Assembly: GCA_964361185.1 (NCBI GenBank)
Contig: CAYHZS010000001.1
Coordinates: 1-48,043 of the forward strand
Length of the DNA: 48,043 nucleotides
Source of the DNA: an uncultured Candidatus Saccharibacteria bacterium
GTDB lineage: Bacteria; Patescibacteriota; Minisyncoccia; Phycocordibacterales; VMEP01
Direction of reading: 5' to 3'
Part shown: piece after piece, positions 1 through 48,043 of the stretch
Position numbering within the stretch: the stretch's first letter is position 1
How the letters are laid out: the number at the start of each line of letters is the position of its first letter
Notes under the pieces: model-generated
Database searches by the model: none
What the model was told of the DNA's origin: nothing
Seen by the model: the letters and a program-made list of their open reading frames with translations, nothing else
Position numbers and translations under genes: made by a program

Positions 1-1545
1 AACGGTGAGATATATAATTATAAAGAATTACGGGCAGGGCTTGAAAAAAAGGGGTATCGTTTTTCCACCGGCTCCGATACCGAGGTAATATTAAAAACAT
101 ACATAGAGTATGGCGACGAATGCCCTAAATACCTGGACGGGATGTTTTCTTTCGCCCTATGGAATGAAGAAAGCAATGAGCTGTTCGTGGCACGGGACAG
201 ATTCGGCAAGAAACCTTTCTATTATTCAATTGAAAGTGAGACTCTTATTGTTGCTTCTGAAATAAAAGCTATTTTGGCATCCGGAATAAATGGGGAAATC
301 GATTTGAGTGCTGTAGATAACTACCTCACTTTAATGTACATACCACCCTGGAAAAGCGTGTACAAAAATATACATGTCCTTCCACCCGCCCATCGGGGGG
401 TTTTCAAAAATGGGAAACTGGAGATGTCCCAATATTGGAAACTTGAGAATAAGCCGATAAATGTTTCCTATGAAGACGCCAAGGGGGAAATAAAAAGATT
501 GTTTGAAGAATCAGTTAAAAAAAGAATGGTGTCCGACGTGGAAGTCGGGGCCCTCCTTTCTGGCGGCGTCGACTCGACTCTTGTATGTACGTATGCCCAG
601 AAATACTCAAATCACCCCCTTAAAACATTTTCTGTAGGATATGAAGGTTATATAAATGAGCTCCCCTACGCCGAGGAAGCCTCCAAAAAAATAGGCACCG
701 AACATCATACCCTGCAAGCTAAAGGCAATCTTACCCACGAACTTGAAAAGGTAATTGAATACATGGACGAGCCTCATGCCGATTCGTCCAATTTCCCGCA
801 ACACCTAATATCCGAACTGGCTTCCACAAAAGTAAAAGTCGCGCTGTCCGGCGACGGAGCCGACGAACTGTTTATGGGTTACGGCTGGTATTGGAAGTAC
901 TGGAACGTTCAGAAGCACGTACAATTTATAAACGCTCTTTTCTCAAACCCCTTTAAAGAGCACCTGAAAAATCTTTCAGTCTGGAGCAAGAAAGACAGGG
1001 TGGAATTGTGGAAGGATTCATCCTTCGTAAACAATGATGTAATAGGGCAAGCTCAATCGGTAAGAAAAAATAATATAAAAAAAGTTAATCTTTTTGACCT
1101 TACGACATATCTGCCGGGGCAGCTCCTTTCAAAAATAGACCGTACTAGCATGATGCATTCTCTCGAAATACGCTCCCCTTTCCTTGATTACAAACTAGCT
1201 GAATATGTATACAATCTCCCTGAAGAATACAAGCATAATAAGAAAGAAGGGAAAATAATATTGAAAGACATCCTTTCAGAGTTCATGTCAAAGGAATTTG
1301 TTTACCGTAGAAAACAAGGGTTCGGGGCTCCGGTTCCAGCTTGGCTGAAAGACAAAAAGATGAAAAAGTACGTATGTGATAAATTAAATAGCGGGGCCAT
1401 GGTATACAATTTTTTAAAGGAGGAGAAGGTTAAATCAGTACTTGGGGAATTTTATGACAATAAAAACGAAAAAGTTCACTATAAGATATGGTCCCTTCTT
1501 TGTCTTGAGTTGTGGCTACAAAGCCATAAAAAATATCATGTTTAA
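1..1545 (+). CDS. asnB: Asparagine synthase (glutamine-hydrolysing) family amidotransferase; 5' end lies outside the window
   Basis: Frame 1 is open from base 1 (NGEIYNYKELR...GSDTEVIL, glutaminase domain) and runs into the 142..1545 ORF. PP-loop motif SGGVDS is present in LLSGGVDSTLV, followed by a long synthetase domain. TAA stop at 1543-1545. Confidence 0.85.
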   Translation, partial: NGEIYNYKELRAGLEKKGYRFSTGSDTEVILKTYIEYGDECPKYLDGMFSFALWNEESNELFVARDRFGKKPFYYSIESETLIVASEIKAILASGINGEIDLSAVDNYLTLMYIPPWKSVYKNIHVLPPAHRGVFKNGKLEMSQYWKLENKPINVSYEDAKGEIKRLFEESVKKRMVSDVEVGALLSGGVDSTLVCTYAQKYSNHPLKTFSVGYEGYINELPYAEEASKKIGTEHHTLQAKGNLTHELEKVIEYMDEPHADSSNFPQHLISELASTKVKVALSGDGADELFMGYGWYWKYWNVQKHVQFINALFSNPFKEHLKNLSVWSKKDRVELWKDSSFVNNDVIGQAQSVRKNNIKKVNLFDLTTYLPGQLLSKIDRTSMMHSLEIRSPFLDYKLAEYVYNLPEEYKHNKKEGKIILKDILSEFMSKEFVYRRKQGFGAPVPAWLKDKKMKKYVCDKLNSGAMVYNFLKEEKVKSVLGEFYDNKNEKVHYKIWSLLCLELWLQSHKKYHV

Positions 1546-2689
1546 AATCTCAAGCGCCTATCAGGCATACAGAAATAAAATAACCAACAAGCTGTTCGGC
1601 ACCGTACATATGGAGGCTCAGGGAAAGAGAAGAGGGTATGTACTGATTTCTTACATAACAGAACCTTTTACCATAGCTCCCTGGGAACCACTTTCGAATT
1701 TCCATACAAATTATTGGGAATGCTATGAAATTGCGCGACTTTTTACAGAAAAAGGTTATTCGGTAGATATAATAAACGCCAAGGATAAAAATTTCATTCC
1801 GAAAAAGCCCTATACCGCGTGTGTGGACGCAGAGAATAATTTAGAGCGCTTTTCGCCTTATCTGCCGAAAAACTGCAAGAAAATATTTCACATCTTAATC
1901 TCTCACTGGGAAGAGTATAATGAAGCTGAAAATAAAAGGCTTCAGGAGCTTAAAATAAGGCGCGGAATAGAACTTAAGCCACGAAGACGTATGGAGCCGT
2001 CCCGCAATGCAGAAATTGCCGATTATTTGGAGGGATTCGGCAATAATGCAATATTCAGAACATTCGTACGTTTCGGAAAACCGATATCATTCATACCCAT
2101 ATCAGCAGTGGTTAATTACAAGTTCTCGGAAAATAAAAACTTTACTGACGCACGTAAACATTTTCTCTGGATAGGTGGGGGTGGGTCGGTACTTAAGGGA
2201 CTGGATATTACCCTTGAAGCTTTCAGCAAAATGCCAAATTTACACTTACATGTCTGCGGTCCAGTATCGGCGGAAAAGGATTTTGCGGAAGCCTACAATA
2301 AAGAATTGTATGAAACTCCAAATATACATGTTTATGGACGCATTGATGTTGCCGGGAAGAAGTTTGGGGATATCATAGATAAGTGCGCCGCAATCGTATA
2401 TCCTTCCGCTGGAGAAGGGTCATCTGGCGCAGTTGTTCAAGCCATGCACGCCGGGCTTGTCCCGATAATCACTCATGAGACGGGAATACAGGAAGATTCC
2501 GGCTATATACCGCTTGAAAATCCGACCCCCCAATCAGTCTCCAAAGCAGTTCAAGATTTTGCCAATACTTCGCCTGAAAAAATCCGTGAGCTTTCGCATA
2601 AAATTTGGTTGTATGCGAGAAAACGTTACACTCGTGGTGAATTCAGTCGGACATATAAAAAATTTATTGAAGAAAAATTAGGATTATGA
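1538..2689 (+). CDS. Glycosyltransferase, GT-B fold (GT4-like)
   Basis: C-terminal EGSSGAVVQAMHAGLVPIITHETG resembles the GT4 donor-binding motif. Start placed at ATG 1538 (MFKISS...), overlapping the upstream stop by 8 nt; the track start at 1442 lies inside the upstream gene. Confidence 0.6.
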   Translation: MFKISSAYQAYRNKITNKLFGTVHMEAQGKRRGYVLISYITEPFTIAPWEPLSNFHTNYWECYEIARLFTEKGYSVDIINAKDKNFIPKKPYTACVDAENNLERFSPYLPKNCKKIFHILISHWEEYNEAENKRLQELKIRRGIELKPRRRMEPSRNAEIADYLEGFGNNAIFRTFVRFGKPISFIPISAVVNYKFSENKNFTDARKHFLWIGGGGSVLKGLDITLEAFSKMPNLHLHVCGPVSAEKDFAEAYNKELYETPNIHVYGRIDVAGKKFGDIIDKCAAIVYPSAGEGSSGAVVQAMHAGLVPIITHETGIQEDSGYIPLENPTPQSVSKAVQDFANTSPEKIRELSHKIWLYARKRYTRGEFSRTYKKFIEEKLGL

Positions 2690-3534
2690 AACCTCTTATA
2701 AGTGTCGTAATTCCCGTACACAATTGTGAAAATACCATTGGGGACGCTGTAGCCTCGATTCTTAATCAAACTTATCCAAATTTAGAAGTTATAATAGCCA
2801 ACGACAACAGCACTGATGGCACTAAAGATATTTTAGAACGTCTCGCGGAATCAAATCACAAATTAAAAATCGTAGACGTGCCGGACGACCCTGGCCGATT
2901 TGACCCAAAAACCAAGCGTAATATAAATGCGGGGTATTCCGCAAGAAATGAGGCTTTTAAATACACCCGTGGAGAATATATAACATTCCAGGACGCGGAC
3001 GATACCTCTTTTTTAAACCGCATAGAGGTTCAGTATGATCTTTTAACCAAATATGGATCAACCCATCTGACCATTGACTGGGTGCGATTTGACGAGAAAT
3101 ACATTGGTAAAAAACTTAATGTATCAACATTTCCAAATGATTTTAAAATGCTTTCACCAAAAGAGCTGTATAAGATGTCTCAAAGATCAAAAGGGCTGGT
3201 TGCAAAAATTTCAACTGTCGTTAATGAAGCAGTGCCATTCAGTTTAAAAAGAAAGAAGATTATCAACAAGCTTTTCTTCGGCTCTCTGGAAAATTATCCC
3301 GGGCAAGGCAATTCTCCCCTATTCAAACGGGAAGTTGCTGATAAGATAAGCTTCAGAAAATTATCGGAGCGGGTGTGGCCGTCTTTCATGGGCCGAGGAG
3401 CTGACAAGGATTTTAATTTCCAGGTCGCCGAAACTTTTAAAAACAGCCACGTATTATTTATCCCGCTTTATATGTGGCGGGTAAAAGACCAGAATGAGAG
3501 ATATCCTGATGGCATAGGCGAATTTTTAATTTAA
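2686..3534 (+). CDS. Family 2 glycosyltransferase (GT-A fold)
   Basis: ISVVIPVHNCENTIGDAVASILNQTYPNLEVIIANDNSTDGT plus FQDADD (DxD) are GT2 signatures. ATGA overlap with the upstream stop. Confidence 0.8.
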   Translation: MKPLISVVIPVHNCENTIGDAVASILNQTYPNLEVIIANDNSTDGTKDILERLAESNHKLKIVDVPDDPGRFDPKTKRNINAGYSARNEAFKYTRGEYITFQDADDTSFLNRIEVQYDLLTKYGSTHLTIDWVRFDEKYIGKKLNVSTFPNDFKMLSPKELYKMSQRSKGLVAKISTVVNEAVPFSLKRKKIINKLFFGSLENYPGQGNSPLFKREVADKISFRKLSERVWPSFMGRGADKDFNFQVAETFKNSHVLFIPLYMWRVKDQNERYPDGIGEFLI

Positions 3535-3536
3535 TC

Positions 3537-3571
3537 AAAAAAAAGCTCCTCCCCATATACTAGGGAGGAGC
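3537..3571 (-). terminator. Intrinsic terminator between convergent genes (best fit for the minus-strand radical SAM gene)
   Basis: GCTCCTCCC (3545-3553) pairs with GGGAGGAGC (3563-3571) across a 9-nt loop. On the minus strand the hairpin is followed by T8 (A8 at 3537-3544 on plus). On the plus strand there is no downstream U-tract. Confidence 0.7.
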
Positions 3572-3626
3572 GACTCGCGACAAAGCCCGGAGCTAAAAGC
3601 TTCAAGCCGGATATGGAAGGCCATGT

Positions 3627-5423
3627 TTACCTCCATTCGGAAAGAAGTCTGTTCAGGCCCAGTTTCTCAAAACGAACGCGCCAGAAAGCTGATTCTTCGA
3701 GGTATGTGTCCGTTTCCTCGAAATTACCCCTGGCTTCGGTGTAATTGCCCAGTTTCTTGTTCACGATGCCCAAGTAAAGGGCCGCCAAAGCAATGTGCTT
3801 CGGCAGGCGGTCGATAATGGCGCGCAAGTTAAGGCGTTGCATCGAAAGCTTCACCGGATTTTCGATTCTTGCTATGCGTTCGTAGTTGACAAGATAGTCC
3901 ATCATGAACCACACGTCCGGCATTTCTTCCCGCGAGGGAATACAATCGGAGCACGAAGGGTCAAGAACATGCGGGTTGAAAGCGCTTAGTTCTGTTTCAC
4001 GCCTTTCCTTAAGGCGCTGGCCTCCCGCCGGACCCACAAACATCTTAGAGGACAGGACCGTGTGCTCATCCGTAAGTCCCCTGTCCACCATCGTCTGCGC
4101 CATCGCGGTGCCGCCAAAGGGAGACAGGATTTGAATCGGATACCAGTCAAGCTCGATTTCCCTGGCCAAATTAATGGTATTCCAGATTTTTCCCACGGTT
4201 TCATCCGGGAACCCGACCATCAGGAACCCTTTGGCAAAAACACTTGGATACTCTTTCATCAGTTCGCCGACCCGCCGGAAATGTTTCACTCCGGAAGGCT
4301 TCTTAACCGATTTAAGAATCTCTGGGTCACCTGATTCAATGCCGAAACTAAGCCCGATACAGCCGGACTCATAAGCGGCCCGCATCACTTCTTTGGTGGT
4401 AACGGACGCTATGACTCCATTTGAGGCGTCCCATGTAATCCCCAGGTTCCTTCGGATGATTTCATTGAACATTTCCACGCAATCCGGACGGAACAGGTCG
4501 TCATCAAGCCACATGAAGTGTTTGATTCCGTAATGTTTCGCCAGGCGTTCCATCTCATCCACGACCACAACTGACTTTCTTTCGCGCACTCCGCTTCCGT
4601 TGAAACTATGCACCGAGCAGAATGTGCATTGGGCTCGGCACCCGCGATTGGCCAAAATGGTACTTACTGGCGGATTGCCTATTAGCCAGCGGTATACGCC
4701 GATTTCGCCCCACTTGCCGTTCTCGCCCAAAGGCAGGTCGTCGTAATCCGGAGAATAATTCAATTTATCTCCGTCCGGGAATATCCGACGCTCAATGTAA
4801 AGGTATTCCCCTCCGTCGATAATGCCAGTCTGGGTCAGGCGGTCTTCCGTAATTTTACCGTTCGCGAAATCGATGAAGTTTACAAATGCTTCGTCGGCTT
4901 CGTAGGCGATAACCGCGTCAATGTTCGGAATTTCTTCCAAAACCAGTCGCGTATTGTTCGAGGCGTGAACCCCGCCAACCACTATCGGCACACCGGGAAA
5001 AGACATCTTAGTGTAATCCACAACCGCCCTCAAAGAAGTGTGGGTTGCGGAAAACATACAGCTGACACCGACCAAGTCCGGCGCGAAAGACTCTACGGCG
5101 CCCTCAAGCATAGTCTGCCAGCGCTTGTAGTCAAACACCTCATCCTTCACGTGGGACAGAACCTCAAAATTGAGATCAATGAGCCTGGTCGTATAGCCGG
5201 CCACCCGCAAATCACGCGAGAGCAGGCCAAGCCCGTAAGGCGGGAAGCAGGGATATCTTTTCAATTTGGCGGTTGCCAGATCGAAATCGTCCTCGCCCAC
5301 CTGCGGGATGTTTATCAGAAGAATCCTCCCGCACCCGTTAGGAAAGAGCTTTTTAACCCTGCGGGCCACCTGTCCTTGAATTACGTCATCGGAATTCTTA
5401 ATCTTAAAAGTAGCGGTATTCAC
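3627..5423 (-). CDS. Cobalamin-binding-domain radical SAM protein (class B radical SAM, methyltransferase-like)
   Basis: N-terminal B12-binding-type region (ILLINIPQV..., PPYGLGLLS, VGVSCMFS), then a CxxxCxxC cluster motif as CRAQCTFCSV. GTG start lies 7 nt after AGGAGG (cctcct at 5431-5436 on plus). Visibly richer in G+C than the neighbouring GT2 gene. Confidence 0.8.
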   Translation of the reverse strand: MNTATFKIKNSDDVIQGQVARRVKKLFPNGCGRILLINIPQVGEDDFDLATAKLKRYPCFPPYGLGLLSRDLRVAGYTTRLIDLNFEVLSHVKDEVFDYKRWQTMLEGAVESFAPDLVGVSCMFSATHTSLRAVVDYTKMSFPGVPIVVGGVHASNNTRLVLEEIPNIDAVIAYEADEAFVNFIDFANGKITEDRLTQTGIIDGGEYLYIERRIFPDGDKLNYSPDYDDLPLGENGKWGEIGVYRWLIGNPPVSTILANRGCRAQCTFCSVHSFNGSGVRERKSVVVVDEMERLAKHYGIKHFMWLDDDLFRPDCVEMFNEIIRRNLGITWDASNGVIASVTTKEVMRAAYESGCIGLSFGIESGDPEILKSVKKPSGVKHFRRVGELMKEYPSVFAKGFLMVGFPDETVGKIWNTINLAREIELDWYPIQILSPFGGTAMAQTMVDRGLTDEHTVLSSKMFVGPAGGQRLKERRETELSAFNPHVLDPSCSDCIPSREEMPDVWFMMDYLVNYERIARIENPVKLSMQRLNLRAIIDRLPKHIALAALYLGIVNKKLGNYTEARGNFEETDTYLEESAFWRVRFEKLGLNRLLSEWR

Positions 5424-5606
5424 CGTCAGTCCTCCTAAAAATTGGTTTTAACCTCTTTGACTTTCAATGTGCGAAGCGATGCCATAGAATCGGCAATTGG
5501 GGTCTATTAACCTCCAAATATTCCGCTTTTATCTACGAGAACTATAAACTATCCGCCCAAAATAGCAAGTAAGAAACACTTTGTATCTAATGTCAATAAA
5601 AGCTTT

Positions 5607-6422
5607 TTAAAAAATAGAGTTCACGGCTCCCCCGTCTATGACTAGACACGAACCGGTTATGAATTTCCCTTTGTCTGAAGCCAAGTAAACTGCCAAATTA
5701 GCCACATCATCAAGCTCAACAACTCCGCCCAAAATAGTTTTGCTGGAGATTTCTTTCATTATTTTTTCTTCGGCCTGCTTGAATGTGCTACCTTCCCTTT
5801 TCGCCCTATCGGCTACATCTTTAACCCAGGCACCGCCTTTGACCGTGTGCGGACAAATTGCATTTACTAAAATCCCATATCTACCCCATTGATTAGAAAG
5901 ATATTTGCTCAAATGAATCATCGCGGCTTTCATCGCCCCGTAGTGAGGAATGAAATTGCCAGGCCGTTTCCCTGAGACACTTGCCATATTGATAATGCGG
6001 GCGCATTTGGACTGGCGGAGTAACGGCAATGCTTCCCGGCTGAACCTCACCATGCTCATGAGATTAATATCAAAAACCTCCTGCCAATCGGAATCGTTAA
6101 GTCCTTCAAAATTGGCGAACTTGAGCGCTCCTCCTATATTATTAACCAGAATATCCAAACGCTTAAAATCTTTTTTAATATCTGCCACCGTATCTTTTAC
6201 CTGTCCGGCATCAGTCGCGTCCGTCACGTACCCCCGGCATTTTGCTCCAGTTTTTTTAATCAAAGCAACCGCTTTGTTCAAATCTTTTTTAGATCGTCCA
6301 CAAATAGCAATAGAGGCTCCTTCTGTTGCCATGGCTACGGCTATGGCAAAACCAATACCACGGCTGCCACCGGTTATAAAAGCAACTCTTCCTTTCAGTT
6401 CTGTTCCTTTTGATTTATTCAT
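5607..6422 (-). CDS. Short-chain dehydrogenase/reductase (classical SDR, ketoreductase-like)
   Basis: TGGSRGIG cofactor motif, NNIG, catalytic YGAMKAAM (YxxxK). Confidence 0.85.
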   Translation of the reverse strand: MNKSKGTELKGRVAFITGGSRGIGFAIAVAMATEGASIAICGRSKKDLNKAVALIKKTGAKCRGYVTDATDAGQVKDTVADIKKDFKRLDILVNNIGGALKFANFEGLNDSDWQEVFDINLMSMVRFSREALPLLRQSKCARIINMASVSGKRPGNFIPHYGAMKAAMIHLSKYLSNQWGRYGILVNAICPHTVKGGAWVKDVADRAKREGSTFKQAEEKIMKEISSKTILGGVVELDDVANLAVYLASDKGKFITGSCLVIDGGAVNSIF

Positions 6423-6431
6423 AACTATATT

Positions 6432-7310
6432 TTAGTTAATGAATTTTCCAATTCTCCGCTTTATTCCGTCAGGGGTCAGTTTAAGAAATTCATCCTGTTC
6501 GCTCTCGGTGCCGTAGTTGCGCAAAAACTCCCTTGGCACTCCAATAAAAAGCGTTTCCACTTTCCGTCCCGCGACAGCCTCGGCCACATCAAGCGCCAGA
6601 GCTCCGCTGTAATACGGCTCGCAAATAACTATTTTATCCCCACAAATATTATTACGCAATGTCTCTCCATCGAAAGGATGCAGGGTCGTATAGTAAAGAA
6701 TGGTGACATCCATGTCCCGGCAAGCTTCTTTTACTCGGTCTAACATAGTTCCTGCGGCAATCACCGTGGCAATTCTGCCCTTCTTAATAACATTGGCTTT
6801 TCCAAATACGACATCCTCGCTATTACTATTGCTTTTTTCGCTAAGGCGGAAATAAGTCGGCTGTCCGTTTTTGTATGACTGTTTAAAAAGGCTGTCAAAT
6901 TCGGCCGCCGTACCCGGTAAAACTATCTCAATTTCCGGCACGTTCTTAAGTATACCGACATCAGCCGGGCAATGATGAGTCGATCCAAGCGCGGAATAAT
7001 CGTATGAAGCGCCCACGCTTACGAAATTTCCTCCCAACCGCTGGTAGCCGAAGTCATTTTTTATCTGCTCGAGAGCCCTCTCCACGATGAAAGGAGCAAT
7101 GGTATGGACGACGGGGACAAATCCCTGCATTGATAACCCGGCGGCCAATCCCACCGTTGACTGCTCCAATATGCCTATGTTATAGACCCTCTCGGGGAAT
7201 TTTGATAGAGCGTTGCGGAAACCGAACACCCCTATGTCGCCTAAAAACAAAACCAATTTGTCGTCAGTTTCCAAAAGTTCATCTATTGTGCGGACAAATT
7301 GTTTGCGCAT
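6432..7310 (-). CDS. Transketolase, C-terminal (pyrimidine-binding) subunit of a split enzyme
   Basis: LGDIGVFGF...YNIGILEQSTVGLAAGLSMQGFVPVVHTIAPF matches the transketolase/DXS pyrimidine-binding domain. The 292-aa size is typical of a split subunit. Lies 4 nt downstream of the N-terminal subunit gene. Confidence 0.8.
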   Translation of the reverse strand: MRKQFVRTIDELLETDDKLVLFLGDIGVFGFRNALSKFPERVYNIGILEQSTVGLAAGLSMQGFVPVVHTIAPFIVERALEQIKNDFGYQRLGGNFVSVGASYDYSALGSTHHCPADVGILKNVPEIEIVLPGTAAEFDSLFKQSYKNGQPTYFRLSEKSNSNSEDVVFGKANVIKKGRIATVIAAGTMLDRVKEACRDMDVTILYYTTLHPFDGETLRNNICGDKIVICEPYYSGALALDVAEAVAGRKVETLFIGVPREFLRNYGTESEQDEFLKLTPDGIKRRIGKFIN

Positions 7311-7314
7311 AAAA

Positions 7315-8076
7315 TTAATCGAGCTCGCTTAAAATTTTTTTCAACTCCTCCTCTTTGGGGGACTTGTGATGCCATTCATGGTTGTTTTCCATTACATTAG
7401 AGCCGTACCCTTTAATTGTCTCCGCAATAATGGCCTTCGGCTGGCCAGAGCTTTTTTGGGAAAGCGCTTCGTAAATTTCATCATGATTATGGCCGTTTAT
7501 GGAAGAAGTTTTCCAGCCGAAAGATTCAAATTTTTTCCTCAAGTCGCCCAAAACAAGCGCCCTGTCCCCGGAATGATTGTAGTCAATTATACAATATAGA
7601 TTATCCAATTTGTGGTGGGAAGCGAGCATTGCCGATTCCCAAATCGTCCCTTCGTTTGATTCACCGTCGCCTATTATCACGTAAACTTTGCCAGGCTCCT
7701 CTTTTATTTTCATTCCGAGCGCTAGTCCCACGGCCATGGGCATGCCGTGACCTAAAGAACCGGTCGAAGCTTCTACACCTTTAATCTTATTACGGTCAGG
7801 GTGGCCGCCGAGTGAGCTGTCAAACTTGCCGAAGCTTTCCAGCTCCTCTGTCTCAATGAATCCCTTTTCCGCAAGAACAGCGTAAAGTCCGAGAGAAGCA
7901 TGCCCTTTGCTCAGAATAAGCCTGTCCCGGTCGGGGTCATCCGCTTTTTCCGGGGTAATGTTAAGAACGCGATCATACAGCACCCAGAGCAAATCAAGAA
8001 TGGAAAAAGCGCTGGGTATATGGCCTTCACCCGCCCGAGCCGCGATTTCTATGATTTTTTTCCTTAAATACTTCAT
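7315..8076 (-). CDS. Transketolase, N-terminal (thiamine-diphosphate-binding) subunit of a split enzyme
   Basis: GHIPSAFSILDLL, SKGHASLGLYA, GSLGHGMPMAVG and IGDGESNEG motifs of the ThDP-binding module. Confidence 0.85.
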   Translation of the reverse strand: MKYLRKKIIEIAARAGEGHIPSAFSILDLLWVLYDRVLNITPEKADDPDRDRLILSKGHASLGLYAVLAEKGFIETEELESFGKFDSSLGGHPDRNKIKGVEASTGSLGHGMPMAVGLALGMKIKEEPGKVYVIIGDGESNEGTIWESAMLASHHKLDNLYCIIDYNHSGDRALVLGDLRKKFESFGWKTSSINGHNHDEIYEALSQKSSGQPKAIIAETIKGYGSNVMENNHEWHHKSPKEEELKKILSELD

Positions 8077-8163
8077 TTGAAATTAATTTACAGTAAAGTG
8101 ACTTTAACACGATAAAACTGTAAAGTCCATAAAATATTCCTACTTAAAAAACGCCACGCTGGT

Positions 8164-8191
8164 TTTACAATTCTAAGAAAAAGCATATAAT
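8164..8191 (+). promoter_or_regulatory. Sigma-70-like promoter candidate for the plus-strand methyltransferase operon
   Basis: TTTACA (8164-8169), 16-nt spacer, TATAAT (8186-8191), about 57 nt upstream of ATG 8248. Pattern match only, in AT-rich DNA. Confidence 0.35.
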
Positions 8192-8204
8192 GCCAGTTAA
8201 TCTT

Positions 8205-8231
8205 TATAGCCGGAACGCAGTTCCGGCTATA
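8205..8231. promoter_or_regulatory. Perfect 12-bp inverted repeat (operator or 5'-UTR hairpin candidate)
   Basis: TATAGCCGGAAC-GCA-GTTCCGGCTATA. It starts about 14 nt after the candidate -10 box and ends 16 nt before ATG 8248. No U-tract follows. Confidence 0.45.
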
Positions 8232-8247
8232 GCATAAAATACGCAAA

Positions 8248-9027
8248 ATGTTCTACAAACTGAAAATTTTGGCTTCAAACTCTTCGCTTGGCATACGGAT
8301 TATCCGCAAGTGGAAAAAGCTTGCCGGACTGAAAGACGGAGAAATTAACGCCAATCTGATAAAGAAATACTCTCCCGGAAAATCATTCGCCGACATCGGC
8401 GCCCTTTGGGGTGTTGACGGGCAAAATTCATTCCTAGCTGAAGAAAGCGGAGCAACAAGAGTCGTAGCGACAGACGTATATCCGGCAAGCGCAAAATTCT
8501 TGGAAGAAAAGAGGAGGATAAACTCCTCAGTGGAATTCATCGAGGGAGACATAAACCTCTCGGAAACCTCTGGAAAAATCGGCCCTTGTGACATCGTTTT
8601 TTGTTCAGGCGTTCTTTATCACACACCTGACCCAGTTCATATGCTCGCCCGCCTGAGATCTATCACCAAAGAAACATTGATACTCAATACCTCGTCTATC
8701 CCAGAAATGCCGGGCATAAAAAACGGCGCTGTTTTTTATCCTTTCCTCAGTGAAAACCAAAGAAAAATATGGAACAGAGGCATAGGCAGCCAAAAGGCAA
8801 TTACCGGACCATATGAACCTGAAAGTGGCTACGGAAACTGGTTTTGGGGAATGACCCCCAGTTCCATAGAATCAATGCTTAAATGCGCAGGATTTGAGGT
8901 GATGGAACGTCATATTTCCCAATTCTTTTCTGTGTTCGTTTGCCGAGCTGTGGAAATAAAATTTACTGCTTCATCGGGAGAGTGGAACACTCCGAAAGAC
9001 AAAGAGTTTCTAAAGTTCAGAAGGTAA
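8248..9027 (+). CDS. Class I SAM-dependent methyltransferase
   Basis: Motif I-like FADIGALWGVDG, acidic ATDVY, and post-I/II region DIVFCSGVLYHTPDP, typical of Methyltransf_11/23-like proteins. Confidence 0.65.
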   Translation: MFYKLKILASNSSLGIRIIRKWKKLAGLKDGEINANLIKKYSPGKSFADIGALWGVDGQNSFLAEESGATRVVATDVYPASAKFLEEKRRINSSVEFIEGDINLSETSGKIGPCDIVFCSGVLYHTPDPVHMLARLRSITKETLILNTSSIPEMPGIKNGAVFYPFLSENQRKIWNRGIGSQKAITGPYEPESGYGNWFWGMTPSSIESMLKCAGFEVMERHISQFFSVFVCRAVEIKFTASSGEWNTPKDKEFLKFRR

Positions 9028-9064
9028 TTTTCCCGGGTGAAATTACAAAAAATATTAATATTCC

Positions 9065-9772
9065 ATGGAAAAATTATTTCTAAAAATCCTAAAATACATA
9101 CCCAAATCTGTAAAACATTTTATAAAATTAGGCATTTTCCGTTTAACTGTTCCTATTAAACGTTTTCAGCACGTTCCGTTAAAAGGATTTAAATTTAACT
9201 ATTTTTCTCAAAATGGCGAAGATGGAATTATCGAAGAAATTTTTCGGCGTCTGGATATAAATTCCGGATGGATTGTTGAATTCGGGGCATGGGATGGCAA
9301 ATGTACTTCAAACACTTTTCATCTCTTGGAATCGAAAAAACCATTCAGCGCTGTTTATATTGAAGGAGACAAAAACCGTTACCAAGATCTCCTCCAAACA
9401 GCCAAGGGGTACCCGATTATTCCCGTTAATTCTTATGTTGCTCCCGATGGAGAAAATTCGCTCGATCTCATTCTTAACAAAACTCCGATACCCAAAAATT
9501 TTGAACTCCTTTCTGTAGATGTGGACGGAATTGACTATCATCTTTGGAAAAGCTTAAAAAACTATACTCCCAAAATAGTCATCATAGAAACCGACATGGG
9601 CATTCCCATAGGGGTCAAACAAATACACAGCTATAAACACAGATACACCTCATACACAAGTATGGTTGGGCTGGGAAATGAAAAAGGGTATACTTGCGTG
9701 TGCAACGTTGGAAATTTGTTTTTTGTCAGAAACGATTTATTTAGCAAACTTGAAGTGCAGGCTTTAACGTAA
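9065..9772 (+). CDS. Probable methyltransferase (FkbM-related) or hypothetical protein
   Basis: YFSQNGEDGIIEEIF (the SQxGED motif seen at the N-terminus of many FkbM-type proteins), IVEFGAWDG, LLSVDVDGIDY. This assignment is weaker than for the other methyltransferases. Confidence 0.45.
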   Translation: MEKLFLKILKYIPKSVKHFIKLGIFRLTVPIKRFQHVPLKGFKFNYFSQNGEDGIIEEIFRRLDINSGWIVEFGAWDGKCTSNTFHLLESKKPFSAVYIEGDKNRYQDLLQTAKGYPIIPVNSYVAPDGENSLDLILNKTPIPKNFELLSVDVDGIDYHLWKSLKNYTPKIVIIETDMGIPIGVKQIHSYKHRYTSYTSMVGLGNEKGYTCVCNVGNLFFVRNDLFSKLEVQALT

Positions 9773-9812
9773 AGTGTAATCTGTTTTTTGTGAATAAGGG
9801 TCAAAAAATTAT

Positions 9813-10054
9813 ATGAAAAAAACTATTCAAAAATTGTTTAACCTAATAGGGACTGAAATAAGAAAAAAGGGTCTCTATAGCTATCATCACTCCATGGGGT
9901 CCTGACACAGTTGCGCAATATGGGATTCACCTCAAAATCAATCATAGACATAGGCGCAGCTTTTGGAGACTGAGCTCGCATCACCATAAAAATATTTCCC
10001 GAAGCGTCATATGTGCTTGTTGGACTGCTCAAAGAATATGAAAAAATTAATTAA
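9813..10054 (+). pseudogene. Degraded N-terminal remnant of an FkbM/class I methyltransferase gene
   Basis: ATG 9813 gives MKKTIQKLFNLIGTEIRKKGLYS..., which stops at 9903-9905. A second frame, open from 9881, reads ...LTQLRNMGFTSKSIIDIGAAFGD*ARITIKIFPEASYVLV... with an in-frame TGA at 9971-9973 where FkbM proteins usually have W. That frame runs into the start of the intact gene at 10038. Confidence 0.55.
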
Positions 10055-10790
10055 AAAAATCTTTTTTGGTAAACAAACATTTCAATCTTTTTGGAGGGGA
10101 CTATTTGATATTTCAATTGAGGGAATGAATATAGGAACCGGGGGACGTAATTTTAGTGAAAGCGGAGAGGAATACGCCATGAGATACGCGCTAAACAAAG
10201 AAAGCTGTCCTGTTGTCTTTGACGTCGGTGCCCAGGGCGGGGATTACACTAAAAACATAATAGAGTTTACTCGGGGAAAAGCCGAGATTTACGCTTTTGA
10301 GCCGTGCCTCAGAGATTATCTGGAGCTTGAAAAACAATTTGAAAATAAGGTGACTCTTATCAACAGCGCCCTGGGGGAAATAGAGGGAGAAGGGACTCTC
10401 TATTATCCTGAAAATACGAGAGGTTTAAGTTCTCTATATAAACCGGGGAAGGAATTCGACAGGAGCGAGAAGGTGAAAATAGAAACTCTGAACGGTTTCT
10501 GTGCGCGAAACGGAATAAAAAATATAGATTTGCTTAAACTTGATACCGAAGGCAACGAACTAAAATGCCTTATGGGTTCAAAAAATATGCTAAAAAATAT
10601 AAAATTCATACAATTCGAATTTTCCGTATCCAGCCGTGATTCACGGACATATTTTAAGGATATTTTTGAATTTCTGTCCGATTACAAAATCTACCGAATA
10701 CTTAAGGACGGGCTCTATGAAATAAGAAGTCCCGAAAGAATCACGGAACTCCTATTCACCACAAATTACCTGGCCGAAAGAAAAAATTAA
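10038..10790 (+). CDS. FkbM family methyltransferase
   Basis: VFDVGAQGGDYT (motif I), IYAFEP, DLLKLDTEGNELKCL. Start taken at ATG 10038 (MKKLIKK) rather than the track start at 10011. Confidence 0.8.
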   Translation: MKKLIKKIFFGKQTFQSFWRGLFDISIEGMNIGTGGRNFSESGEEYAMRYALNKESCPVVFDVGAQGGDYTKNIIEFTRGKAEIYAFEPCLRDYLELEKQFENKVTLINSALGEIEGEGTLYYPENTRGLSSLYKPGKEFDRSEKVKIETLNGFCARNGIKNIDLLKLDTEGNELKCLMGSKNMLKNIKFIQFEFSVSSRDSRTYFKDIFEFLSDYKIYRILKDGLYEIRSPERITELLFTTNYLAERKN

Positions 10791-10793
10791 TCC

Positions 10794-11690
10794 ATGAAAT
10801 TAAGCATCGTCACTCCGGTCTATAACGGCGAAAAATACCTAGCGGAAACCATCGAAAGCGTCCTCTCGCAGGAGGGAGATTTTGAGGTTGAATACATAAT
10901 AAAGGACGGTGGCTCAAACGACGACACCGTGAAAATTATAAAATCGTATGATGAAAAACTCCGCGCGGGGCAATACCCTATCAAATGTAGCGATATCTCC
11001 TTCAAATGGTACTCCGGAAAAGACTTGGGCATGTATGACGCCATAAACAAGGGATTTGAGGGCGCCACGGGCGAGATTTACGCCTGGATTAACAGCGACG
11101 ACTTATACCTGCCCGGAGCCTTCTCGGCTGTTATACGAGCATTTGAAGCGTTTCCGGAAGTTGAATGGCTGAAGGGCGAGGGTTTCCTGATAGACGAATC
11201 ATCCAAAACTCGCGAGGAAATACTGTCCTACGCGTACAGGCAGGATTGGATAGCCCGCGGTTTTTACGGCACAGTCGCGCCCTTTATACCGCAGGAAACG
11301 GCTTTCTGGTGCGCCCTGCTCTGGCGCAAATCGGGCGGAATCGACAAAACATTAAAACTTGCCGGGGATTATTCTCTGTGGATTAAATTCGCGCGGTACG
11401 CGCCACTTTGGACACTTGACGTTAAGGTAAGCTGTTTCCGAACCTCGGATACCCAATTGACTCACACAATGGGTGACTACCGAAAGGAACAACAGGACTT
11501 ACTTCCGCACAAAGACTTTCTTTACTATATAGTTGAAATATTTTTTTGGATTAAGTCAAAAACAAAATGGTACCCGGGCTTTTCAGTCGTTCTTTACAAA
11601 ATATTCTTTGGAAGCCAGCGGGAACAAGCCATCTATCCCCGCCCTGATAACACCATAGAAAAAAGAACTGTTGATTCATATCTGGTTTAA
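10794..11690 (+). CDS. Family 2 glycosyltransferase
   Basis: LSIVTPVYNGEKYLAETIESVLSQ, IIKDGGSNDDT, WINSDD (DxD-type). Lies 3 nt after the upstream stop. Confidence 0.8.
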   Translation: MKLSIVTPVYNGEKYLAETIESVLSQEGDFEVEYIIKDGGSNDDTVKIIKSYDEKLRAGQYPIKCSDISFKWYSGKDLGMYDAINKGFEGATGEIYAWINSDDLYLPGAFSAVIRAFEAFPEVEWLKGEGFLIDESSKTREEILSYAYRQDWIARGFYGTVAPFIPQETAFWCALLWRKSGGIDKTLKLAGDYSLWIKFARYAPLWTLDVKVSCFRTSDTQLTHTMGDYRKEQQDLLPHKDFLYYIVEIFFWIKSKTKWYPGFSVVLYKIFFGSQREQAIYPRPDNTIEKRTVDSYLV

Positions 11691-11715
11691 CGGGTAAAAT
11701 GGCATCTATAGCACC

Positions 11716-12543
11716 ATGAAACAATTCATAAAAAATATCACTCCCCCATTTGTTTATAACCTGTTAAAAAGGATTCTGGTTAAGCCACAAATCTTTTCTC
11801 CTAAATGGAACACTCTTTCCTATGAACCGCTCAAGGGCATACAGATGTTTTTCGACCCTTCCGGACCATGGCAGAAAAAAATCCTCGATAGCACATACGA
11901 CGATTTTCTTTTTGAGGCGGTAGAAAAAGTGGAACCGGCAGGCAAAATAATTTTTGATATAGGGGCACATATAGGGTTCCATACAATTTACTTCGCGAGA
12001 CTTGTTGGTCCAAGTGGCAAAGTTTACGCCTTTGAACCTAATCCAAAAAATTTTGAAAGACTGAAGCTTATACAGGACAAAAATAACGACATTAAAAATA
12101 TCATTTCCCCGGTTCAAGTTGCAGTTTCGGATGTATTGGGCACTGAAGAATTCAACACAATTGATGATATAGAGAGTGGGAGAAGTTCCGGCGGATTTAT
12201 TGATACGGCTGATACCATACGGGAACGGAGCGCCTACGAAACAATGGGTTTTAAGAAAACCAAAGTAAAAACCGTTCCTATGGATCTTTTCAGCGAAGAA
12301 TTAGGCATAAAAGATTCTCCAGACATTATAAAAATAGACGTCGAAGGAGCCGAATCCTTGGTTCTCTTGGGAGCCAGAAAAACTATAGTAGACAAAAAAC
12401 CAATCCTTTTTATGGAAATTCATTCCATGCTTAATATGATTAATGTCGTGTCCTTTCTTTCTTCCATTTCATATGACTTAAAAATCCTGAAGGAAGAGAG
12501 CGATGGTAGGTGTTTTATAGAAGCAAAGCCGAAAAAAAGATGA
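11716..12543 (+). CDS. FkbM family methyltransferase
   Basis: IFDIGAHIGFHTIYFARLVGPSGKVYAFEPNPKNFERL and IIKIDVEGAE. Confidence 0.85.
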   Translation: MKQFIKNITPPFVYNLLKRILVKPQIFSPKWNTLSYEPLKGIQMFFDPSGPWQKKILDSTYDDFLFEAVEKVEPAGKIIFDIGAHIGFHTIYFARLVGPSGKVYAFEPNPKNFERLKLIQDKNNDIKNIISPVQVAVSDVLGTEEFNTIDDIESGRSSGGFIDTADTIRERSAYETMGFKKTKVKTVPMDLFSEELGIKDSPDIIKIDVEGAESLVLLGARKTIVDKKPILFMEIHSMLNMINVVSFLSSISYDLKILKEESDGRCFIEAKPKKR

Positions 12544-13478
12544 CGAAAATTACAATTATCCGCGTATCTGGCAATGAACTAGCTAACCAGTTATGGAATT
12601 ATATAAGTATATATGCCTATACCTTAGAACGCGGGTTTGGGCTTAAAAATCCGTCCTTCTTTGAATACGGCGAATATTTCACTATGTCTCCAGCTCATAA
12701 TTTACTGTGCAAAATAATCTTCTTTTTGCCTTTTCGCAATTATGTAAAAAGAAAGACTGCGCTTCAGCGGAAAATCTGGAGAAAGCTATATACTTGGTAT
12801 TCTGGAACTGTTCTACGTAAACACACGGCTCAAGTCGTCAGTTCAAACAACGCGTCTTTAGAGCCATACTATCTCCCCCCCTCATCTAAACCGCAGAAAC
12901 GGCTGACAGAACTCGAGCTTGGTCACGGTAGCTTATATTTTGACGGTTGGCTTTTTAGAAACCCTACAGGCATAGAAAAATATCGTAAGGAAATCAGGGA
13001 ATATTTCCAGCCCCGACAAGACATAAAAAAATCCGTGGAAGGACAGATAAAGGACCTTCGAAGCAGATTTAAAAAAATCATAGGGGTTCATATTCGCCAA
13101 GGCGACTACAAAAACTGGCGGAATGGAACATATTTTATACCCCAAACACGAGTACGGGAAAGTCTCGACGAGTATTCAAAAATTAAAGGACTAAATAATT
13201 CGGAAGCATGCTTCGTCATAACTTCTGATGAGAAGATTGAAACTGATTTATTTACCGGATTAAATATTTTCATAAGCGAAGGAAATGCTGTCCACGACAT
13301 ATTTCTCCTTTCAAAGACCGACGTCGTAATTGGCTCAAATTCCACTTTCGGTGCTTTTGCTTCATACTATGGCAACATTCCGTTTATTGTAATGCAAAAA
13401 GAACGTATGGATTGGAACTATTATAAAGATAAAAAAACATTTTTTGAAAACAAATACTCCAGTTTTGTTTATTACTAA
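12540..13478 (+). CDS. GT11-like glycosyltransferase (alpha-1,2-fucosyltransferase family-like)
   Basis: GVHIRQGDY resembles the GT11 HxRRGDY motif, and VVIGSNSTFGAFASYYG resembles the GT11 SNSTFSWW motif. ATG 12540 forms an ATGA overlap with the upstream stop. Confidence 0.6.
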   Translation: MTKITIIRVSGNELANQLWNYISIYAYTLERGFGLKNPSFFEYGEYFTMSPAHNLLCKIIFFLPFRNYVKRKTALQRKIWRKLYTWYSGTVLRKHTAQVVSSNNASLEPYYLPPSSKPQKRLTELELGHGSLYFDGWLFRNPTGIEKYRKEIREYFQPRQDIKKSVEGQIKDLRSRFKKIIGVHIRQGDYKNWRNGTYFIPQTRVRESLDEYSKIKGLNNSEACFVITSDEKIETDLFTGLNIFISEGNAVHDIFLLSKTDVVIGSNSTFGAFASYYGNIPFIVMQKERMDWNYYKDKKTFFENKYSSFVYY

Positions 13479-13583
13479 TTAATTCTGGGTTGTGAAACTT
13501 ACTTCATAGTTCAATACGTTCTATGGTAGTGTAAAAAATACTTAGTGTTTAAAAGGAAAAATCACGTGGATAATAATAAATTT

Positions 13584-14471
13584 ATGTCTTTTGCTATACG
13601 TAATATTCATCTTCTAATTTTAGGGGGTGCCTTTGTTGTTTCATCGTTCGGCCTTATCTTCGTCGAAAAATTTGATTTGTCCAGACTTAAAGATTTCGGC
13701 CCGGTTGCTCATATATATTTTGACGGAATAAAAAATGGACTGGTTGTTGCAACTTTGATACTTTTTATTGCCTTTTTGTCTTTTATTATTTTAGAAAAAC
13801 ATATAGGTAAGGTTAAAACGATTGTGGAGTCTTTATGGTTAAGTCAGAGCAATGCCAGAAAAAACCTCCTAATTTTGTTAGTCTGTTTGATATTTGTATT
13901 CGCAAGTCACGCAGGGAATATACTGAACGGCTATTTCAATATGGACGACTTTGAGGTCGTAGGCATAAATCATTCCGTCCCCTTCTCCCAAGCGATACTT
14001 ATGCCACACGGCAATGACCACACCATTCCTCTTTTCAGAGCAGAAATGAAAGCGCTTGATTCCGCGTTTGGTCAAAATAAAACTCCATATAATATTTTTG
14101 TCTTTATAGTTTTGGCTCTTATCCCTTTCTTTACCTACCTGACACTTAAACGACTTGGTTTCTCTATTTTAAGCTTTGTTATATTTTTAATACTTTTTAG
14201 TGGAACAACAAGCTGGGCCGATATGCTTACCGGTTTTTATATAGTATCTGTTTACCTTCAGATTATATTTTTTTTCACCATAGCTTTCTGGTCATACACC
14301 GCATGGTCGCAGTCAAAAAAGAACAGATATATGGTTTTTTTTACCGTCGCAATTCTTCTGGCTCTTATGTCCGACACTTCAGGCCTATGGGTCATCCCGG
14401 CAATATTCTTTTGCATTGTTTGTATATACTGGGCTAATCTTTTAGACGAGAGGACTAAAAAACTAACATGA
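13584..14471 (+). CDS. Polytopic membrane protein, unknown function (possible N-terminal module of a GT-C-like enzyme)
   Basis: About 8 hydrophobic segments. A loop carries the acidic cluster NMDDFEVVG. ATG 13584 is preferred over the GTG at 13545 used by the track. Confidence 0.5.
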   Translation: MSFAIRNIHLLILGGAFVVSSFGLIFVEKFDLSRLKDFGPVAHIYFDGIKNGLVVATLILFIAFLSFIILEKHIGKVKTIVESLWLSQSNARKNLLILLVCLIFVFASHAGNILNGYFNMDDFEVVGINHSVPFSQAILMPHGNDHTIPLFRAEMKALDSAFGQNKTPYNIFVFIVLALIPFFTYLTLKRLGFSILSFVIFLILFSGTTSWADMLTGFYIVSVYLQIIFFFTIAFWSYTAWSQSKKNRYMVFFTVAILLALMSDTSGLWVIPAIFFCIVCIYWANLLDERTKKLT

Positions 14472-15838
14472 GTTTTTTTAAAGAAAACAAGGTTCCGCTC
14501 GTTCTGCTCGCCGCAATCTCTCTGATTTTCACCGGTTTTTTGATTTTTACTTTTACTGTTGTGCAACCCGGAACTTTTCTTTCAACACTAAGCGCGGAAA
14601 ATATGGACCCCTCTGTTTCCCCAAATGAGAAAGCGGAGAATTGGAAACCAATACCGCTTGCAAGCAACTTCTTGTCGTTTTTCGCCAATGGGGTGTCATT
14701 ACCAATGATTGCCCCAAACATCGTAAAACTTTTGGCTCATCCGGCTCTTTATGACAAAGCAAAATCATTCTGGCCTGCCATGGAAATAATCATCATCGTC
14801 TTAAATATAGCGCTATTCTGGTTCGCTTTCAGACATTCTTCGGGTAAAGAAAAAATTCTCCTTGTACTACTAATACTTCTAATGTCAGTTACGATATCCG
14901 AGGTAATAATCGCGAGACCAAACCACAATATAATTCCTGATTTTGATTTCAGGTACGCCGGAGCGCCGTTTTATTTTTACAGCTTGATAATGGTCGTCTT
15001 CGCTTCAATCCTGACGAAGATAAAAAGCGAGGGTGTTTCCAAGACTATAATTTCAATTGTTATTGTTATCTTCGCCGCCCAACAGGCTTTCAGTTTTCAG
15101 GCGGTCCGCATGAAGGAAGAATCCGCGTTGAGAGAAAAGTCCGTCGTGCTCCTAGACCGAAACTTGCTCTCCGAACTTGATGTTTTAAGCAAAGGAGATT
15201 TCCCTCTGGTAATGCCGAATCTTTCCGGTTCACATATATTTGAGCCTATGCCGGGTTTTGCGCTTGCCGATTATCTCCTCTTTTTTGATAATAAGTCGCC
15301 GATAAAGCTCATCCGAAACAGCTATATGCCTCCCGATTTAAAAACCCGCTCTGTCGCTACCGTGAAAAGCCTTCGATTGGAAACAAGTTCTAAATTCAAA
15401 GAGGCTCTCAAAAAATCACCGATAATAAAATCATATTACGCTTCTCCATCGTTGATGACTTATGAAGCCTCTAATTCATCGAGTAGATACGCAAATCCGG
15501 CCGTGCCCGGCGCAAACGGAAAAAACGTCATAAGACAGGGCGAATTCGACCCTGAAAAAATAAATATCATCTGGTTTTCGCTTTACACCGACGATATTCC
15601 AGGAAATTTGGAACTTTTCTTTTCTTTCAAAAACGACTTCGGCGTAGAGGGACCAATGGGAAGAATAAGAGTAGACGACTATACTCCGCTTGTTTCAAGA
15701 GACGGGCGCCGCCTCTATTACATAGAAACCAATCTTCTTCAGCTCTATACATTCTCCCTTTCCGAAAAAATATCAGACCTTACTCTCCACATACCTAAAA
15801 CAAAAAACGCTTCCTTGGAAAAAGTTTACTTTAGGTAG
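14468..15838 (+). CDS. Membrane protein with N-terminal transmembrane bundle and about 230-aa C-terminal soluble domain, unknown function
   Basis: ATGA overlap with the upstream membrane-protein gene. Hydrophobic segments run through about residue 215, followed by a hydrophilic domain. No motif recognised. Confidence 0.5.
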   Translation: MSFFKENKVPLVLLAAISLIFTGFLIFTFTVVQPGTFLSTLSAENMDPSVSPNEKAENWKPIPLASNFLSFFANGVSLPMIAPNIVKLLAHPALYDKAKSFWPAMEIIIIVLNIALFWFAFRHSSGKEKILLVLLILLMSVTISEVIIARPNHNIIPDFDFRYAGAPFYFYSLIMVVFASILTKIKSEGVSKTIISIVIVIFAAQQAFSFQAVRMKEESALREKSVVLLDRNLLSELDVLSKGDFPLVMPNLSGSHIFEPMPGFALADYLLFFDNKSPIKLIRNSYMPPDLKTRSVATVKSLRLETSSKFKEALKKSPIIKSYYASPSLMTYEASNSSSRYANPAVPGANGKNVIRQGEFDPEKINIIWFSLYTDDIPGNLELFFSFKNDFGVEGPMGRIRVDDYTPLVSRDGRRLYYIETNLLQLYTFSLSEKISDLTLHIPKTKNASLEKVYFR

Positions 15839-17495
15839 ATTTCTTCAGAACCAGCAGAATTGAAACTCCGAAGGGAAAACTGACATACTTGAGCATCTTT
15901 CTCTCCGCGCCAAAAATGAAGGAAAAAACTTTATCTAGAGTTGGGCTATTGATATCAAAATCCGATTCTCTTCCTTTTATGCCGAGTATTCTGCTAAATA
16001 TACGGAGAAGAGCAATCGGTGGGAAAAGGAACGTGTTGAAGTACGACGAACGCAATACGGAAAGAGGAGACGAGTCCCTTATTTTTTTCAAAAGATTATT
16101 TTTAGTATACCGGCGGTAATGATGGGCCACTTCGTCCTGCACGCCCCAAAGGAACATATAGGCCGGAACCATGATAATGGCAATACCTCCAGGCTTTAGT
16201 ACTCGCTCTATTTCAGCCAAAGCCCATTTTTCGTCCTCTAGATGCTCCAATACGTCAAGGGTAAAGACCGCATCGAAAGTATTTTCAGGAAAATGAATTT
16301 TGTGCGCGTCTATCACTCCTAGGTTTTTCACCCCCTGAAGCTTGCCGAACTTAATGGCCTCTTCGGAAATATCCAGACCATGCGCGTCAAACCCGAGCTT
16401 TTGAAGCTCGTCCACGAAAATACCTGAGCCACAGCCGAAATCCAGCACTTTGGTTTCCTCGGGTTTTTTGTGGAGATAAGAATGGAGATTGTCTTTAACA
16501 ATCACACGCCTGCCTACCATGAGCCAGTGTTCTTTCTCTATCTTAAAATAATTTTTATAAAAGCTTCTTTCCATTCCTGATGTGTTTAAATCCCATAAAT
16601 TCCAGTTAAATCTTTCTATGTATTCCCTAAGGCACACCTTCCAATCGCGCGTAAGATGCGGGGCAAGTTTCCTTAATCCGATATTTATAAGTTTTTCCGA
16701 ACGCGGACGCTTAGCGAAGTAGTTTTCGGAGAAAAAGCTGGAATCAACTTCCTTTACTTTGACCTGATTTTTAAGGCCAAAACATTCCAAAAGATATCTG
16801 GCGATGTCGGCACGACTACCTCCACCGTCACACGCCCCATGATACAAACCGTAAGCACCATGGTCAAGAAGATATTTCATAGACTGGGCCAAATCATACG
16901 TGTGGCAAGGCGTGCCGAACTTATCGTTAACCACGGCGATTTCCTTGGCGCCGGCTCGAAGCTGTTTGATTATTTTATTTATGAATTTTTTGTCTTTTTT
17001 AGGCCCCGCCCCCATCATCCATCCAGCGCGTATGACTATTGATTTGGGCAAAGTCCTCGCCACCAGTTCCCCGCCGTATTTTGACTTGCCATAAACACTT
17101 AAGGGATTGGGCATATCGCTTTCGTCGTATTCGTCCTTACCACCGTCAAATATTCCTGCCGTGGAAATGTAGACCAGTGGTATATTGTGGTCTCTCGCGT
17201 ACTCCGCGACGTTTTGCACACCACCCGTGTTTGTGGAATAGGCATCATCAGGATGAAGCTCACAATATTCCATATCTGTGAGCGCCGCGAGATGAATTAT
17301 GTAATTTGGTTTTACCTTAGCGAGATAACCCGCGACATCTTTGGAAACTCTGACATCAAGCCTTTCAAGCCACGGCACGTTCAAATCAATATCTGAAGCG
17401 CGCACTTGGCACACATCCTTAAACGCCTCATAAACGGCTTCCCCGAGCATCCCGCCACAGCCGGTTATGACAACTCTGTCGCTTTTATGTAGCAT
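15831..17495 (-). CDS. Fusion protein: RmlD-like (dTDP-4-dehydrorhamnose reductase family) SDR + class I SAM methyltransferase
   Basis: N-terminal VVITGCGGMLG Rossmann motif and YGKSKYGGE (YxxxK) in an RmlD-substrate-binding-like ~300 aa. C-terminal VLDFGCGSGIFVDEL...GLDISEEAI...VLKPGG methyltransferase motifs and a hydrophobic tail. One uninterrupted 554-codon frame. Confidence 0.75.
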   Translation of the reverse strand: MLHKSDRVVITGCGGMLGEAVYEAFKDVCQVRASDIDLNVPWLERLDVRVSKDVAGYLAKVKPNYIIHLAALTDMEYCELHPDDAYSTNTGGVQNVAEYARDHNIPLVYISTAGIFDGGKDEYDESDMPNPLSVYGKSKYGGELVARTLPKSIVIRAGWMMGAGPKKDKKFINKIIKQLRAGAKEIAVVNDKFGTPCHTYDLAQSMKYLLDHGAYGLYHGACDGGGSRADIARYLLECFGLKNQVKVKEVDSSFFSENYFAKRPRSEKLINIGLRKLAPHLTRDWKVCLREYIERFNWNLWDLNTSGMERSFYKNYFKIEKEHWLMVGRRVIVKDNLHSYLHKKPEETKVLDFGCGSGIFVDELQKLGFDAHGLDISEEAIKFGKLQGVKNLGVIDAHKIHFPENTFDAVFTLDVLEHLEDEKWALAEIERVLKPGGIAIIMVPAYMFLWGVQDEVAHHYRRYTKNNLLKKIRDSSPLSVLRSSYFNTFLFPPIALLRIFSRILGIKGRESDFDINSPTLDKVFSFIFGAERKMLKYVSFPFGVSILLVLKKST

Positions 17496-17585
17496 AGAAA
17501 ATTATATAACTGGATACCATTTAATTGGTTCTTTCGATCGAAATGTAAAAAGCAGTAGCTTCCTCCATTTCTTTCTCGCTGCCAA

Positions 17586-18296
17586 TTATAACATCCCAAA
17601 ACGATACTTTAGCATATCCCTTGCCGTAGTCATGATTACGTTTGGTTTCGCTCCGGAAGGAAGCCCCTCCGTACGCAAAAAATGGGTGACTGGGAACTGG
17701 GCGACTTTAAATCCCGCCCTTTTGGCCTTGATTATCATTTCGGCGTCGATAAAACAGCTCGGGCTTTTTATTTCAAAACTGTCCAGAACTTTGCGCCTGT
17801 ATATCTTCATGGCGCAGTTAATGTCCCTCACCCAGACAAAAAATAAAATACGTATGAGCCAATTATAAACCTCGGACTGAATTTTGCGCTGTAAAGAAGC
17901 CGCTTTTTTTGTAACATAACCACTTATCACATTCGCCGTGTCCAAGAGATGTAAGTATGGTAAAAACTCGCGCACGTCGTATTGATTATCTCCGTCGGTG
18001 TACATCACATAGTCATATTTGGCGGCATTAAATCCGTCGCGGAGCGCCGCTCCATAGCCCATATTTTTGATATGGTGTATGACGCGCACATTGGGAAATT
18101 CCCGCGCCAATTTGTCCGCCACTTCTCCCGTCTTGTCGGGACTACCGTCATGAACGATTATTATTTCATAAACATCGGTTATTTCCTTAAGAAATTTGCT
18201 GACATAAGGCACCAGAGTAGACAAGTTTTTCTCGTCATTGTAAGCAGGGCAGAAAAACGACACGGAGCTAAGCCTGCGAGGCATTTGTTTATTCAT
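17586..18296 (-). CDS. GT2, DPM1/GtrB-like polyprenyl-phosphate glycosyltransferase (soluble form)
   Basis: SFFCPAYNDEKNL, IIIVHDGSPDKTGEVADKL, NMGYGAALRDGF, YTDGDNQYD. Confidence 0.75.
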   Translation of the reverse strand: MNKQMPRRLSSVSFFCPAYNDEKNLSTLVPYVSKFLKEITDVYEIIIVHDGSPDKTGEVADKLAREFPNVRVIHHIKNMGYGAALRDGFNAAKYDYVMYTDGDNQYDVREFLPYLHLLDTANVISGYVTKKAASLQRKIQSEVYNWLIRILFFVWVRDINCAMKIYRRKVLDSFEIKSPSCFIDAEMIIKAKRAGFKVAQFPVTHFLRTEGLPSGAKPNVIMTTARDMLKYRFGML

Positions 18297-18310
18297 ATGG
18301 GGAAAATCAT

Positions 18311-18351
18311 ATAATAAAAAGAACTGTGCCGCAAATAATGCAACACAGTTC
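18311..18351 (-). terminator. Intrinsic terminator/attenuator candidate downstream of the Nudix-like gene
   Basis: GAACTGTG (18321-18328) pairs with CACAGTTC (18344-18351), and 3 further base pairs are possible inside the loop. On the minus strand it is followed by TTTTTATTAT. Confidence 0.45.
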
Positions 18352-18374
18352 GAAAAAAAGAATGGAAATGGAAA

Positions 18375-18902
18375 TTACTCGAGGTTATAGTAGGCCTTGA
18401 TATGTTCCTCATGACCCCGGGCAAAATTTCTCGGCTCCTTGCTTCCGGCAAACCACTGGAGCTCGATGGTCTCAATGACTGGATAAACGACCCGGCAAAG
18501 GAAGTAATGATGGACCAGATGGCCGTTATTGTCCCACCCGTAGGGGTGCGTTATGTCTTCGCGCCAGCCGATTATCCCGCCTTGTCCGACACTTTTCACT
18601 ACCTCTATTTCAATCCCGAGATCAGCGGCATGACGCCTGCAGGCTTCATACATACTTTCACCGGCGAAAACGAATCCGCCTATGGTGTGCCAAGCATTCC
18701 AGGTTCCTCCACGGTAATGGAGCAAAAGTTTGCCGCCGAACGGCGCCTCTGTTTTGTCCGCAATGATAAGTTCCACCACCGTATGCGGACAGAGAGCCAC
18801 ATACCCCGAAAACGCTTCAGGCGCTACAGGCTTCCCTCGCCCTGGAAGAGTCCTTCTTACCCAGATGAATAATCTCTGAATCAAAATCCAGATTATTTTC
18901 AT
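18375..18902 (-). CDS. Nudix-fold protein with degenerate Nudix box
   Basis: GGFVFAGESMYEACRRHAADLGIEIEV aligns with GX5EX7REUXEEXGU, but the REx2EE glutamates are replaced (RH..AD). Hydrophobic N-terminus. Hand-counted G+C is about 54% over two 60-nt blocks. Confidence 0.45.
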   Translation of the reverse strand: MKIIWILIQRLFIWVRRTLPGRGKPVAPEAFSGYVALCPHTVVELIIADKTEAPFGGKLLLHYRGGTWNAWHTIGGFVFAGESMYEACRRHAADLGIEIEVVKSVGQGGIIGWREDITHPYGWDNNGHLVHHYFLCRVVYPVIETIELQWFAGSKEPRNFARGHEEHIKAYYNLE

Positions 18903-19013
18903 TTACATACCCTTTCTCAAAAAACTGCGAGGAATTTACCTGTATTTTGTCCACATATATCCAATCGTATTGTACTCCAAAAAACACAATATGTCAACAC
19001 GATATGTTGAAAA

Positions 19014-19955
19014 TTACTTAGGTTCGTTTTGAATATCCAAACTAATAGATTGCAGAATTAACTGCACCCCGAGCAAGAATGGAACTACGAACAACATTAC
19101 TGTTGCAGGAGTCGCAATTCTGTGCAAAACAAAACTATTGAACAGTACGAAGAAACCAAAAAACACTCCCACTAAGGAAAGGATGAATCCCAACGCATAA
19201 AACAGCGAGATCGGGTGAAAATTGTATAAAGTGTATTTTAAGAATATCCTCCTCGCGAAACCTTTCAAAAATACCATGGTTATTTTCACGGAATCCCTAA
19301 AAATTCTTACCTTTGATTTCTCGTCTCCGTACCGCGCCGGTATGAATATATCCCGTATTTTCGCGTCGATCAGCGCCAGCTCTATGAGCAAGGACACTTC
19401 CAAGCTGTATCTTGGCGCTATTCGCGAAACATCAATTTTTTTGAATGTTTCGGCGCGCATTGCGGTATAACCGTTTAAAGGATCGGATATAGACCAATAT
19501 CCTGTACAAAATTTAGACACGAATGTGAGGAAAATATTCCCGATTATTCTCATTACGGGCATCTTCTTTAAATCTTGCCGGTGAAAAAAGCGATTTCCTT
19601 TCGCATAATCAGCTTTCCCTTCGATTACAGCATCAAGCAAGAGTGGCAGGTAAACGGGGTCCATCTGGTTGTCCCCCGCCATCACCACGATAATATCGGC
19701 TCCTTTATCCAGAGCGCGCGAATGCGCCTCAATTATCGCCCCACTTACTCCAAGATTTTTTTTAAAAAAAACAGGGTGGATTCTTCCGTCCCGATTACCG
19801 CATTTCAGTATTTCCTTAGCGGTATCGTCAATGCTTTTATCGTCAACAACAACAATATTATCCACAAAAGAAGGAATCGTTTCAAGGGTTTTACTGATGA
19901 GTTTCCCCTCGTTATATGCGGGAATCGAGACGGCGATTTTGTGTTCCTTGTACAT
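19014..19955 (-). CDS. GT2, GtrB/ArnC-like polyprenyl-phosphate glycosyltransferase with C-terminal transmembrane helices
   Basis: IAVSIPAYNEGKLISKTL, VVVDDKSIDDT, MAGDNQMDP, plus two C-terminal hydrophobic helices (ISLFYALGFILSLVGVFFGFFVLF, ATVMLFVVPFLLGVQLIL). Confidence 0.8.
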   Translation of the reverse strand: MYKEHKIAVSIPAYNEGKLISKTLETIPSFVDNIVVVDDKSIDDTAKEILKCGNRDGRIHPVFFKKNLGVSGAIIEAHSRALDKGADIIVVMAGDNQMDPVYLPLLLDAVIEGKADYAKGNRFFHRQDLKKMPVMRIIGNIFLTFVSKFCTGYWSISDPLNGYTAMRAETFKKIDVSRIAPRYSLEVSLLIELALIDAKIRDIFIPARYGDEKSKVRIFRDSVKITMVFLKGFARRIFLKYTLYNFHPISLFYALGFILSLVGVFFGFFVLFNSFVLHRIATPATVMLFVVPFLLGVQLILQSISLDIQNEPK

Positions 19956-19956
19956 G

Positions 19957-20481
19957 TTAAAAACGTTCTGTCACAAAACCTTCTTCGTTGACCTTCCCGT
20001 GTACCTTCGCCGGATTGCCGTATGCAAGGGCAAAGTCCGGAATACTTTCGGTAACAATCGAACCGGCGCCGACTAAGGCGAATCTTCCGATTTCCACATT
20101 CGGCAGAATAATGCTTCCAGTTCCTATTGATGCGCCGTAATGTATTATAACTGAACCGACATCCCAATCATCCGCTGATTTTAGCTTGCCGTCCGGATTG
20201 ATGGCCCGCGGATTTTTATCGTTTGTCACCACCACATGCGGGCCGATAAATACCCCGTCTTCAATAATCGCTTTATGATAAATGGAGCAGTTGTTTTGTA
20301 TCTTACAGTTATTGCCGATATCGATTCCAAAATCTATATACACATTTTTGCCGATAATGCAGTTTGATCCTATGTTTACGTTTTCACGTATCTGAACATA
20401 ATTCCATATTTTCGTATCTGCTCCGATAACAGCCTTCTCACTTACTTCCGCGGTTTTGTGTACAAAGAATTTTTTTTCCAT
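19957..20481 (-). CDS. Left-handed beta-helix (hexapeptide) sugar N-acetyltransferase, WbpD/WlbB-like
   Basis: Hexapeptide repeats (IGADTKIW, IGSNCIIGKNVYI, IGNNCKIQNNCSIY, GVFIGPHVVVTND, GAGSIVT). Layout and length match WbpD-type 3-amino-sugar acetyltransferases. Lies 1 nt from the adjacent genes on both sides. Confidence 0.75.
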   Translation of the reverse strand: MEKKFFVHKTAEVSEKAVIGADTKIWNYVQIRENVNIGSNCIIGKNVYIDFGIDIGNNCKIQNNCSIYHKAIIEDGVFIGPHVVVTNDKNPRAINPDGKLKSADDWDVGSVIIHYGASIGTGSIILPNVEIGRFALVGAGSIVTESIPDFALAYGNPAKVHGKVNEEGFVTERF

Positions 20482-20482
20482 A

Positions 20483-21424
20483 TCAGATTACAATTTTAAG
20501 GGCCTCGATTGAATCGCTGACATTATTTATTTCCCAGTTTTTCACACCTGATAAGAAATGAACCAACTCCTCTTTCAGGGGTTCTTTTTTTGACACATAA
20601 ACTTCCTTCTCTGTAGCTTTGCTTGAAATAGACACGAATTCATAAAATGAGCCGTCAAACTTTGTATTAAGAATCTTGTCGCGCAATATAAGCTTTTGCC
20701 GGATATAATCGATTTCTGCGTATCCATCGGTTCCACTGACAAACAGCTTCCTCATTTTTACCGGAGTTATCCAATTCGTCTGTATAACTCCCGTTATTTT
20801 ACCGTATTCAAGAATCATCGTGGAGGAATCGGCGGTGTTTTTTGAAAAAAGCTTTGTCCTAAGAACTCTTTTTTTATCGGGTACCCTTCCAAGCAGATAA
20901 TTGAATACGTCCACATCGTGAATGCCCAGGTCTAAAGCGACATCAGATGCCTGCTTAGGAGGCGCAATCCCAACGCGGATGGCAAGAAGGCTTATAATTT
21001 CGCCCATTCTCCCCTCAGATATTATTTTTTTGAGCTTAACAATCGCCGGATTGAATCTTTCAACATGCCCCACCATAAGAAGCACGCGGTTTTTTTTGGC
21101 GCATTTGAGCATTTCCCGCGCCTGTTTGGTATTTTCCGCTATCGGCTTTTCAATAAGCGTCGGGATTTTTTTGTTCAAACAGTCAAAAACTATTTTCTTA
21201 TGGAGATGAGTTGGAACAACCACCGAGACGGCATCGAGCTGTTCTGCCCCAATCATTTGACTGTAATCTTTGTAAAAACGGGCTCCGTACTTATCGGCAA
21301 CCTCTTTTCCTAATGTTTCATTAGTGTCCGAGACGGCAACCAAATCCGCAATCTTTGAGAAAATTCTTGCGTGATTTTTGCCCATATTGCCGACACCAAT
21401 AACTCCCACTTTATTCTTTTTCAT
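20483..21424 (-). CDS. Gfo/Idh/MocA family oxidoreductase, WbpB-like
   Basis: KVGVIGVGNMGKNHARIF Rossmann N-terminus and EKP motif (LIEKPIA). Sits between a DegT aminotransferase gene and a hexapeptide acetyltransferase gene. Confidence 0.75.
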   Translation of the reverse strand: MKKNKVGVIGVGNMGKNHARIFSKIADLVAVSDTNETLGKEVADKYGARFYKDYSQMIGAEQLDAVSVVVPTHLHKKIVFDCLNKKIPTLIEKPIAENTKQAREMLKCAKKNRVLLMVGHVERFNPAIVKLKKIISEGRMGEIISLLAIRVGIAPPKQASDVALDLGIHDVDVFNYLLGRVPDKKRVLRTKLFSKNTADSSTMILEYGKITGVIQTNWITPVKMRKLFVSGTDGYAEIDYIRQKLILRDKILNTKFDGSFYEFVSISSKATEKEVYVSKKEPLKEELVHFLSGVKNWEINNVSDSIEALKIVI

Positions 21425-22527
21425 TTCGCAGCTTTTTTTATTAGGCTAACCATAAGATCAATCTCTGAATTCTTAAGGAATGGATGAACCGGCAAAGAAA
21501 GAACCTGATTGGAAAGCGTTTCGGCGACCGGATACATTCCTTTTTTGTACGGAGTAATTTTTTTTATGTGCGGCTGCATTGGAATAACTGACGGATAGTA
21601 GACGGCTGATCGTACTCCATTTTCAAGTAGGTATTTGATGAGCTCCGCTCTCTTTATCGGAAAATCACCGGTTATACGCACGGTAAACTGATGATAAGCA
21701 TGAGCTGTCCCGTCGGTAGATTCGGGCAGAACAAGACCTGGTATATTTTTTAGTTTAGTTACCAATCTGCGCGCATTTTGATTTCTTTTTTCCGTCCATT
21801 GCTTTAAGTTACCTATTTGAGCAAGTCCTATTGAGGCCAACACGTCAGTCGAGCGGTAATTGTATCCAATATGATGGTATATATACGGCTTCTCCTGATC
21901 TTGCCCGTGCTGTCTGAATCTCCTGGCAAATTCATAAATTTCATTATTGTCGGTAACCAAAGCTCCTCCCTCTCCCATCATGATATTTTTCGTCGCGTAA
22001 AAAGAAAAGCAAGCAACATCAACCCACTTGGCTATAGGCTTTTTCATATAAGAAGCCCCGATCGCCTGGCATGAATCGCTGATAACTTTCAGGTTGTGCT
22101 TTCTGGCTATTCTTCTTATCTTTTCGTAATCGCACGAGAGGCCGTACAAATCAACTGTCAGAATAGCCTTGGTTTTTTTGGATATCTTGGCCTCGATAAG
22201 GTCAGGATCTATATTGAAAGTGCCTTCTTTTATGTCGACAAAAACCGGTTTTGCGTTGCACATAAGAATCGTATTTGCCGTAGCGATAAAAGAAAACGGT
22301 GTGGTTATAACCTCATCCCCTTTTTTTAGGCCCAGGGATGCCAATGCGGTATGCAATGCCGCTGTTCCGGAATTAACCACGGCGGCATATTTTGTACGAT
22401 TAATATCGCAAAGTTGCCTTTCAAGCTCCTTGACTCTTTCCCCTTGCGCCAGGAATCCCGAGAGCAAGACTTTTTTTACCTCGTCTTCGGTTTTTTTATC
22501 TATGAAAATTTTAGTGATATTTATCAT
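21421..22527 (-). CDS. DegT/DnrJ/EryC1/StrS family PLP-dependent sugar aminotransferase, WbpE-like
   Basis: Typical family length and blocks (NSGTAALHTAL, ITTPFSF, DSCQAIGA, SFYATKNI with the PLP lysine). The start could be 22527 (MINITK...) or 22557. ATGA overlap with the downstream gene. Confidence 0.8.
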   Translation of the reverse strand: MINITKIFIDKKTEDEVKKVLLSGFLAQGERVKELERQLCDINRTKYAAVVNSGTAALHTALASLGLKKGDEVITTPFSFIATANTILMCNAKPVFVDIKEGTFNIDPDLIEAKISKKTKAILTVDLYGLSCDYEKIRRIARKHNLKVISDSCQAIGASYMKKPIAKWVDVACFSFYATKNIMMGEGGALVTDNNEIYEFARRFRQHGQDQEKPYIYHHIGYNYRSTDVLASIGLAQIGNLKQWTEKRNQNARRLVTKLKNIPGLVLPESTDGTAHAYHQFTVRITGDFPIKRAELIKYLLENGVRSAVYYPSVIPMQPHIKKITPYKKGMYPVAETLSNQVLSLPVHPFLKNSEIDLMVSLIKKAAK

Positions 22528-22683
22528 CTTTTGATTTTTAGCGCAATACCCCTTCATCGGCCATATTCATTCTTAAGCCGAGTAGGCTGGCGTTGATTAT
22601 CCTCTTTCGTACCACATTCTACAACCATTCGCAAGGAAACCGCATTTGCTTAAAGAACTGCCGGGCTTTATCAGGAAAGACTA

Positions 22684-22692
22684 TGATATAAT
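22684..22692 (+). promoter_or_regulatory. Extended -10 element candidate (TGATATAAT) 8 nt upstream of the gtrA-like ATG
   Basis: TG-n-TATAAT at 22684-22692 with ATG at 22701 implies a leaderless or very short-leader mRNA. Pattern match only. Confidence 0.3.
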
Positions 22693-22700
22693 TACTTCTC

Positions 22701-23159
22701 ATGTTTAATTTTTTCGTGTCGCAATTTAAAAATCCGCGGCTTGTCATAAAGTATGCAACTTCCGGCGGAATCGCTTTCATTGCCCAGATGGGAATGCTTA
22801 TATTTTTGGTCGAGTACTTCCAGATGTGGCATATTTACGCGGTATTATGTGCTTTTGTTTTCGCGGCTACAATAGCCTTTTCTTTGCAAAAATTCTGGAC
22901 ATTCAGAGACCATTCCCTTGACGGCGCCCACTTTCAGATGGCTATGTATGTTGTTTTGGCTTGCGTAGCTCTTTCTCTTAATGTTCTGCTGATGTATATT
23001 TTTGTCGATATTTTAGGCATTTGGTACGTTATATCGCAAATAATCACCATCGGGTTGGTTGCAATGGTCACTTTTTTATGCAATAAGAATATTATATTTA
23101 ACAGAAAATTGAAACTGTTTCGCCGGGAACCTGAAGCATCGGAGATTGCGGAAAAGTAA
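22701..23159 (+). CDS. GtrA family membrane protein (putative lipid-linked sugar translocase)
   Basis: 152 aa with four hydrophobic helices. KYATSGGIAFIAQMGMLIFLVEY and SLQKFWTFRD are typical of GtrA-like proteins. Confidence 0.75.
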   Translation: MFNFFVSQFKNPRLVIKYATSGGIAFIAQMGMLIFLVEYFQMWHIYAVLCAFVFAATIAFSLQKFWTFRDHSLDGAHFQMAMYVVLACVALSLNVLLMYIFVDILGIWYVISQIITIGLVAMVTFLCNKNIIFNRKLKLFRREPEASEIAEK

Positions 23160-23215
23160 AATTATTAACCAGCGCTATTACATGAATAAGACAGAAGAAC
23201 AAAGCTGCAGAAAAA

Positions 23216-24589
23216 ATGACAGAATTCTTAAAAAATCATAAGACGGAAATTTTTATTTTTCTTCTGGCTTTAATAGTCAGGATGATTTTGTTTTTTGTGT
23301 ACGTCCATGCGAACGAAGGAAACATTGACGGAACAATACACGGACAAGACGGCTATTACGAACTGGGAAAGAGCCTAATCGCGGGAAAAGGCTTTTCATG
23401 GGACGGCGTCTTGCCGAGTCCTTTCCATGTGCCTCTTTTCCCTCTATTTCTTGCCGTATCGCTTTTCTTGTCCGGCAGTCTATTGCCGGCTCTTGGTTTG
23501 CAGATGATACTGGGTGCTATCGTGCCTGTGCTTGGAAGGAGAATCTCCCTCAAACTTATATCCTCCGAAAAAATAGGTTTTTGGATCGGTCTGACACTCG
23601 CCCTTGAGCCGAATTTTATCCTGCATTCATTCATTTTTTACTCCGAAACTTTATTCTTATTCTTGTTCTCCCTCTTTATCCTTTCGTTTATATCGTATCT
23701 TGAAAAAAAAGACGTCAAAATTCTGTGCTTAAGCGCGTTTTTGCTCGGAATTTCGGTACTTACCAAAACAGTCGTGCAGTTTTTGCCAATTCTGCTTATA
23801 CCGCTTATGTGGTGGTTCCTACGCAAAGATTATACGACTAAAAAAATAGCCATTCACAGCGCTTTATTCGTGGCTATTTTTATCCTGGCTATTTCCCCGT
23901 GGTTTTACCGGAATTACCGCACTTTCGACACCATAAGCACAACAGTAATGCCCACTTACAACCTTTACAGTTGTTTTGTCCCTTCGGTGCTGGCCATAGC
24001 CAACCGCACTAGCTTTGCCGAGGAGCAGAAGAATTTTACTGTCGGCAAGCCAAACAACATTCTTAATATTACTTTCGCGAATACTTCAGTATTTAACCGC
24101 GAAGCACTCGAAACGATAAAGAAGTACCCATTGGCGATTCTTGAAGTTTCAGCCATAAATGTCCTTACTTTCTTTACCCACGACGGAATACTGACGGTAA
24201 TTGAGAACGCCGGTATTCACCCGAAAAGCTACCTTTCCAAACCGGCCATAATACTTCTCTTCTCGTCGCCGTATGAATTTGTAAAAGTTATCTCTAAATA
24301 CCTCTGGTCTCCTTTTGTCCTGGTGCTTATCATGAGACTATTTTGGATTGCGATAACAGCCACTTTTTTATGGGGAATTATCGTGCTCATGCGAAAGAAA
24401 GAGGTGACAGCTTATATTGCCTTTGCTTTGGTTCTCGTGGCTTATTTTGCGCTTACGACCCCATCTAATGGCTTGTGCGCGAACGGCAGATTTCGAATGC
24501 CGGTTGAGCCGGTAATTCTGGCCGTATCTTATTACGGCATTTACTATTCTCTTCTCCGTTTTGGCAAAAAAGGGGGAACGCTAACCTAA
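23216..24589 (+). CDS. GT-C fold membrane glycosyltransferase (ArnT/PMT_2, GT39/GT83-like)
   Basis: About 11-12 transmembrane segments. The first loop GQDGYYELGKSLIAGKGFSW...FHVPLFPLFLA resembles the D-x-x-Y...G-x-GF...PLYP signature of ArnT/PMT_2 proteins. Confidence 0.7.
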   Translation: MTEFLKNHKTEIFIFLLALIVRMILFFVYVHANEGNIDGTIHGQDGYYELGKSLIAGKGFSWDGVLPSPFHVPLFPLFLAVSLFLSGSLLPALGLQMILGAIVPVLGRRISLKLISSEKIGFWIGLTLALEPNFILHSFIFYSETLFLFLFSLFILSFISYLEKKDVKILCLSAFLLGISVLTKTVVQFLPILLIPLMWWFLRKDYTTKKIAIHSALFVAIFILAISPWFYRNYRTFDTISTTVMPTYNLYSCFVPSVLAIANRTSFAEEQKNFTVGKPNNILNITFANTSVFNREALETIKKYPLAILEVSAINVLTFFTHDGILTVIENAGIHPKSYLSKPAIILLFSSPYEFVKVISKYLWSPFVLVLIMRLFWIAITATFLWGIIVLMRKKEVTAYIAFALVLVAYFALTTPSNGLCANGRFRMPVEPVILAVSYYGIYYSLLRFGKKGGTLT

Positions 24590-24595
24590 GGTCCG

Positions 24596-25759
24596 TCACT
24601 CTCCTTCTTGAAAATTCATGAAGTCGGCAACACGCCCGGCGCGCTTTTCCCATGTATGGTCTTTGACCCATTCGTAAGCCACGTCGGATCTGGAAATTGA
24701 TTCCTCCTTGTTCAAAGCGGCAAATTCTATGCCACGAGCAAGCGCTTCCGGATCATCTGGGTTTACCAAAAAAGCGCTCTTTTCACCAACCAGTTCCATA
24801 ATTGAAGGTATCCGAGAAGCCACTATCGGACGCCTGCTGGCCGCATACCCAAAAATCTTCATGGGCGAAGTATAATATTTTGAGATATCTTCTTTCGCGG
24901 TATTCGGCAAAACCAAAACATCGGCGGCTTTTTGCCACAACGAAATCTCCGAGTGCGGACGGAAACCGGCTATGAGAATATTTTTATTCGCACCATAATC
25001 ATTTTTAAACTTAGCAATGTCTTCTTTGGTACCACCGACAAAAATTGTCAGGTAATCATTGCCTAAATTACCCGTAGCCTCCGCCAAAGTATCGGTCCCT
25101 TTCCACCCGTAAAGATGACCCGTATAAACCGCTATTTTCTTATCTTTGGGCAAACCAAGTTCTTCACGCGCCTCTTCCTTTGAAACAGGTGTATCGAATT
25201 CTTCAATGTCCTCCGCGTTCTGCTCGCATAATATTTTTTCTTCGGCAACCTTAAAAATATTCTTTACCCTCTCCGCTTTCCACATATTATGCGCCAGTAC
25301 CCATTTCATCCGGCGAATGAAAAAACTGAACGGAGCAAGTTTACTTTCCGGAAAATCGTGCATCTCATAAAAAGTATTCGGGAAAATAAACGACGCTAAA
25401 AATAGCGGCAATGACTCATTGGAATAAATAATATCCGGCCGGGAAGCCTTGAGTAGAAGATAAAAAAAACAACCAACGGAAAAAGAAGCGAAGGAAAACC
25501 AAAAAGACAAAACTCTCCAGAACGGGATAAAGTAAAAATCTATAACCGGCAGATAAACCACGCGGAAATTGTTTTTAACGTGGTAATAAGAATACGGACT
25601 TTCCTTCTTTCTGCCGATCCTCCGCGGCACGATTAAAATGACTTTGATATTTTTATCGGCAAACGCTTCGGCGTTTTTGGCGACAAAAAGAGAAGCAGCC
25701 TTTTCGCTCGGGAAACGGCCATGAAAAATAAGGAAAAGCCTCCTGGGTCGAGATTGCAT
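24596..25759 (-). CDS. GT4-like glycosyltransferase (GT-B) with a hydrophobic insertion
   Basis: GHLYGWKGTDTL, LVLPNTAKEDISKYYTSPMKIFGYAASRRPIVASRIPSIMELV. A hydrophobic stretch is present near residues 75-105. Confidence 0.65.
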   Translation of the reverse strand: MQSRPRRLFLIFHGRFPSEKAASLFVAKNAEAFADKNIKVILIVPRRIGRKKESPYSYYHVKNNFRVVYLPVIDFYFIPFWRVLSFWFSFASFSVGCFFYLLLKASRPDIIYSNESLPLFLASFIFPNTFYEMHDFPESKLAPFSFFIRRMKWVLAHNMWKAERVKNIFKVAEEKILCEQNAEDIEEFDTPVSKEEAREELGLPKDKKIAVYTGHLYGWKGTDTLAEATGNLGNDYLTIFVGGTKEDIAKFKNDYGANKNILIAGFRPHSEISLWQKAADVLVLPNTAKEDISKYYTSPMKIFGYAASRRPIVASRIPSIMELVGEKSAFLVNPDDPEALARGIEFAALNKEESISRSDVAYEWVKDHTWEKRAGRVADFMNFQEGE

Positions 25760-25783
25760 ACGTAAACGATTGTAGCAAATTTA

Positions 25784-25792
25784 GTGTTATAA
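25784..25792 (+). promoter_or_regulatory. Extended -10 element candidate (TGTTATAAT) in the 45-nt divergent intergenic region
   Basis: TG-n-TATAAT at 25784-25792, 12 nt upstream of ATG 25805. Pattern match only. Confidence 0.3.
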
Positions 25793-25804
25793 TTAAAGGG
25801 CAAA

Positions 25805-26869
25805 ATGAAATTCTGCTATATAAATACAGAAAATATATATCCCCAGGACAGGCACCTAATAGACGGGCTCCGTGAAAACGGGCACGATGTTTTTGAACTT
25901 TCCGAAAAAACCCCGGGCTTCCGTAAATACCTGAATGTCATAAAACACTTCTGGGTGGAGGAAAAAGCCTATGATGCCGTATTCGTGGGTTTCACCTCTC
26001 CCTTTTTTGTGGTTGCCATGAGATTAACCTCGACCAAAAAAATATTTTTCAACGCCGGCCAGTCGCAATATGAGGCAAATATCATTTCAAGAAACGAAAA
26101 CGGCCTAAGACCCCTTAAAATATTCAAGTGGTGGATAATAGATTTCATTTCATTCCATTTATCATCCCTGGTTCTTCTTGAAAGCAACGCACAGATTGAG
26201 TTCATACGCAAACTATTTTTCGTTCCAAAAAGAAAGCTCGTCAGGTCATGGGCGGGAGTGAACGAAAAGGAATTTTTTTATGATCCTAAGGTAAAGAAAC
26301 GTGATGTATTTACGGCGCTCTTCAGGGGGCGCTTTCTGCCCGAGTCGGGAATACTTACTATCTTAGAGGCAGCAAAAAAACTGGAAAATGATGGGGTACG
26401 ATTCCTCGTTATCGGCCATGGATTTATGTACCGGGAAGTAAATTCCCTTATGGATAAGCTCAAGCCGTCAAATATCGAGATGATTACCGAAAAAATCCCG
26501 ATAGAGGAACTTCGAAAAAAAATGCTTGAATGCCACTTAAGCTTGGGTCAGATGGCGGACCATCCAAGACTTAAACGCACCCTTCCCTGCAAGCTATTTG
26601 AAAGCCTGGCAATGAAGCTTCCTTATCTCACGGGCAAAAATGCCGGAGCCCTAGAGCTCCTTGAAGAAGGTAAAACCTGCTTCATGGTGGAACCCGGCAA
26701 TTCCACGGAACTGGCACAGAAAATTATTTTCCTGAAAAACAACCCTGAAATTCTTAAAGATGTGGCGGAGGAAGGATACAAGCTTTATGCGGAAAAACTT
26801 ACTTCTGCGGAACTAGCTAGGAATTTTGTCGAAATGTTAAAAAAACGTCTCTCTCGCAACCCATTTTAG
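25805..26869 (+). CDS. GT-B glycosyltransferase (GT1/GT4-like)
   Basis: C-terminal half GRFLPESGILTILEAAKKL...FLVIGHG...CKLFESLAMKLPYLTGKNAGALELLEEGKTCFMV. Confidence 0.65.
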   Translation: MKFCYINTENIYPQDRHLIDGLRENGHDVFELSEKTPGFRKYLNVIKHFWVEEKAYDAVFVGFTSPFFVVAMRLTSTKKIFFNAGQSQYEANIISRNENGLRPLKIFKWWIIDFISFHLSSLVLLESNAQIEFIRKLFFVPKRKLVRSWAGVNEKEFFYDPKVKKRDVFTALFRGRFLPESGILTILEAAKKLENDGVRFLVIGHGFMYREVNSLMDKLKPSNIEMITEKIPIEELRKKMLECHLSLGQMADHPRLKRTLPCKLFESLAMKLPYLTGKNAGALELLEEGKTCFMVEPGNSTELAQKIIFLKNNPEILKDVAEEGYKLYAEKLTSAELARNFVEMLKKRLSRNPF

Positions 26870-28032
26870 GAAAGCGAACAGTTTTTTTCTTCAAGCACTT
26901 GCGCATAGAGTGCCATATATTCCTCACACATTTTTTCCAAAGAGAAGTTGTCGGACACCCATTTCCGGCTCCAGATACTCATGCGTTCGTACTCTTCTTT
27001 AGGCAGACTAAGAATGTACTCTATTCCCCTCCGCAAATCTTCCTCATCATCCAAAATGGCGATATAACCGGCTTTTTTGTGAGGCACCACTTCAGGCATG
27101 GCATCAATGTTCCAGGTTACTACAGGAATACCACACGCTAAAGCTTCGCCGGCGATAATACCAAACGAATCACCTTGAGTTGGATGGAGGAATACATCAG
27201 TGGCAGCAAGATACTTTGAAAGAATATTTTTTTCTTTAATATAAGGAACAGCAATAAAATTCTTGTTTGGTGTCTTGATATAGGTAAATCCTATTGCCAC
27301 AAAAAACACTTCGTTATTATCTGCGTAATTATCAATAATCCTGTTTGACGTGGGCCATCCTTTTATACTACAAGCGACAATTTTTTTATCCTGTGGCAAT
27401 CCAAGCTCTTTACGTAGGGCTGTTTTATCCTGTGGCTTATAGGTATCTACATCCACACAATTGTAAATTCTCATAATCTTTTGCCCGCCTAAAATACTTC
27501 GTTCCGCTTCCCTTTTTATCCATTCTGAAACTGCCACAATAATCAATTTTGATTTTGAATAGATTTTTTGCTTTATTTTGAGCAAATGAGGCGTATTGTC
27601 CCAAAGAAAAAGAAGGAATCTTTTTTTGCTATGATACTTTCGTGTGTAAGTGTCACTGGCAAAACCTGTGATGGGCCACAAACCATGTAACGTCCAGATA
27701 ACTGGCTTTCTTTTAGACATCTCCTCAAGCAACTTTAAATCAAAAAAATTGCTTTGAAGGTTGTGGCAATGAACAATATCTGCTTCCTTAAACTCCTTTG
27801 TCTCAAGAAGATATTTTGTGAATGAAAAGGTAAGGTCATTGGCGAATATCTTTACCAGCCAATCCTGATAGCGCTTGCGCGGAATAACGAAAACATCCGG
27901 TTCGTCCGAATATTTATAGCGCACGAACGTATTGACAGTATGTCCAAGAGACTTAAGTTTCTTTCTGAGCTCCCATGAAACAACCGCGGCACCACCCCTA
28001 TTGTCTATGGTACCGATGACAAAAATATTCAT
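26866..28032 (-). CDS. GT4 family glycosyltransferase
   Basis: N-terminal GGAAVVSWELRKKL and C-terminal HPTQGDSFGIIAGEALACGIPVVTWNIDAMPEVV. Its stop overlaps the convergent upstream gene's stop by 4 nt. Confidence 0.75.
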   Translation of the reverse strand: MNIFVIGTIDNRGGAAVVSWELRKKLKSLGHTVNTFVRYKYSDEPDVFVIPRKRYQDWLVKIFANDLTFSFTKYLLETKEFKEADIVHCHNLQSNFFDLKLLEEMSKRKPVIWTLHGLWPITGFASDTYTRKYHSKKRFLLFLWDNTPHLLKIKQKIYSKSKLIIVAVSEWIKREAERSILGGQKIMRIYNCVDVDTYKPQDKTALRKELGLPQDKKIVACSIKGWPTSNRIIDNYADNNEVFFVAIGFTYIKTPNKNFIAVPYIKEKNILSKYLAATDVFLHPTQGDSFGIIAGEALACGIPVVTWNIDAMPEVVPHKKAGYIAILDDEEDLRRGIEYILSLPKEEYERMSIWSRKWVSDNFSLEKMCEEYMALYAQVLEEKNCSLS

Positions 28033-28087
28033 AATTTACATACTTTACCACATGCGTAGTCCATGCAATAATTTCTCTCTAATTCTA

Positions 28088-28207
28088 ATGATGTCAACAA
28101 TCTATAAGTCAAAGCAGGAGACATGCCTTATAACCGGCGGAGTCGGTTTTATCGGGTTGCATTTGGTGGAGACGCTCCTAGACCAAGGTCACCGCGCAGT
28201 TGAGTAA
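28088..28207 (+). pseudogene. 39-codon N-terminal remnant of an extended-SDR sugar epimerase/dehydratase gene
   Basis: MMSTIYKSKQETCLITGGVGFIGLHLVETLLDQGHRAVE* carries the TGGxGFIGxHL Rossmann motif and then stops. It overlaps, antisense, the last 59 nt of the minus-strand methyltransferase gene. Confidence 0.6.
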
Positions 28208-28844
28208 TCTTCTCCCCTTCCACAACAAACGAAAGACTGAAAGCGTTTGGCGTAATTTCTGAAAGATTTTTTGTGATATACCTAAAATAAGGAACGGACT
28301 CAAAAAATGTATTTGTTCTCAATTTTACAACCTTGAGACCAACTTGACCAAACATGTTCCGGAGAATTGGCAGATTAAACCAGAATACATGACCTTTCTT
28401 GGGTCGATTATTTTCCGGGACTTTGCCGAATATAACTTGAAGCCTGGCTGGCAAAGAATTGAAATTTGGGACGCTTACGATAACGTGTTTTTTTGAAACG
28501 CGGACTGCTTCCCTCAAAAGAACCTCTGGATCATAAAGATGCTCTAAAAGGTCAAGCATCACGACGGTATCAAATGTATTGTCATTAAATGGAATCCTGC
28601 CGTTAAAGTCAAAAATAGAGGCTTTAAGGCCCTTTGAGAGCGTTTTTGCCACTCCTTCTTCCGATATATCCAAGCCCTCTCCTAATATGCCTTTCTGCCT
28701 CAAAAGGGATAGGAAGAGCCCGTCGCCTGAACCAAGGTCAAGGACTGTTCCATCATTAATCATACCGAGAGCCGCTTCGTGGCGGAAGCTAATAACCTGG
28801 TCATCTCTACCCCACCTGTCGTTTTCGAATTGTTTTACATTCAT
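28149..28844 (-). CDS. Class I SAM-dependent methyltransferase
   Basis: VLDLGSGDGLF (motif I), GLDISEEGV, VVMLDLLEHLYDP. The last ~20 codons (..TQLRGDLGLGASPPNATR) are encoded antisense to the SDR remnant. Confidence 0.75.
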   Translation of the reverse strand: MNVKQFENDRWGRDDQVISFRHEAALGMINDGTVLDLGSGDGLFLSLLRQKGILGEGLDISEEGVAKTLSKGLKASIFDFNGRIPFNDNTFDTVVMLDLLEHLYDPEVLLREAVRVSKKHVIVSVPNFNSLPARLQVIFGKVPENNRPKKGHVFWFNLPILRNMFGQVGLKVVKLRTNTFFESVPYFRYITKNLSEITPNAFSLSFVVEGEKITQLRGDLGLGASPPNATR

Positions 28845-29953
28845 GAAGTCTTAGTAATCATCTCACGGAAACGCTTGGCCACAATGACCAAGTCATACTT
28901 GGCTGCTTCTTTCTTAAGTCCACTTGAAATTATTTTTCGTTCGTCGCTGTTTTTTGCGATTAATTCACATAGCTTCTCCGTAAATGACCTTACGTCTCCA
29001 GTATGAATAAGATACTGGCTCATGAGGACAGGTGTAATATCCCTAACCGCCCCGACATCGGAAGCAACGAACGGAACACCCATAGCCATCGATTCGAGAA
29101 GCACCCGCGGAAAACCTTCTTCCTCCGACGGCATAAAAAATACATCGGCACAGGATAAATATTTTGGTATCAGAGAGTTAGGAACCTCTCCTTCCAATCT
29201 CATAAAACGGGAAAGGGATGTGTCGTTTTTTAAAGCCCCGAGCAAACGCGCATAATCAGGACCGTCACCCACAACAATAAAATAGACCTCCGGATAAAGT
29301 TCTGTAACCTTACGCGCGACAGGCAAAATCATATCCGACCCCTTCCTTTTAGAAAGATGATGGATAAAAAGAGCTATCTTTCTTCCCGTAGGAATTTTTA
29401 AAGCTTCACAAATTGCTGTATCGTTTTTAGGCAAATTAAAACGTTTCAAATCTATCCAGTTGGGCATTATTTTTATTCTCCCGCGTGAAGTTCCGTAATA
29501 TTTGGAATATTGATCCGCGAGCGACGGTGCCCCGGTTACCTGAAAATCGATAATCTTATAAACCAAGCGTTCGAATCGCTCCCTTAAAAAATTACGCTTG
29601 TATTTCCATGGCTCACCGCAATTCCAATAAAATGTTCTGCCACCGAAGGAACGTGTTACAAGGGAGCCCAAAAACGCCGACCGGAAAGAGTAGTGCACGT
29701 AAAAATCAGAGTACCCAAGAATGCGGGCATAGATAATAGCCATCTTAAGTTCTACAAATTTTAGTAGGGACGGCATCCGGGAAACGTAAACCATGCTATA
29801 GCCGAGCGACTGCGGTGGCTTTGAGCCATTTTCTATAATAAGAAACAGGTTGAAAGATTTTGAAATCTCAGTCAGCAAATCATGCACATGAGAAAAATGA
29901 GTCGTATCGTTCGAAACATATCTGGGCAAAATGAAACAAAGTTTTGGCATCAT
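28841..29953 (-). CDS. GT4 family glycosyltransferase
   Basis: FFMPSEEEGFPRVLLESMAMGVPFVASDVGAVRDI. ATGA overlap with the downstream methyltransferase gene. Confidence 0.75.
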   Translation of the reverse strand: MMPKLCFILPRYVSNDTTHFSHVHDLLTEISKSFNLFLIIENGSKPPQSLGYSMVYVSRMPSLLKFVELKMAIIYARILGYSDFYVHYSFRSAFLGSLVTRSFGGRTFYWNCGEPWKYKRNFLRERFERLVYKIIDFQVTGAPSLADQYSKYYGTSRGRIKIMPNWIDLKRFNLPKNDTAICEALKIPTGRKIALFIHHLSKRKGSDMILPVARKVTELYPEVYFIVVGDGPDYARLLGALKNDTSLSRFMRLEGEVPNSLIPKYLSCADVFFMPSEEEGFPRVLLESMAMGVPFVASDVGAVRDITPVLMSQYLIHTGDVRSFTEKLCELIAKNSDERKIISSGLKKEAAKYDLVIVAKRFREMITKTS

Positions 29954-29971
29954 GTTATCTGGATTTCCTGA

Positions 29972-30085
29972 TTAAAAACCGGTGTATTTTGAAGCTATAG
30001 TGAGACCGCCTTTCAGAATCATAGCTGCGCTGTCGTGCGCCCAAAAAGTAAGACCAGGTACCTGGTTTATCCCTAAAATGTTCAT
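29972..30085 (-). pseudogene. 37-codon N-terminal remnant resembling a NodU/CmcH-type carbamoyltransferase
   Basis: MNILGINQVPGLTFWAHDSAAMILKGGLTIASKYTGF* resembles the carbamoyltransferase N-terminus M.ILGI....HDSAAAL..DG. TAA at 29972-29974 lies 18 nt before the next gene start. Confidence 0.4.
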
Positions 30086-30165
30086 AATAAGGTCATTATA
30101 GCCATATCAAATAAAGTGTAAACGATAAATTTTCCTTAGAAATCAATGTTTTTAGGAAAAATACT

Positions 30166-31737
30166 CTACTGAAATCCTATGTTTAAAACATACTCCGCCT
30201 TTGAGTAGTAGCTGGTAATATACAAAAATCTGACTTTAAAATAGTGAATATTCCCGAGAAATAAAACAGTAAATGCGAAAACACAAGCACCTTGAAAAAT
30301 TCTAAACGCTTTATTCTTAAACTCCTGCCCAAACATAATTTCAATTTCAATAAACAGCTTATCCAGCAAAACAGCCAAAAGAGGCGGAATCATAATTAAG
30401 ACCGGAAGCATGAATCTGATTTCATGGGAAAAGTAAAATGAAAGCAAAAGATATATTTCAATAAAAACAAATATCAGTACTTCTGCCACCGTAACTATAC
30501 GCTTGCGCGCGATAAAAAAAAGAATAAGAACATAAAGAAGCGCGAAATAGGCTAGCACGACCAGCCGACTGGAACTTTCAATGTCGGAAATAAACCATTG
30601 CCCGAATCTGTAAAAGGGAAAGAACAGAAAATTGACGAAATCCCTTTCCATAATGAAACGGGCTATGTCGGCCTGCATCTCCGGCATGGAAAATATCGGA
30701 TACACCGGATTGCCGTATAGAAAGAAATTTTTCACGTACCAAAAACCGGAGATTGCCAAAGCCACAGCTGAGTACTTCATGAAATATCCGGCTATTCTGG
30801 GAAAAGACAACTTATTTTTGACAAAAAGAAATGTCAGGAACAGGCCATTTATAAGAGCAAAAAACAGGGCAATGGATTTTGAGCTCAATGCTACGCCTAA
30901 AAGTACGGCCGACAAACTCAGTTTTTTATTTTGTATTTCCGCGGACAAACAACTTTCAATCACCAAAAGTACGCTGGTTATCCCGAACAGGTAGACAAAT
31001 ACATCTATATAACCACCATGCATTATTTCTCTCTGAAAATCCATAGTAGACAAAAGAAATAAAATCGGAACAATTCCAAAAAACCTGTTCTTCAGAAAGG
31101 GTTTAGTGAACTCGTACAGAAGCACCAGAAATAGAATAAGAGCGCTATATTGAAGTATTTGGAATACATACGGATCAAGCGAGTCCCCAAAAAGAACAAT
31201 CGGAATGGCGTAAATCGTCTCCACTAAAATGGCCCTCCAGTTAAAGAACGGGCTGGCCGGGTCAAAAGCTACTCTCCCCTGCGCGACCATTTCCGAAATT
31301 ATGGGAAGGTGATACGCCTTGGTGTCATATCCGGTAACCGGTACGAACACTATAAAGAAATTTATAAAAATCCAAACGACAATCAGTAATTTCAAATATC
31401 TGTTTTCGGAAAATATTTCCCTGGTATAAAGTTTTATTCTGGAAAGAAAAGACTTCCACTCCAATAACAAGCCAAACTGGGACGCTATAATTTTCCTTTG
31501 AAGAAAGAGGATCAAAAGCGCGAGCGCGTAAAGATATGTTTTTTCAAACAAGCCGGCGAGCGCGAGCGCGAATCCCAAAATCCCCCAGAGTCCATATCCT
31601 AAAATGACGGAATAGGTAGCATCTTTGAGCGCGGATTCAAGCTTTGAACCGGACAGGCGAAAATACAGGATTCCTAGAAGATAGGCTAAGTATATGAATG
31701 CAACTGACTCTAAAAAAATCGCCAAATTATGAATCAT
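30166..31737 (-). CDS. Large polytopic membrane protein, GT-C-like glycosyltransferase or polymerase candidate
   Basis: 523 aa with more than 12 hydrophobic segments. An early loop has GYDTKAYHLPIISEM (acidic residue plus YH, as in many GT-C first loops). Last gene of a GT2-SDR-GMC operon. Confidence 0.45.
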   Translation of the reverse strand: MIHNLAIFLESVAFIYLAYLLGILYFRLSGSKLESALKDATYSVILGYGLWGILGFALALAGLFEKTYLYALALLILFLQRKIIASQFGLLLEWKSFLSRIKLYTREIFSENRYLKLLIVVWIFINFFIVFVPVTGYDTKAYHLPIISEMVAQGRVAFDPASPFFNWRAILVETIYAIPIVLFGDSLDPYVFQILQYSALILFLVLLYEFTKPFLKNRFFGIVPILFLLSTMDFQREIMHGGYIDVFVYLFGITSVLLVIESCLSAEIQNKKLSLSAVLLGVALSSKSIALFFALINGLFLTFLFVKNKLSFPRIAGYFMKYSAVALAISGFWYVKNFFLYGNPVYPIFSMPEMQADIARFIMERDFVNFLFFPFYRFGQWFISDIESSSRLVVLAYFALLYVLILFFIARKRIVTVAEVLIFVFIEIYLLLSFYFSHEIRFMLPVLIMIPPLLAVLLDKLFIEIEIMFGQEFKNKAFRIFQGACVFAFTVLFLGNIHYFKVRFLYITSYYSKAEYVLNIGFQ

Positions 31738-31748
31738 GGATTACGTGT

Positions 31749-33338
31749 TTATATAAGTGATTTTAGAAAAAGGTTCTTGACGTGTCTACCGATTCTATCA
31801 GCATTAGCCATGATGGTCAGGGCAGGGGGTTTCGCGGGCAATACCTTCCATGTCGCCGAATCCGCGATAAAAATTCGCCTTGCGTTATGCAACTGCCCAT
31901 ATTCATTCGCACTAAGTATCTGCCCAGTCACAGGACCACCGAATGGTACTCCCCCGGCATAATGAGCAGCGACACCGAAAGGATTGTGTACGGTCTTAAG
32001 GGGAACAAGGCCGAGGCGGATTAAGGATTTCTTTATCCTACCCAATTGTTTGTCTCTATCAATCTTTTTTCCCTCTGGGTTAAAATGCGAGATATCAATA
32101 AAATCTCCGCCTCCAGAGGCTTTTTTCAGGGACATAAGCATATTGGGAGCAGAGGGAAACCGCACGTCCGCGAGCATTATCGAAGGCACAAAAAGGGAGA
32201 GGAGAGACAACGCCTCAGGTTTAGGCATGGGGACATAAGGAAGCAACTTGTGAAGAAGGAGTGAATTATAGCTGTAAAGCTGTGAGTAAGAGGACTGCTC
32301 TTCATCGTAAACAGCCAGCTGGCACAAGCTATGGCGCCTTATTGTCGGCTCCTTGCCAAGCCTATTGAGTAATACGCACGGTATTATGAAATTATCTTTA
32401 ATAAGAACCGGCACCCCCTTATCAAAAAGGCCGAAACTCCTTAACAAGAGCCTTGTTGTGTTAATAGCGCCTAAAGCGACAATTACAACCTTCGCCTCGA
32501 GAGAAGACTCCTCTCCGTTTTCAATATTACTGAAACGAACAATAACATGGTCGTCGTAGTTCTCCACGCGAGTGACCAAATTTTTATCGGCATAAGTAAA
32601 ATTATCCTCGCCTAAAAGAGCTTCAAGCGTGTAGTGCCCGCGGTATACCGAACGTCCGATATTGTCCCAAAAATCCATATCGCGGTATTCCGTCTTCTTT
32701 CTTGAACCAAAATCGCTGGTAAGTAGAGCTAGGGGCGGACGGGAAACTTTGAAACCGGAACTATCAAAAAATGACCTCTTTCCATTATAAGCCTGTAAGA
32801 CCGACTGGGCATTTTCATCAATAAAAGCCGGAGGCAAAAGGTCAAAATCACTGCTGTCTCCCGAAACCCCTATTCTTTTTATGACTGCCCTATAACTTTC
32901 CTTCATCTCGTCCGGAGGCAATCCAACTGACCGGCATTCTTCATCATCGAAAAATCCGCAAACTGCCCCCCAAGCCTCGGAAAGTCCTCCTCGGGCAAGG
33001 CTTTGCAAAATTATCGCGCCGTCGGTTTTAATTGGAGAATATTTGTCCGAGGCTCTTGTGACATATGATCTGCGCCCGCTTGTCATATTCCCCGAGTGAC
33101 CGGCGCTTTCATTCGGCGCTGATACGCCGGACAAATCATCTCCTAAAAATATCCTGTGTTGAGAAGGGTCTGTACGCCTTTCTTCTTCAAATGAAACATT
33201 CTCCCCTTGTTCCAAGGTGGCAGACTCATTAAAGCCGACGTCGATCATAATCACACTGGCCTTATTTCCGACAACAGCCGAAGCCGCGTGAAGACCTGCG
33301 AGTCCGCTACCGATAATGGCAATATCAAATTTAGGCAT
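31749..33338 (-). CDS. GMC family FAD-dependent oxidoreductase
   Basis: N-terminal DIAIIGSGLAGLHAA (GxGxxG). C-terminal AAHYAGGVPFG and RIFIADSATWKVLPAKPPALTIMANADRIG match GMC C-terminal domain blocks. Confidence 0.7.
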   Translation of the reverse strand: MPKFDIAIIGSGLAGLHAASAVVGNKASVIMIDVGFNESATLEQGENVSFEEERRTDPSQHRIFLGDDLSGVSAPNESAGHSGNMTSGRRSYVTRASDKYSPIKTDGAIILQSLARGGLSEAWGAVCGFFDDEECRSVGLPPDEMKESYRAVIKRIGVSGDSSDFDLLPPAFIDENAQSVLQAYNGKRSFFDSSGFKVSRPPLALLTSDFGSRKKTEYRDMDFWDNIGRSVYRGHYTLEALLGEDNFTYADKNLVTRVENYDDHVIVRFSNIENGEESSLEAKVVIVALGAINTTRLLLRSFGLFDKGVPVLIKDNFIIPCVLLNRLGKEPTIRRHSLCQLAVYDEEQSSYSQLYSYNSLLLHKLLPYVPMPKPEALSLLSLFVPSIMLADVRFPSAPNMLMSLKKASGGGDFIDISHFNPEGKKIDRDKQLGRIKKSLIRLGLVPLKTVHNPFGVAAHYAGGVPFGGPVTGQILSANEYGQLHNARRIFIADSATWKVLPAKPPALTIMANADRIGRHVKNLFLKSLI

Positions 33339-34614
33339 TTTTTTTGATTACTCCGGGTATAAGGAAAAAAACGGCTCCCGTTATGAATTTAGCGGTAAAT
33401 CGTATCCAGGCATAAAAAATTCCGGCGGCCAAACGGGAAATTCCTGTTTTTTTCGGCAGAAGCCATTCGCTTGAAAGAGGGCTGCACTCAATAACCGCCG
33501 CGGCTAAAAAAAGCTTCTTTTGAAAAATCCCTTTCGGGTGAGAAAATCGGGTAAACGCGTCTAGAGCACCCGCAAAAAACCTGTTGCGGATAATCCACCC
33601 GCTCACGTGATGATCCCCCAGTTTATGTTTGATGATTAATTTCTCGTAAATATCGGGGTAATACGGACCGACGGGAGCGCCTGAGAGTATGTAGCTCATA
33701 AGCGCCCGCGACTCCGAGAAAGGCTCTTCTTTTTGCCGCCTCAATTCTTTTAAGCCAGCCGAAAGCGTGCGGGGATGAAAATCATATTCGCGCGAAAAAT
33801 TTTCCGGGAGCACGGGAGCATCCTGGTGCATGGCCAAAACATTACTCATTGTAAGTGGCGGTTTTTTAAAAAATAATTTCAGTAGCCTGGCCAAACCACG
33901 GCCCAGAAAAATCGGTATGTGGACTAAAGTAACCCTCCTGCCATTGACTTCGCCGGCTACCCTCTGCACCAATTTATTGAAAGAGATTTCATCGGGTCCG
34001 CCTAAATCATAGGTTACATTCCCATGGAAAGGACGGGAAATAGTTTTTCGAATGGCCAGGGCTACGTCCTCTACGTGAATAGGACGTGAAATGAACGCAC
34101 CAGGACCAAAAACCGGGACAATGGGGAGTCTGGTAGATCCGATAAGCGTCCCGAAAATACCGCTTTTAAGGTCCCCATATACGATACTTGATTTCAGGGT
34201 AATGACCGGAATACCTCCAGAATTAAATATCTCATCCGCTTTATTTTTGGTTTCCGCGTACAATCCCTTGTTTGGAAGCTTCGTGGAAACAGTGCTTACA
34301 TTTATCAATCCCAGAACCCCGTTCGCCAGGCACGCCTCCAAAAGATTTCTTGCTCCCGTGACGTTTATTTCATGGCTTTCTTCTTCGTCCGACTTTGCCG
34401 CCGCCAGATGAATTACGATACCAACTCCATCCGTTCCCTTAAGTAATGTTTCTCTATTCCGCATGTCCCCCAAACACCACTGGAGATTTTCATGATAAAA
34501 AGAAATCCTATTCGCCCCGCGGACAAAAGCGATTACTTCATGGCCTTTCTCCAGAAGTTCTCTAATTACGGCTGTCCCGATAAATCCTCCTGCTCCAGTT
34601 ACAAAGATTTTCAT
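33331..34614 (-). CDS. NAD-dependent epimerase/dehydratase-type SDR with about 120-aa hydrophobic C-terminal extension
   Basis: MKIFVTGAGGFIGTAVIRELLEKGHEV, YAETKNKAD (YxxxK). The C-terminal part contains hydrophobic segments (LFLAAAVIECSPL, FITGAVFFLIPGVI). Overlaps the GMC gene start by 8 nt. Confidence 0.7.
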   Translation of the reverse strand: MKIFVTGAGGFIGTAVIRELLEKGHEVIAFVRGANRISFYHENLQWCLGDMRNRETLLKGTDGVGIVIHLAAAKSDEEESHEINVTGARNLLEACLANGVLGLINVSTVSTKLPNKGLYAETKNKADEIFNSGGIPVITLKSSIVYGDLKSGIFGTLIGSTRLPIVPVFGPGAFISRPIHVEDVALAIRKTISRPFHGNVTYDLGGPDEISFNKLVQRVAGEVNGRRVTLVHIPIFLGRGLARLLKLFFKKPPLTMSNVLAMHQDAPVLPENFSREYDFHPRTLSAGLKELRRQKEEPFSESRALMSYILSGAPVGPYYPDIYEKLIIKHKLGDHHVSGWIIRNRFFAGALDAFTRFSHPKGIFQKKLFLAAAVIECSPLSSEWLLPKKTGISRLAAGIFYAWIRFTAKFITGAVFFLIPGVIKKNA

Positions 34615-34632
34615 ATTATGTATCTGGAATAT

Positions 34633-35322
34633 TTACTTACCGACAAAACGATTCTTAAAAATCCACCAGAGATGGCTGAACCCGGTTTTCCAATATACCT
34701 GCTTGGACTTTCCTCCCCGCTGATACTGGGAGATGCCGTACTCCTCGAATTTTATTTCCTTGCGGGAAGCGGCGTTCAGTTTAATCTGGGGGCTTAAATT
34801 CCAGTCCCCCATATTAAGACCTAATTTATCTACAACCTCCCTCCTGAACACCCACATTCCTGAAAGAATATCTTTTATTCTAATTCCGTACAGCAAAAAA
34901 ACTTCGGTGTTCAGAACCCTGACGCCCAATTGGAGCATAGGAGAAATTTGCGTCTCCTCTTTCAGGGGGTAACGATTGCACGAAATGAAGTCAGCCGGCT
35001 TGTCCAAAAGATAATCTATGACGCGTGAAAGTTCTTCTATTGGGTAAGTAAGATCTCCGTCAGCGGTGGCGATAATATCGCCCGTTGCGCTCTTCATTCC
35101 GGTCATGTGAGCAAAACCGTATCCTATTCCATTTAAAACACGGTCATCTTCCAGAGCAATAGCGCCGAGTTCTTTCGCCTTGTCCAAAGTACGGTCAGTC
35201 GATTTATTACTGACAATGATTACTTCGTCGACAAATTTTGGTATGCGGGACAGCATCTCTGGGAGATGATTCTCTTCGTTCCTGCACGGGAAATAGACGC
35301 TAATTTTCTTGCCTCGGTACAT
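34633..35322 (-). CDS. GT2, DPM1-like polyprenyl-phosphate glycosyltransferase (soluble form)
   Basis: ISVYFPCRNEENHL, IIVSNKSTDRT, TADGDLTYP. 229 aa with no transmembrane segment. Confidence 0.7.
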   Translation of the reverse strand: MYRGKKISVYFPCRNEENHLPEMLSRIPKFVDEVIIVSNKSTDRTLDKAKELGAIALEDDRVLNGIGYGFAHMTGMKSATGDIIATADGDLTYPIEELSRVIDYLLDKPADFISCNRYPLKEETQISPMLQLGVRVLNTEVFLLYGIRIKDILSGMWVFRREVVDKLGLNMGDWNLSPQIKLNAASRKEIKFEEYGISQYQRGGKSKQVYWKTGFSHLWWIFKNRFVGK

Positions 35323-35414
35323 AAACGTTATTTCAGTAATTACAACAATAACACGCTTGCGTCAGCCGAATCAAACATTATTTATAAGCATCTTTAGGTC
35401 GTGTATTGGGGAAC

Positions 35415-36524
35415 TCAACACTCATCCCATATTTCTTTCATACGTTTTAGATACTCTTCTTTGCTTATGGCCAGAGGTTCAATTGCCGTCTCCGCGCGAA
35501 GCGCGATTTCTTTGCAAAGAGCCGGGTAAGCAATTAGGCGTTCCAGTCCACGGCAAAAACAAGTAGCATCCCCAATGGGGCAAATGAACGCCTCTTCCCC
35601 ATTTCTTAAGACAGAGCCGGCTATGCCCGTATCGGTAGAAATAATTGGACAATCCGAAGCGGCGGCTTCAATAAGCGCCATGCCGAAACCCTCATACTTG
35701 GAAGTATTAAGAAAAGCATCTGCTGTTTTAAAATAAGACACAACGTCCTCAACCCAACCAACAAAGATGACTTTGTCTTGTAACTTGTAATCTGTAACTT
35801 GTGACTTTAGTTTCGATTCTTCGGGGCCGGATCCGACAATGATCAAACCTGCTTTGGGGTGATTTTTTATGACTTCCGCCAGCGCTTCAATCCCCAATCC
35901 AATATTTTTTTCGCGTGTTAGGCGCGAAACCATCAAAATTATGAAATCAAACTGCGGATATTTTTTACGCAAATCGATTTTTGGTTCGGCTTTGCGAATT
36001 TTTTCAATATCCACAAAGACCGGAAGGACGACAGGAATAGCTTTTAGCTTATAGCTTTTAGCTTTTAGGGAATCGGATATTCGTTTTGAGACGACGCGGA
36101 TGCTGTCAGCTTTGGGCAGAAGAAACCTGGACAAAAACACGCGGATTTTATTCAAAAATGACTCATCGGCAAAATACGGACTTAGGAAATCCGTGTGAAT
36201 CTGCAGTTCAAGCTTGGCGCCGATTTTTTTTGATATTAGCCAGGCAAAAAGTCCCGTCTCAAACGGGTCCTGCGAAGTTACCATGTCGGCTTTTATCTTT
36301 TTTCCAATTCCCAAAAAAGACAGGCGTGAAGAAATCCTGTCTTTCGACGCCGTCGGATACACAAAAACATTCGGAGCAATATTTATTCTGTTTTTTTCTC
36401 CACCTAAAGACGCAACCAAAATATTAAGTTCCCCGCAAATCGTACCGTAAGAAATCATCCGCGCCCTGACAGCGCTTCCCTCTTTCAATAAATTACCGTC
36501 GGTTGAAAGCATCAGTACTTTCAT
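35415..36524 (-). CDS. GT4 family glycosyltransferase
   Basis: LNTSKYEGFGMALIEAAASDCPIISTDTGIAGSVL. Confidence 0.8.
   Translation of the reverse strand: MKVLMLSTDGNLLKEGSAVRARMISYGTICGELNILVASLGGEKNRINIAPNVFVYPTASKDRISSRLSFLGIGKKIKADMVTSQDPFETGLFAWLISKKIGAKLELQIHTDFLSPYFADESFLNKIRVFLSRFLLPKADSIRVVSKRISDSLKAKSYKLKAIPVVLPVFVDIEKIRKAEPKIDLRKKYPQFDFIILMVSRLTREKNIGLGIEALAEVIKNHPKAGLIIVGSGPEESKLKSQVTDYKLQDKVIFVGWVEDVVSYFKTADAFLNTSKYEGFGMALIEAAASDCPIISTDTGIAGSVLRNGEEAFICPIGDATCFCRGLERLIAYPALCKEIALRAETAIEPLAISKEEYLKRMKEIWDEC
35777..35804. repeat. Imperfect heptanucleotide tandem repeat inside the GT4 gene
   Basis: CTTGTAA CTTGTAA TCTGTAA CTTGTGA (2 perfect and 2 imperfect units). Confidence 0.6.
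36038..36068. repeat. Heptanucleotide tandem repeat inside the same GT4 gene
   Basis: TAGCTTT TAGCTTA TAGCTTT TAGCTTT TAG (about 4.4 units with one mismatch). Confidence 0.65.
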
Positions 36525-37627
36525 TTATTTAGTAGTTCAATTAATGAATCAATCATTTTTTCTTTAGTAAATTGCGCGACTGTTTCCTTTCCGCGCGCAC
36601 TGCACTCATGAGCAAAATCTTCATCCCGAAACATCTTTTCGACCGCCACAGAAAGAGCCTTCTTGTCATTATAAGGGAACAGTAAACCATTCCTTCCGCT
36701 TTCTACAATTTCCGGATTACCGCCCACGTCCGTAGTAACTAAAGGCGTCCCTATGGCCATAACTTCAAGTATTTGGTGCGAAAAGCCCTCATAGCCGGTA
36801 TTTAGGACAAATACCCTGGCTTGCCTTATATATTCGAAATTTGCCGCCTGGGAGACGTTCCCGACCATATAGACGTTGCGCCCAAGTTCAAGCTGTTTTA
36901 TACGCCGTTCTATTACCCCTCTTTCTGGGCCATCACCGACAATACATAGTTTCAAATCGGGAAACTTCTTGTTGAGTTCAATCATTGTCTCTACCAGGGA
37001 CATGAATCCTTTCCAGGGAACCAGACGGCCAGAAGAAACGATTGTTTTGCCATAAAGCTGAACTTTGGGACGACTTTCATCCGGATAAATCGAGAGCCCT
37101 TCAAACGCATTATATATGACGGAAATTTTTTCCTCGGGAATCCCCCAGCGCATAACAATTTTTCTCAGATATTTACTCGGCACAATAATTTTTTCCGCGC
37201 GTTTCGCCACAAAGTTTTCGATGATACGGAATATTTGTACTGATAGCGAATAAGCATTAGCGGGCTTTTTTGAAAATTCGTCGAGCAGGTCTTTAACGCC
37301 GAATCTCTGCACGCCCTGTTCCCAGGCATAATCGCCTGGAATCCTAAGCAAAAATCGTTTGTCGGTCAATTTTGACGCCAAATAAGCCGGAAGACCGACC
37401 GACACCGGGTCTTGCGCGTAAATTATGTCCGCTTTTTTAGTCTGCAATAAAATTTTTCCGAAATAAACAAGATGCCGGATTATTTTCGGCAGGTGCCTAA
37501 CTGCGTCGAAAGAAACCACCGCTACATCTATTCCGCGCTTGGGCAATTCGTCATTCAAAAGTTTGGAGTAAGTAGCCGGCCCGCCAATTGAGGGTGGATA
37601 TATTCCGGTAGCTATTAAGAGTTTCAT
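36521..37627 (-). CDS. GT4 family glycosyltransferase
   Basis: GIYPPSIGGPATY N-terminus and VLNTGYEGFSHQILEVMAIGTPLVTTDVGGNPEIVESGRNGLL. ATGA overlap with the downstream GT4 gene. Confidence 0.8.
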   Translation of the reverse strand: MKLLIATGIYPPSIGGPATYSKLLNDELPKRGIDVAVVSFDAVRHLPKIIRHLVYFGKILLQTKKADIIYAQDPVSVGLPAYLASKLTDKRFLLRIPGDYAWEQGVQRFGVKDLLDEFSKKPANAYSLSVQIFRIIENFVAKRAEKIIVPSKYLRKIVMRWGIPEEKISVIYNAFEGLSIYPDESRPKVQLYGKTIVSSGRLVPWKGFMSLVETMIELNKKFPDLKLCIVGDGPERGVIERRIKQLELGRNVYMVGNVSQAANFEYIRQARVFVLNTGYEGFSHQILEVMAIGTPLVTTDVGGNPEIVESGRNGLLFPYNDKKALSVAVEKMFRDEDFAHECSARGKETVAQFTKEKMIDSLIELLNK

Positions 37628-37647
37628 ATATTTTTTTACGATTACCT

Positions 37648-37687
37648 TTCCTTACTCTAATGTTCTTAAGAACATTAGAGTAAGGAA
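37648..37687. repeat. 40-bp perfect palindrome between two co-directional GT4 genes
   Basis: TTCCTTACTCTAATGTTCTT|AAGAACATTAGAGTAAGGAA: 20-nt arms with no spacer and a central CTTAAG. Lies in the 73-nt gap between the stop at 37701 and the start at 37627. No U-tract follows on the transcribed (minus) strand. Confidence 0.9.
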
Positions 37688-37700
37688 CATTGGACACAGA

Positions 37701-38906
37701 CTATTTCAAAACCCTATCTAAAACATTTTCTTTCATCATTTTTGAAACCAGATTCCAATCATATCTCATGGGAACAAGTTTTCTGGCATTTCCTACGATA
37801 CGAGCGCGAAGTGAAACATCATTCATGTATCTTAAAACCGCTTTGGAAATTCCTTCGGGGTCTCTCGTTTTTACGGCAAGGCCGGTCGGTTCTTTGTCGG
37901 GATTGTTTTCGGGGTCATATAAAAAATCAGCTATGCCTCCTTCTTGGGTAGCAATAACGGGCAGTTCCGCCGCCATAGCCTCGACAAAAACAATGCCGAA
38001 TCCTTCCGAAAGCGATGGGCGAATGTATATGTCACACGCCTTAAGATACTTGGGCGAATCGGAATGCTTTATCTGCCCCAGAAAATTAACTCTTTCCGAC
38101 ACTTCTTTTTCGCGCGTAAGCTTTTTGAGCATTTCCATATCAGGGCCGATTCCGCCGATTACGAACTTAATTCTACTCGGCAGAAGAGGGAGCGCGCGTA
38201 TCACATCGTCAACGGCATTTTTCTTAACCAAACGCGAAGTAGTAATGAGTATGGTGCTATCCTCCTCAAAGCCGAAGCTCCGCCTGATTTTTGAAATTTC
38301 TTCCGGAGGATAATTTTGGGAAAAATATTTTACATCCACGCCGTTGGGAACAATTGCCGAAGGTCCTTTGTAACCGAGAGAACGTACCGTTCCAAGAAGG
38401 TAGGAGGACACGACAACCAAAAAATCCGCCTTGGTAAAAAGCATGCGGAACAACGGGCCAGCAATACGCGCGCGGCTCTCGTAATAAGGAAACGGGTCTC
38501 CATCGTCGGCACGCGCAATATACTTAATCCAGGGAAATAAGAACTTGAAAAAGAGAGTCGCGAAAGAAGAGTAGCTGGTCATTGTCGTCATTACGGCATC
38601 ATACGGTTTGCGTCTGTGCAAAACTATTGCGTAAGCCAAAGCCCAAAATGGATAGAGATACTTGTTTATAACCAGAGGAAATTTTTTGAAATCAGCAATG
38701 CCGGAATTTTTGTAAGTAAAGCCGATGCGGAAAATATCTATGTTCCCGAAACGCTCAAATTTCGGAAGAGATGGGTCGAATCGAAGAGTAATCATATCAA
38801 AAGAATATTCTTCTTTGGGAATCCTATCTGTCACTTCCTTAATGGCCACCTCCGCTCCGCCGATGAACGGATGGTAAGTCAGGGAGAAAAAAAGGATGCG
38901 TTTCAT
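37701..38906 (-). CDS. GT4 family glycosyltransferase
   Basis: FFSLTYHPFIGGAEVA N-terminus and IYIRPSLSEGFGIVFVEAMAAELPVIATQEGGIADFL. Start taken at ATG 38906 (MKRILFF), directly after the cupin stop; the track start at 38966 lies inside the cupin gene. Confidence 0.8.
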   Translation of the reverse strand: MKRILFFSLTYHPFIGGAEVAIKEVTDRIPKEEYSFDMITLRFDPSLPKFERFGNIDIFRIGFTYKNSGIADFKKFPLVINKYLYPFWALAYAIVLHRRKPYDAVMTTMTSYSSFATLFFKFLFPWIKYIARADDGDPFPYYESRARIAGPLFRMLFTKADFLVVVSSYLLGTVRSLGYKGPSAIVPNGVDVKYFSQNYPPEEISKIRRSFGFEEDSTILITTSRLVKKNAVDDVIRALPLLPSRIKFVIGGIGPDMEMLKKLTREKEVSERVNFLGQIKHSDSPKYLKACDIYIRPSLSEGFGIVFVEAMAAELPVIATQEGGIADFLYDPENNPDKEPTGLAVKTRDPEGISKAVLRYMNDVSLRARIVGNARKLVPMRYDWNLVSKMMKENVLDRVLK

Positions 38907-38907
38907 A

Positions 38908-39411
38908 TTATCTACGCCAGTCGGGCTTAAATTCGGGGACAGAATTTTTCGCCGAAATCGTGCCAATAATCAAAGCGTACTCTGGGGACAGATTAGCCAC
39001 TGTATGGCGCACGCCTGATTTACTCACCACCGCATCCCCCGCCCTTATTAGAGTTCCTTGTTCTTTGATTGACCCTTTGTCTTTTTCCGTAAGAGTGTCG
39101 CTTTCTATGAAATACACTTCCCCTTTGCTTATCAAATTTATCTCGTCCACGCTCGTATGGCTGTGGAATGGCTGTACGTGCATCGGCGGAACTTCTGTAA
39201 TTACATATTTTAACGGCACAGCCCCACCGTCTTCAGAGGCGATGTTTCCCACATAACTCCGGATTTCAAATTTTTTATTGCGCGCGTTTTTAAGTATCTC
39301 TTCAATTTTAGGATTACCACCAGAGTAGCGCAAATACTGCCCCTCCTCGCCAATTTTTTTGCCAGGATCTATGATTGCGACTTCAAGCGTTTCTTTGCGG
39401 AGAATTTGCAT
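38908..39411 (-). CDS. Cupin domain protein (metal-binding cupin_2 type)
   Basis: PFHSHTSVDEINLISKGEVYF (G/HxH...E...G motif 1) and GDAVVSKSGVRHTVAN (motif 2). Confidence 0.7.
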   Translation of the reverse strand: MQILRKETLEVAIIDPGKKIGEEGQYLRYSGGNPKIEEILKNARNKKFEIRSYVGNIASEDGGAVPLKYVITEVPPMHVQPFHSHTSVDEINLISKGEVYFIESDTLTEKDKGSIKEQGTLIRAGDAVVSKSGVRHTVANLSPEYALIIGTISAKNSVPEFKPDWRR

Positions 39412-39430
39412 TTCTTTATGGTTTTATGGA

Positions 39431-39536
39431 ATCAAAACGCCCAATAATCAAAACCGTGGCCAGGCCACTTTACCCCAGATAAACACCCTAAATAAGCATT
39501 AAGTTACTCCTGAAATAACACCCCAATAATTAAAAC
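39431..39536 (-). promoter_or_regulatory. Direct repeats in the upstream region of the cupin/GT4 operon
   Basis: CCCAATAATCAAAAC (39440-39454) and CCCAATAATTAAAAC (39522-39536) match at 14/15 positions. A third partial copy, ATCAAAAC (39431-39438), abuts the first. The short palindrome GTGGCC-A-GGCCAC (39456-39468) lies between them. Confidence 0.35.
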
Positions 39537-39562
39537 TCTAGCAAAAAATGGCGATATTTACC

Positions 39563-39589
39563 AATAAAAAAGCCAGGTCGAAACCCGGC
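39563..39589 (-). terminator. Intrinsic terminator after the small G+C-rich ORF
   Basis: The minus-strand RNA reads GCCGGG-UUUCGA-CCUGGC (one G-U pair) followed by UUUUUUAUU. Confidence 0.55.
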
Positions 39590-39609
39590 TCTCCGCGGAG
39601 TATGCTGCG

Positions 39610-39867
39610 CTATTCCGCGCGCGACGGATCCAGTGAATCACCGGCAGCTTCCGCGGCCTGCCGACCGCGTTCCCAATGTACGCTTGGCGACAAATTCTGC
39701 TCTCTTACAGCCTCGACAAATGCGTCGGCTTTGGCATCAGCTTCATCTCCTCTCCCGAATTCAAGGACGACAACTGTCATGCCGTCCCAGCGCAAATCGC
39801 GGTATAACTGCCCCTCGTTCAGGGGATGGACCCCGGACACAAACGCCTTGGGAGCACGTTGGCTCAT
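39610..39867 (-). CDS. Small hypothetical protein (85 aa), no family recognised
   Basis: ATG 39867 lies 7 nt after GGAGGG, and a terminator follows. Hand-counted G+C is about 58% over 39601-39880, versus about 42% in the adjacent SDR gene. The plus-strand ORFs here are Arg/Ser-rich shadows. Confidence 0.55.
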   Translation of the reverse strand: MSQRAPKAFVSGVHPLNEGQLYRDLRWDGMTVVVLEFGRGDEADAKADAFVEAVREQNLSPSVHWERGRQAAEAAGDSLDPSRAE

Positions 39868-39921
39868 ACTTTTACCCTCCGTCAAGTTGATCGGACAAAC
39901 CTACAGCAAAACTATCATTCT

Positions 39922-40785
39922 CTATTCTTTTTGCAAGCCACACACTTTTTCCGAAACTACCCAAAGCTTTTCTGCCGTATTCATATCATAAGATTCTTCA
40001 GATGAGCGTTTTTTTGTTTTACGGTCAAAATATTCTCCCGTCACACCATCTAGTTCGCGACTTGTAGCAAGATACGCGATTCCTTCTCCTGCTTTTTCTT
40101 CGCTTATCATCGTAAGGTGGAAAGCGGTTTTTACTAAGATATTTGTATCAGCCAAAAACTCTTTGGTGATTTTTGTGTTTATAACCCCCGGATGCATGGC
40201 ATTTGCCATAACTCCGCTCCCCTCTAATTCTTTCGCGAGCTTTCTGGTAAATAGAAGTAGGGCGAGTTTTGATTGGGAATAGGCCGAATATTTATCAAAA
40301 TTTTTACCCTCGACCAAATTACTGAAATCAATGTGTCCTTCAGCGTGCATCATTGATGATACGTTCACAATTCTAGACGGTGCACTGTTTTTCAAAGTCG
40401 GCAAAAGTAAATTAGTGAGCAAAAATGGCGCAAAATAATTTACCGCCATATCCATTTCAATATTATCTTTGGAAAATTTAAGTTCCGTTTCCCCTACACC
40501 GGCATTGTTTATTAAAATATCAAGCCTGCCATATTTTTTCTGAAAATCACCAGCCAGTTTTCTCACCTCGACCAAAGACGCCAAGTCACAAATAAAATAA
40601 TCCGCTTCCGCGCCGGTTTTTTCTTTTATTTCTTTTTTAACCAACTCGCCGGAATTTTCAGAACGCGCGGTAAAAATTACCTTTATACCCAATTTAGCCA
40701 AAGCGATGGTCGCTTCCTTACCAATACCAGAAGTAGCTCCTGTTATCAATACAGCCTTCTTTTCCATTTTCTTTTCCATAAGCAT
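39922..40785 (-). CDS. Short-chain dehydrogenase/reductase (retinol-dehydrogenase-like classical SDR)
   Basis: LITGATSGIGKE, NNAG, YSQSKLA (YxxxK). Several alternative ATG starts exist (40785, 40779, 40767). Confidence 0.85.
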   Translation of the reverse strand: MLMEKKMEKKAVLITGATSGIGKEATIALAKLGIKVIFTARSENSGELVKKEIKEKTGAEADYFICDLASLVEVRKLAGDFQKKYGRLDILINNAGVGETELKFSKDNIEMDMAVNYFAPFLLTNLLLPTLKNSAPSRIVNVSSMMHAEGHIDFSNLVEGKNFDKYSAYSQSKLALLLFTRKLAKELEGSGVMANAMHPGVINTKITKEFLADTNILVKTAFHLTMISEEKAGEGIAYLATSRELDGVTGEYFDRKTKKRSSEESYDMNTAEKLWVVSEKVCGLQKE

Positions 40786-40822
40786 ACATCATACATTATT
40801 AGCGAAATAGAGCGAACAAATT

Positions 40823-40996
40823 TTATTCTACAATTTCTATCTTTTCCGCAGGGTGGTCGCTCTCGCTCACTCCGTTTTCCTCTCTCTGTAATAAAATAAG
40901 TCCACCTACGGCAACCACTATTATTAGAACCACACCAAAAAGCCAGGTGTAACTGTTATTGTTCTTTCCAGCTGGCCCATTTGCTACTGCAACTGT
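40823..40996 (-). pseudogene. Start-less 57-codon open frame resembling the membrane-anchor tail of the LTD/PKD surface protein
   Basis: ..NSYTWLFGVVLIIVVAVGGLILLQREENGVSESDHPAEKIEIVE* aligns without gaps to the C-terminus of the 42015..43487 product (..LNYIWLLGVLGVSAVALVGVFFTRRLERPEDNLEKIAREIEIIEG*). No ATG/GTG/TTG occurs before the hydrophobic segment, and a TAA lies immediately upstream. Confidence 0.45.
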
Positions 40997-41110
40997 TTAC
41001 CTTGTAATCTCCGAAATATCAGAATTTTCAAGCATTTTTGGTAATGTGAACACGCATATAGTTAACTGTACAGCGTTTACTCTTGAAGGGGCAAAAAGTA
41101 TACTAAATAG

Positions 41111-41956
41111 ATGAATCTACTATCGCGTCTCGCCGCTTCGGAACAATTGATAGAGCTTTACACAAACACAAAAAAAGAACCAACCGCGGTAAATAGATTG
41201 AAAAAGCTTCTTCGGCAACCGATAAAATATCTGTATCAAAATGCTATCAAAGTAGGGCTCGGCAATGCCGATCGGCCTGTGAGGACATTCTGGGGACAAA
41301 ATCTATTACTTCCTATTTCTGATGAAAATGCCGTTCTCATATATTATTGCGGTTCATTGGGGTTCGGCGAGTCTGCGTTCACACGATTTCTCATAGAAAA
41401 TACCAGCAAGAATGATGTTTTTTACGACATCGGAGCCAACTATGGGTATTATAGTTCCCTTGCAAGTACACTCGGCGCAGAAGTTCATTCATTTGAACCA
41501 AATCCAAGCGTATTACCCTATACGCGCAAAAATGTTTCATATCTCAACGAAATTGCTTTAGCTGATAAATCAGGAGTCCTTGCATTTTCGGATATTTCTG
41601 CGAGCAAAAAGAGCGGAATGAGCACTCTCTTTCCAGACATACTGACTGAAGAACATCGCCGAACACAGAAGATAATAACAGTACCAGTAACAACTTTGGA
41701 TGAATATATACAGTATCACCATCCACCGACTATAATAAAAATGGACGTGGAAAATGCTGAATGTCTTGTCCTTGAAGGAGGAAAAAAACTATTCTCCTTG
41801 TATGCGCCTGTTCTGGCGATGGAAATATATACAAGCACAAATCAAGTTGCGCAGGAACGGACACAAAAAGCACTTTCACTTCTAAAGGGGTTTGGCTATT
41901 CAAAAGACGAAACTGAACCAAAATCTGATATGTATATATTTAGGAAAGGAAAGTAG
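41111..41956 (+). CDS. FkbM family methyltransferase
   Basis: FYDIGANYGYYSSLASTLGAEVHSFEPNPSV and IIKMDVENAECLVLEGG. Confidence 0.8.
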   Translation: MNLLSRLAASEQLIELYTNTKKEPTAVNRLKKLLRQPIKYLYQNAIKVGLGNADRPVRTFWGQNLLLPISDENAVLIYYCGSLGFGESAFTRFLIENTSKNDVFYDIGANYGYYSSLASTLGAEVHSFEPNPSVLPYTRKNVSYLNEIALADKSGVLAFSDISASKKSGMSTLFPDILTEEHRRTQKIITVPVTTLDEYIQYHHPPTIIKMDVENAECLVLEGGKKLFSLYAPVLAMEIYTSTNQVAQERTQKALSLLKGFGYSKDETEPKSDMYIFRKGK

Positions 41957-42014
41957 TAATCGATAAAAGAACACCAAGAATTTGCGGTTTTTGTTTTTAC
42001 TTCATCACAATTTT

Positions 42015-43487
42015 TCATCCCTCAATGATTTCTATCTCCCGCGCTATTTTCTCCAGATTATCTTCCGGCCGTTCAAGCCGGCGGGTAAAAAAGACGCCCA
42101 CCAAAGCAACTGCGGAAACTCCCAGAACCCCCAACAGCCAGATATAATTTAGCCCCGTATCCTTGACTGCCAAAGCCGGGGTAGCCATATTCTCTTCTTC
42201 CTCCTGGTTGACCTCAAGAGGGGCAGTGGGTGTCTCGTTTTTCGGAACTAAAACACTCGGCTCGACACTTTTGCGGGTCGATGTATTCTCTGATTGAACC
42301 AACTTGGCAACAGCTTTGGTTTCTCCGAACCGATGGGCTAAGGTACCGTTCGGATAACGGAGTTCTGGCACGCTTCCCTCCCCGACCAGTAGACCAGTGA
42401 CTTCGTTGGGAAAAATAAGCCGCTTCCCACCCATAACAAAAGTATTTTTGGGAATTTCAAAATTTTTGTTTCCTGCCTGCGCCGTGCCCGTCGCGGCAGG
42501 CAGGTCTAAAGCAAGCCACCACCCACCCAAATCGATATTTGAATTTGAAGAGTTGTAGAGTTCCACGAAATAATCTTTGCCATCCGTTACCCTAGAAATT
42601 GAAATTGGGGAATTTTCCGCTTTCACCTTGAGCTGGTCGGAACCAGAAAAATATCCTGACCCCACATCTAGCACGACCAAATAATCTCCCGGGTAACGGT
42701 AAGCGTGTTCCACGATTTTTCCTTCTTTCATCGCTCCGTCCCCGAAGCTCCACAAAAAGCGTGCATTCTCCAGTGGCTCTTTTTTCAAGCCGTATGCTTT
42801 TCCTTCAAAAATAACTCCGGCTCCGACGACGACTATCTTGTCTTTACCCGCATCGGCAAACACTTGCGGTTCGACCGGCCAATTGGAACCCCCTGATGAC
42901 TGCGCGGGTGCGGATAATGGTTCAGGCGACGAGAACTGATTTGTGTTTTGCGTTTGACTGTCTAATACCAAGGTTGCCATTCCAGGCGCCGGTAACGCGG
43001 CAATCCAATTCCCCGAAGAATTTTTCTGGATGGAGTTGCCGTTATTTGTTGCGCTGTCCACGGGTGCGTAAGTAAAACTGTCTTCAGTTACGCTTCCTTC
43101 TGCCGAACAAGAGTTACTACAAAGTTTCAATGGTTCGCCACTACTGTTTAGATTAAACGAACTGTCAAAAAGAGCGCCGCTAAAATTCGGCCAATCCGCC
43201 AAAAAAGTGGGGGTTGAATTTGAAATAACAGCAAACGACCCTGGCTGGAGCACTGCGTCGCCACGCTCAAGTTTCAAGCCATGATTGGTATTGGCCTCAA
43301 AAAATTTATAAGTTGTTAGGTCAACAGGCTGAGGTCCGCTATTGCTGATTTCAACCCAGTCATGTTCTCCGCTTCCCTCGGTTCCCGGGAAATCATACAT
43401 TATTTCGGTAAAAACAACCCCGGCGTAAACAACCGACGGAATAAGCAATTGTATTAAGAATAAAGAAAAGGCCGCTCTCCTCTTCAT
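42015..43487 (-). CDS. Secreted, C-terminally membrane-anchored surface protein with two lamin-tail domains flanking a PKD domain
   Basis: Signal-peptide-like MKRRAAFSLFLIQLLIPSVVYAG. LTD signature VVFTEIMYDFPG...HDWVEISNSGPQPVDLTTYKF. PKD signature FLWSFGDG...HAYRYPGDYLVVLDV. Second LTD-like YFVELYNSSNSNIDLGGWWL. C-terminal helix IWLLGVLGVSAVALVGVFF. Confidence 0.7.
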   Translation of the reverse strand: MKRRAAFSLFLIQLLIPSVVYAGVVFTEIMYDFPGTEGSGEHDWVEISNSGPQPVDLTTYKFFEANTNHGLKLERGDAVLQPGSFAVISNSTPTFLADWPNFSGALFDSSFNLNSSGEPLKLCSNSCSAEGSVTEDSFTYAPVDSATNNGNSIQKNSSGNWIAALPAPGMATLVLDSQTQNTNQFSSPEPLSAPAQSSGGSNWPVEPQVFADAGKDKIVVVGAGVIFEGKAYGLKKEPLENARFLWSFGDGAMKEGKIVEHAYRYPGDYLVVLDVGSGYFSGSDQLKVKAENSPISISRVTDGKDYFVELYNSSNSNIDLGGWWLALDLPAATGTAQAGNKNFEIPKNTFVMGGKRLIFPNEVTGLLVGEGSVPELRYPNGTLAHRFGETKAVAKLVQSENTSTRKSVEPSVLVPKNETPTAPLEVNQEEEENMATPALAVKDTGLNYIWLLGVLGVSAVALVGVFFTRRLERPEDNLEKIAREIEIIEG

Positions 43488-43496
43488 ACGTATGGA

Positions 43497-45290
43497 TTAT
43501 TTTCCTAAAATTTTATTCAGAACATCTTCCGGTATTTCTTTGGGGGCGACAGGAACTTCGTCCTTTTTCTTCATCTCTTCCCATTTTTTAGTTTCCTCTT
43601 TAAGACCGTCCGCCAACGTCTCTTTTTTGCTTTCCGTTATGGAATTACCTTTCTCTTTGAGCGCGGCCGCAAGCGCGTTCCTAAGAGCGAAAGAGTTTTT
43701 CGACGGGTTTTGCTCTTGTTTTGTCTTCAGCTGAGAAAGAGAGACTGGAGGAATTGGCTGGGACGTAAAGGTCGGAGCACTTTTGCGATGATTCTCTTCA
43801 TTTTGTTTTATATTTTGTATTCTCTCTCCTCTCCCTTTTGGCGGCTCGCTGAAACGTGTTTCTACTAAGGTTTTTTCGGGCTGTGAAGATCTTATTTCTG
43901 GGCGCGATTCAATTATTTTTGGCGACCGTGGCGTTCCCCCCTCCCCAGCCACTGAATTACCAAATTCTTTTTTCCTCTCCCTTGGGGGCTTCGGGGGAGC
44001 AACTGACTCATACCATTTATTGACAGCAGCTTCTACTTCCGCGCGCGGAGTCGCGTAAATCCTCCTGGTTTCTTCCACAATGCGGTCTTTGTGGGATTCG
44101 CCCTCAAGCGCGATTGGTGGCAAGGTCGTGGCCGAAAAAGGCTTAGAGCCGATGCCATCTATCATGAGCCGGAGGTATATTTGGGAAAAGCCGAGGTTAA
44201 CCAAGTCCTCGGCCGTAAATTCCGGAATAAATTCTTTTTCAAACATTTCAGCGTCTTCTGGACCGATACGGAAAGTCACCATTGAACCGACGTTGCCGAA
44301 CACGGCGTCGCGCACTTCCTCCGGCATCTGGTTTATATACTGGTGCGCAATAGTAAGCGATAATTTATATTTGCGGGCCTCAGACAAAATGTCTGCGAAG
44401 GACTCGTTGGCAAAGGACTGAAACTCATCGACATAAAAGTAAAAATTAGGGAGCTTTTGGAGTTCAGCCGCGCTCGCGTCCGCGCGCGACATGGCTCCCA
44501 GATAAATTTTGGTCACCAGCATGTTGCCTAAAAGCGTTGAATTTTCTATTCCCATCCTTCCTTTGGACAAGTTCATTATGAGAATTTTCCTGTCATCCAT
44601 CACCTTGCGTACGTCAAAAGAAGATTTCGGCTGGCCGATGATATTTCTTATAATCGGATTAGAAATGAACTGGCCTATTTTATTTTGAATGGCTGCTCCA
44701 GCTTCCTGCATGTATTTGTCTCCGTATTTGGCAAATTCATCAACCCAAAAAGCTTTGACTGAAGAATCTGTTACGTTCTCCACCACTAGATTGCGGTAGT
44801 CTTTGTCGGCCAGCATCCTGTTTACTCCTAAAATAGTGGCGTTGGGATATTCAAGAAGAGCCAGAAGAACATTGTTCAGTATGTATTCCATGCGGGCGCT
44901 CCAGGCATCCACCCATATTTTTTTGAAAGCGTTCATGAGGCCGTTTGCCACCAAATGCCTCTTGTCGACCCCTACGTCTTCCATTACATTGAAAGAAACT
45001 GGGTATTCGGCGTCAAACGGCGCGAAATAAATCACGTCCTTGATTCTTTCTTTGGGTATGTAATCAAGCAATTTTTCCGCCGTGCCTCCGTGCGGGTCAA
45101 TGAAAGCCATGCCTTCTCCGTTTTTTATGTCCTGCACGGCCATGTTCTCAAGCATGGTGGATTTTCCCATGCCGGTTTTCCCGATTATATAGAGGTGCCG
45201 AGTACGATCTTTGGCTTTAATACCAAATTTTATTTTCTTGTTGCGAAAATCAGTTTCCGCGAAATATGTTATTTTGTCTTGGTCGCTCAT
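43497..45290 (-). CDS. VirD4/TraD-like (type IV coupling protein-like) P-loop ATPase, soluble, with long disordered K/E/P-rich C-terminal tail
   Basis: Walker A IIGKTGMGKST and Walker B-like FYFYVDEFQSF. SLTIAHQY and VGSMVTFRIG blocks are typical of the TraD/VirD4/AAA_10 group. No N-terminal transmembrane helices. The last ~170 aa are low-complexity. Confidence 0.65.
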   Translation of the reverse strand: MSDQDKITYFAETDFRNKKIKFGIKAKDRTRHLYIIGKTGMGKSTMLENMAVQDIKNGEGMAFIDPHGGTAEKLLDYIPKERIKDVIYFAPFDAEYPVSFNVMEDVGVDKRHLVANGLMNAFKKIWVDAWSARMEYILNNVLLALLEYPNATILGVNRMLADKDYRNLVVENVTDSSVKAFWVDEFAKYGDKYMQEAGAAIQNKIGQFISNPIIRNIIGQPKSSFDVRKVMDDRKILIMNLSKGRMGIENSTLLGNMLVTKIYLGAMSRADASAAELQKLPNFYFYVDEFQSFANESFADILSEARKYKLSLTIAHQYINQMPEEVRDAVFGNVGSMVTFRIGPEDAEMFEKEFIPEFTAEDLVNLGFSQIYLRLMIDGIGSKPFSATTLPPIALEGESHKDRIVEETRRIYATPRAEVEAAVNKWYESVAPPKPPRERKKEFGNSVAGEGGTPRSPKIIESRPEIRSSQPEKTLVETRFSEPPKGRGERIQNIKQNEENHRKSAPTFTSQPIPPVSLSQLKTKQEQNPSKNSFALRNALAAALKEKGNSITESKKETLADGLKEETKKWEEMKKKDEVPVAPKEIPEDVLNKILGK

Positions 45291-45446
45291 TTGGGATTTG
45301 GAAGTTTATAAATTCAAAGCTGGGTTTCCCAACGCCTAATTTCCAATATCTAATATCTATTCTCAAAGTATAGTATGGAAACGCGGAACAAAAAAGTCTA
45401 TCTCATTGTCGCGAAAAATTACCCAAATAAATGATACTATGTGATT

Positions 45447-45644
45447 ATGAAAGAATTTTTTATGAGAACGTGGCTCGCGAGCCCCAAAATACGTAAAATC
45501 TCCGGTGTTTTTTTGGTAATTATTGGATTTGTAGGCCTCGTAACGCCGTTTACTCCGTGGGGTGTCCTATTTTTCGTGGGACTTGAAATACTTGGGTTGC
45601 GCTTACTATTGTTAGACAAAATAAAAAATTTATTTAAGAAGTAA
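45447..45644 (+). CDS. Small membrane protein (PGPGW-like two-helix protein)
   Basis: ISGVFLVIIGFVGLVTPFTPWGVLFFVGLEILGL gives two hydrophobic helices around a TPxxPWG turn. ATG 45447 is preferred over GTG 45441. Confidence 0.45.
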   Translation: MKEFFMRTWLASPKIRKISGVFLVIIGFVGLVTPFTPWGVLFFVGLEILGLRLLLLDKIKNLFKK

Positions 45645-45699
45645 ATATTGATTTTTTAGGTTCTAAAACGTTCGACCCCAGTTTACTTTTCCTGCCAAT

Positions 45700-46980
45700 T
45701 TATTCCGCCTTGTAGACACCCGCAGTATATTTATTTCCCGGATCCCACATTAGCCACGAATCAAGTCCCGCGTCGTAAGTCGCCTGTATCTGGGCTTTGA
45801 CCATCGCCTCGGTGTAGGTAACAGGATAATCAAAATCCTGAAGCCACGGCCTGATTTTGTCCGGAGAAAATGCGGGTTTTGAGTAGAGTGTCGGCTTTGT
45901 TCCCGTGGCCATTGAAACGATTTCGCTTCCGTAAAGTTTGATTGTGGTCGTCGTTGCTTTGGTGCGGACGACGGCGCGGTCAAGCGAGAATTTGACGATA
46001 TCGTAAGGGTGCGCGTTAACGTCTTTCCATCCATTGAAGCCGGTCGGGTAATGCGACGGATAGACCATCGGATAAATATAATCGAAATAAGGCAGAGTAT
46101 TTTCCAGAACTTGCCCGATGTTCAAATCATCGGTATTGGTCGTGGTCATGCCGAACAAATCAGCCGACATTACTACTCCCGTGGATTTTAGCGCGAAATT
46201 CAGGTATTCGAAAAATTCCCTCAAAGCCTCCGGTTTGGTTTTGCCACGCGAATGGGTAAAATCTATATCTTTCATATCGCCGTCGGAAGGAAATCTTATG
46301 TAATCAAAATTCAGTTCATCAAACCCGAGAGTGTAGGATTCTTTTGACAACTCAATTATATAATCCCAAAAAGGCCTTGCTCCGACATCAATGAATGCTA
46401 ACCCCTTTCTGTCATGCCAAACTCCGCCGTCCGATTTTCTTTTGACCGCAAGTTCCGGATGGGCTTTGGTGTAATACGGATCCTGGAAAACCGTGATGCG
46501 CCCGATGACATAGATATTTTTCTCATGCAAACTCGAAACAAATTCGCGCATATCCGATGCTCGACATCCTTTCCCGTCATTTTCTTTAAGCGCCGGATTT
46601 TCTGAACGGAAAGCAATTGTTCCGCTGTAATCTTTTATGTCCACGACCATAGAATTGAGTTCGGTTTCGTCCACCATTTTTGCCATCCTATCTCTCCACG
46701 AAGGCGTGCCCGCCACGCATTGCGTCATGTAAATCGCCCTCATTGGCTTTGGTGTTTGCAAATGAATCGCTTTTTGCGGGGCTTCGGTATTTTTTTCACC
46801 CATATTATTTTGAGCTATACCCGTTCCGCCAAGAAGAACTTTTTCCGCAGTCGCCGACTGATTCGAATCCGCGCTATAAGTTTCACTCGGCAAGAATGAA
46901 AGGCCCAGATACCCTCCCACAATAAAAACACCGAAGACAGCTCCTAGGAGAACCTGCCTTTTCTGAGAAAGTTTTTTCAT
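45700..46980 (-). CDS. Putative glycoside hydrolase, DUF4015/GHL-type TIM barrel, N-terminally anchored
   Basis: N-terminal helix, then AIYMT...LNSMVVDIKDYSGTIAF...NIYVIGRITVFQD...GFDELNFDYIRFP, matching the DUF4015 block pattern. Confidence 0.65.
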   Translation of the reverse strand: MKKLSQKRQVLLGAVFGVFIVGGYLGLSFLPSETYSADSNQSATAEKVLLGGTGIAQNNMGEKNTEAPQKAIHLQTPKPMRAIYMTQCVAGTPSWRDRMAKMVDETELNSMVVDIKDYSGTIAFRSENPALKENDGKGCRASDMREFVSSLHEKNIYVIGRITVFQDPYYTKAHPELAVKRKSDGGVWHDRKGLAFIDVGARPFWDYIIELSKESYTLGFDELNFDYIRFPSDGDMKDIDFTHSRGKTKPEALREFFEYLNFALKSTGVVMSADLFGMTTTNTDDLNIGQVLENTLPYFDYIYPMVYPSHYPTGFNGWKDVNAHPYDIVKFSLDRAVVRTKATTTTIKLYGSEIVSMATGTKPTLYSKPAFSPDKIRPWLQDFDYPVTYTEAMVKAQIQATYDAGLDSWLMWDPGNKYTAGVYKAE

Positions 46981-47228
46981 TACCTGTCTGTAGGTTTAGC
47001 GTCTGTATTTTGGGACGGACTTTTGAAATGAGAACCATTCTGTGAAAAAGTGTCATTCTTTGTTTCCGCAACTTCGCTTACTAGCTTGCGCTTCAAAAGA
47101 AAAGCAAGTGTAGCTATGACAAGACCTGCCAATACAATAAGAGTTTCCCTAAACTCTCTGGGTAAGCCCAAAAACGGCACCAACGCCACAAAGAGTCCCA
47201 GAATGATGATTGTTCTTTTCTTTGACAT
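46980..47228 (-). CDS. Small membrane protein, unknown function
   Basis: Two hydrophobic helices (IIILGLFVALVPFLGL, LIVLAGLVIATLAFLL). Its TAA overlaps the downstream ATG by 1 nt (TAATG). Confidence 0.5.
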   Translation of the reverse strand: MSKKRTIIILGLFVALVPFLGLPREFRETLIVLAGLVIATLAFLLKRKLVSEVAETKNDTFSQNGSHFKSPSQNTDAKPTDR

Positions 47229-47263
47229 AGGAGGATTATACCAGAAAATAATATCTCTAAAAG

Positions 47264-47560
47264 CTATTTAATTTTCTCTCTTATAATGGTTGCTGTCGTA
47301 ACGGCAAAATATGGCGCAATGAGAAAAAATAGATATTCCTCCATCGGTAATTTACCTATAAATACGCCAACTAGACCAGGTCCGGGAAAAATCCAGTGCT
47401 GTTGGGAAACAGCATAAGTATCCCAAATGATACCGATTATAAAAATGATAGCAGACGCAAGCAGACGCTCTTTAATAGAATCAAAGAGGTGCGGCTTAAA
47501 ATAAATCTCCAGAAATAAACTACTTATTAGAAAAAGGGAAAGGATGGCTATATAGCTCAT
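47264..47560 (-). CDS. Lycopene cyclase domain-containing small membrane protein
   Basis: 98 aa with three hydrophobic helices. IWDTYAVSQQHWIF and GKLPMEEYLFFLIAPY resemble the CrtYc/d-type lycopene cyclase domain (P-x-EE-x-x-FF). Confidence 0.55.
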   Translation of the reverse strand: MSYIAILSLFLISSLFLEIYFKPHLFDSIKERLLASAIIFIIGIIWDTYAVSQQHWIFPGPGLVGVFIGKLPMEEYLFFLIAPYFAVTTATIIREKIK

Positions 47561-47571
47561 AATTTTGTATT

Positions 47572-48043
47572 TTACCTCACAGATACTATCACCACAAACT
47601 CCCCGCGGATTTTTTCCTTGTTTTTGGTGAAATATTCCAAAAGTACGGCGGATGTGCCTTCAGGGAATTCCTCGTGTACTTTGGTGAGTTCCCTTCCAAC
47701 TATAACCTTTCTTTCGGGGATATATTTATTAAGCGACTCAAGCGTCTTCATTATGCGGTGCGGGGATTCATAGAAAGCGACTAGCCGTTTTGTTTCGGCA
47801 ATTTCCTTAAACAAAGTTTCTCTGCCCTTCTTGTGCGGTAAAAATCCGAGAAAAAGAAATTCATCGCTTGGCACGCCGGAAGCGGAAAGCGCCGTCACAA
47901 CTGCAGAAGGACCAGGAATTGCGACAACAGGAAAACCTGCTTCGCGCGCGGCGCGGGCCTCGATCAATTCCTTGTCGGCGGCGTGCATGTCCTTCGCTTG
48001 GTCGATCAGGTCAAGAACGTCACAATTACTGGCGCGCGCCGCA
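47572..48043 (-). CDS. rsmI: 16S rRNA (cytidine1402-2'-O)-methyltransferase RsmI-like (tetrapyrrole methylase fold); N-terminus lies outside the window
   Basis: IPGPSAVVTALSASGVPSDEFLFLGFLPHKKGRETL and GRELTKVHEEF are characteristic RsmI blocks. The frame stays open upstream of the track's ATG 47988 to the window edge. Confidence 0.7.
   Translation of the reverse strand, partial: AARASNCDVLDLIDQAKDMHAADKELIEARAAREAGFPVVAIPGPSAVVTALSASGVPSDEFLFLGFLPHKKGRETLFKEIAETKRLVAFYESPHRIMKTLESLNKYIPERKVIVGRELTKVHEEFPEGTSAVLLEYFTKNKEKIRGEFVVIVSVR

Follow-up and report, generated by a model that had tools for sequence, protein, structure and literature searches.

Gene order and flanks of the cassette

ORF calls in the window, that is, the whole 48,043-nt stretch of DNA analysed, placed four genes in tandem on the minus strand, in the order TktN, TktC, a classical SDR and a B12-domain radical SAM gene (Table 1). 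The gaps between them are, in this order, 4, 9 and 183 nt. The radical SAM gene starts with GTG at 5423, 7 nt after AGGAGG at 5436-5431. At the end of the unit, a strong terminator (3571-3545) with an 11-bp stem (7 G-C pairs), a 5-nt loop and T8 sits in the 92-nt gap common to the radical SAM gene and the convergent GT2 gene. ORF calling and inspection of the sequence confirmed the gene positions, the three gaps, the AGGAGG-N7-GTG start and the hairpin-T8 terminator of the preliminary description.

Table 1. Features of the cassette and its flank in the window
Feature	Position	Strand	Details
TktN	7315..8076	-	N-terminal, ThDP diphosphate-binding subunit; 253 aa; Pfam Transketolase_N 148 bits
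TktC	6432..7310	-	Pyrimidine-binding/C-terminal subunit; 292 aa; Pfam Transket_pyr 77 bits and weak Transketolase_C match
Classical SDR, predicted ketoreductase	5607..6422	-	271 aa; Pfam adh_short/adh_short_C2, 174-195 bits
SDR/radical SAM spacer, 183 nt	5424..5606	-	Contains ribosome-binding site AGGAGG 5436-5431
B12-binding-domain radical SAM enzyme	3627..5423	-	598 aa; Pfam B12-binding 63.8 bits and Radical_SAM 62 bits
Intrinsic terminator	3537..3571	-	Stem GCTCCTCCC...GGGAGGAGC, loop, T8 tail
Convergent AsnB-like amidotransferase (truncated by window start), GT1, GT2	1..3534	+	Pfam

In the 183-nt spacer we found no terminator-like site and no match to Rfam, and its fold energy was no better than that of shuffled sequence (z = -0.18). 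It holds a single weak promoter-like match (5568-5541, 9 of 12 positions). The length of this gap and the weak promoter-like site allow independent transcription of the radical SAM gene.

The radical SAM gene had the highest G+C content (51.5%; GC3, 61.1%) of the 42 genes in the window, where the mean was 42.9% (sd 3.6). This bears out the higher G+C that had been noted for this gene, but not the value of about 43% for tktN, which was 46.5%. A separate evolutionary history of the radical SAM gene had also been suggested. Elevated G+C content also marked the radical SAM gene in each of five other loci examined, and the four proteins of the cassette diverge congruently from locus to locus; a recent separate history in this genome is, therefore, not indicated.

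Near the cassette, the window has no gene for a nucleotidyltransferase, a UDP-glucose dehydrogenase or a keto-sugar-forming SDR, so there is no evident local source of the acceptor sugar. No YerE-like enzyme (acetolactate-synthase fold) is encoded in the window. The neighbouring AsnB, GT1 and GT2 genes are likely users of the product, or else a separate module.

TktN/TktC and its reductase partners

TktN and TktC show the architecture of a split transketolase (TK), with two adjacent genes, 4 nt apart, of which one codes for the N-terminal domain and the other for the Pyr and C-terminal domains. Their best solved match was the split TK of C. hydrogenoformans (PDB 6yak/6yaj). TktN gave 223 bits with 6yak; TktC gave just 91 bits with 6yaj, its next match being DXS. 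No full-length canonical TK matched TktC within E ≤ 1e-5, and both subunits (TktN 252 bits, TktC 74 bits) fell short of the NCBIfam transketolase cutoff of 488.

In E. coli numbering, TktN has His26, His66, His100, Asp155, Asn185 and His261, and TktC retains the catalytic residues Glu411 and His473. These ThDP/metal and catalytic residues were conserved in the window pair and in 13 subfamily or related pairs. The sugar-phosphate site, on the other hand, is gone from TktC: Arg358 is absent, and Ser385, His461 and Arg520 are replaced by Phe, Gly and Glu, respectively. Asp469, which binds the acceptor 2-OH in canonical TK, is replaced by Leu. Across the whole TK subfamily, Asp469 and all four residues of the phosphate site have been replaced, whereas the housekeeping split TK 6yaj has Ser, His, Asp and Arg at the positions altered in TktC. 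Because all the phosphate-binding residues are lost and all the catalytic residues are kept, TktN/TktC is, judged by its residues, a specialised, non-housekeeping ThDP enzyme, in agreement with the preliminary description. Its context, with the glycan locus, a UXS-like or other reductase partner and the lost phosphate site, fits the prediction that a nucleotide-linked keto sugar would receive a C2 unit from it.

Clustered at ≥60% identity, the TK subfamily gives more than 120 groups of sequences, with at least 448 loci in metagenomes, and it is commonly carried by glycan loci of Patescibacteria. We surveyed 80 of its loci. The pair lies within a glycan locus in the window and in all five Pfam-annotated subfamily loci, and a reductase adjoins it in most of the 80. 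In about 65 of them, an extended SDR follows the pair. This usual partner is nearest to UDP-glucuronate decarboxylase (111 bits to UXS1; motifs STSEVYsG and YIEGKR) and would, as a UXS-like enzyme, supply a keto sugar. About 75 of the 80 loci have no radical SAM gene. The variant of the TK module with a classical SDR is rare, and the radical SAM gene came next in every contig of sufficient length; with the extended SDR, a radical SAM gene was never present within about 2.6 kb of TktC. In some related loci, genes for an RfaE-like kinase, a nucleotidyltransferase and a GT9 heptosyltransferase adjoin the TK pair.

The SDR of the window has the complete motifs of a classical SDR (TGGSRGIG, NNIG and S...YGAMK), and no NCBIfam model attained its cutoff with it. 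Its orthologues, with 64-70% identity, occupy the same slot in loci L001, L010 and L011.

The B12-domain radical SAM family and its neighbours

The CxxxCxxC motif of the radical SAM protein is formed by C262, C266 and C269 and was invariant in 40 sequences. Its B12-binding domain (PF02310) was matched with 63.8 bits against a cutoff of 32.1, and the Gly150-Gly151 pair was invariant in the family alignment. A helical C-terminal domain (residues ~464-598) contains conserved Trp505, Asn513, Trp581 and Arg584. In the AlphaFold model (mean pLDDT 90), the nearest folds were TsrM, MgmA, AprD4, OxsB, TokK and CysS. The model and these matches accord with the partial TIM barrel of radical SAM enzymes and with a Rossmann-type B12-binding domain at the N-terminus. 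The order of an N-terminal B12-binding domain followed by a CxxxCxxC radical SAM core is that of TsrM, TokK, CysS and MgmA/QCMT, and with the family profile the N-terminal domain aligned in sequence with the cobalamin domains of TsrM, TokK and CysS. Unlike these class B methyltransferases, however, the window protein reached no curated model, and its identity to any solved member was only 14-18%.

Every NCBIfam model was far under its cutoff with this protein. The best named B12-radical SAM family was HpnJ, with 96 bits against a cutoff of 578. HpnJ, PhpK, BchE, ApyD, Sden_1168, AprD4, HpnR, KedN5 and other named families were rejected on these cutoffs. By its sequence, the protein belongs to an uncharacterised family. 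It is a putative cobalamin-binding methyltransferase. Among class B methyltransferases, GenK and GenD1 act on sugars and Fom3 on a cytidylylated alcohol. A B12-like domain need not bind cobalamin, as in AprD4. The family was found in SAR11, CPR bacteria and DPANN archaea, which are not known as B12 producers.

Among species-representative genomes, the family had 367 relatives. The closest orthologues, at least 49% identical to the window protein, lay in 8 distinct loci, and the full four-gene cassette was present in 4 of these. The order TktN, TktC, classical SDR and radical SAM gene also occurs in three independent loci (L001, L010 and L011/L089/L095), and across the loci with this order the identity of the radical SAM protein to that of the window goes down to 51%. 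As the order recurs in three further independent loci, the four-gene arrangement is more than chance. The radical SAM gene does not require TK: in the remaining 4 of the 8 closest loci, TK was missing within 8-10 kb, and three of these were without any ThDP enzyme. In L003, a YerE/ALS-like enzyme takes the place of the TK pair beside a radical SAM orthologue with 61% identity.

When 73 non-redundant loci of the family were considered, a ThDP carboligase was found within 10 kb of the radical SAM gene in 48, often on the same strand and ending 10-115 nt upstream of it. By architecture, there were 12 loci with split TK, 37 with an E1 alpha/beta-like enzyme and 5 with a YerE/ALS-like enzyme. Of 80 control glycan loci, only one had a ThDP carboligase (E1-like) and none an ALS-like enzyme. 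In 20 of the 73 loci, there was a dedicated SDR of the nucleotide-sugar dehydrogenase/epimerase type; in an anammox locus, for example, a nucleotide-sugar SDR with 382 bits to PDB 6vo6 lies immediately upstream of the E1 pair. The presence of a dedicated keto-forming SDR suggests that the ketone comes from an enzyme other than the radical SAM protein, which would do something further.

These surveys give strong comparative support to the earlier proposal that a ThDP enzyme, a ketoreductase and a radical SAM enzyme act in one sugar pathway (4 of 8 closest loci; 48/73 against 1/80). Co-occurrence of the four genes, for which a survey had been suggested, was seen in only a part of the loci: the cassette is present in one half of the closest loci of the radical SAM family, but TK is missing from the other half, and most TK loci lack the radical SAM gene. 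As a whole, the earlier reading was partly supported.

A proposed sugar pathway and its alternatives

We propose that the four genes form one sugar-tailoring cassette, for C2 branching, reduction and radical modification, in a surface-glycan locus of Patescibacteria, and we give this an even chance. In its first step, suggested by residues and context, TktN/TktC would form a transketolase-type two-carbon carbanion with no binding of sugar phosphate. The C2 unit, of the hydroxyacetyl/glycolaldehyde type, would be passed to a carbonyl group on a sugar bound to a nucleotide, with a 4-keto sugar as the most likely acceptor, resulting in a C-branched or chain-extended sugar. The new side-chain ketone would then be reduced by the classical SDR with NAD(P)H. 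In the third and least certain step, the B12-domain radical SAM enzyme may modify an unactivated carbon of the same sugar, most likely by methylation and probably by C-methylation. The neighbouring glycosyltransferases would receive the product.

In the literature searched, we found no characterised pathway that combines a split TK with a B12-type radical SAM enzyme, as the preliminary description had also said, and several known systems resemble parts of the proposed one. For miharamycin and amipurimycin, split-gene TKs have been proposed, without proof, to transfer a hydroxyacetyl group to a keto sugar; 13 putative sequences are known, all from Streptomycetes and none characterised in vitro (PMC12247030). 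Like them, TktN/TktC is a two-subunit TK-type ThDP enzyme that would serve a sugar pathway and not central metabolism, in a comparison made by description. They belong to nucleoside-antibiotic clusters, whereas TktN/TktC lies in a surface-glycan locus of Patescibacteria and is coupled to a radical SAM gene. In yersiniose A biosynthesis, which is an O-antigen pathway, YerE also depends on ThDP for attaching C2 to a CDP-4-keto-3,6-dideoxy sugar (PMC12247030), but YerE is a single chain of acetolactate-synthase fold.

The hydroxyethyl branch of paulomycose is made by an E1-like pair and then a ketoreductase: the two-subunit ThDP enzyme Pau11/Pau12 attaches C2 to the C-4 position of a 4-keto sugar nucleotide, and Pau7 reduces it to a hydroxyalkyl branch (PMC4753412). 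For eurekanate, a UDP-glucuronate decarboxylase releases UDP-4-keto-pentose, proposed as acceptor for ThDP branching (PMC10338323). The window cassette shares with AviB1/AviB2 (eurekanate) and Pau11/Pau12 (paulomycose) the order of a ThDP pair and then a ketoreductase, and the usual partner in the TK subfamily is also of the UDP-glucuronate decarboxylase class. Those pairs are, however, of E1_dh type and use pyruvate (acetyl transfer), whereas TktN/TktC is of TK type and retains the His residues that handle the donor C1 hydroxyl. Moreover, Pau7 is an aldo-keto reductase and the window reductase an SDR, and no radical SAM step is known in the eurekanate or paulomycose pathway.

That relatives of these genes occur together repeatedly in many microbes suggests a route, so far undescribed, by which branched sugars are made and modified further. 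The window might be one case of a widespread undescribed pathway family, in which ThDP carboligases of three interchangeable architectures would cooperate with a dedicated family of B12-domain radical SAM enzymes to make C-branched or chain-extended sugars, with C-alkylation or deoxygenation as a further change; we hold this tentatively, at somewhat below even odds. If so, the products would go into glycans of the surface or the flagella in CPR bacteria, DPANN archaea, SAR11, Nitrospira, anammox bacteria and others, and with the TK-type member a transketolase would for the first time be shown to have a nucleotide keto sugar as acceptor.

The same pathway might contain another radical step, catalysed by an AprD4-like diol dehydratase or another non-methylating enzyme: the SDR would be its reductase partner in deoxygenating the sugar, or the radical enzyme would make a deoxy-keto acceptor for TK. 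AprD4, a dehydratase that neither methylates nor uses cobalamin, is a top fold match and ranks second among the solved relatives by sequence, at 43 bits for the single sequence and 64 bits for the family profile; with the NADPH reductase AprD3 it carries out C3' deoxygenation of paromamine (PMC5461906). The window protein shares with AprD4 the radical SAM core and a B12-like domain at the N-terminus; AprD4 acts on a sugar and is paired with a reductase, and the window protein is encoded in a sugar locus beside a reductase gene. Homologues of the window SDR (213-241 bits) lie near distant radical SAM homologues in L039, L044, L045 and L053, where no split TK pair is beside the latter, and in both L054 and L072 the gene immediately upstream of the radical SAM one encodes an RmlD-like 4-ketoreductase. 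In L176, the same GT2-GT1-AsnB trio flanks a TK-extended SDR module with no radical SAM gene, and between the TK pair and this trio the extended SDR fills the slot that in the window contains two genes, for the SDR and for the radical SAM enzyme. The occurrence of the family in lineages not known as cobalamin makers would also fit. Nevertheless, we consider this rather unlikely. The alignment of AprD4 with the window protein is restricted to the radical SAM core, whereas the N-terminal domain aligns with those of cobalamin-binding methylases and exceeds the Pfam B12-binding threshold. The NCBIfam AprD4 model gave 50 bits against a cutoff of 500, and a ketone-forming radical enzyme would be redundant in the many family loci that have, immediately upstream of the ThDP enzyme, a dedicated extended SDR practically of the same family as a solved nucleotide-sugar dehydrogenase/epimerase-type enzyme.

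Independent modules are another, unlikely explanation, according to which the radical SAM gene is tied to the AsnB-GT1-GT2 block or to the glycan generally, for example for C-methylation of a uronamide, and its adjacency to TK-SDR reflects a mosaic glycan locus. In moenomycin, MoeK5 is proposed to C-methylate a uronamide residue, with the amidotransferase MoeF5. Of the 8 closest loci, 5 have AsnB-GT1-GT2 orthologues beside the radical SAM gene, with all of them on one strand and 71 nt apart in L003, and the TK trio is absent from 4. L086 has the radical SAM gene by itself, beside Wzm/Wzt and DegT genes, and in the window this gene is preceded by a ribosome-binding site of its own and a leader of 183 nt, with a possible promoter. 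However, L010 and L011 have the TK trio without the AsnB trio, and in L176 the AsnB trio and the TK module are present but no radical SAM gene is; the AsnB trio thus accompanies TK no less readily than it does the radical SAM gene. The family-wide association with ThDP carboligases is also hard to ascribe to mosaicism, and the classical-SDR variant of the TK module was always linked to the radical SAM gene where contigs were long enough. It is very improbable that the pair is an ordinary split TK of the pentose phosphate pathway, or a source of sedoheptulose-7-phosphate for heptose, that merely sits in a glycan locus. TktN is close to the housekeeping split TK, and heptose-type genes (RfaE-like kinase/nucleotidyltransferase and GT9) occur near some related pairs, but the phosphate-binding residues and Asp469 that the housekeeping enzyme keeps are replaced subfamily-wide, canonical TKs are missing among the matches of TktC at the above threshold, and the pair recurs in glycan loci, mostly next to a reductase.

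The cassette and its glycan locus

As the preliminary description had it, TktN and TktC (the two subunits of a split transketolase, TK), a classical SDR and a 598-aa B12-domain radical SAM protein are encoded by four consecutive ORFs on the minus strand. Their coordinates agreed exactly, the gaps of 4, 9 and 183 nt between them came out at the same values, the GTG start of the radical SAM gene lies at a 7-nt distance from AGGAGG, and the terminator downstream of that gene is present. The radical SAM protein carries the cluster motif C262xxxC266xxC269.

Coordinates of features in the window
Feature	Position	Strand	Content
TktN	7315-8076	minus	Pfam Transketolase_N
TktC	6432-7310	minus	Pfam Transket_pyr and a weak Transketolase_C match
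Classical SDR	5607-6422	minus	Pfam match; cofactor and catalytic motifs intact
183-nt gap	5424-5606		One weak promoter-like match
Radical SAM gene	3627-5423	minus	Pfam B12-binding and Radical_SAM
Terminator	3571-3545		11-bp hairpin and T8 tail
AsnB-GT1-GT2 trio	1-3534	plus	AsnB-like glutamine amidotransferase (truncated by the window start), GT1, GT2
Fusion gene	15831-17495	minus	RmlD-like 4-ketoreductase domain fused to a class I SAM methyltransferase domain, 554 aa
NUDIX-domain gene	18375-18902	minus	G+C 51.3%, GC3 56%; second in G+C
Oxidoreductase-aminotransferase-acetyltransferase trio	19957-22557	minus	GFO/IDH/MocA oxidoreductase, DegT aminotransferase, hexapeptide acetyltransferase in series
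529-aa/427-aa pair	31749-34614	minus	529-aa protein with weak FAD/GMC-oxidoreductase matches; 8-nt overlap with the 427-aa gene, whose N-terminal half is an extended SDR (HpnA/PseB-like)
Far end of the glycan locus	42015-46980	minus	Secreted-type protein with lamin-tail and PKD domains; TraG/VirD4-like coupling ATPase (597 aa); DUF4015 putative glycosyl hydrolase

No terminator-like site was seen in the 183-nt gap, and co-transcription of the SDR and the radical SAM gene across it is possible. A riboswitch or structured leader there was rejected, as an Rfam match was absent and the fold stability was not in excess.

The radical SAM gene, described earlier as richer in G+C than its neighbours, is the richest of all 42 genes: its G+C content is 51.5% against a mean of 42.9% (s.d. 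3.6), with a GC3 of 61%. The value for tktN is 46.5% and not about 43%. A separate recent history of the radical SAM gene is not indicated. All loci checked showed the same higher G+C of this gene, and congruent divergence between loci was seen for the four cassette proteins; a recent horizontal gain of the radical SAM gene alone was accordingly rejected. In L001, a Saccharibacteria locus, the two most G+C-rich genes are the radical SAM gene and a NUDIX gene different from that of the window; the window NUDIX gene was considered as a counterpart of this NudE-like gene and rejected, their similarity being undetectable.

The rest of the window is a single very large glycan locus, rich in GT1, GT2 and GT11 genes, with four FkbM-type methyltransferases and a GtrA-like protein. 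A fragment of a radical SAM gene 100% identical to that of the window was found in a Patescibacteria MAG. The AsnB-GT1-GT2 trio suggests a uronamide-containing glycan. The trio at the GFO/IDH/MocA oxidoreductase has the WbpB/WbpE/WbpD-type pattern for 3-acetamido sugar synthesis and could be a source of keto sugar in this locus, and the 529-aa/427-aa pair is a possible sugar oxidation module.

Recurrence of the cassette and of the radical SAM family

Four places show the genes in the order TktN-TktC-classical SDR-radical SAM: the window, L001, L010 and L011/L089 (one locus under two handles). The radical SAM proteins of the last three are 65%, 61% and 49-51% identical to that of the window, respectively, the last value differing by aligner; in L011/L089 the four genes are co-directional. 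Another locus, L177, shows the same beginning of the cassette and then reaches its contig end. In L001, L010 and L177, the SDR is followed by an RfaE-domain-II-like nucleotidyltransferase gene on the opposite strand and, in L001 and L010, next by a NUDIX gene, both lying between the SDR and radical SAM genes. Neither this nucleotidyltransferase nor a counterpart of the cassette-type NUDIX gene was found in the window.

A natural swap is seen in L176, where TktC is 73% identical to its window counterpart and the convergent GT2-GT1-AsnB flank is shared, but an extended SDR occupies the slot held in the window by the SDR and radical SAM genes. The AsnB-GT1-GT2 trio is conserved, and in L176 it adjoins a TK module without a radical SAM gene.

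Among the eight distinct loci with an orthologue at least 49% identical to the window radical SAM protein, the cassette with its TK trio was present in four but absent from the other four. The AsnB-GT1-GT2 trio was present, next to the radical SAM gene, in five of the eight, both trios in two and neither in one. In L003, a YerE/acetolactate-synthase-like ThDP enzyme takes the place of the TK. In L086, L087 and L088, no ThDP enzyme was found within 8-10 kb; the L086 locus, also retrieved as L008, has at its end part of a UXS-like SDR of the kind that partners TK, at a distance of 10 kb from the radical SAM gene. TK is not an obligatory neighbour of the radical SAM gene.

In species-representative genomes, 367 relatives of the radical SAM family were counted, among them members from Patescibacteria, DPANN archaea, SAR11, Nitrospira, 'Ca. 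Brocadia', Elusimicrobia, Planctomycetes and others. Cultivable carriers include Magnetospirillum sp. UT-4, Jiella sp. LLJ827 and 'Ca. Pelagibacter' HIMB1412. A ThDP-dependent carbon-carbon enzyme was detected within 10 kb in 48 of 73 non-redundant radical SAM loci: E1 alpha/beta-like pairs in 37, split TK-like pairs in 12 (11 of them adjacent N/C pairs) and YerE/ALS-like enzymes in five, with more than one type in some loci. The ThDP pair is often an upstream, co-directional neighbour of the radical SAM gene, with 10-115 nt between the two; Pfam agrees for L048 (Elusimicrobia) and L178 ('Ca. Brocadia'). The control set of 80 TktC-anchored glycan loci (840 kb) gave one E1-like match and no ALS-like match. 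Exchange of one ThDP architecture for another beside a constant radical SAM family argues that both would act in one pathway.

Active site and probable acceptor of the transketolase

TktN matched the solved split TK of Carboxydothermus with 223 bits. TktC is far more diverged (91 bits to the same enzyme), its next relative is DXS, and no canonical full-length TK was matched by it among solved structures at E <= 1e-5. When the pair was aligned with E. coli TktA, all of the ThDP, metal and catalytic residues were found to be retained (His26, His66, His100, Asp155, Asn185, His261, Glu411 and His473, in E. coli numbering). All four phosphate-binding residues, Arg358, Ser385, His461 and Arg520, were replaced (by a gap, Phe, Gly and Glu, respectively), as was Asp469, which contacts the 2-hydroxyl of the acceptor (by Leu). 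The altered phosphate site is common to all examined members of this TK subfamily and similar in alphaproteobacterial relatives, whereas the housekeeping split TK retains Ser, His, Asp and Arg at the corresponding positions. This natural residue set resembles engineered changes that widen the substrate range of TK.

The residue pattern implies that TktN/TktC can still form the C2 carbanion of the TK type but has lost the usual mode of sugar-phosphate binding. A housekeeping role, one of the outcomes considered earlier, was therefore rejected because of the active-site residues, which mark the pair as specialised. Another candidate was a TK that supplies sedoheptulose-7-P for ADP- or GDP-heptose, an idea that arose from the RfaE-like kinase, nucleotidyltransferase and GT9 genes in some related loci. 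It is incompatible with the loss of the phosphate site, and none of these three heptose-type genes was found in the window.

The TktC subfamily falls into over 120 sequence clusters (60-76% identity), and the few with a source name are from Patescibacteria. At least 448 loci of the TK subfamily were found in metagenomes, and every context examined was a glycan locus. Among 80 metagenome loci anchored on TktC, about 65 had TktN-TktC followed by a 343-aa extended SDR with the motifs STSEVYsG and YIEGKR, which among solved proteins is closest to human UDP-glucuronate decarboxylase (111 bits). This three-gene module of Patescibacteria glycan loci, also present in L092 and L176, is the dominant form of the subfamily and appears to be undescribed so far. 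A Zn-ADH was the partner in 2 of the 80, and an RfaE-like kinase is also present in L090 and L091. The classical SDR was the partner in one (L095, the same locus as L011/L089), the only one of the 80 with a radical SAM gene. In a neighbour-joining tree of TktC, one sub-clade contained all of the radical-SAM-linked sequences, with extended-SDR and Zn-ADH variants mixed in among them.

Enzymes of the UDP-glucuronate decarboxylase class release UDP-4-keto-pentose, and UDP-glucose dehydrogenase genes lie near the cassettes or modules of L001, L011/L089 and L176. Because of this decarboxylase-like partner and the nearby dehydrogenase genes, the TK subfamily would most plausibly use a nucleotide 4-keto sugar as acceptor. 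UDP-4-keto-pentose is the proposed acceptor for ThDP-dependent branching in eurekanate biosynthesis (PMC10338323), and the same idea has been put forward, unproven, for the split-gene TKs of miharamycin and amipurimycin (PMC12247030).

The radical SAM step and the proposed pathway

No curated family model was reached by the radical SAM protein, the best being HpnJ (96 bits against a cutoff of 578). Its confidently predicted structure (mean pLDDT 90) resembles all of the solved B12-type radical SAM enzymes (TsrM, MgmA, AprD4, OxsB, TokK and CysS) with TM 0.5-0.6 and 14-18% identity. In profile searches, the closest sequences were MgmA, a methylase (81 bits), and AprD4, a dehydratase (64 bits), both through the radical SAM core only; TsrM, TokK and CysS aligned through the cobalamin domain.

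We favour C-methylation as the putative radical SAM step, because the B12 domain is recognisable and because, in many relatives, a separate dehydrogenase would already provide the ketone. A serious rival is a dehydratase-reductase pair of the AprD4/AprD3 type, made up of the radical SAM enzyme and the SDR. It gains from the homologues of the window SDR that accompany distant radical SAM homologues without an adjacent split TK pair, and from the presence of the family in lineages for which B12 synthesis is not known. AprD4/AprD3 itself provides the precedent for such a pair (PMC5461906).

A long gene set was found in the anammox locus L178 ('Ca. Brocadia', 1-21797), directly downstream of the flagellar genes FlgI, FlgK, flagellin, FliW and CsrA; it looks like a flagellin glycosylation island and encodes, in order, an extended SDR, E1 alpha, E1 beta, the radical SAM protein (598 aa), DJ-1, an epimerase, a GD_AH-family dehydratase, a HAD hydrolase, a second B12-radical SAM protein (490 aa), a GHMP kinase, a nucleotidyltransferase, a DegT aminotransferase and a glycosyltransferase-methyltransferase fusion. 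No E2 or E3 gene was found in L178, so the E1-like pair stands outside any 2-oxoacid dehydrogenase complex. The extended SDR gave 382 bits against PDB 6vo6, which is probably the GDP-heptose C4 dehydrogenase Cj1427 of C. jejuni. The function of Cj1427 is documented (PMC10680097).

Together with the 6vo6-type SDR in 20 of the 73 radical SAM loci and the GHMP kinase in 26, the gene content of L178 points to a recurring logic: a sugar would be activated, oxidised at C4, extended by a C2 unit through ThDP chemistry and then modified in one or two radical SAM steps. The data are best explained by one shared pathway to a C2-branched or C2-extended, further-modified sugar, to which we give about an even chance of being right; its radical step, donor, acceptor and product are all inferred. 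The branched-chain or chain-extended, C-methylated sugar envisaged for the window is supported in part; the radical SAM gene also occurs without TK.

The literature searched contained no precedent for a characterised pathway that combines TK with a class B radical SAM enzyme, in agreement with the preliminary description. Searches on O-antigen, capsule and CPR glycans for characterised enzymes of the TK or B12-radical SAM type gave nothing but unannotated mentions, for example in the Actinoplanes wps-2 cluster. If the interpretation is true, TktN/TktC would represent a new transketolase reaction class with a non-phosphorylated nucleotide keto sugar as acceptor; TK action on such a sugar has so far been a proposal, for two Streptomyces antibiotics. 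The sugar context and the partner enzyme would also give a first substrate lead for a large radical SAM family. Branched higher sugars of an undescribed kind would then be part of the surface glycans of ultra-small uncultured bacteria and archaea and of abundant marine and nitrogen-cycle bacteria, with a bearing on episymbiont-host recognition and phage receptors.

Members of the radical SAM family occur in the tiny genomes of SAR11 (L047, L055, L068, L070 and L074) and in DPANN or other archaea (L031, L040, L043, L046 and L052). Cobalamin synthesis is not known in these tiny-genome lineages; either such carriers scavenge cobalamin or the B12 domain does not bind it. Other genes recur in the surroundings. 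A PhyH-family dioxygenase gene is very often the direct neighbour of radical SAM homologues at 39-42% identity (L038, L039, L044, L045, L053 and others), no more than 3 kb from the radical SAM gene in 18 of the 21 loci with PhyH, and a HemN-like radical SAM gene was seen in 20 radical SAM loci. In the Elusimicrobia locus L048 (3452-11764), one co-directional string has both types of pair, split TK-like and E1 alpha/beta-like, upstream of the radical SAM gene, together with three additional radical SAM genes.

Follow-up and report, generated by a model that had tools for sequence, protein, structure and literature searches.

The stretch of DNA that was analysed (the window, 48,043 nucleotides of a contig from an uncultured Candidatus Saccharibacteria bacterium) amounts to an island of glycan genes, upwards of 40 kb long, in which GT4, GT2 and sugar-modifying genes are numerous. 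Within a longer minus-strand run of glycan genes, and set off by gaps of 92 nt upstream and 212 nt downstream, lies a unit of four co-directional genes coding for a GT2 glycosyltransferase, an extended SDR prolonged by a C-terminal domain that we call the tail (33331..34614, 427 aa for the whole protein), a GMC-superfamily flavoprotein and a GT-C-fold membrane protein (Table 1). All four open reading frames begin with ATG, and their coordinates and spacing are those given in an initial sequence-only reading of the region: an 18-nt gap between GT2 and SDR, an 8-nt overlap between SDR-tail and GMC, and an 11-nt gap between GMC and GT-C. Scans for consensus promoters and terminators were uninformative, with counts equal to the shuffled expectation. 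The GMC gene begins before the SDR-tail gene has ended, an arrangement suggestive of translational coupling; because overlaps of 8-11 nt at this same junction recur in relatives from other phyla and from archaea (loci L002, L004 and L086), the packing is not a chance arrangement.

Table 1. Features of the four-gene unit and of two further genes of the window.
Feature	Coordinates	Strand	Description	Basis
GT2 glycosyltransferase	34633..35322	-	229 aa, without transmembrane segments; synthesis of polyprenyl-phosphate monosaccharides predicted	Pfam, NCBIfam, PDB matches
Extended-SDR catalytic core	33724..34614	-	residues 1-297 of the SDR-tail protein (427 aa); predicted to be a ketoreductase using NAD(P)H	Pfam, AF2 fold, motifs
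Tail domain	33334..33723	-	residues 298-427, fused to SDR; conserved helical, function unknown; proposed GMC-binding/membrane-anchoring adaptor	iterated HMM, fusions
Long C-terminal helix of tail	33361..33441	-	residues 392-418; predicted membrane anchor	AF2 helix H392-418, hydropathy
SDR-tail stop/GMC start overlap	33331..33338	-	8 nt, ATGCCTAA	ORF list
GMC-superfamily FAD flavoprotein	31749..33338	-	529 aa, no signal peptide; predicted oxidase/dehydrogenase of lipid-linked sugar	PDB phmmer, family profile
GT-C-fold membrane glycosyltransferase	30166..31737	-	523 aa with some 12 transmembrane segments; predicted to use the edited polyprenyl-P-sugar	AF2, Foldseek
Class I SAM methyltransferase	28149..28844	-	231 aa; possible accessory enzyme, as such genes recur near the module	Pfam MetW 4.6e-22
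GtrA-family protein	22701..23159	+	152 aa; candidate flippase	Pfam GtrA_DPMS_TM 3.1e-20

The GT2 enzyme matches Pfam PF00535 (6.7e-20) and has its best NCBIfam matches, all under the cut-offs, in AglJ, Dol-P-hexose transferase, PpgS and ArnC; against the PDB, Pyrococcus Dol-P-Man synthase comes first (5mlz, 2.3e-14, residues 2-222), followed by ArnC. These similarities predict a polyprenyl-phosphate monosaccharide synthase, and among the loci collected its closest counterparts are GT2 proteins that themselves accompany SDR and GMC genes, as in the fusion protein of L004 (1e-36) and in the DPANN locus L002 (2e-29). At the other end of the unit, the 523-aa protein had been read as GT-C-like, and its predicted structure bears this out: the AF2 model is confident (pLDDT 89, pTM 0.91), the top 21 PDB matches by Foldseek are all GT-C enzymes (ArnT, ALG3, EmbA/B/C, AftA/B, Pmt1/2/4 and DPY19; probability 1.0 and TM 0.48 for ArnT), and no Wzy, ligase or transporter appeared among the Foldseek matches. 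Pfam PMT_2 is matched by 3 of its 23 homologues, one of the homologues is named GT39, and hhalign relates the protein, at 99.6% probability, to 815-aa PMT-like proteins adjoining SDR-GMC in Pseudomonas. D138 is invariant, and by our reading of the positive-inside rule its loop would be extracellular. Close relatives of this GT-C protein keep the GT2 neighbour while missing SDR-GMC, and we may therefore understand the redox pair as an optional add-on.

The core of the SDR belongs to Pfam Epimerase (1.2e-19), and its AF2 model (pLDDT 88) matches the folds of GalE, RmlB, the EvdS6 decarboxylase and NDUFA9, with the GxxGxxG motif, Y119xxxK123 and S107/T108/S110 invariant or nearly so. Since R32 stands after strand beta-2 at the position that is acidic in NAD-specific enzymes, a preference for NADP(H) may be inferred. 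The window flavoprotein alone has no match to the Pfam GMC models; phmmer against the PDB nevertheless finds LivQ (3.6e-6) and pyranose 2-oxidase, and a family profile recovers FAD-glucose dehydrogenase alpha (6a2u, 5.5e-26), LivQ (1.5e-20), bacterial pyranose oxidase, fructose dehydrogenase (7w2j, about 2e-17) and a further entry that we take to be glycoside 3-oxidase, against only about 1e-6 for choline oxidase. The nearest solved relatives all act on sugars, in keeping with the sugar-type GMC oxidase supposed in the initial reading. Conserved residues are G10/G12/G15, D33, G117-G118, W123 and D493, and 50 of 52 sequences retain the catalytic His459, while the usual second catalytic Asn/His position is Pro504 in this family. 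On these data the fold or the family of each of the four proteins is established.

The tail, of about 130 aa, is a small anchor domain that had not been recognised before: it matches no Pfam family and no PDB sequence, and yet its HMM returns 1,171 matches (protein clusters) among 1.84 billion representative proteins, either SDR fusions or free-standing proteins of 125-160 aa. The sequence-only reading had made it a feature of the SDR, a hydrophobic appendage of some 120 aa. The hydrophobicity holds across the family, where 54 of 72 homologues have a 19-residue stretch with a Kyte-Doolittle score of 1.6 or above (median of the maxima 1.9), although the window copy, with a maximum of 1.52, is borderline; the greater part of the domain is, however, soluble and helical, with a single hydrophobic helix at its end, predicted to be a membrane anchor. 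Its attribution to the SDR also needs correcting. An iterated HMM finds the tail in 71 of 85 loci, in 69 of them directly upstream of the GMC gene. It is known as an SDR fusion, as a separate ORF of 125-160 aa and, once, fused to the GMC protein (P0040), so that, as far as gene arrangement can tell, it is to the GMC gene and not to the SDR that it is genetically tied. Direct reading of the sequences reveals no signal peptide in the SDR protein or in the GMC protein, nor a Tat signal in the latter; together with the hydrophobic helix this fits action at the cytoplasmic face of the membrane. We propose that the tail is an adaptor that binds the GMC protein and anchors it to the membrane, a physical SDR-tail-GMC complex being inferred.

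Because the tail occurs fused to either partner or separate, and because a GMC-SDR fusion also exists (L023), which completes the set of three pairwise fusions (SDR-tail being the common one), SDR, tail and GMC are, by their genetic organization, a three-part module. Genomes that carry it number at least 333 at species level and come from many bacterial phyla and some archaea; we found no description of the module in searchable open-access and preprint text. SDR and GMC genes are adjacent in 49 of the 64 non-redundant loci with enough sequence on both sides: 22 of the 64 have the SDR-tail fusion upstream of GMC, 8 the order SDR, tail, GMC and 11 the order tail, GMC, SDR, while in 13 the tail and GMC stand together but no SDR adjoins them, and only 2 lack both the tail and an adjoining SDR. 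In CPR bacteria, DPANN archaea, Pseudomonas and Rhizobium a strong association links the module to GT2, GtrA and GT-C genes. Of the 56 loci that span 15 kb or more, 38 contain a GT2 gene, 25-31 a GT-C-like protein and 28 both, about a quarter of the long loci having no GT2 or GT-C within 7 kb. L004 has a PMT_2-GtrA-GT2 triple fusion directly upstream of SDR-GMC; L086 reads SDR-tail, GMC, GtrA, GT2, with GMC and GtrA overlapping by 4 nt; the Pseudomonas locus reads GT-C, GT2, methyltransferase, GtrA, SDR-tail, GMC; and L002 lies inside an AglB/STT3 N-glycosylation cluster. What is conserved of the four-gene arrangement first noticed in the window is thus its content, the module with GT2, GtrA and GT-C nearby in variable order, and not the exact gene order. 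None of the outcomes that the initial reading had named as refuting it has come about, and that reading is supported, its chemistry being inferred. There is no GtrA gene within the unit itself; the window copy lies 7 kb away, beside a second PMT_2-like GT-C, and in the closest relatives (L086 and L087) a GtrA gene directly follows the GMC gene. That the window copy belongs to the pathway is an inference.

We lean, with no great margin of assurance, towards taking the four genes as a polyprenyl-phosphate-sugar glycosylation route with built-in redox editing, a chemistry that is inferred, there being no biochemical evidence. On the cytoplasmic side of the membrane, the GT2 enzyme would load polyprenyl phosphate with a monosaccharide drawn from a nucleotide sugar; the GMC enzyme, kept at the membrane by the terminal hydrophobic helix of the tail, would turn a single hydroxyl of the sugar so bound into a carbonyl by oxidation; and the SDR, tethered to it via the fused tail, would use NAD(P)H to reduce this carbonyl from the other face, yielding an epimer or fixing another modification made at the keto stage. 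The product would then be flipped by a GtrA-type protein and passed by the GT-C enzyme to an acceptor outside the membrane. Substrate, order of the redox steps and regiochemistry are all inferred, as is the electron acceptor of the flavin, which remains unexplained because CPR bacteria and DPANN archaea, to our knowledge, generally lack quinones. Against this reading also stand the Pro504 of the GMC family, the failure of the window flavoprotein to match the Pfam GMC models, the borderline helix of the window tail, the lack of a GtrA gene in the unit, and the loci in which GT2 and GT-C, or an adjacent SDR, are missing.

The same lipid-linked sugar could be modified without net epimerisation, either by a LivQ-like oxidation at C6 to a uronic acid that is subsequently amidated or decarboxylated, or by amination or C-methylation of a keto intermediate before its reduction by the SDR; we hold this possible, if clearly less likely. 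The C6 oxidase LivQ is indeed among the closest solved relatives of the GMC protein, decarboxylases such as EvdS6 are among the fold matches of the SDR, a UDP-glucose-dehydrogenase fragment follows GMC in L004, and methyltransferases similar to that of the window recur beside SDR-GMC (L001, L002, L004, L062, L086, L087 and 11 plus 5 further loci). AsnB-like (asparagine-synthase-like) amidotransferases, frequent neighbours found on the flanks of SDR-GMC in loci of Peribacteria as well as in L001, L086 and L087, hint at uronic-acid chemistry rather than simple epimerisation; most loci, however, have no such gene, and the window copy (142-1545) is 30 kb from the unit. Furthermore, we know of no SDR that oxidises an aldehyde to an acid, and two-enzyme epimerases classically pair an FAD oxidase with an NAD(P)H reductase.

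Other readings place the chemistry elsewhere. The resemblance of the SDR core to NDP-sugar epimerases and dehydratases, and the presence in many loci of nucleotide-sugar genes (WecB, GHMP kinase, HAD phosphatase), could mean that the substrate of SDR and GMC is a soluble nucleotide sugar or an already completed glycan, and that these genes stand with GT2 and GT-C merely as members of one glycan pathway. This is improbable in view of the anchor helix of the tail family and of the GtrA and polyprenyl-P-type GT2 genes that adjoin or overlap the module and are sometimes fused together, and we know of no GMC enzyme that takes nucleotide sugars as substrate. Somewhat more doubtful still is a membrane lipid as the substrate, whether in redox chemistry of the polyprenol or dolichol carrier or with a 3-hydroxy lipid, after the manner of cholesterol oxidase and 3-beta-HSD: the GMC superfamily contains cholesterol and long-chain-alcohol oxidases, the module is predicted to be membrane-anchored and the SDR weakly matches the 3Beta_HSD, HpnA, OleD and SdmB models, but all of these matches fall far under the family cut-offs, sugar oxidoreductases alone make up the best matches of the GMC profile, and glycosyltransferases, not isoprenoid genes, dominate the neighbourhood. 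As for the four genes being chance neighbours without a common pathway, the size of the glycan island and the variable gene order would allow it, but linkage of the set across phyla and both prokaryotic domains, with overlaps and fusions, contradicts it and leaves it scarcely any credit.

The module is probably, by analogy and with its chemistry untested, an auxiliary redox editor of a polyprenyl-phosphate sugar, an epimerase analogous and not homologous to DprE1/DprE2. With DprE1/DprE2 an FAD oxidase and then an NAD(P)H-dependent SDR reductase act on a polyprenyl-phosphate sugar and GT-C enzymes consume the product, as proposed here; in both systems the genes stand beside GtrA-like and GT-C genes. 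The oxidase fold, in contrast, is GMC here and VAO/PCMH in DprE1, the reductase an extended and not a classical SDR, and the lipid-linked sugar would come from a GT2 enzyme and a nucleotide sugar instead of a UbiA-type PRPP transferase; the tail is a third element linking oxidase and reductase, and the distribution, over CPR bacteria, DPANN archaea and many other phyla, is also different. DprE1/DprE2 is the decaprenylphosphoryl-ribose 2'-epimerase of mycobacteria, and Gram-negative systems that add Araf have homologues of it. DprE1 and DprE2 associate in a complex (PMC9993113).

The combination of a polyprenyl-P-sugar synthase, a small flippase and a GT-C enzyme recalls three-component periplasmic glycosylation (GtrA/GtrB/GtrX). 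In the pentofuranose systems of this kind the range of sugars transferred is widened by a cytoplasmic epimerase, itself optional (the SDR ORF13, or DprE1/E2), and the authors knew of no other epimerases in such systems (PMC11127046). The optional, add-on character of the editing enzymes is common to both, whereas the editor here consists of GMC, tail and SDR, and the synthase is a DPM1/AglJ-like GT2 instead of a PRPP-dependent enzyme. Editing on the carrier is familiar from ArnC/ArnD/ArnE-F/ArnT, Lgm and Flm/NaxD, where a GT2 enzyme makes an Und-P-sugar that is edited on the lipid, flipped and transferred by a GT-C enzyme; our GT2 and GT-C proteins have ArnC and ArnT among their nearest relatives of known structure, although the editing step there is hydrolytic (deformylase or deacetylase) and not redox as proposed here. 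The SDR WreQ of Rhizobium etli reduces a keto sugar only once it is on the carrier lipid (PMC11626204), as proposed for the window SDR, but its substrate is Und-PP-linked, a dehydratase introduces the keto group at the nucleotide-sugar stage, and neither a flavoprotein nor a GT-C enzyme is involved.

Pyranose 2-oxidase, glycoside 3-oxidase and LivQ (6'''-hydroxyparomomycin oxidase) belong to the GMC enzymes and oxidise glycosidically bound sugars at the C2, C3 or C6 hydroxyl. They share the catalytic His with the window GMC but keep the second catalytic Asn/His, replaced by Pro in its family, and are soluble enzymes of free or aglycone-bound sugars. By profile, the closest solved relatives are the Burkholderia FAD-GDH gamma-alpha-beta and the Gluconobacter fructose dehydrogenase; unlike these membrane-bound respiratory enzymes, the window GMC has neither Tat signal nor cytochrome subunit and is predicted to be cytoplasmic and biosynthetic. 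In FAD-GDH and fructose dehydrogenase the gene of a small subunit immediately precedes that of the catalytic GMC subunit and, while a PDB sequence search detects no similarity between the tail and these small subunits, the place of the tail gene upstream of GMC parallels theirs.

The SDR, its tail and the adjoining GMC flavoprotein could be understood as an unrecognised membrane-tethered complex in three parts, an oxidase/reductase that edits or epimerises polyprenyl-phosphate sugars before they are flipped, which would be a non-homologous functional equivalent of the mycobacterial DprE1/DprE2 pair, present in CPR bacteria, DPANN archaea and many bacterial phyla, and in which the tail would be a new GMC-docking domain. 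This is put forward tentatively, as a possibility that we find plausible without as yet leaning towards it. The two genes concerned lie between those of a small GT2 and of a GT-C protein, and the layout claimed by the sequence-only reading, four co-directional ORFs of which the first two lie 18 nt apart, the middle two overlap by 8 nt and the last two lie 11 nt apart, was re-found with the same coordinates and spacings. The SDR/GMC overlap reads ATGCCTAA, so that the opening codons of the gene for the flavoprotein contain the SDR stop codon. The unit is bordered by gaps of 92 nt upstream and 212 nt downstream, within a long minus-strand run of glycan genes; scans for consensus promoters and terminators around it gave chance-level matches only, and a tRNA scan found none.

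Coordinates of the genes discussed, in the window unless a relative locus (L number) is named
Feature	Position	Strand	Remark
GT2	34633..35322	minus	229 aa ORF
SDR-tail	33331..34614	minus	427 aa ORF
GMC flavoprotein	31749..33338	minus	529 aa ORF
GT-C protein	30166..31737	minus	523 aa ORF
GtrA-family gene and second GT-C candidate	22701-24589	plus	GtrA (152 aa) directly 5' of 457-aa protein
Separate small GT2	17586-18296		236 aa
RmlD-like/methyltransferase fusion	15831-17495	minus	554 aa
Hexapeptide acyltransferase, GFO/IDH/MocA oxidoreductase, DegT aminotransferase	19957-22557	minus	consecutive
AsnB-like amidotransferase	142-1545	plus	island edge
B12-binding radical SAM enzyme	3627-5423	minus	island edge
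TraG/VirD4-like coupling ATPase, adjoining lamin-tail + PKD surface protein	42015-45290	minus	just past glycan island
PMT_2 (GT-C)-GtrA-GT2 fusion	L004 3206-5737		843 aa; three Gtr-type components in one polypeptide
GMC-SDR fusion	L023 7962-10502		846 aa
Membrane-anchored sulfatase/phosphodiesterase-family protein	L044 9631-11748		~700 aa
Rhizobium ruizarguesonis TA1 plasmid pTA1_2 locus	L089, record 119361-130186		

Taken alone, the flavoprotein matches Pfam only over its FAD-binding N-terminus and does not reach the GMC models, and phmmer against the PDB finds LivQ (3.6e-6) and also pyranose 2-oxidase. A family profile built from 52 homologues matches solved GMC enzymes over three segments, with FAD-glucose dehydrogenase alpha (5.5e-26) and LivQ (1.5e-20) in front, together with bacterial pyranose oxidase, fructose dehydrogenase and 7qf8, which we take to be a glycoside 3-oxidase. 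Choline oxidase comes far behind these sugar oxidoreductases, at about 1e-6, which bears out the assignment to the sugar type and not to the choline type; many homologues carry PF05199, and one PF00732. G10, G12, G15 and D33, forming the GxGxxG motif and the acidic end of strand beta-2, are invariant or nearly so among the 52 members, and the catalytic His459, kept in 50 of them, aligns with the histidine of LivQ and of FAD-GDH. The usual second catalytic His or Asn, some 45 residues downstream, is missing: the position is held by Pro504 (Pro in 35/52, Asn in only 6/52), beside a lysine, Lys503, conserved in 46/52. On sequence criteria, membership of the GMC superfamily is thus supported by the motif, His459 and full-length profile similarity, the second His/Asn being the one feature not met. 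With the FAD motif at its very start, the protein has no signal peptide.

The first 297 or so residues of the partner protein form an extended SDR with a C-terminal substrate domain, in which GxxGxxG (G7-G13), S107/T108/S110 and Y119xxxK123 are conserved; the AF2 model of the whole protein (pLDDT 88) places GalE, RmlB, EvdS6 and NDUFA9 among the Foldseek matches of this core. Behind strand beta-2 the protein has Arg32 in place of the acidic residue of NAD-specific enzymes, from which, by the coenzyme rules of SDRs, the use of NADP(H) is inferred.

In the same model the SDR core is followed by some 130 residues that form a domain made up of helices only. The earlier description of this region as a hydrophobic tail of ~120 aa was correct for its end only, where a hydrophobic helix is found across the family (median of the maximal 19-residue Kyte-Doolittle value 1.9; at least 1.6 in 54 of 72 tails); as the window copy scores 1.52, just under the threshold of 1.6, this helix is visible only through family-wide hydropathy. 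Two glutamates and one tyrosine of the tail are conserved across phyla, and the region is better described as a conserved adaptor domain, to which a single predicted terminal membrane anchor is added. Five tails queried against Pfam at E up to 1 had no match, a tail profile searched against PDB sequences at E up to 10 retrieved nothing except two chance-level matches, and Foldseek with the SDR-tail model was uninformative on the tail, SDR matches swamping the output. Lying C-terminal to the SDR, the tail cannot bear an N-terminal signal (no Tat signal). In FAD-GDH and fructose dehydrogenase, too, a small-subunit gene stands directly before the GMC catalytic gene, yet the tail has no detectable similarity to these small subunits, and homology with them is unsupported, there being no Pfam or PDB sequence match; the likeness is one of analogy. 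The tail belongs with the GMC gene: it is present in 71 of the 85 loci that have a strong GMC match, and in 69 of these 71 it is encoded directly upstream of that gene.

Close homologues of the GMC protein number only 70 in a set of 5.8 billion proteins, their names pointing to CPR bacteria and Nanoarchaeia. When species-representative genomes were scanned with a degenerate pattern, at least 333 relatives were recovered in many phyla, including Peribacteria, Acidobacteriota, Gemmatimonadota, Planctomycetota, Myxococcus, Pseudomonas brassicacearum, Asticcacaulis and Nitrospira. ORFs were called in 85 loci and in the window, and searched with the window proteins and iterated HMMs. In the 64 non-redundant loci having at least 2.5 kb of flank on each side, an SDR-tail fusion precedes the GMC gene in 22, SDR, tail and GMC are three genes in 8, the order is tail, GMC, SDR in 11, tail and GMC stand without an adjacent SDR in 13, an adjacent SDR without detected tail accounts for 8, and neither adjacent SDR nor tail for 2. 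The exact four-gene order, for which conservation had been asked, is not kept, while the linkage of SDR, tail and GMC is. An independent tail profile, made solely from CPR sequences and searched against 1.84 billion proteins, matches 1,171 cluster representatives, of which 693 have an E value of 1e-10 or less; nearly all of the best 150 of these 1,171 matches are SDR fusions of about 420-450 aa or standalone proteins of 125-160 aa, a few being shorter and possibly fragments. Fusions exist between other pairs of the three parts, tail-GMC in a 667-aa protein of a metagenome contig (P0040) and GMC-SDR in Bacteroidetes UBA1941. Each was seen once, so that an artefact of assembly or gene calling is not excluded; jointly they connect the three parts with one another, and this speaks in favour of SDR, tail and GMC forming a physical complex, as yet an inference.

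The genes on either side suggest a link with lipid carriers. The GT2 matches PF00535, and its top NCBIfam models are AglJ, Dol-P-hexose transferase, PpgS and ArnC, each under its equivalog cut-off, the first PDB match being the Pyrococcus Dol-P-Man synthase 5mlz (2.3e-14), with ArnC next. Each of its closest curated relatives is thus a synthase of polyprenyl-phosphate sugars, in agreement with the DPM1/GtrB-like character previously claimed for it. Hydropathy over all 229 aa reveals no hydrophobic or transmembrane segment, and the GtrA-like C-terminal membrane domain is absent; in relatives a GtrA domain is provided by a separate gene or by fusion. For the 523-aa protein, Pfam and NCBIfam gave only a weak LIC_10190 match (5e-4), and PDB sequences none. 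A model built with 23 homologues is confident (pLDDT 89, pTM 0.91), and GT-C enzymes alone make up its first 21 Foldseek matches in the PDB (ArnT, ALG3, EmbA/B/C, AftA/B, Pmt1/2/4, DPY19), with probability ~1.0 in the top five and 0.80-1.00 over the 21, at weak E values (best 4e-3) and a TM of 0.48. The protein is thus of the GT-C fold that had been suspected, not of a Wzy, ligase or transporter fold. PMT_2 is matched by 3 of the 23 homologues, the window protein itself having no Pfam match, and hhalign joins its family to GT-Cs of Pseudomonas, Terriglobia and Planctomycetota (99.6%, E 1.5e-23), a cluster whose Pseudomonas member matches PMT at 9e-7, and to those of Vulcanimicrobiota (100%). 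D138, invariant in TGxDTxxYHLP, may be the acidic residue that GT-C enzymes conserve in their first extracytoplasmic loop; it follows a transmembrane helix behind a Lys/Arg-rich loop, and its placement outside rests on the positive-inside rule only.

Four close CPR relatives of the GT-C protein each adjoin a small GT2, one also a GtrA gene, and none of the four has SDR-GMC beside it, so that the redox pair appears as an optional add-on to a GT2/GtrA/GT-C system. It might be imagined that SDR-GMC was inserted into an ancestral GT2/GT-C pair. This was rejected, because the window GT2 is nearer to the GT2s of other SDR-GMC loci than to those adjoining the close relatives of the GT-C protein: it shares 33% identity (1e-36) with the fused GT2 of L004, a Paceibacterota locus, and 30% (2e-29) with that of the DPANN locus L002. 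This GT2 subtype therefore travels with the redox module.

Within 7 kb of the GMC gene, in 56 loci of at least 15 kb, a GT2 is found in 38, a GT-C-like polytopic protein in 25-31, both in 28 and either in 41. This enrichment is judged against general expectation only, without a matched random-locus control. In L004 and L005 (Paceibacterota) a PMT_2-GtrA-GT2 triple fusion stands directly upstream of SDR-tail and GMC; L086, with a GMC protein 54% identical to ours, has SDR-tail, GMC, GtrA and GT2 in this order with overlapping junctions; L087 has PMT_2 and GT2 on one side and SDR-tail, GMC, GtrA and a methyltransferase on the other. The Nanoarchaeia loci L002 and L003 have, in this order, STT3/AglB, GPT, a Wzx-like flippase, SDR-tail, GMC, GT2 and a PMT-type GT-C. 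In Pseudomonas brassicacearum and relatives an 815-aa PMT-like GT-C comes before an AglJ/PpgS-like GT2, and these are followed by a methyltransferase, GtrA, SDR-tail, GMC and WecB. The SDR-tail/GMC pair is carried by 56 Rhizobium plasmids, and in the R. ruizarguesonis locus the operon runs from GT2 and a 656-aa hypothetical protein through an LPG-synthase-type membrane domain, an epimerase and a HAD-IIIA hydrolase to a GHMP kinase, SDR-tail and GMC, all with generic PGAP names only. This Rhizobium host is tractable for experiments.

If these elements are put together, the GT2 would load a monosaccharide on polyprenyl phosphate at the cytoplasmic face of the membrane, where the GMC flavoprotein, held via the tail, would oxidise one sugar hydroxyl and the tethered SDR would reduce the carbonyl; a GtrA protein would then flip the product, and the GT-C enzyme would transfer the sugar outside. 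The tail may dock the SDR to the GMC protein and complete an active site devoid of the usual second catalytic residue. Folds, families and genetic linkage are what the analysis establishes; substrate, regiochemistry, net reaction and electron acceptor are all inferred. To our knowledge CPR bacteria and DPANN archaea are generally without quinones, which leaves reoxidation of the flavin unexplained. Epimerisation is not the only outcome compatible with this set of enzymes: AsnB-like genes flank SDR-GMC in L001, L007, L008, L012, L014, L086 and L087, and methyltransferases recur nearby, which leaves room for an oxidation at C6 to a uronate or uronamide, or for some reaction of the keto form that goes beyond a simple epimerisation.

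We know of only a few systems in which a sugar is edited on its lipid carrier, DprE1/E2, ArnD/NaxD, WreQ and ORF13, the first of which comprises a leading tuberculosis drug target, DprE1. Oxidation and reduction of a polyprenyl-phosphate sugar by this pair, coupling an FAD oxidase to an SDR reductase and feeding GT-C enzymes, is the logic that we propose here, and one report (PMC9993113) describes DprE1 and DprE2 as forming a complex. The parts differ: DprE1 is of the VAO/PCMH type and our oxidase of the GMC type, no VAO-type gene having been seen among the window ORFs examined, and DprE2 is a classical SDR of ~250 aa, against an extended SDR with tail of 427 aa. The module, its parts not being homologous, is therefore not a member of the DprE1/DprE2 family, and the claim of a similar logic served by an unrelated oxidase is upheld as to families and folds, the reaction itself being inferred. 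ArnC/ArnD/ArnT likewise edit the sugar while it is lipid-attached, WreQ is an SDR able to reduce a keto sugar on a carrier lipid (PMC11626204), and the three-component systems with auxiliary epimerases display the same arrangement as the module with GT2, GtrA and GT-C (PMC11127046); the authors of the latter work were aware of no other epimerases in such glycosylation systems. Searches of open-access and preprint full text gave no account of a GMC enzyme and an SDR paired in polyprenyl-phosphate glycosylation, and prior work elsewhere cannot be excluded. The sequence-only reading thus holds wherever it could be tested computationally, and needs correcting on two points, what the tail is and whether the exact gene order is kept; the three-part module with its wide distribution is a substantial addition to it.

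Were the proposal true, lipid-linked sugars would have a further oxidase/reductase editor, not homologous to DprE1/DprE2 and far more widespread; rare sugars of surface glycans would have a new source, the tail would define a new domain family, and a function would be given to well over 1,000 clusters now annotated generically as "FAD-dependent oxidoreductase", "NAD(P)-dependent oxidoreductase" or small hypothetical proteins. It would also open a first way into the chemistry of the cell surface in CPR bacteria and DPANN archaea, of which, as far as we know, almost nothing is understood. Homologous loci in culturable strains of P. brassicacearum and Rhizobium make the idea directly testable.

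Taken in its entirety, the window is an island of glycan-biosynthesis genes, with several GT4 genes, three GT2 genes, and DegT, GFO/IDH/MocA, hexapeptide-transferase, GT11 and B12 radical-SAM genes; named homologues belong to Patescibacteria, Parcubacteria and Paceibacterota, from which a CPR origin of the contig is inferred as probable. The GtrA-family gene, the 457-aa GT-C candidate beside it (weak PMT_2 match, 2.6e-4, under the Pfam cut-off) and the 236-aa GT2 may form a second, independent system of lipid-linked glycosylation. The trio of acyltransferase, oxidoreductase and aminotransferase presumably resembles a WbpB/WbpE/WbpD-type route to 3-acetamido sugars. In the 554-aa fusion a class I SAM methyltransferase domain is joined to a dTDP-4-dehydrorhamnose reductase domain of RmlD-like type, and the AsnB-like protein has its glutamine-amidotransferase domain matched partially. 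Outside the window, the ~700-aa protein of L044, which has an LtaS/EptA-like architecture, recurs in three other loci, the occurrences near tail-GMC being in Deltaproteobacteria, Gemmatimonadota and Aminicenantes.
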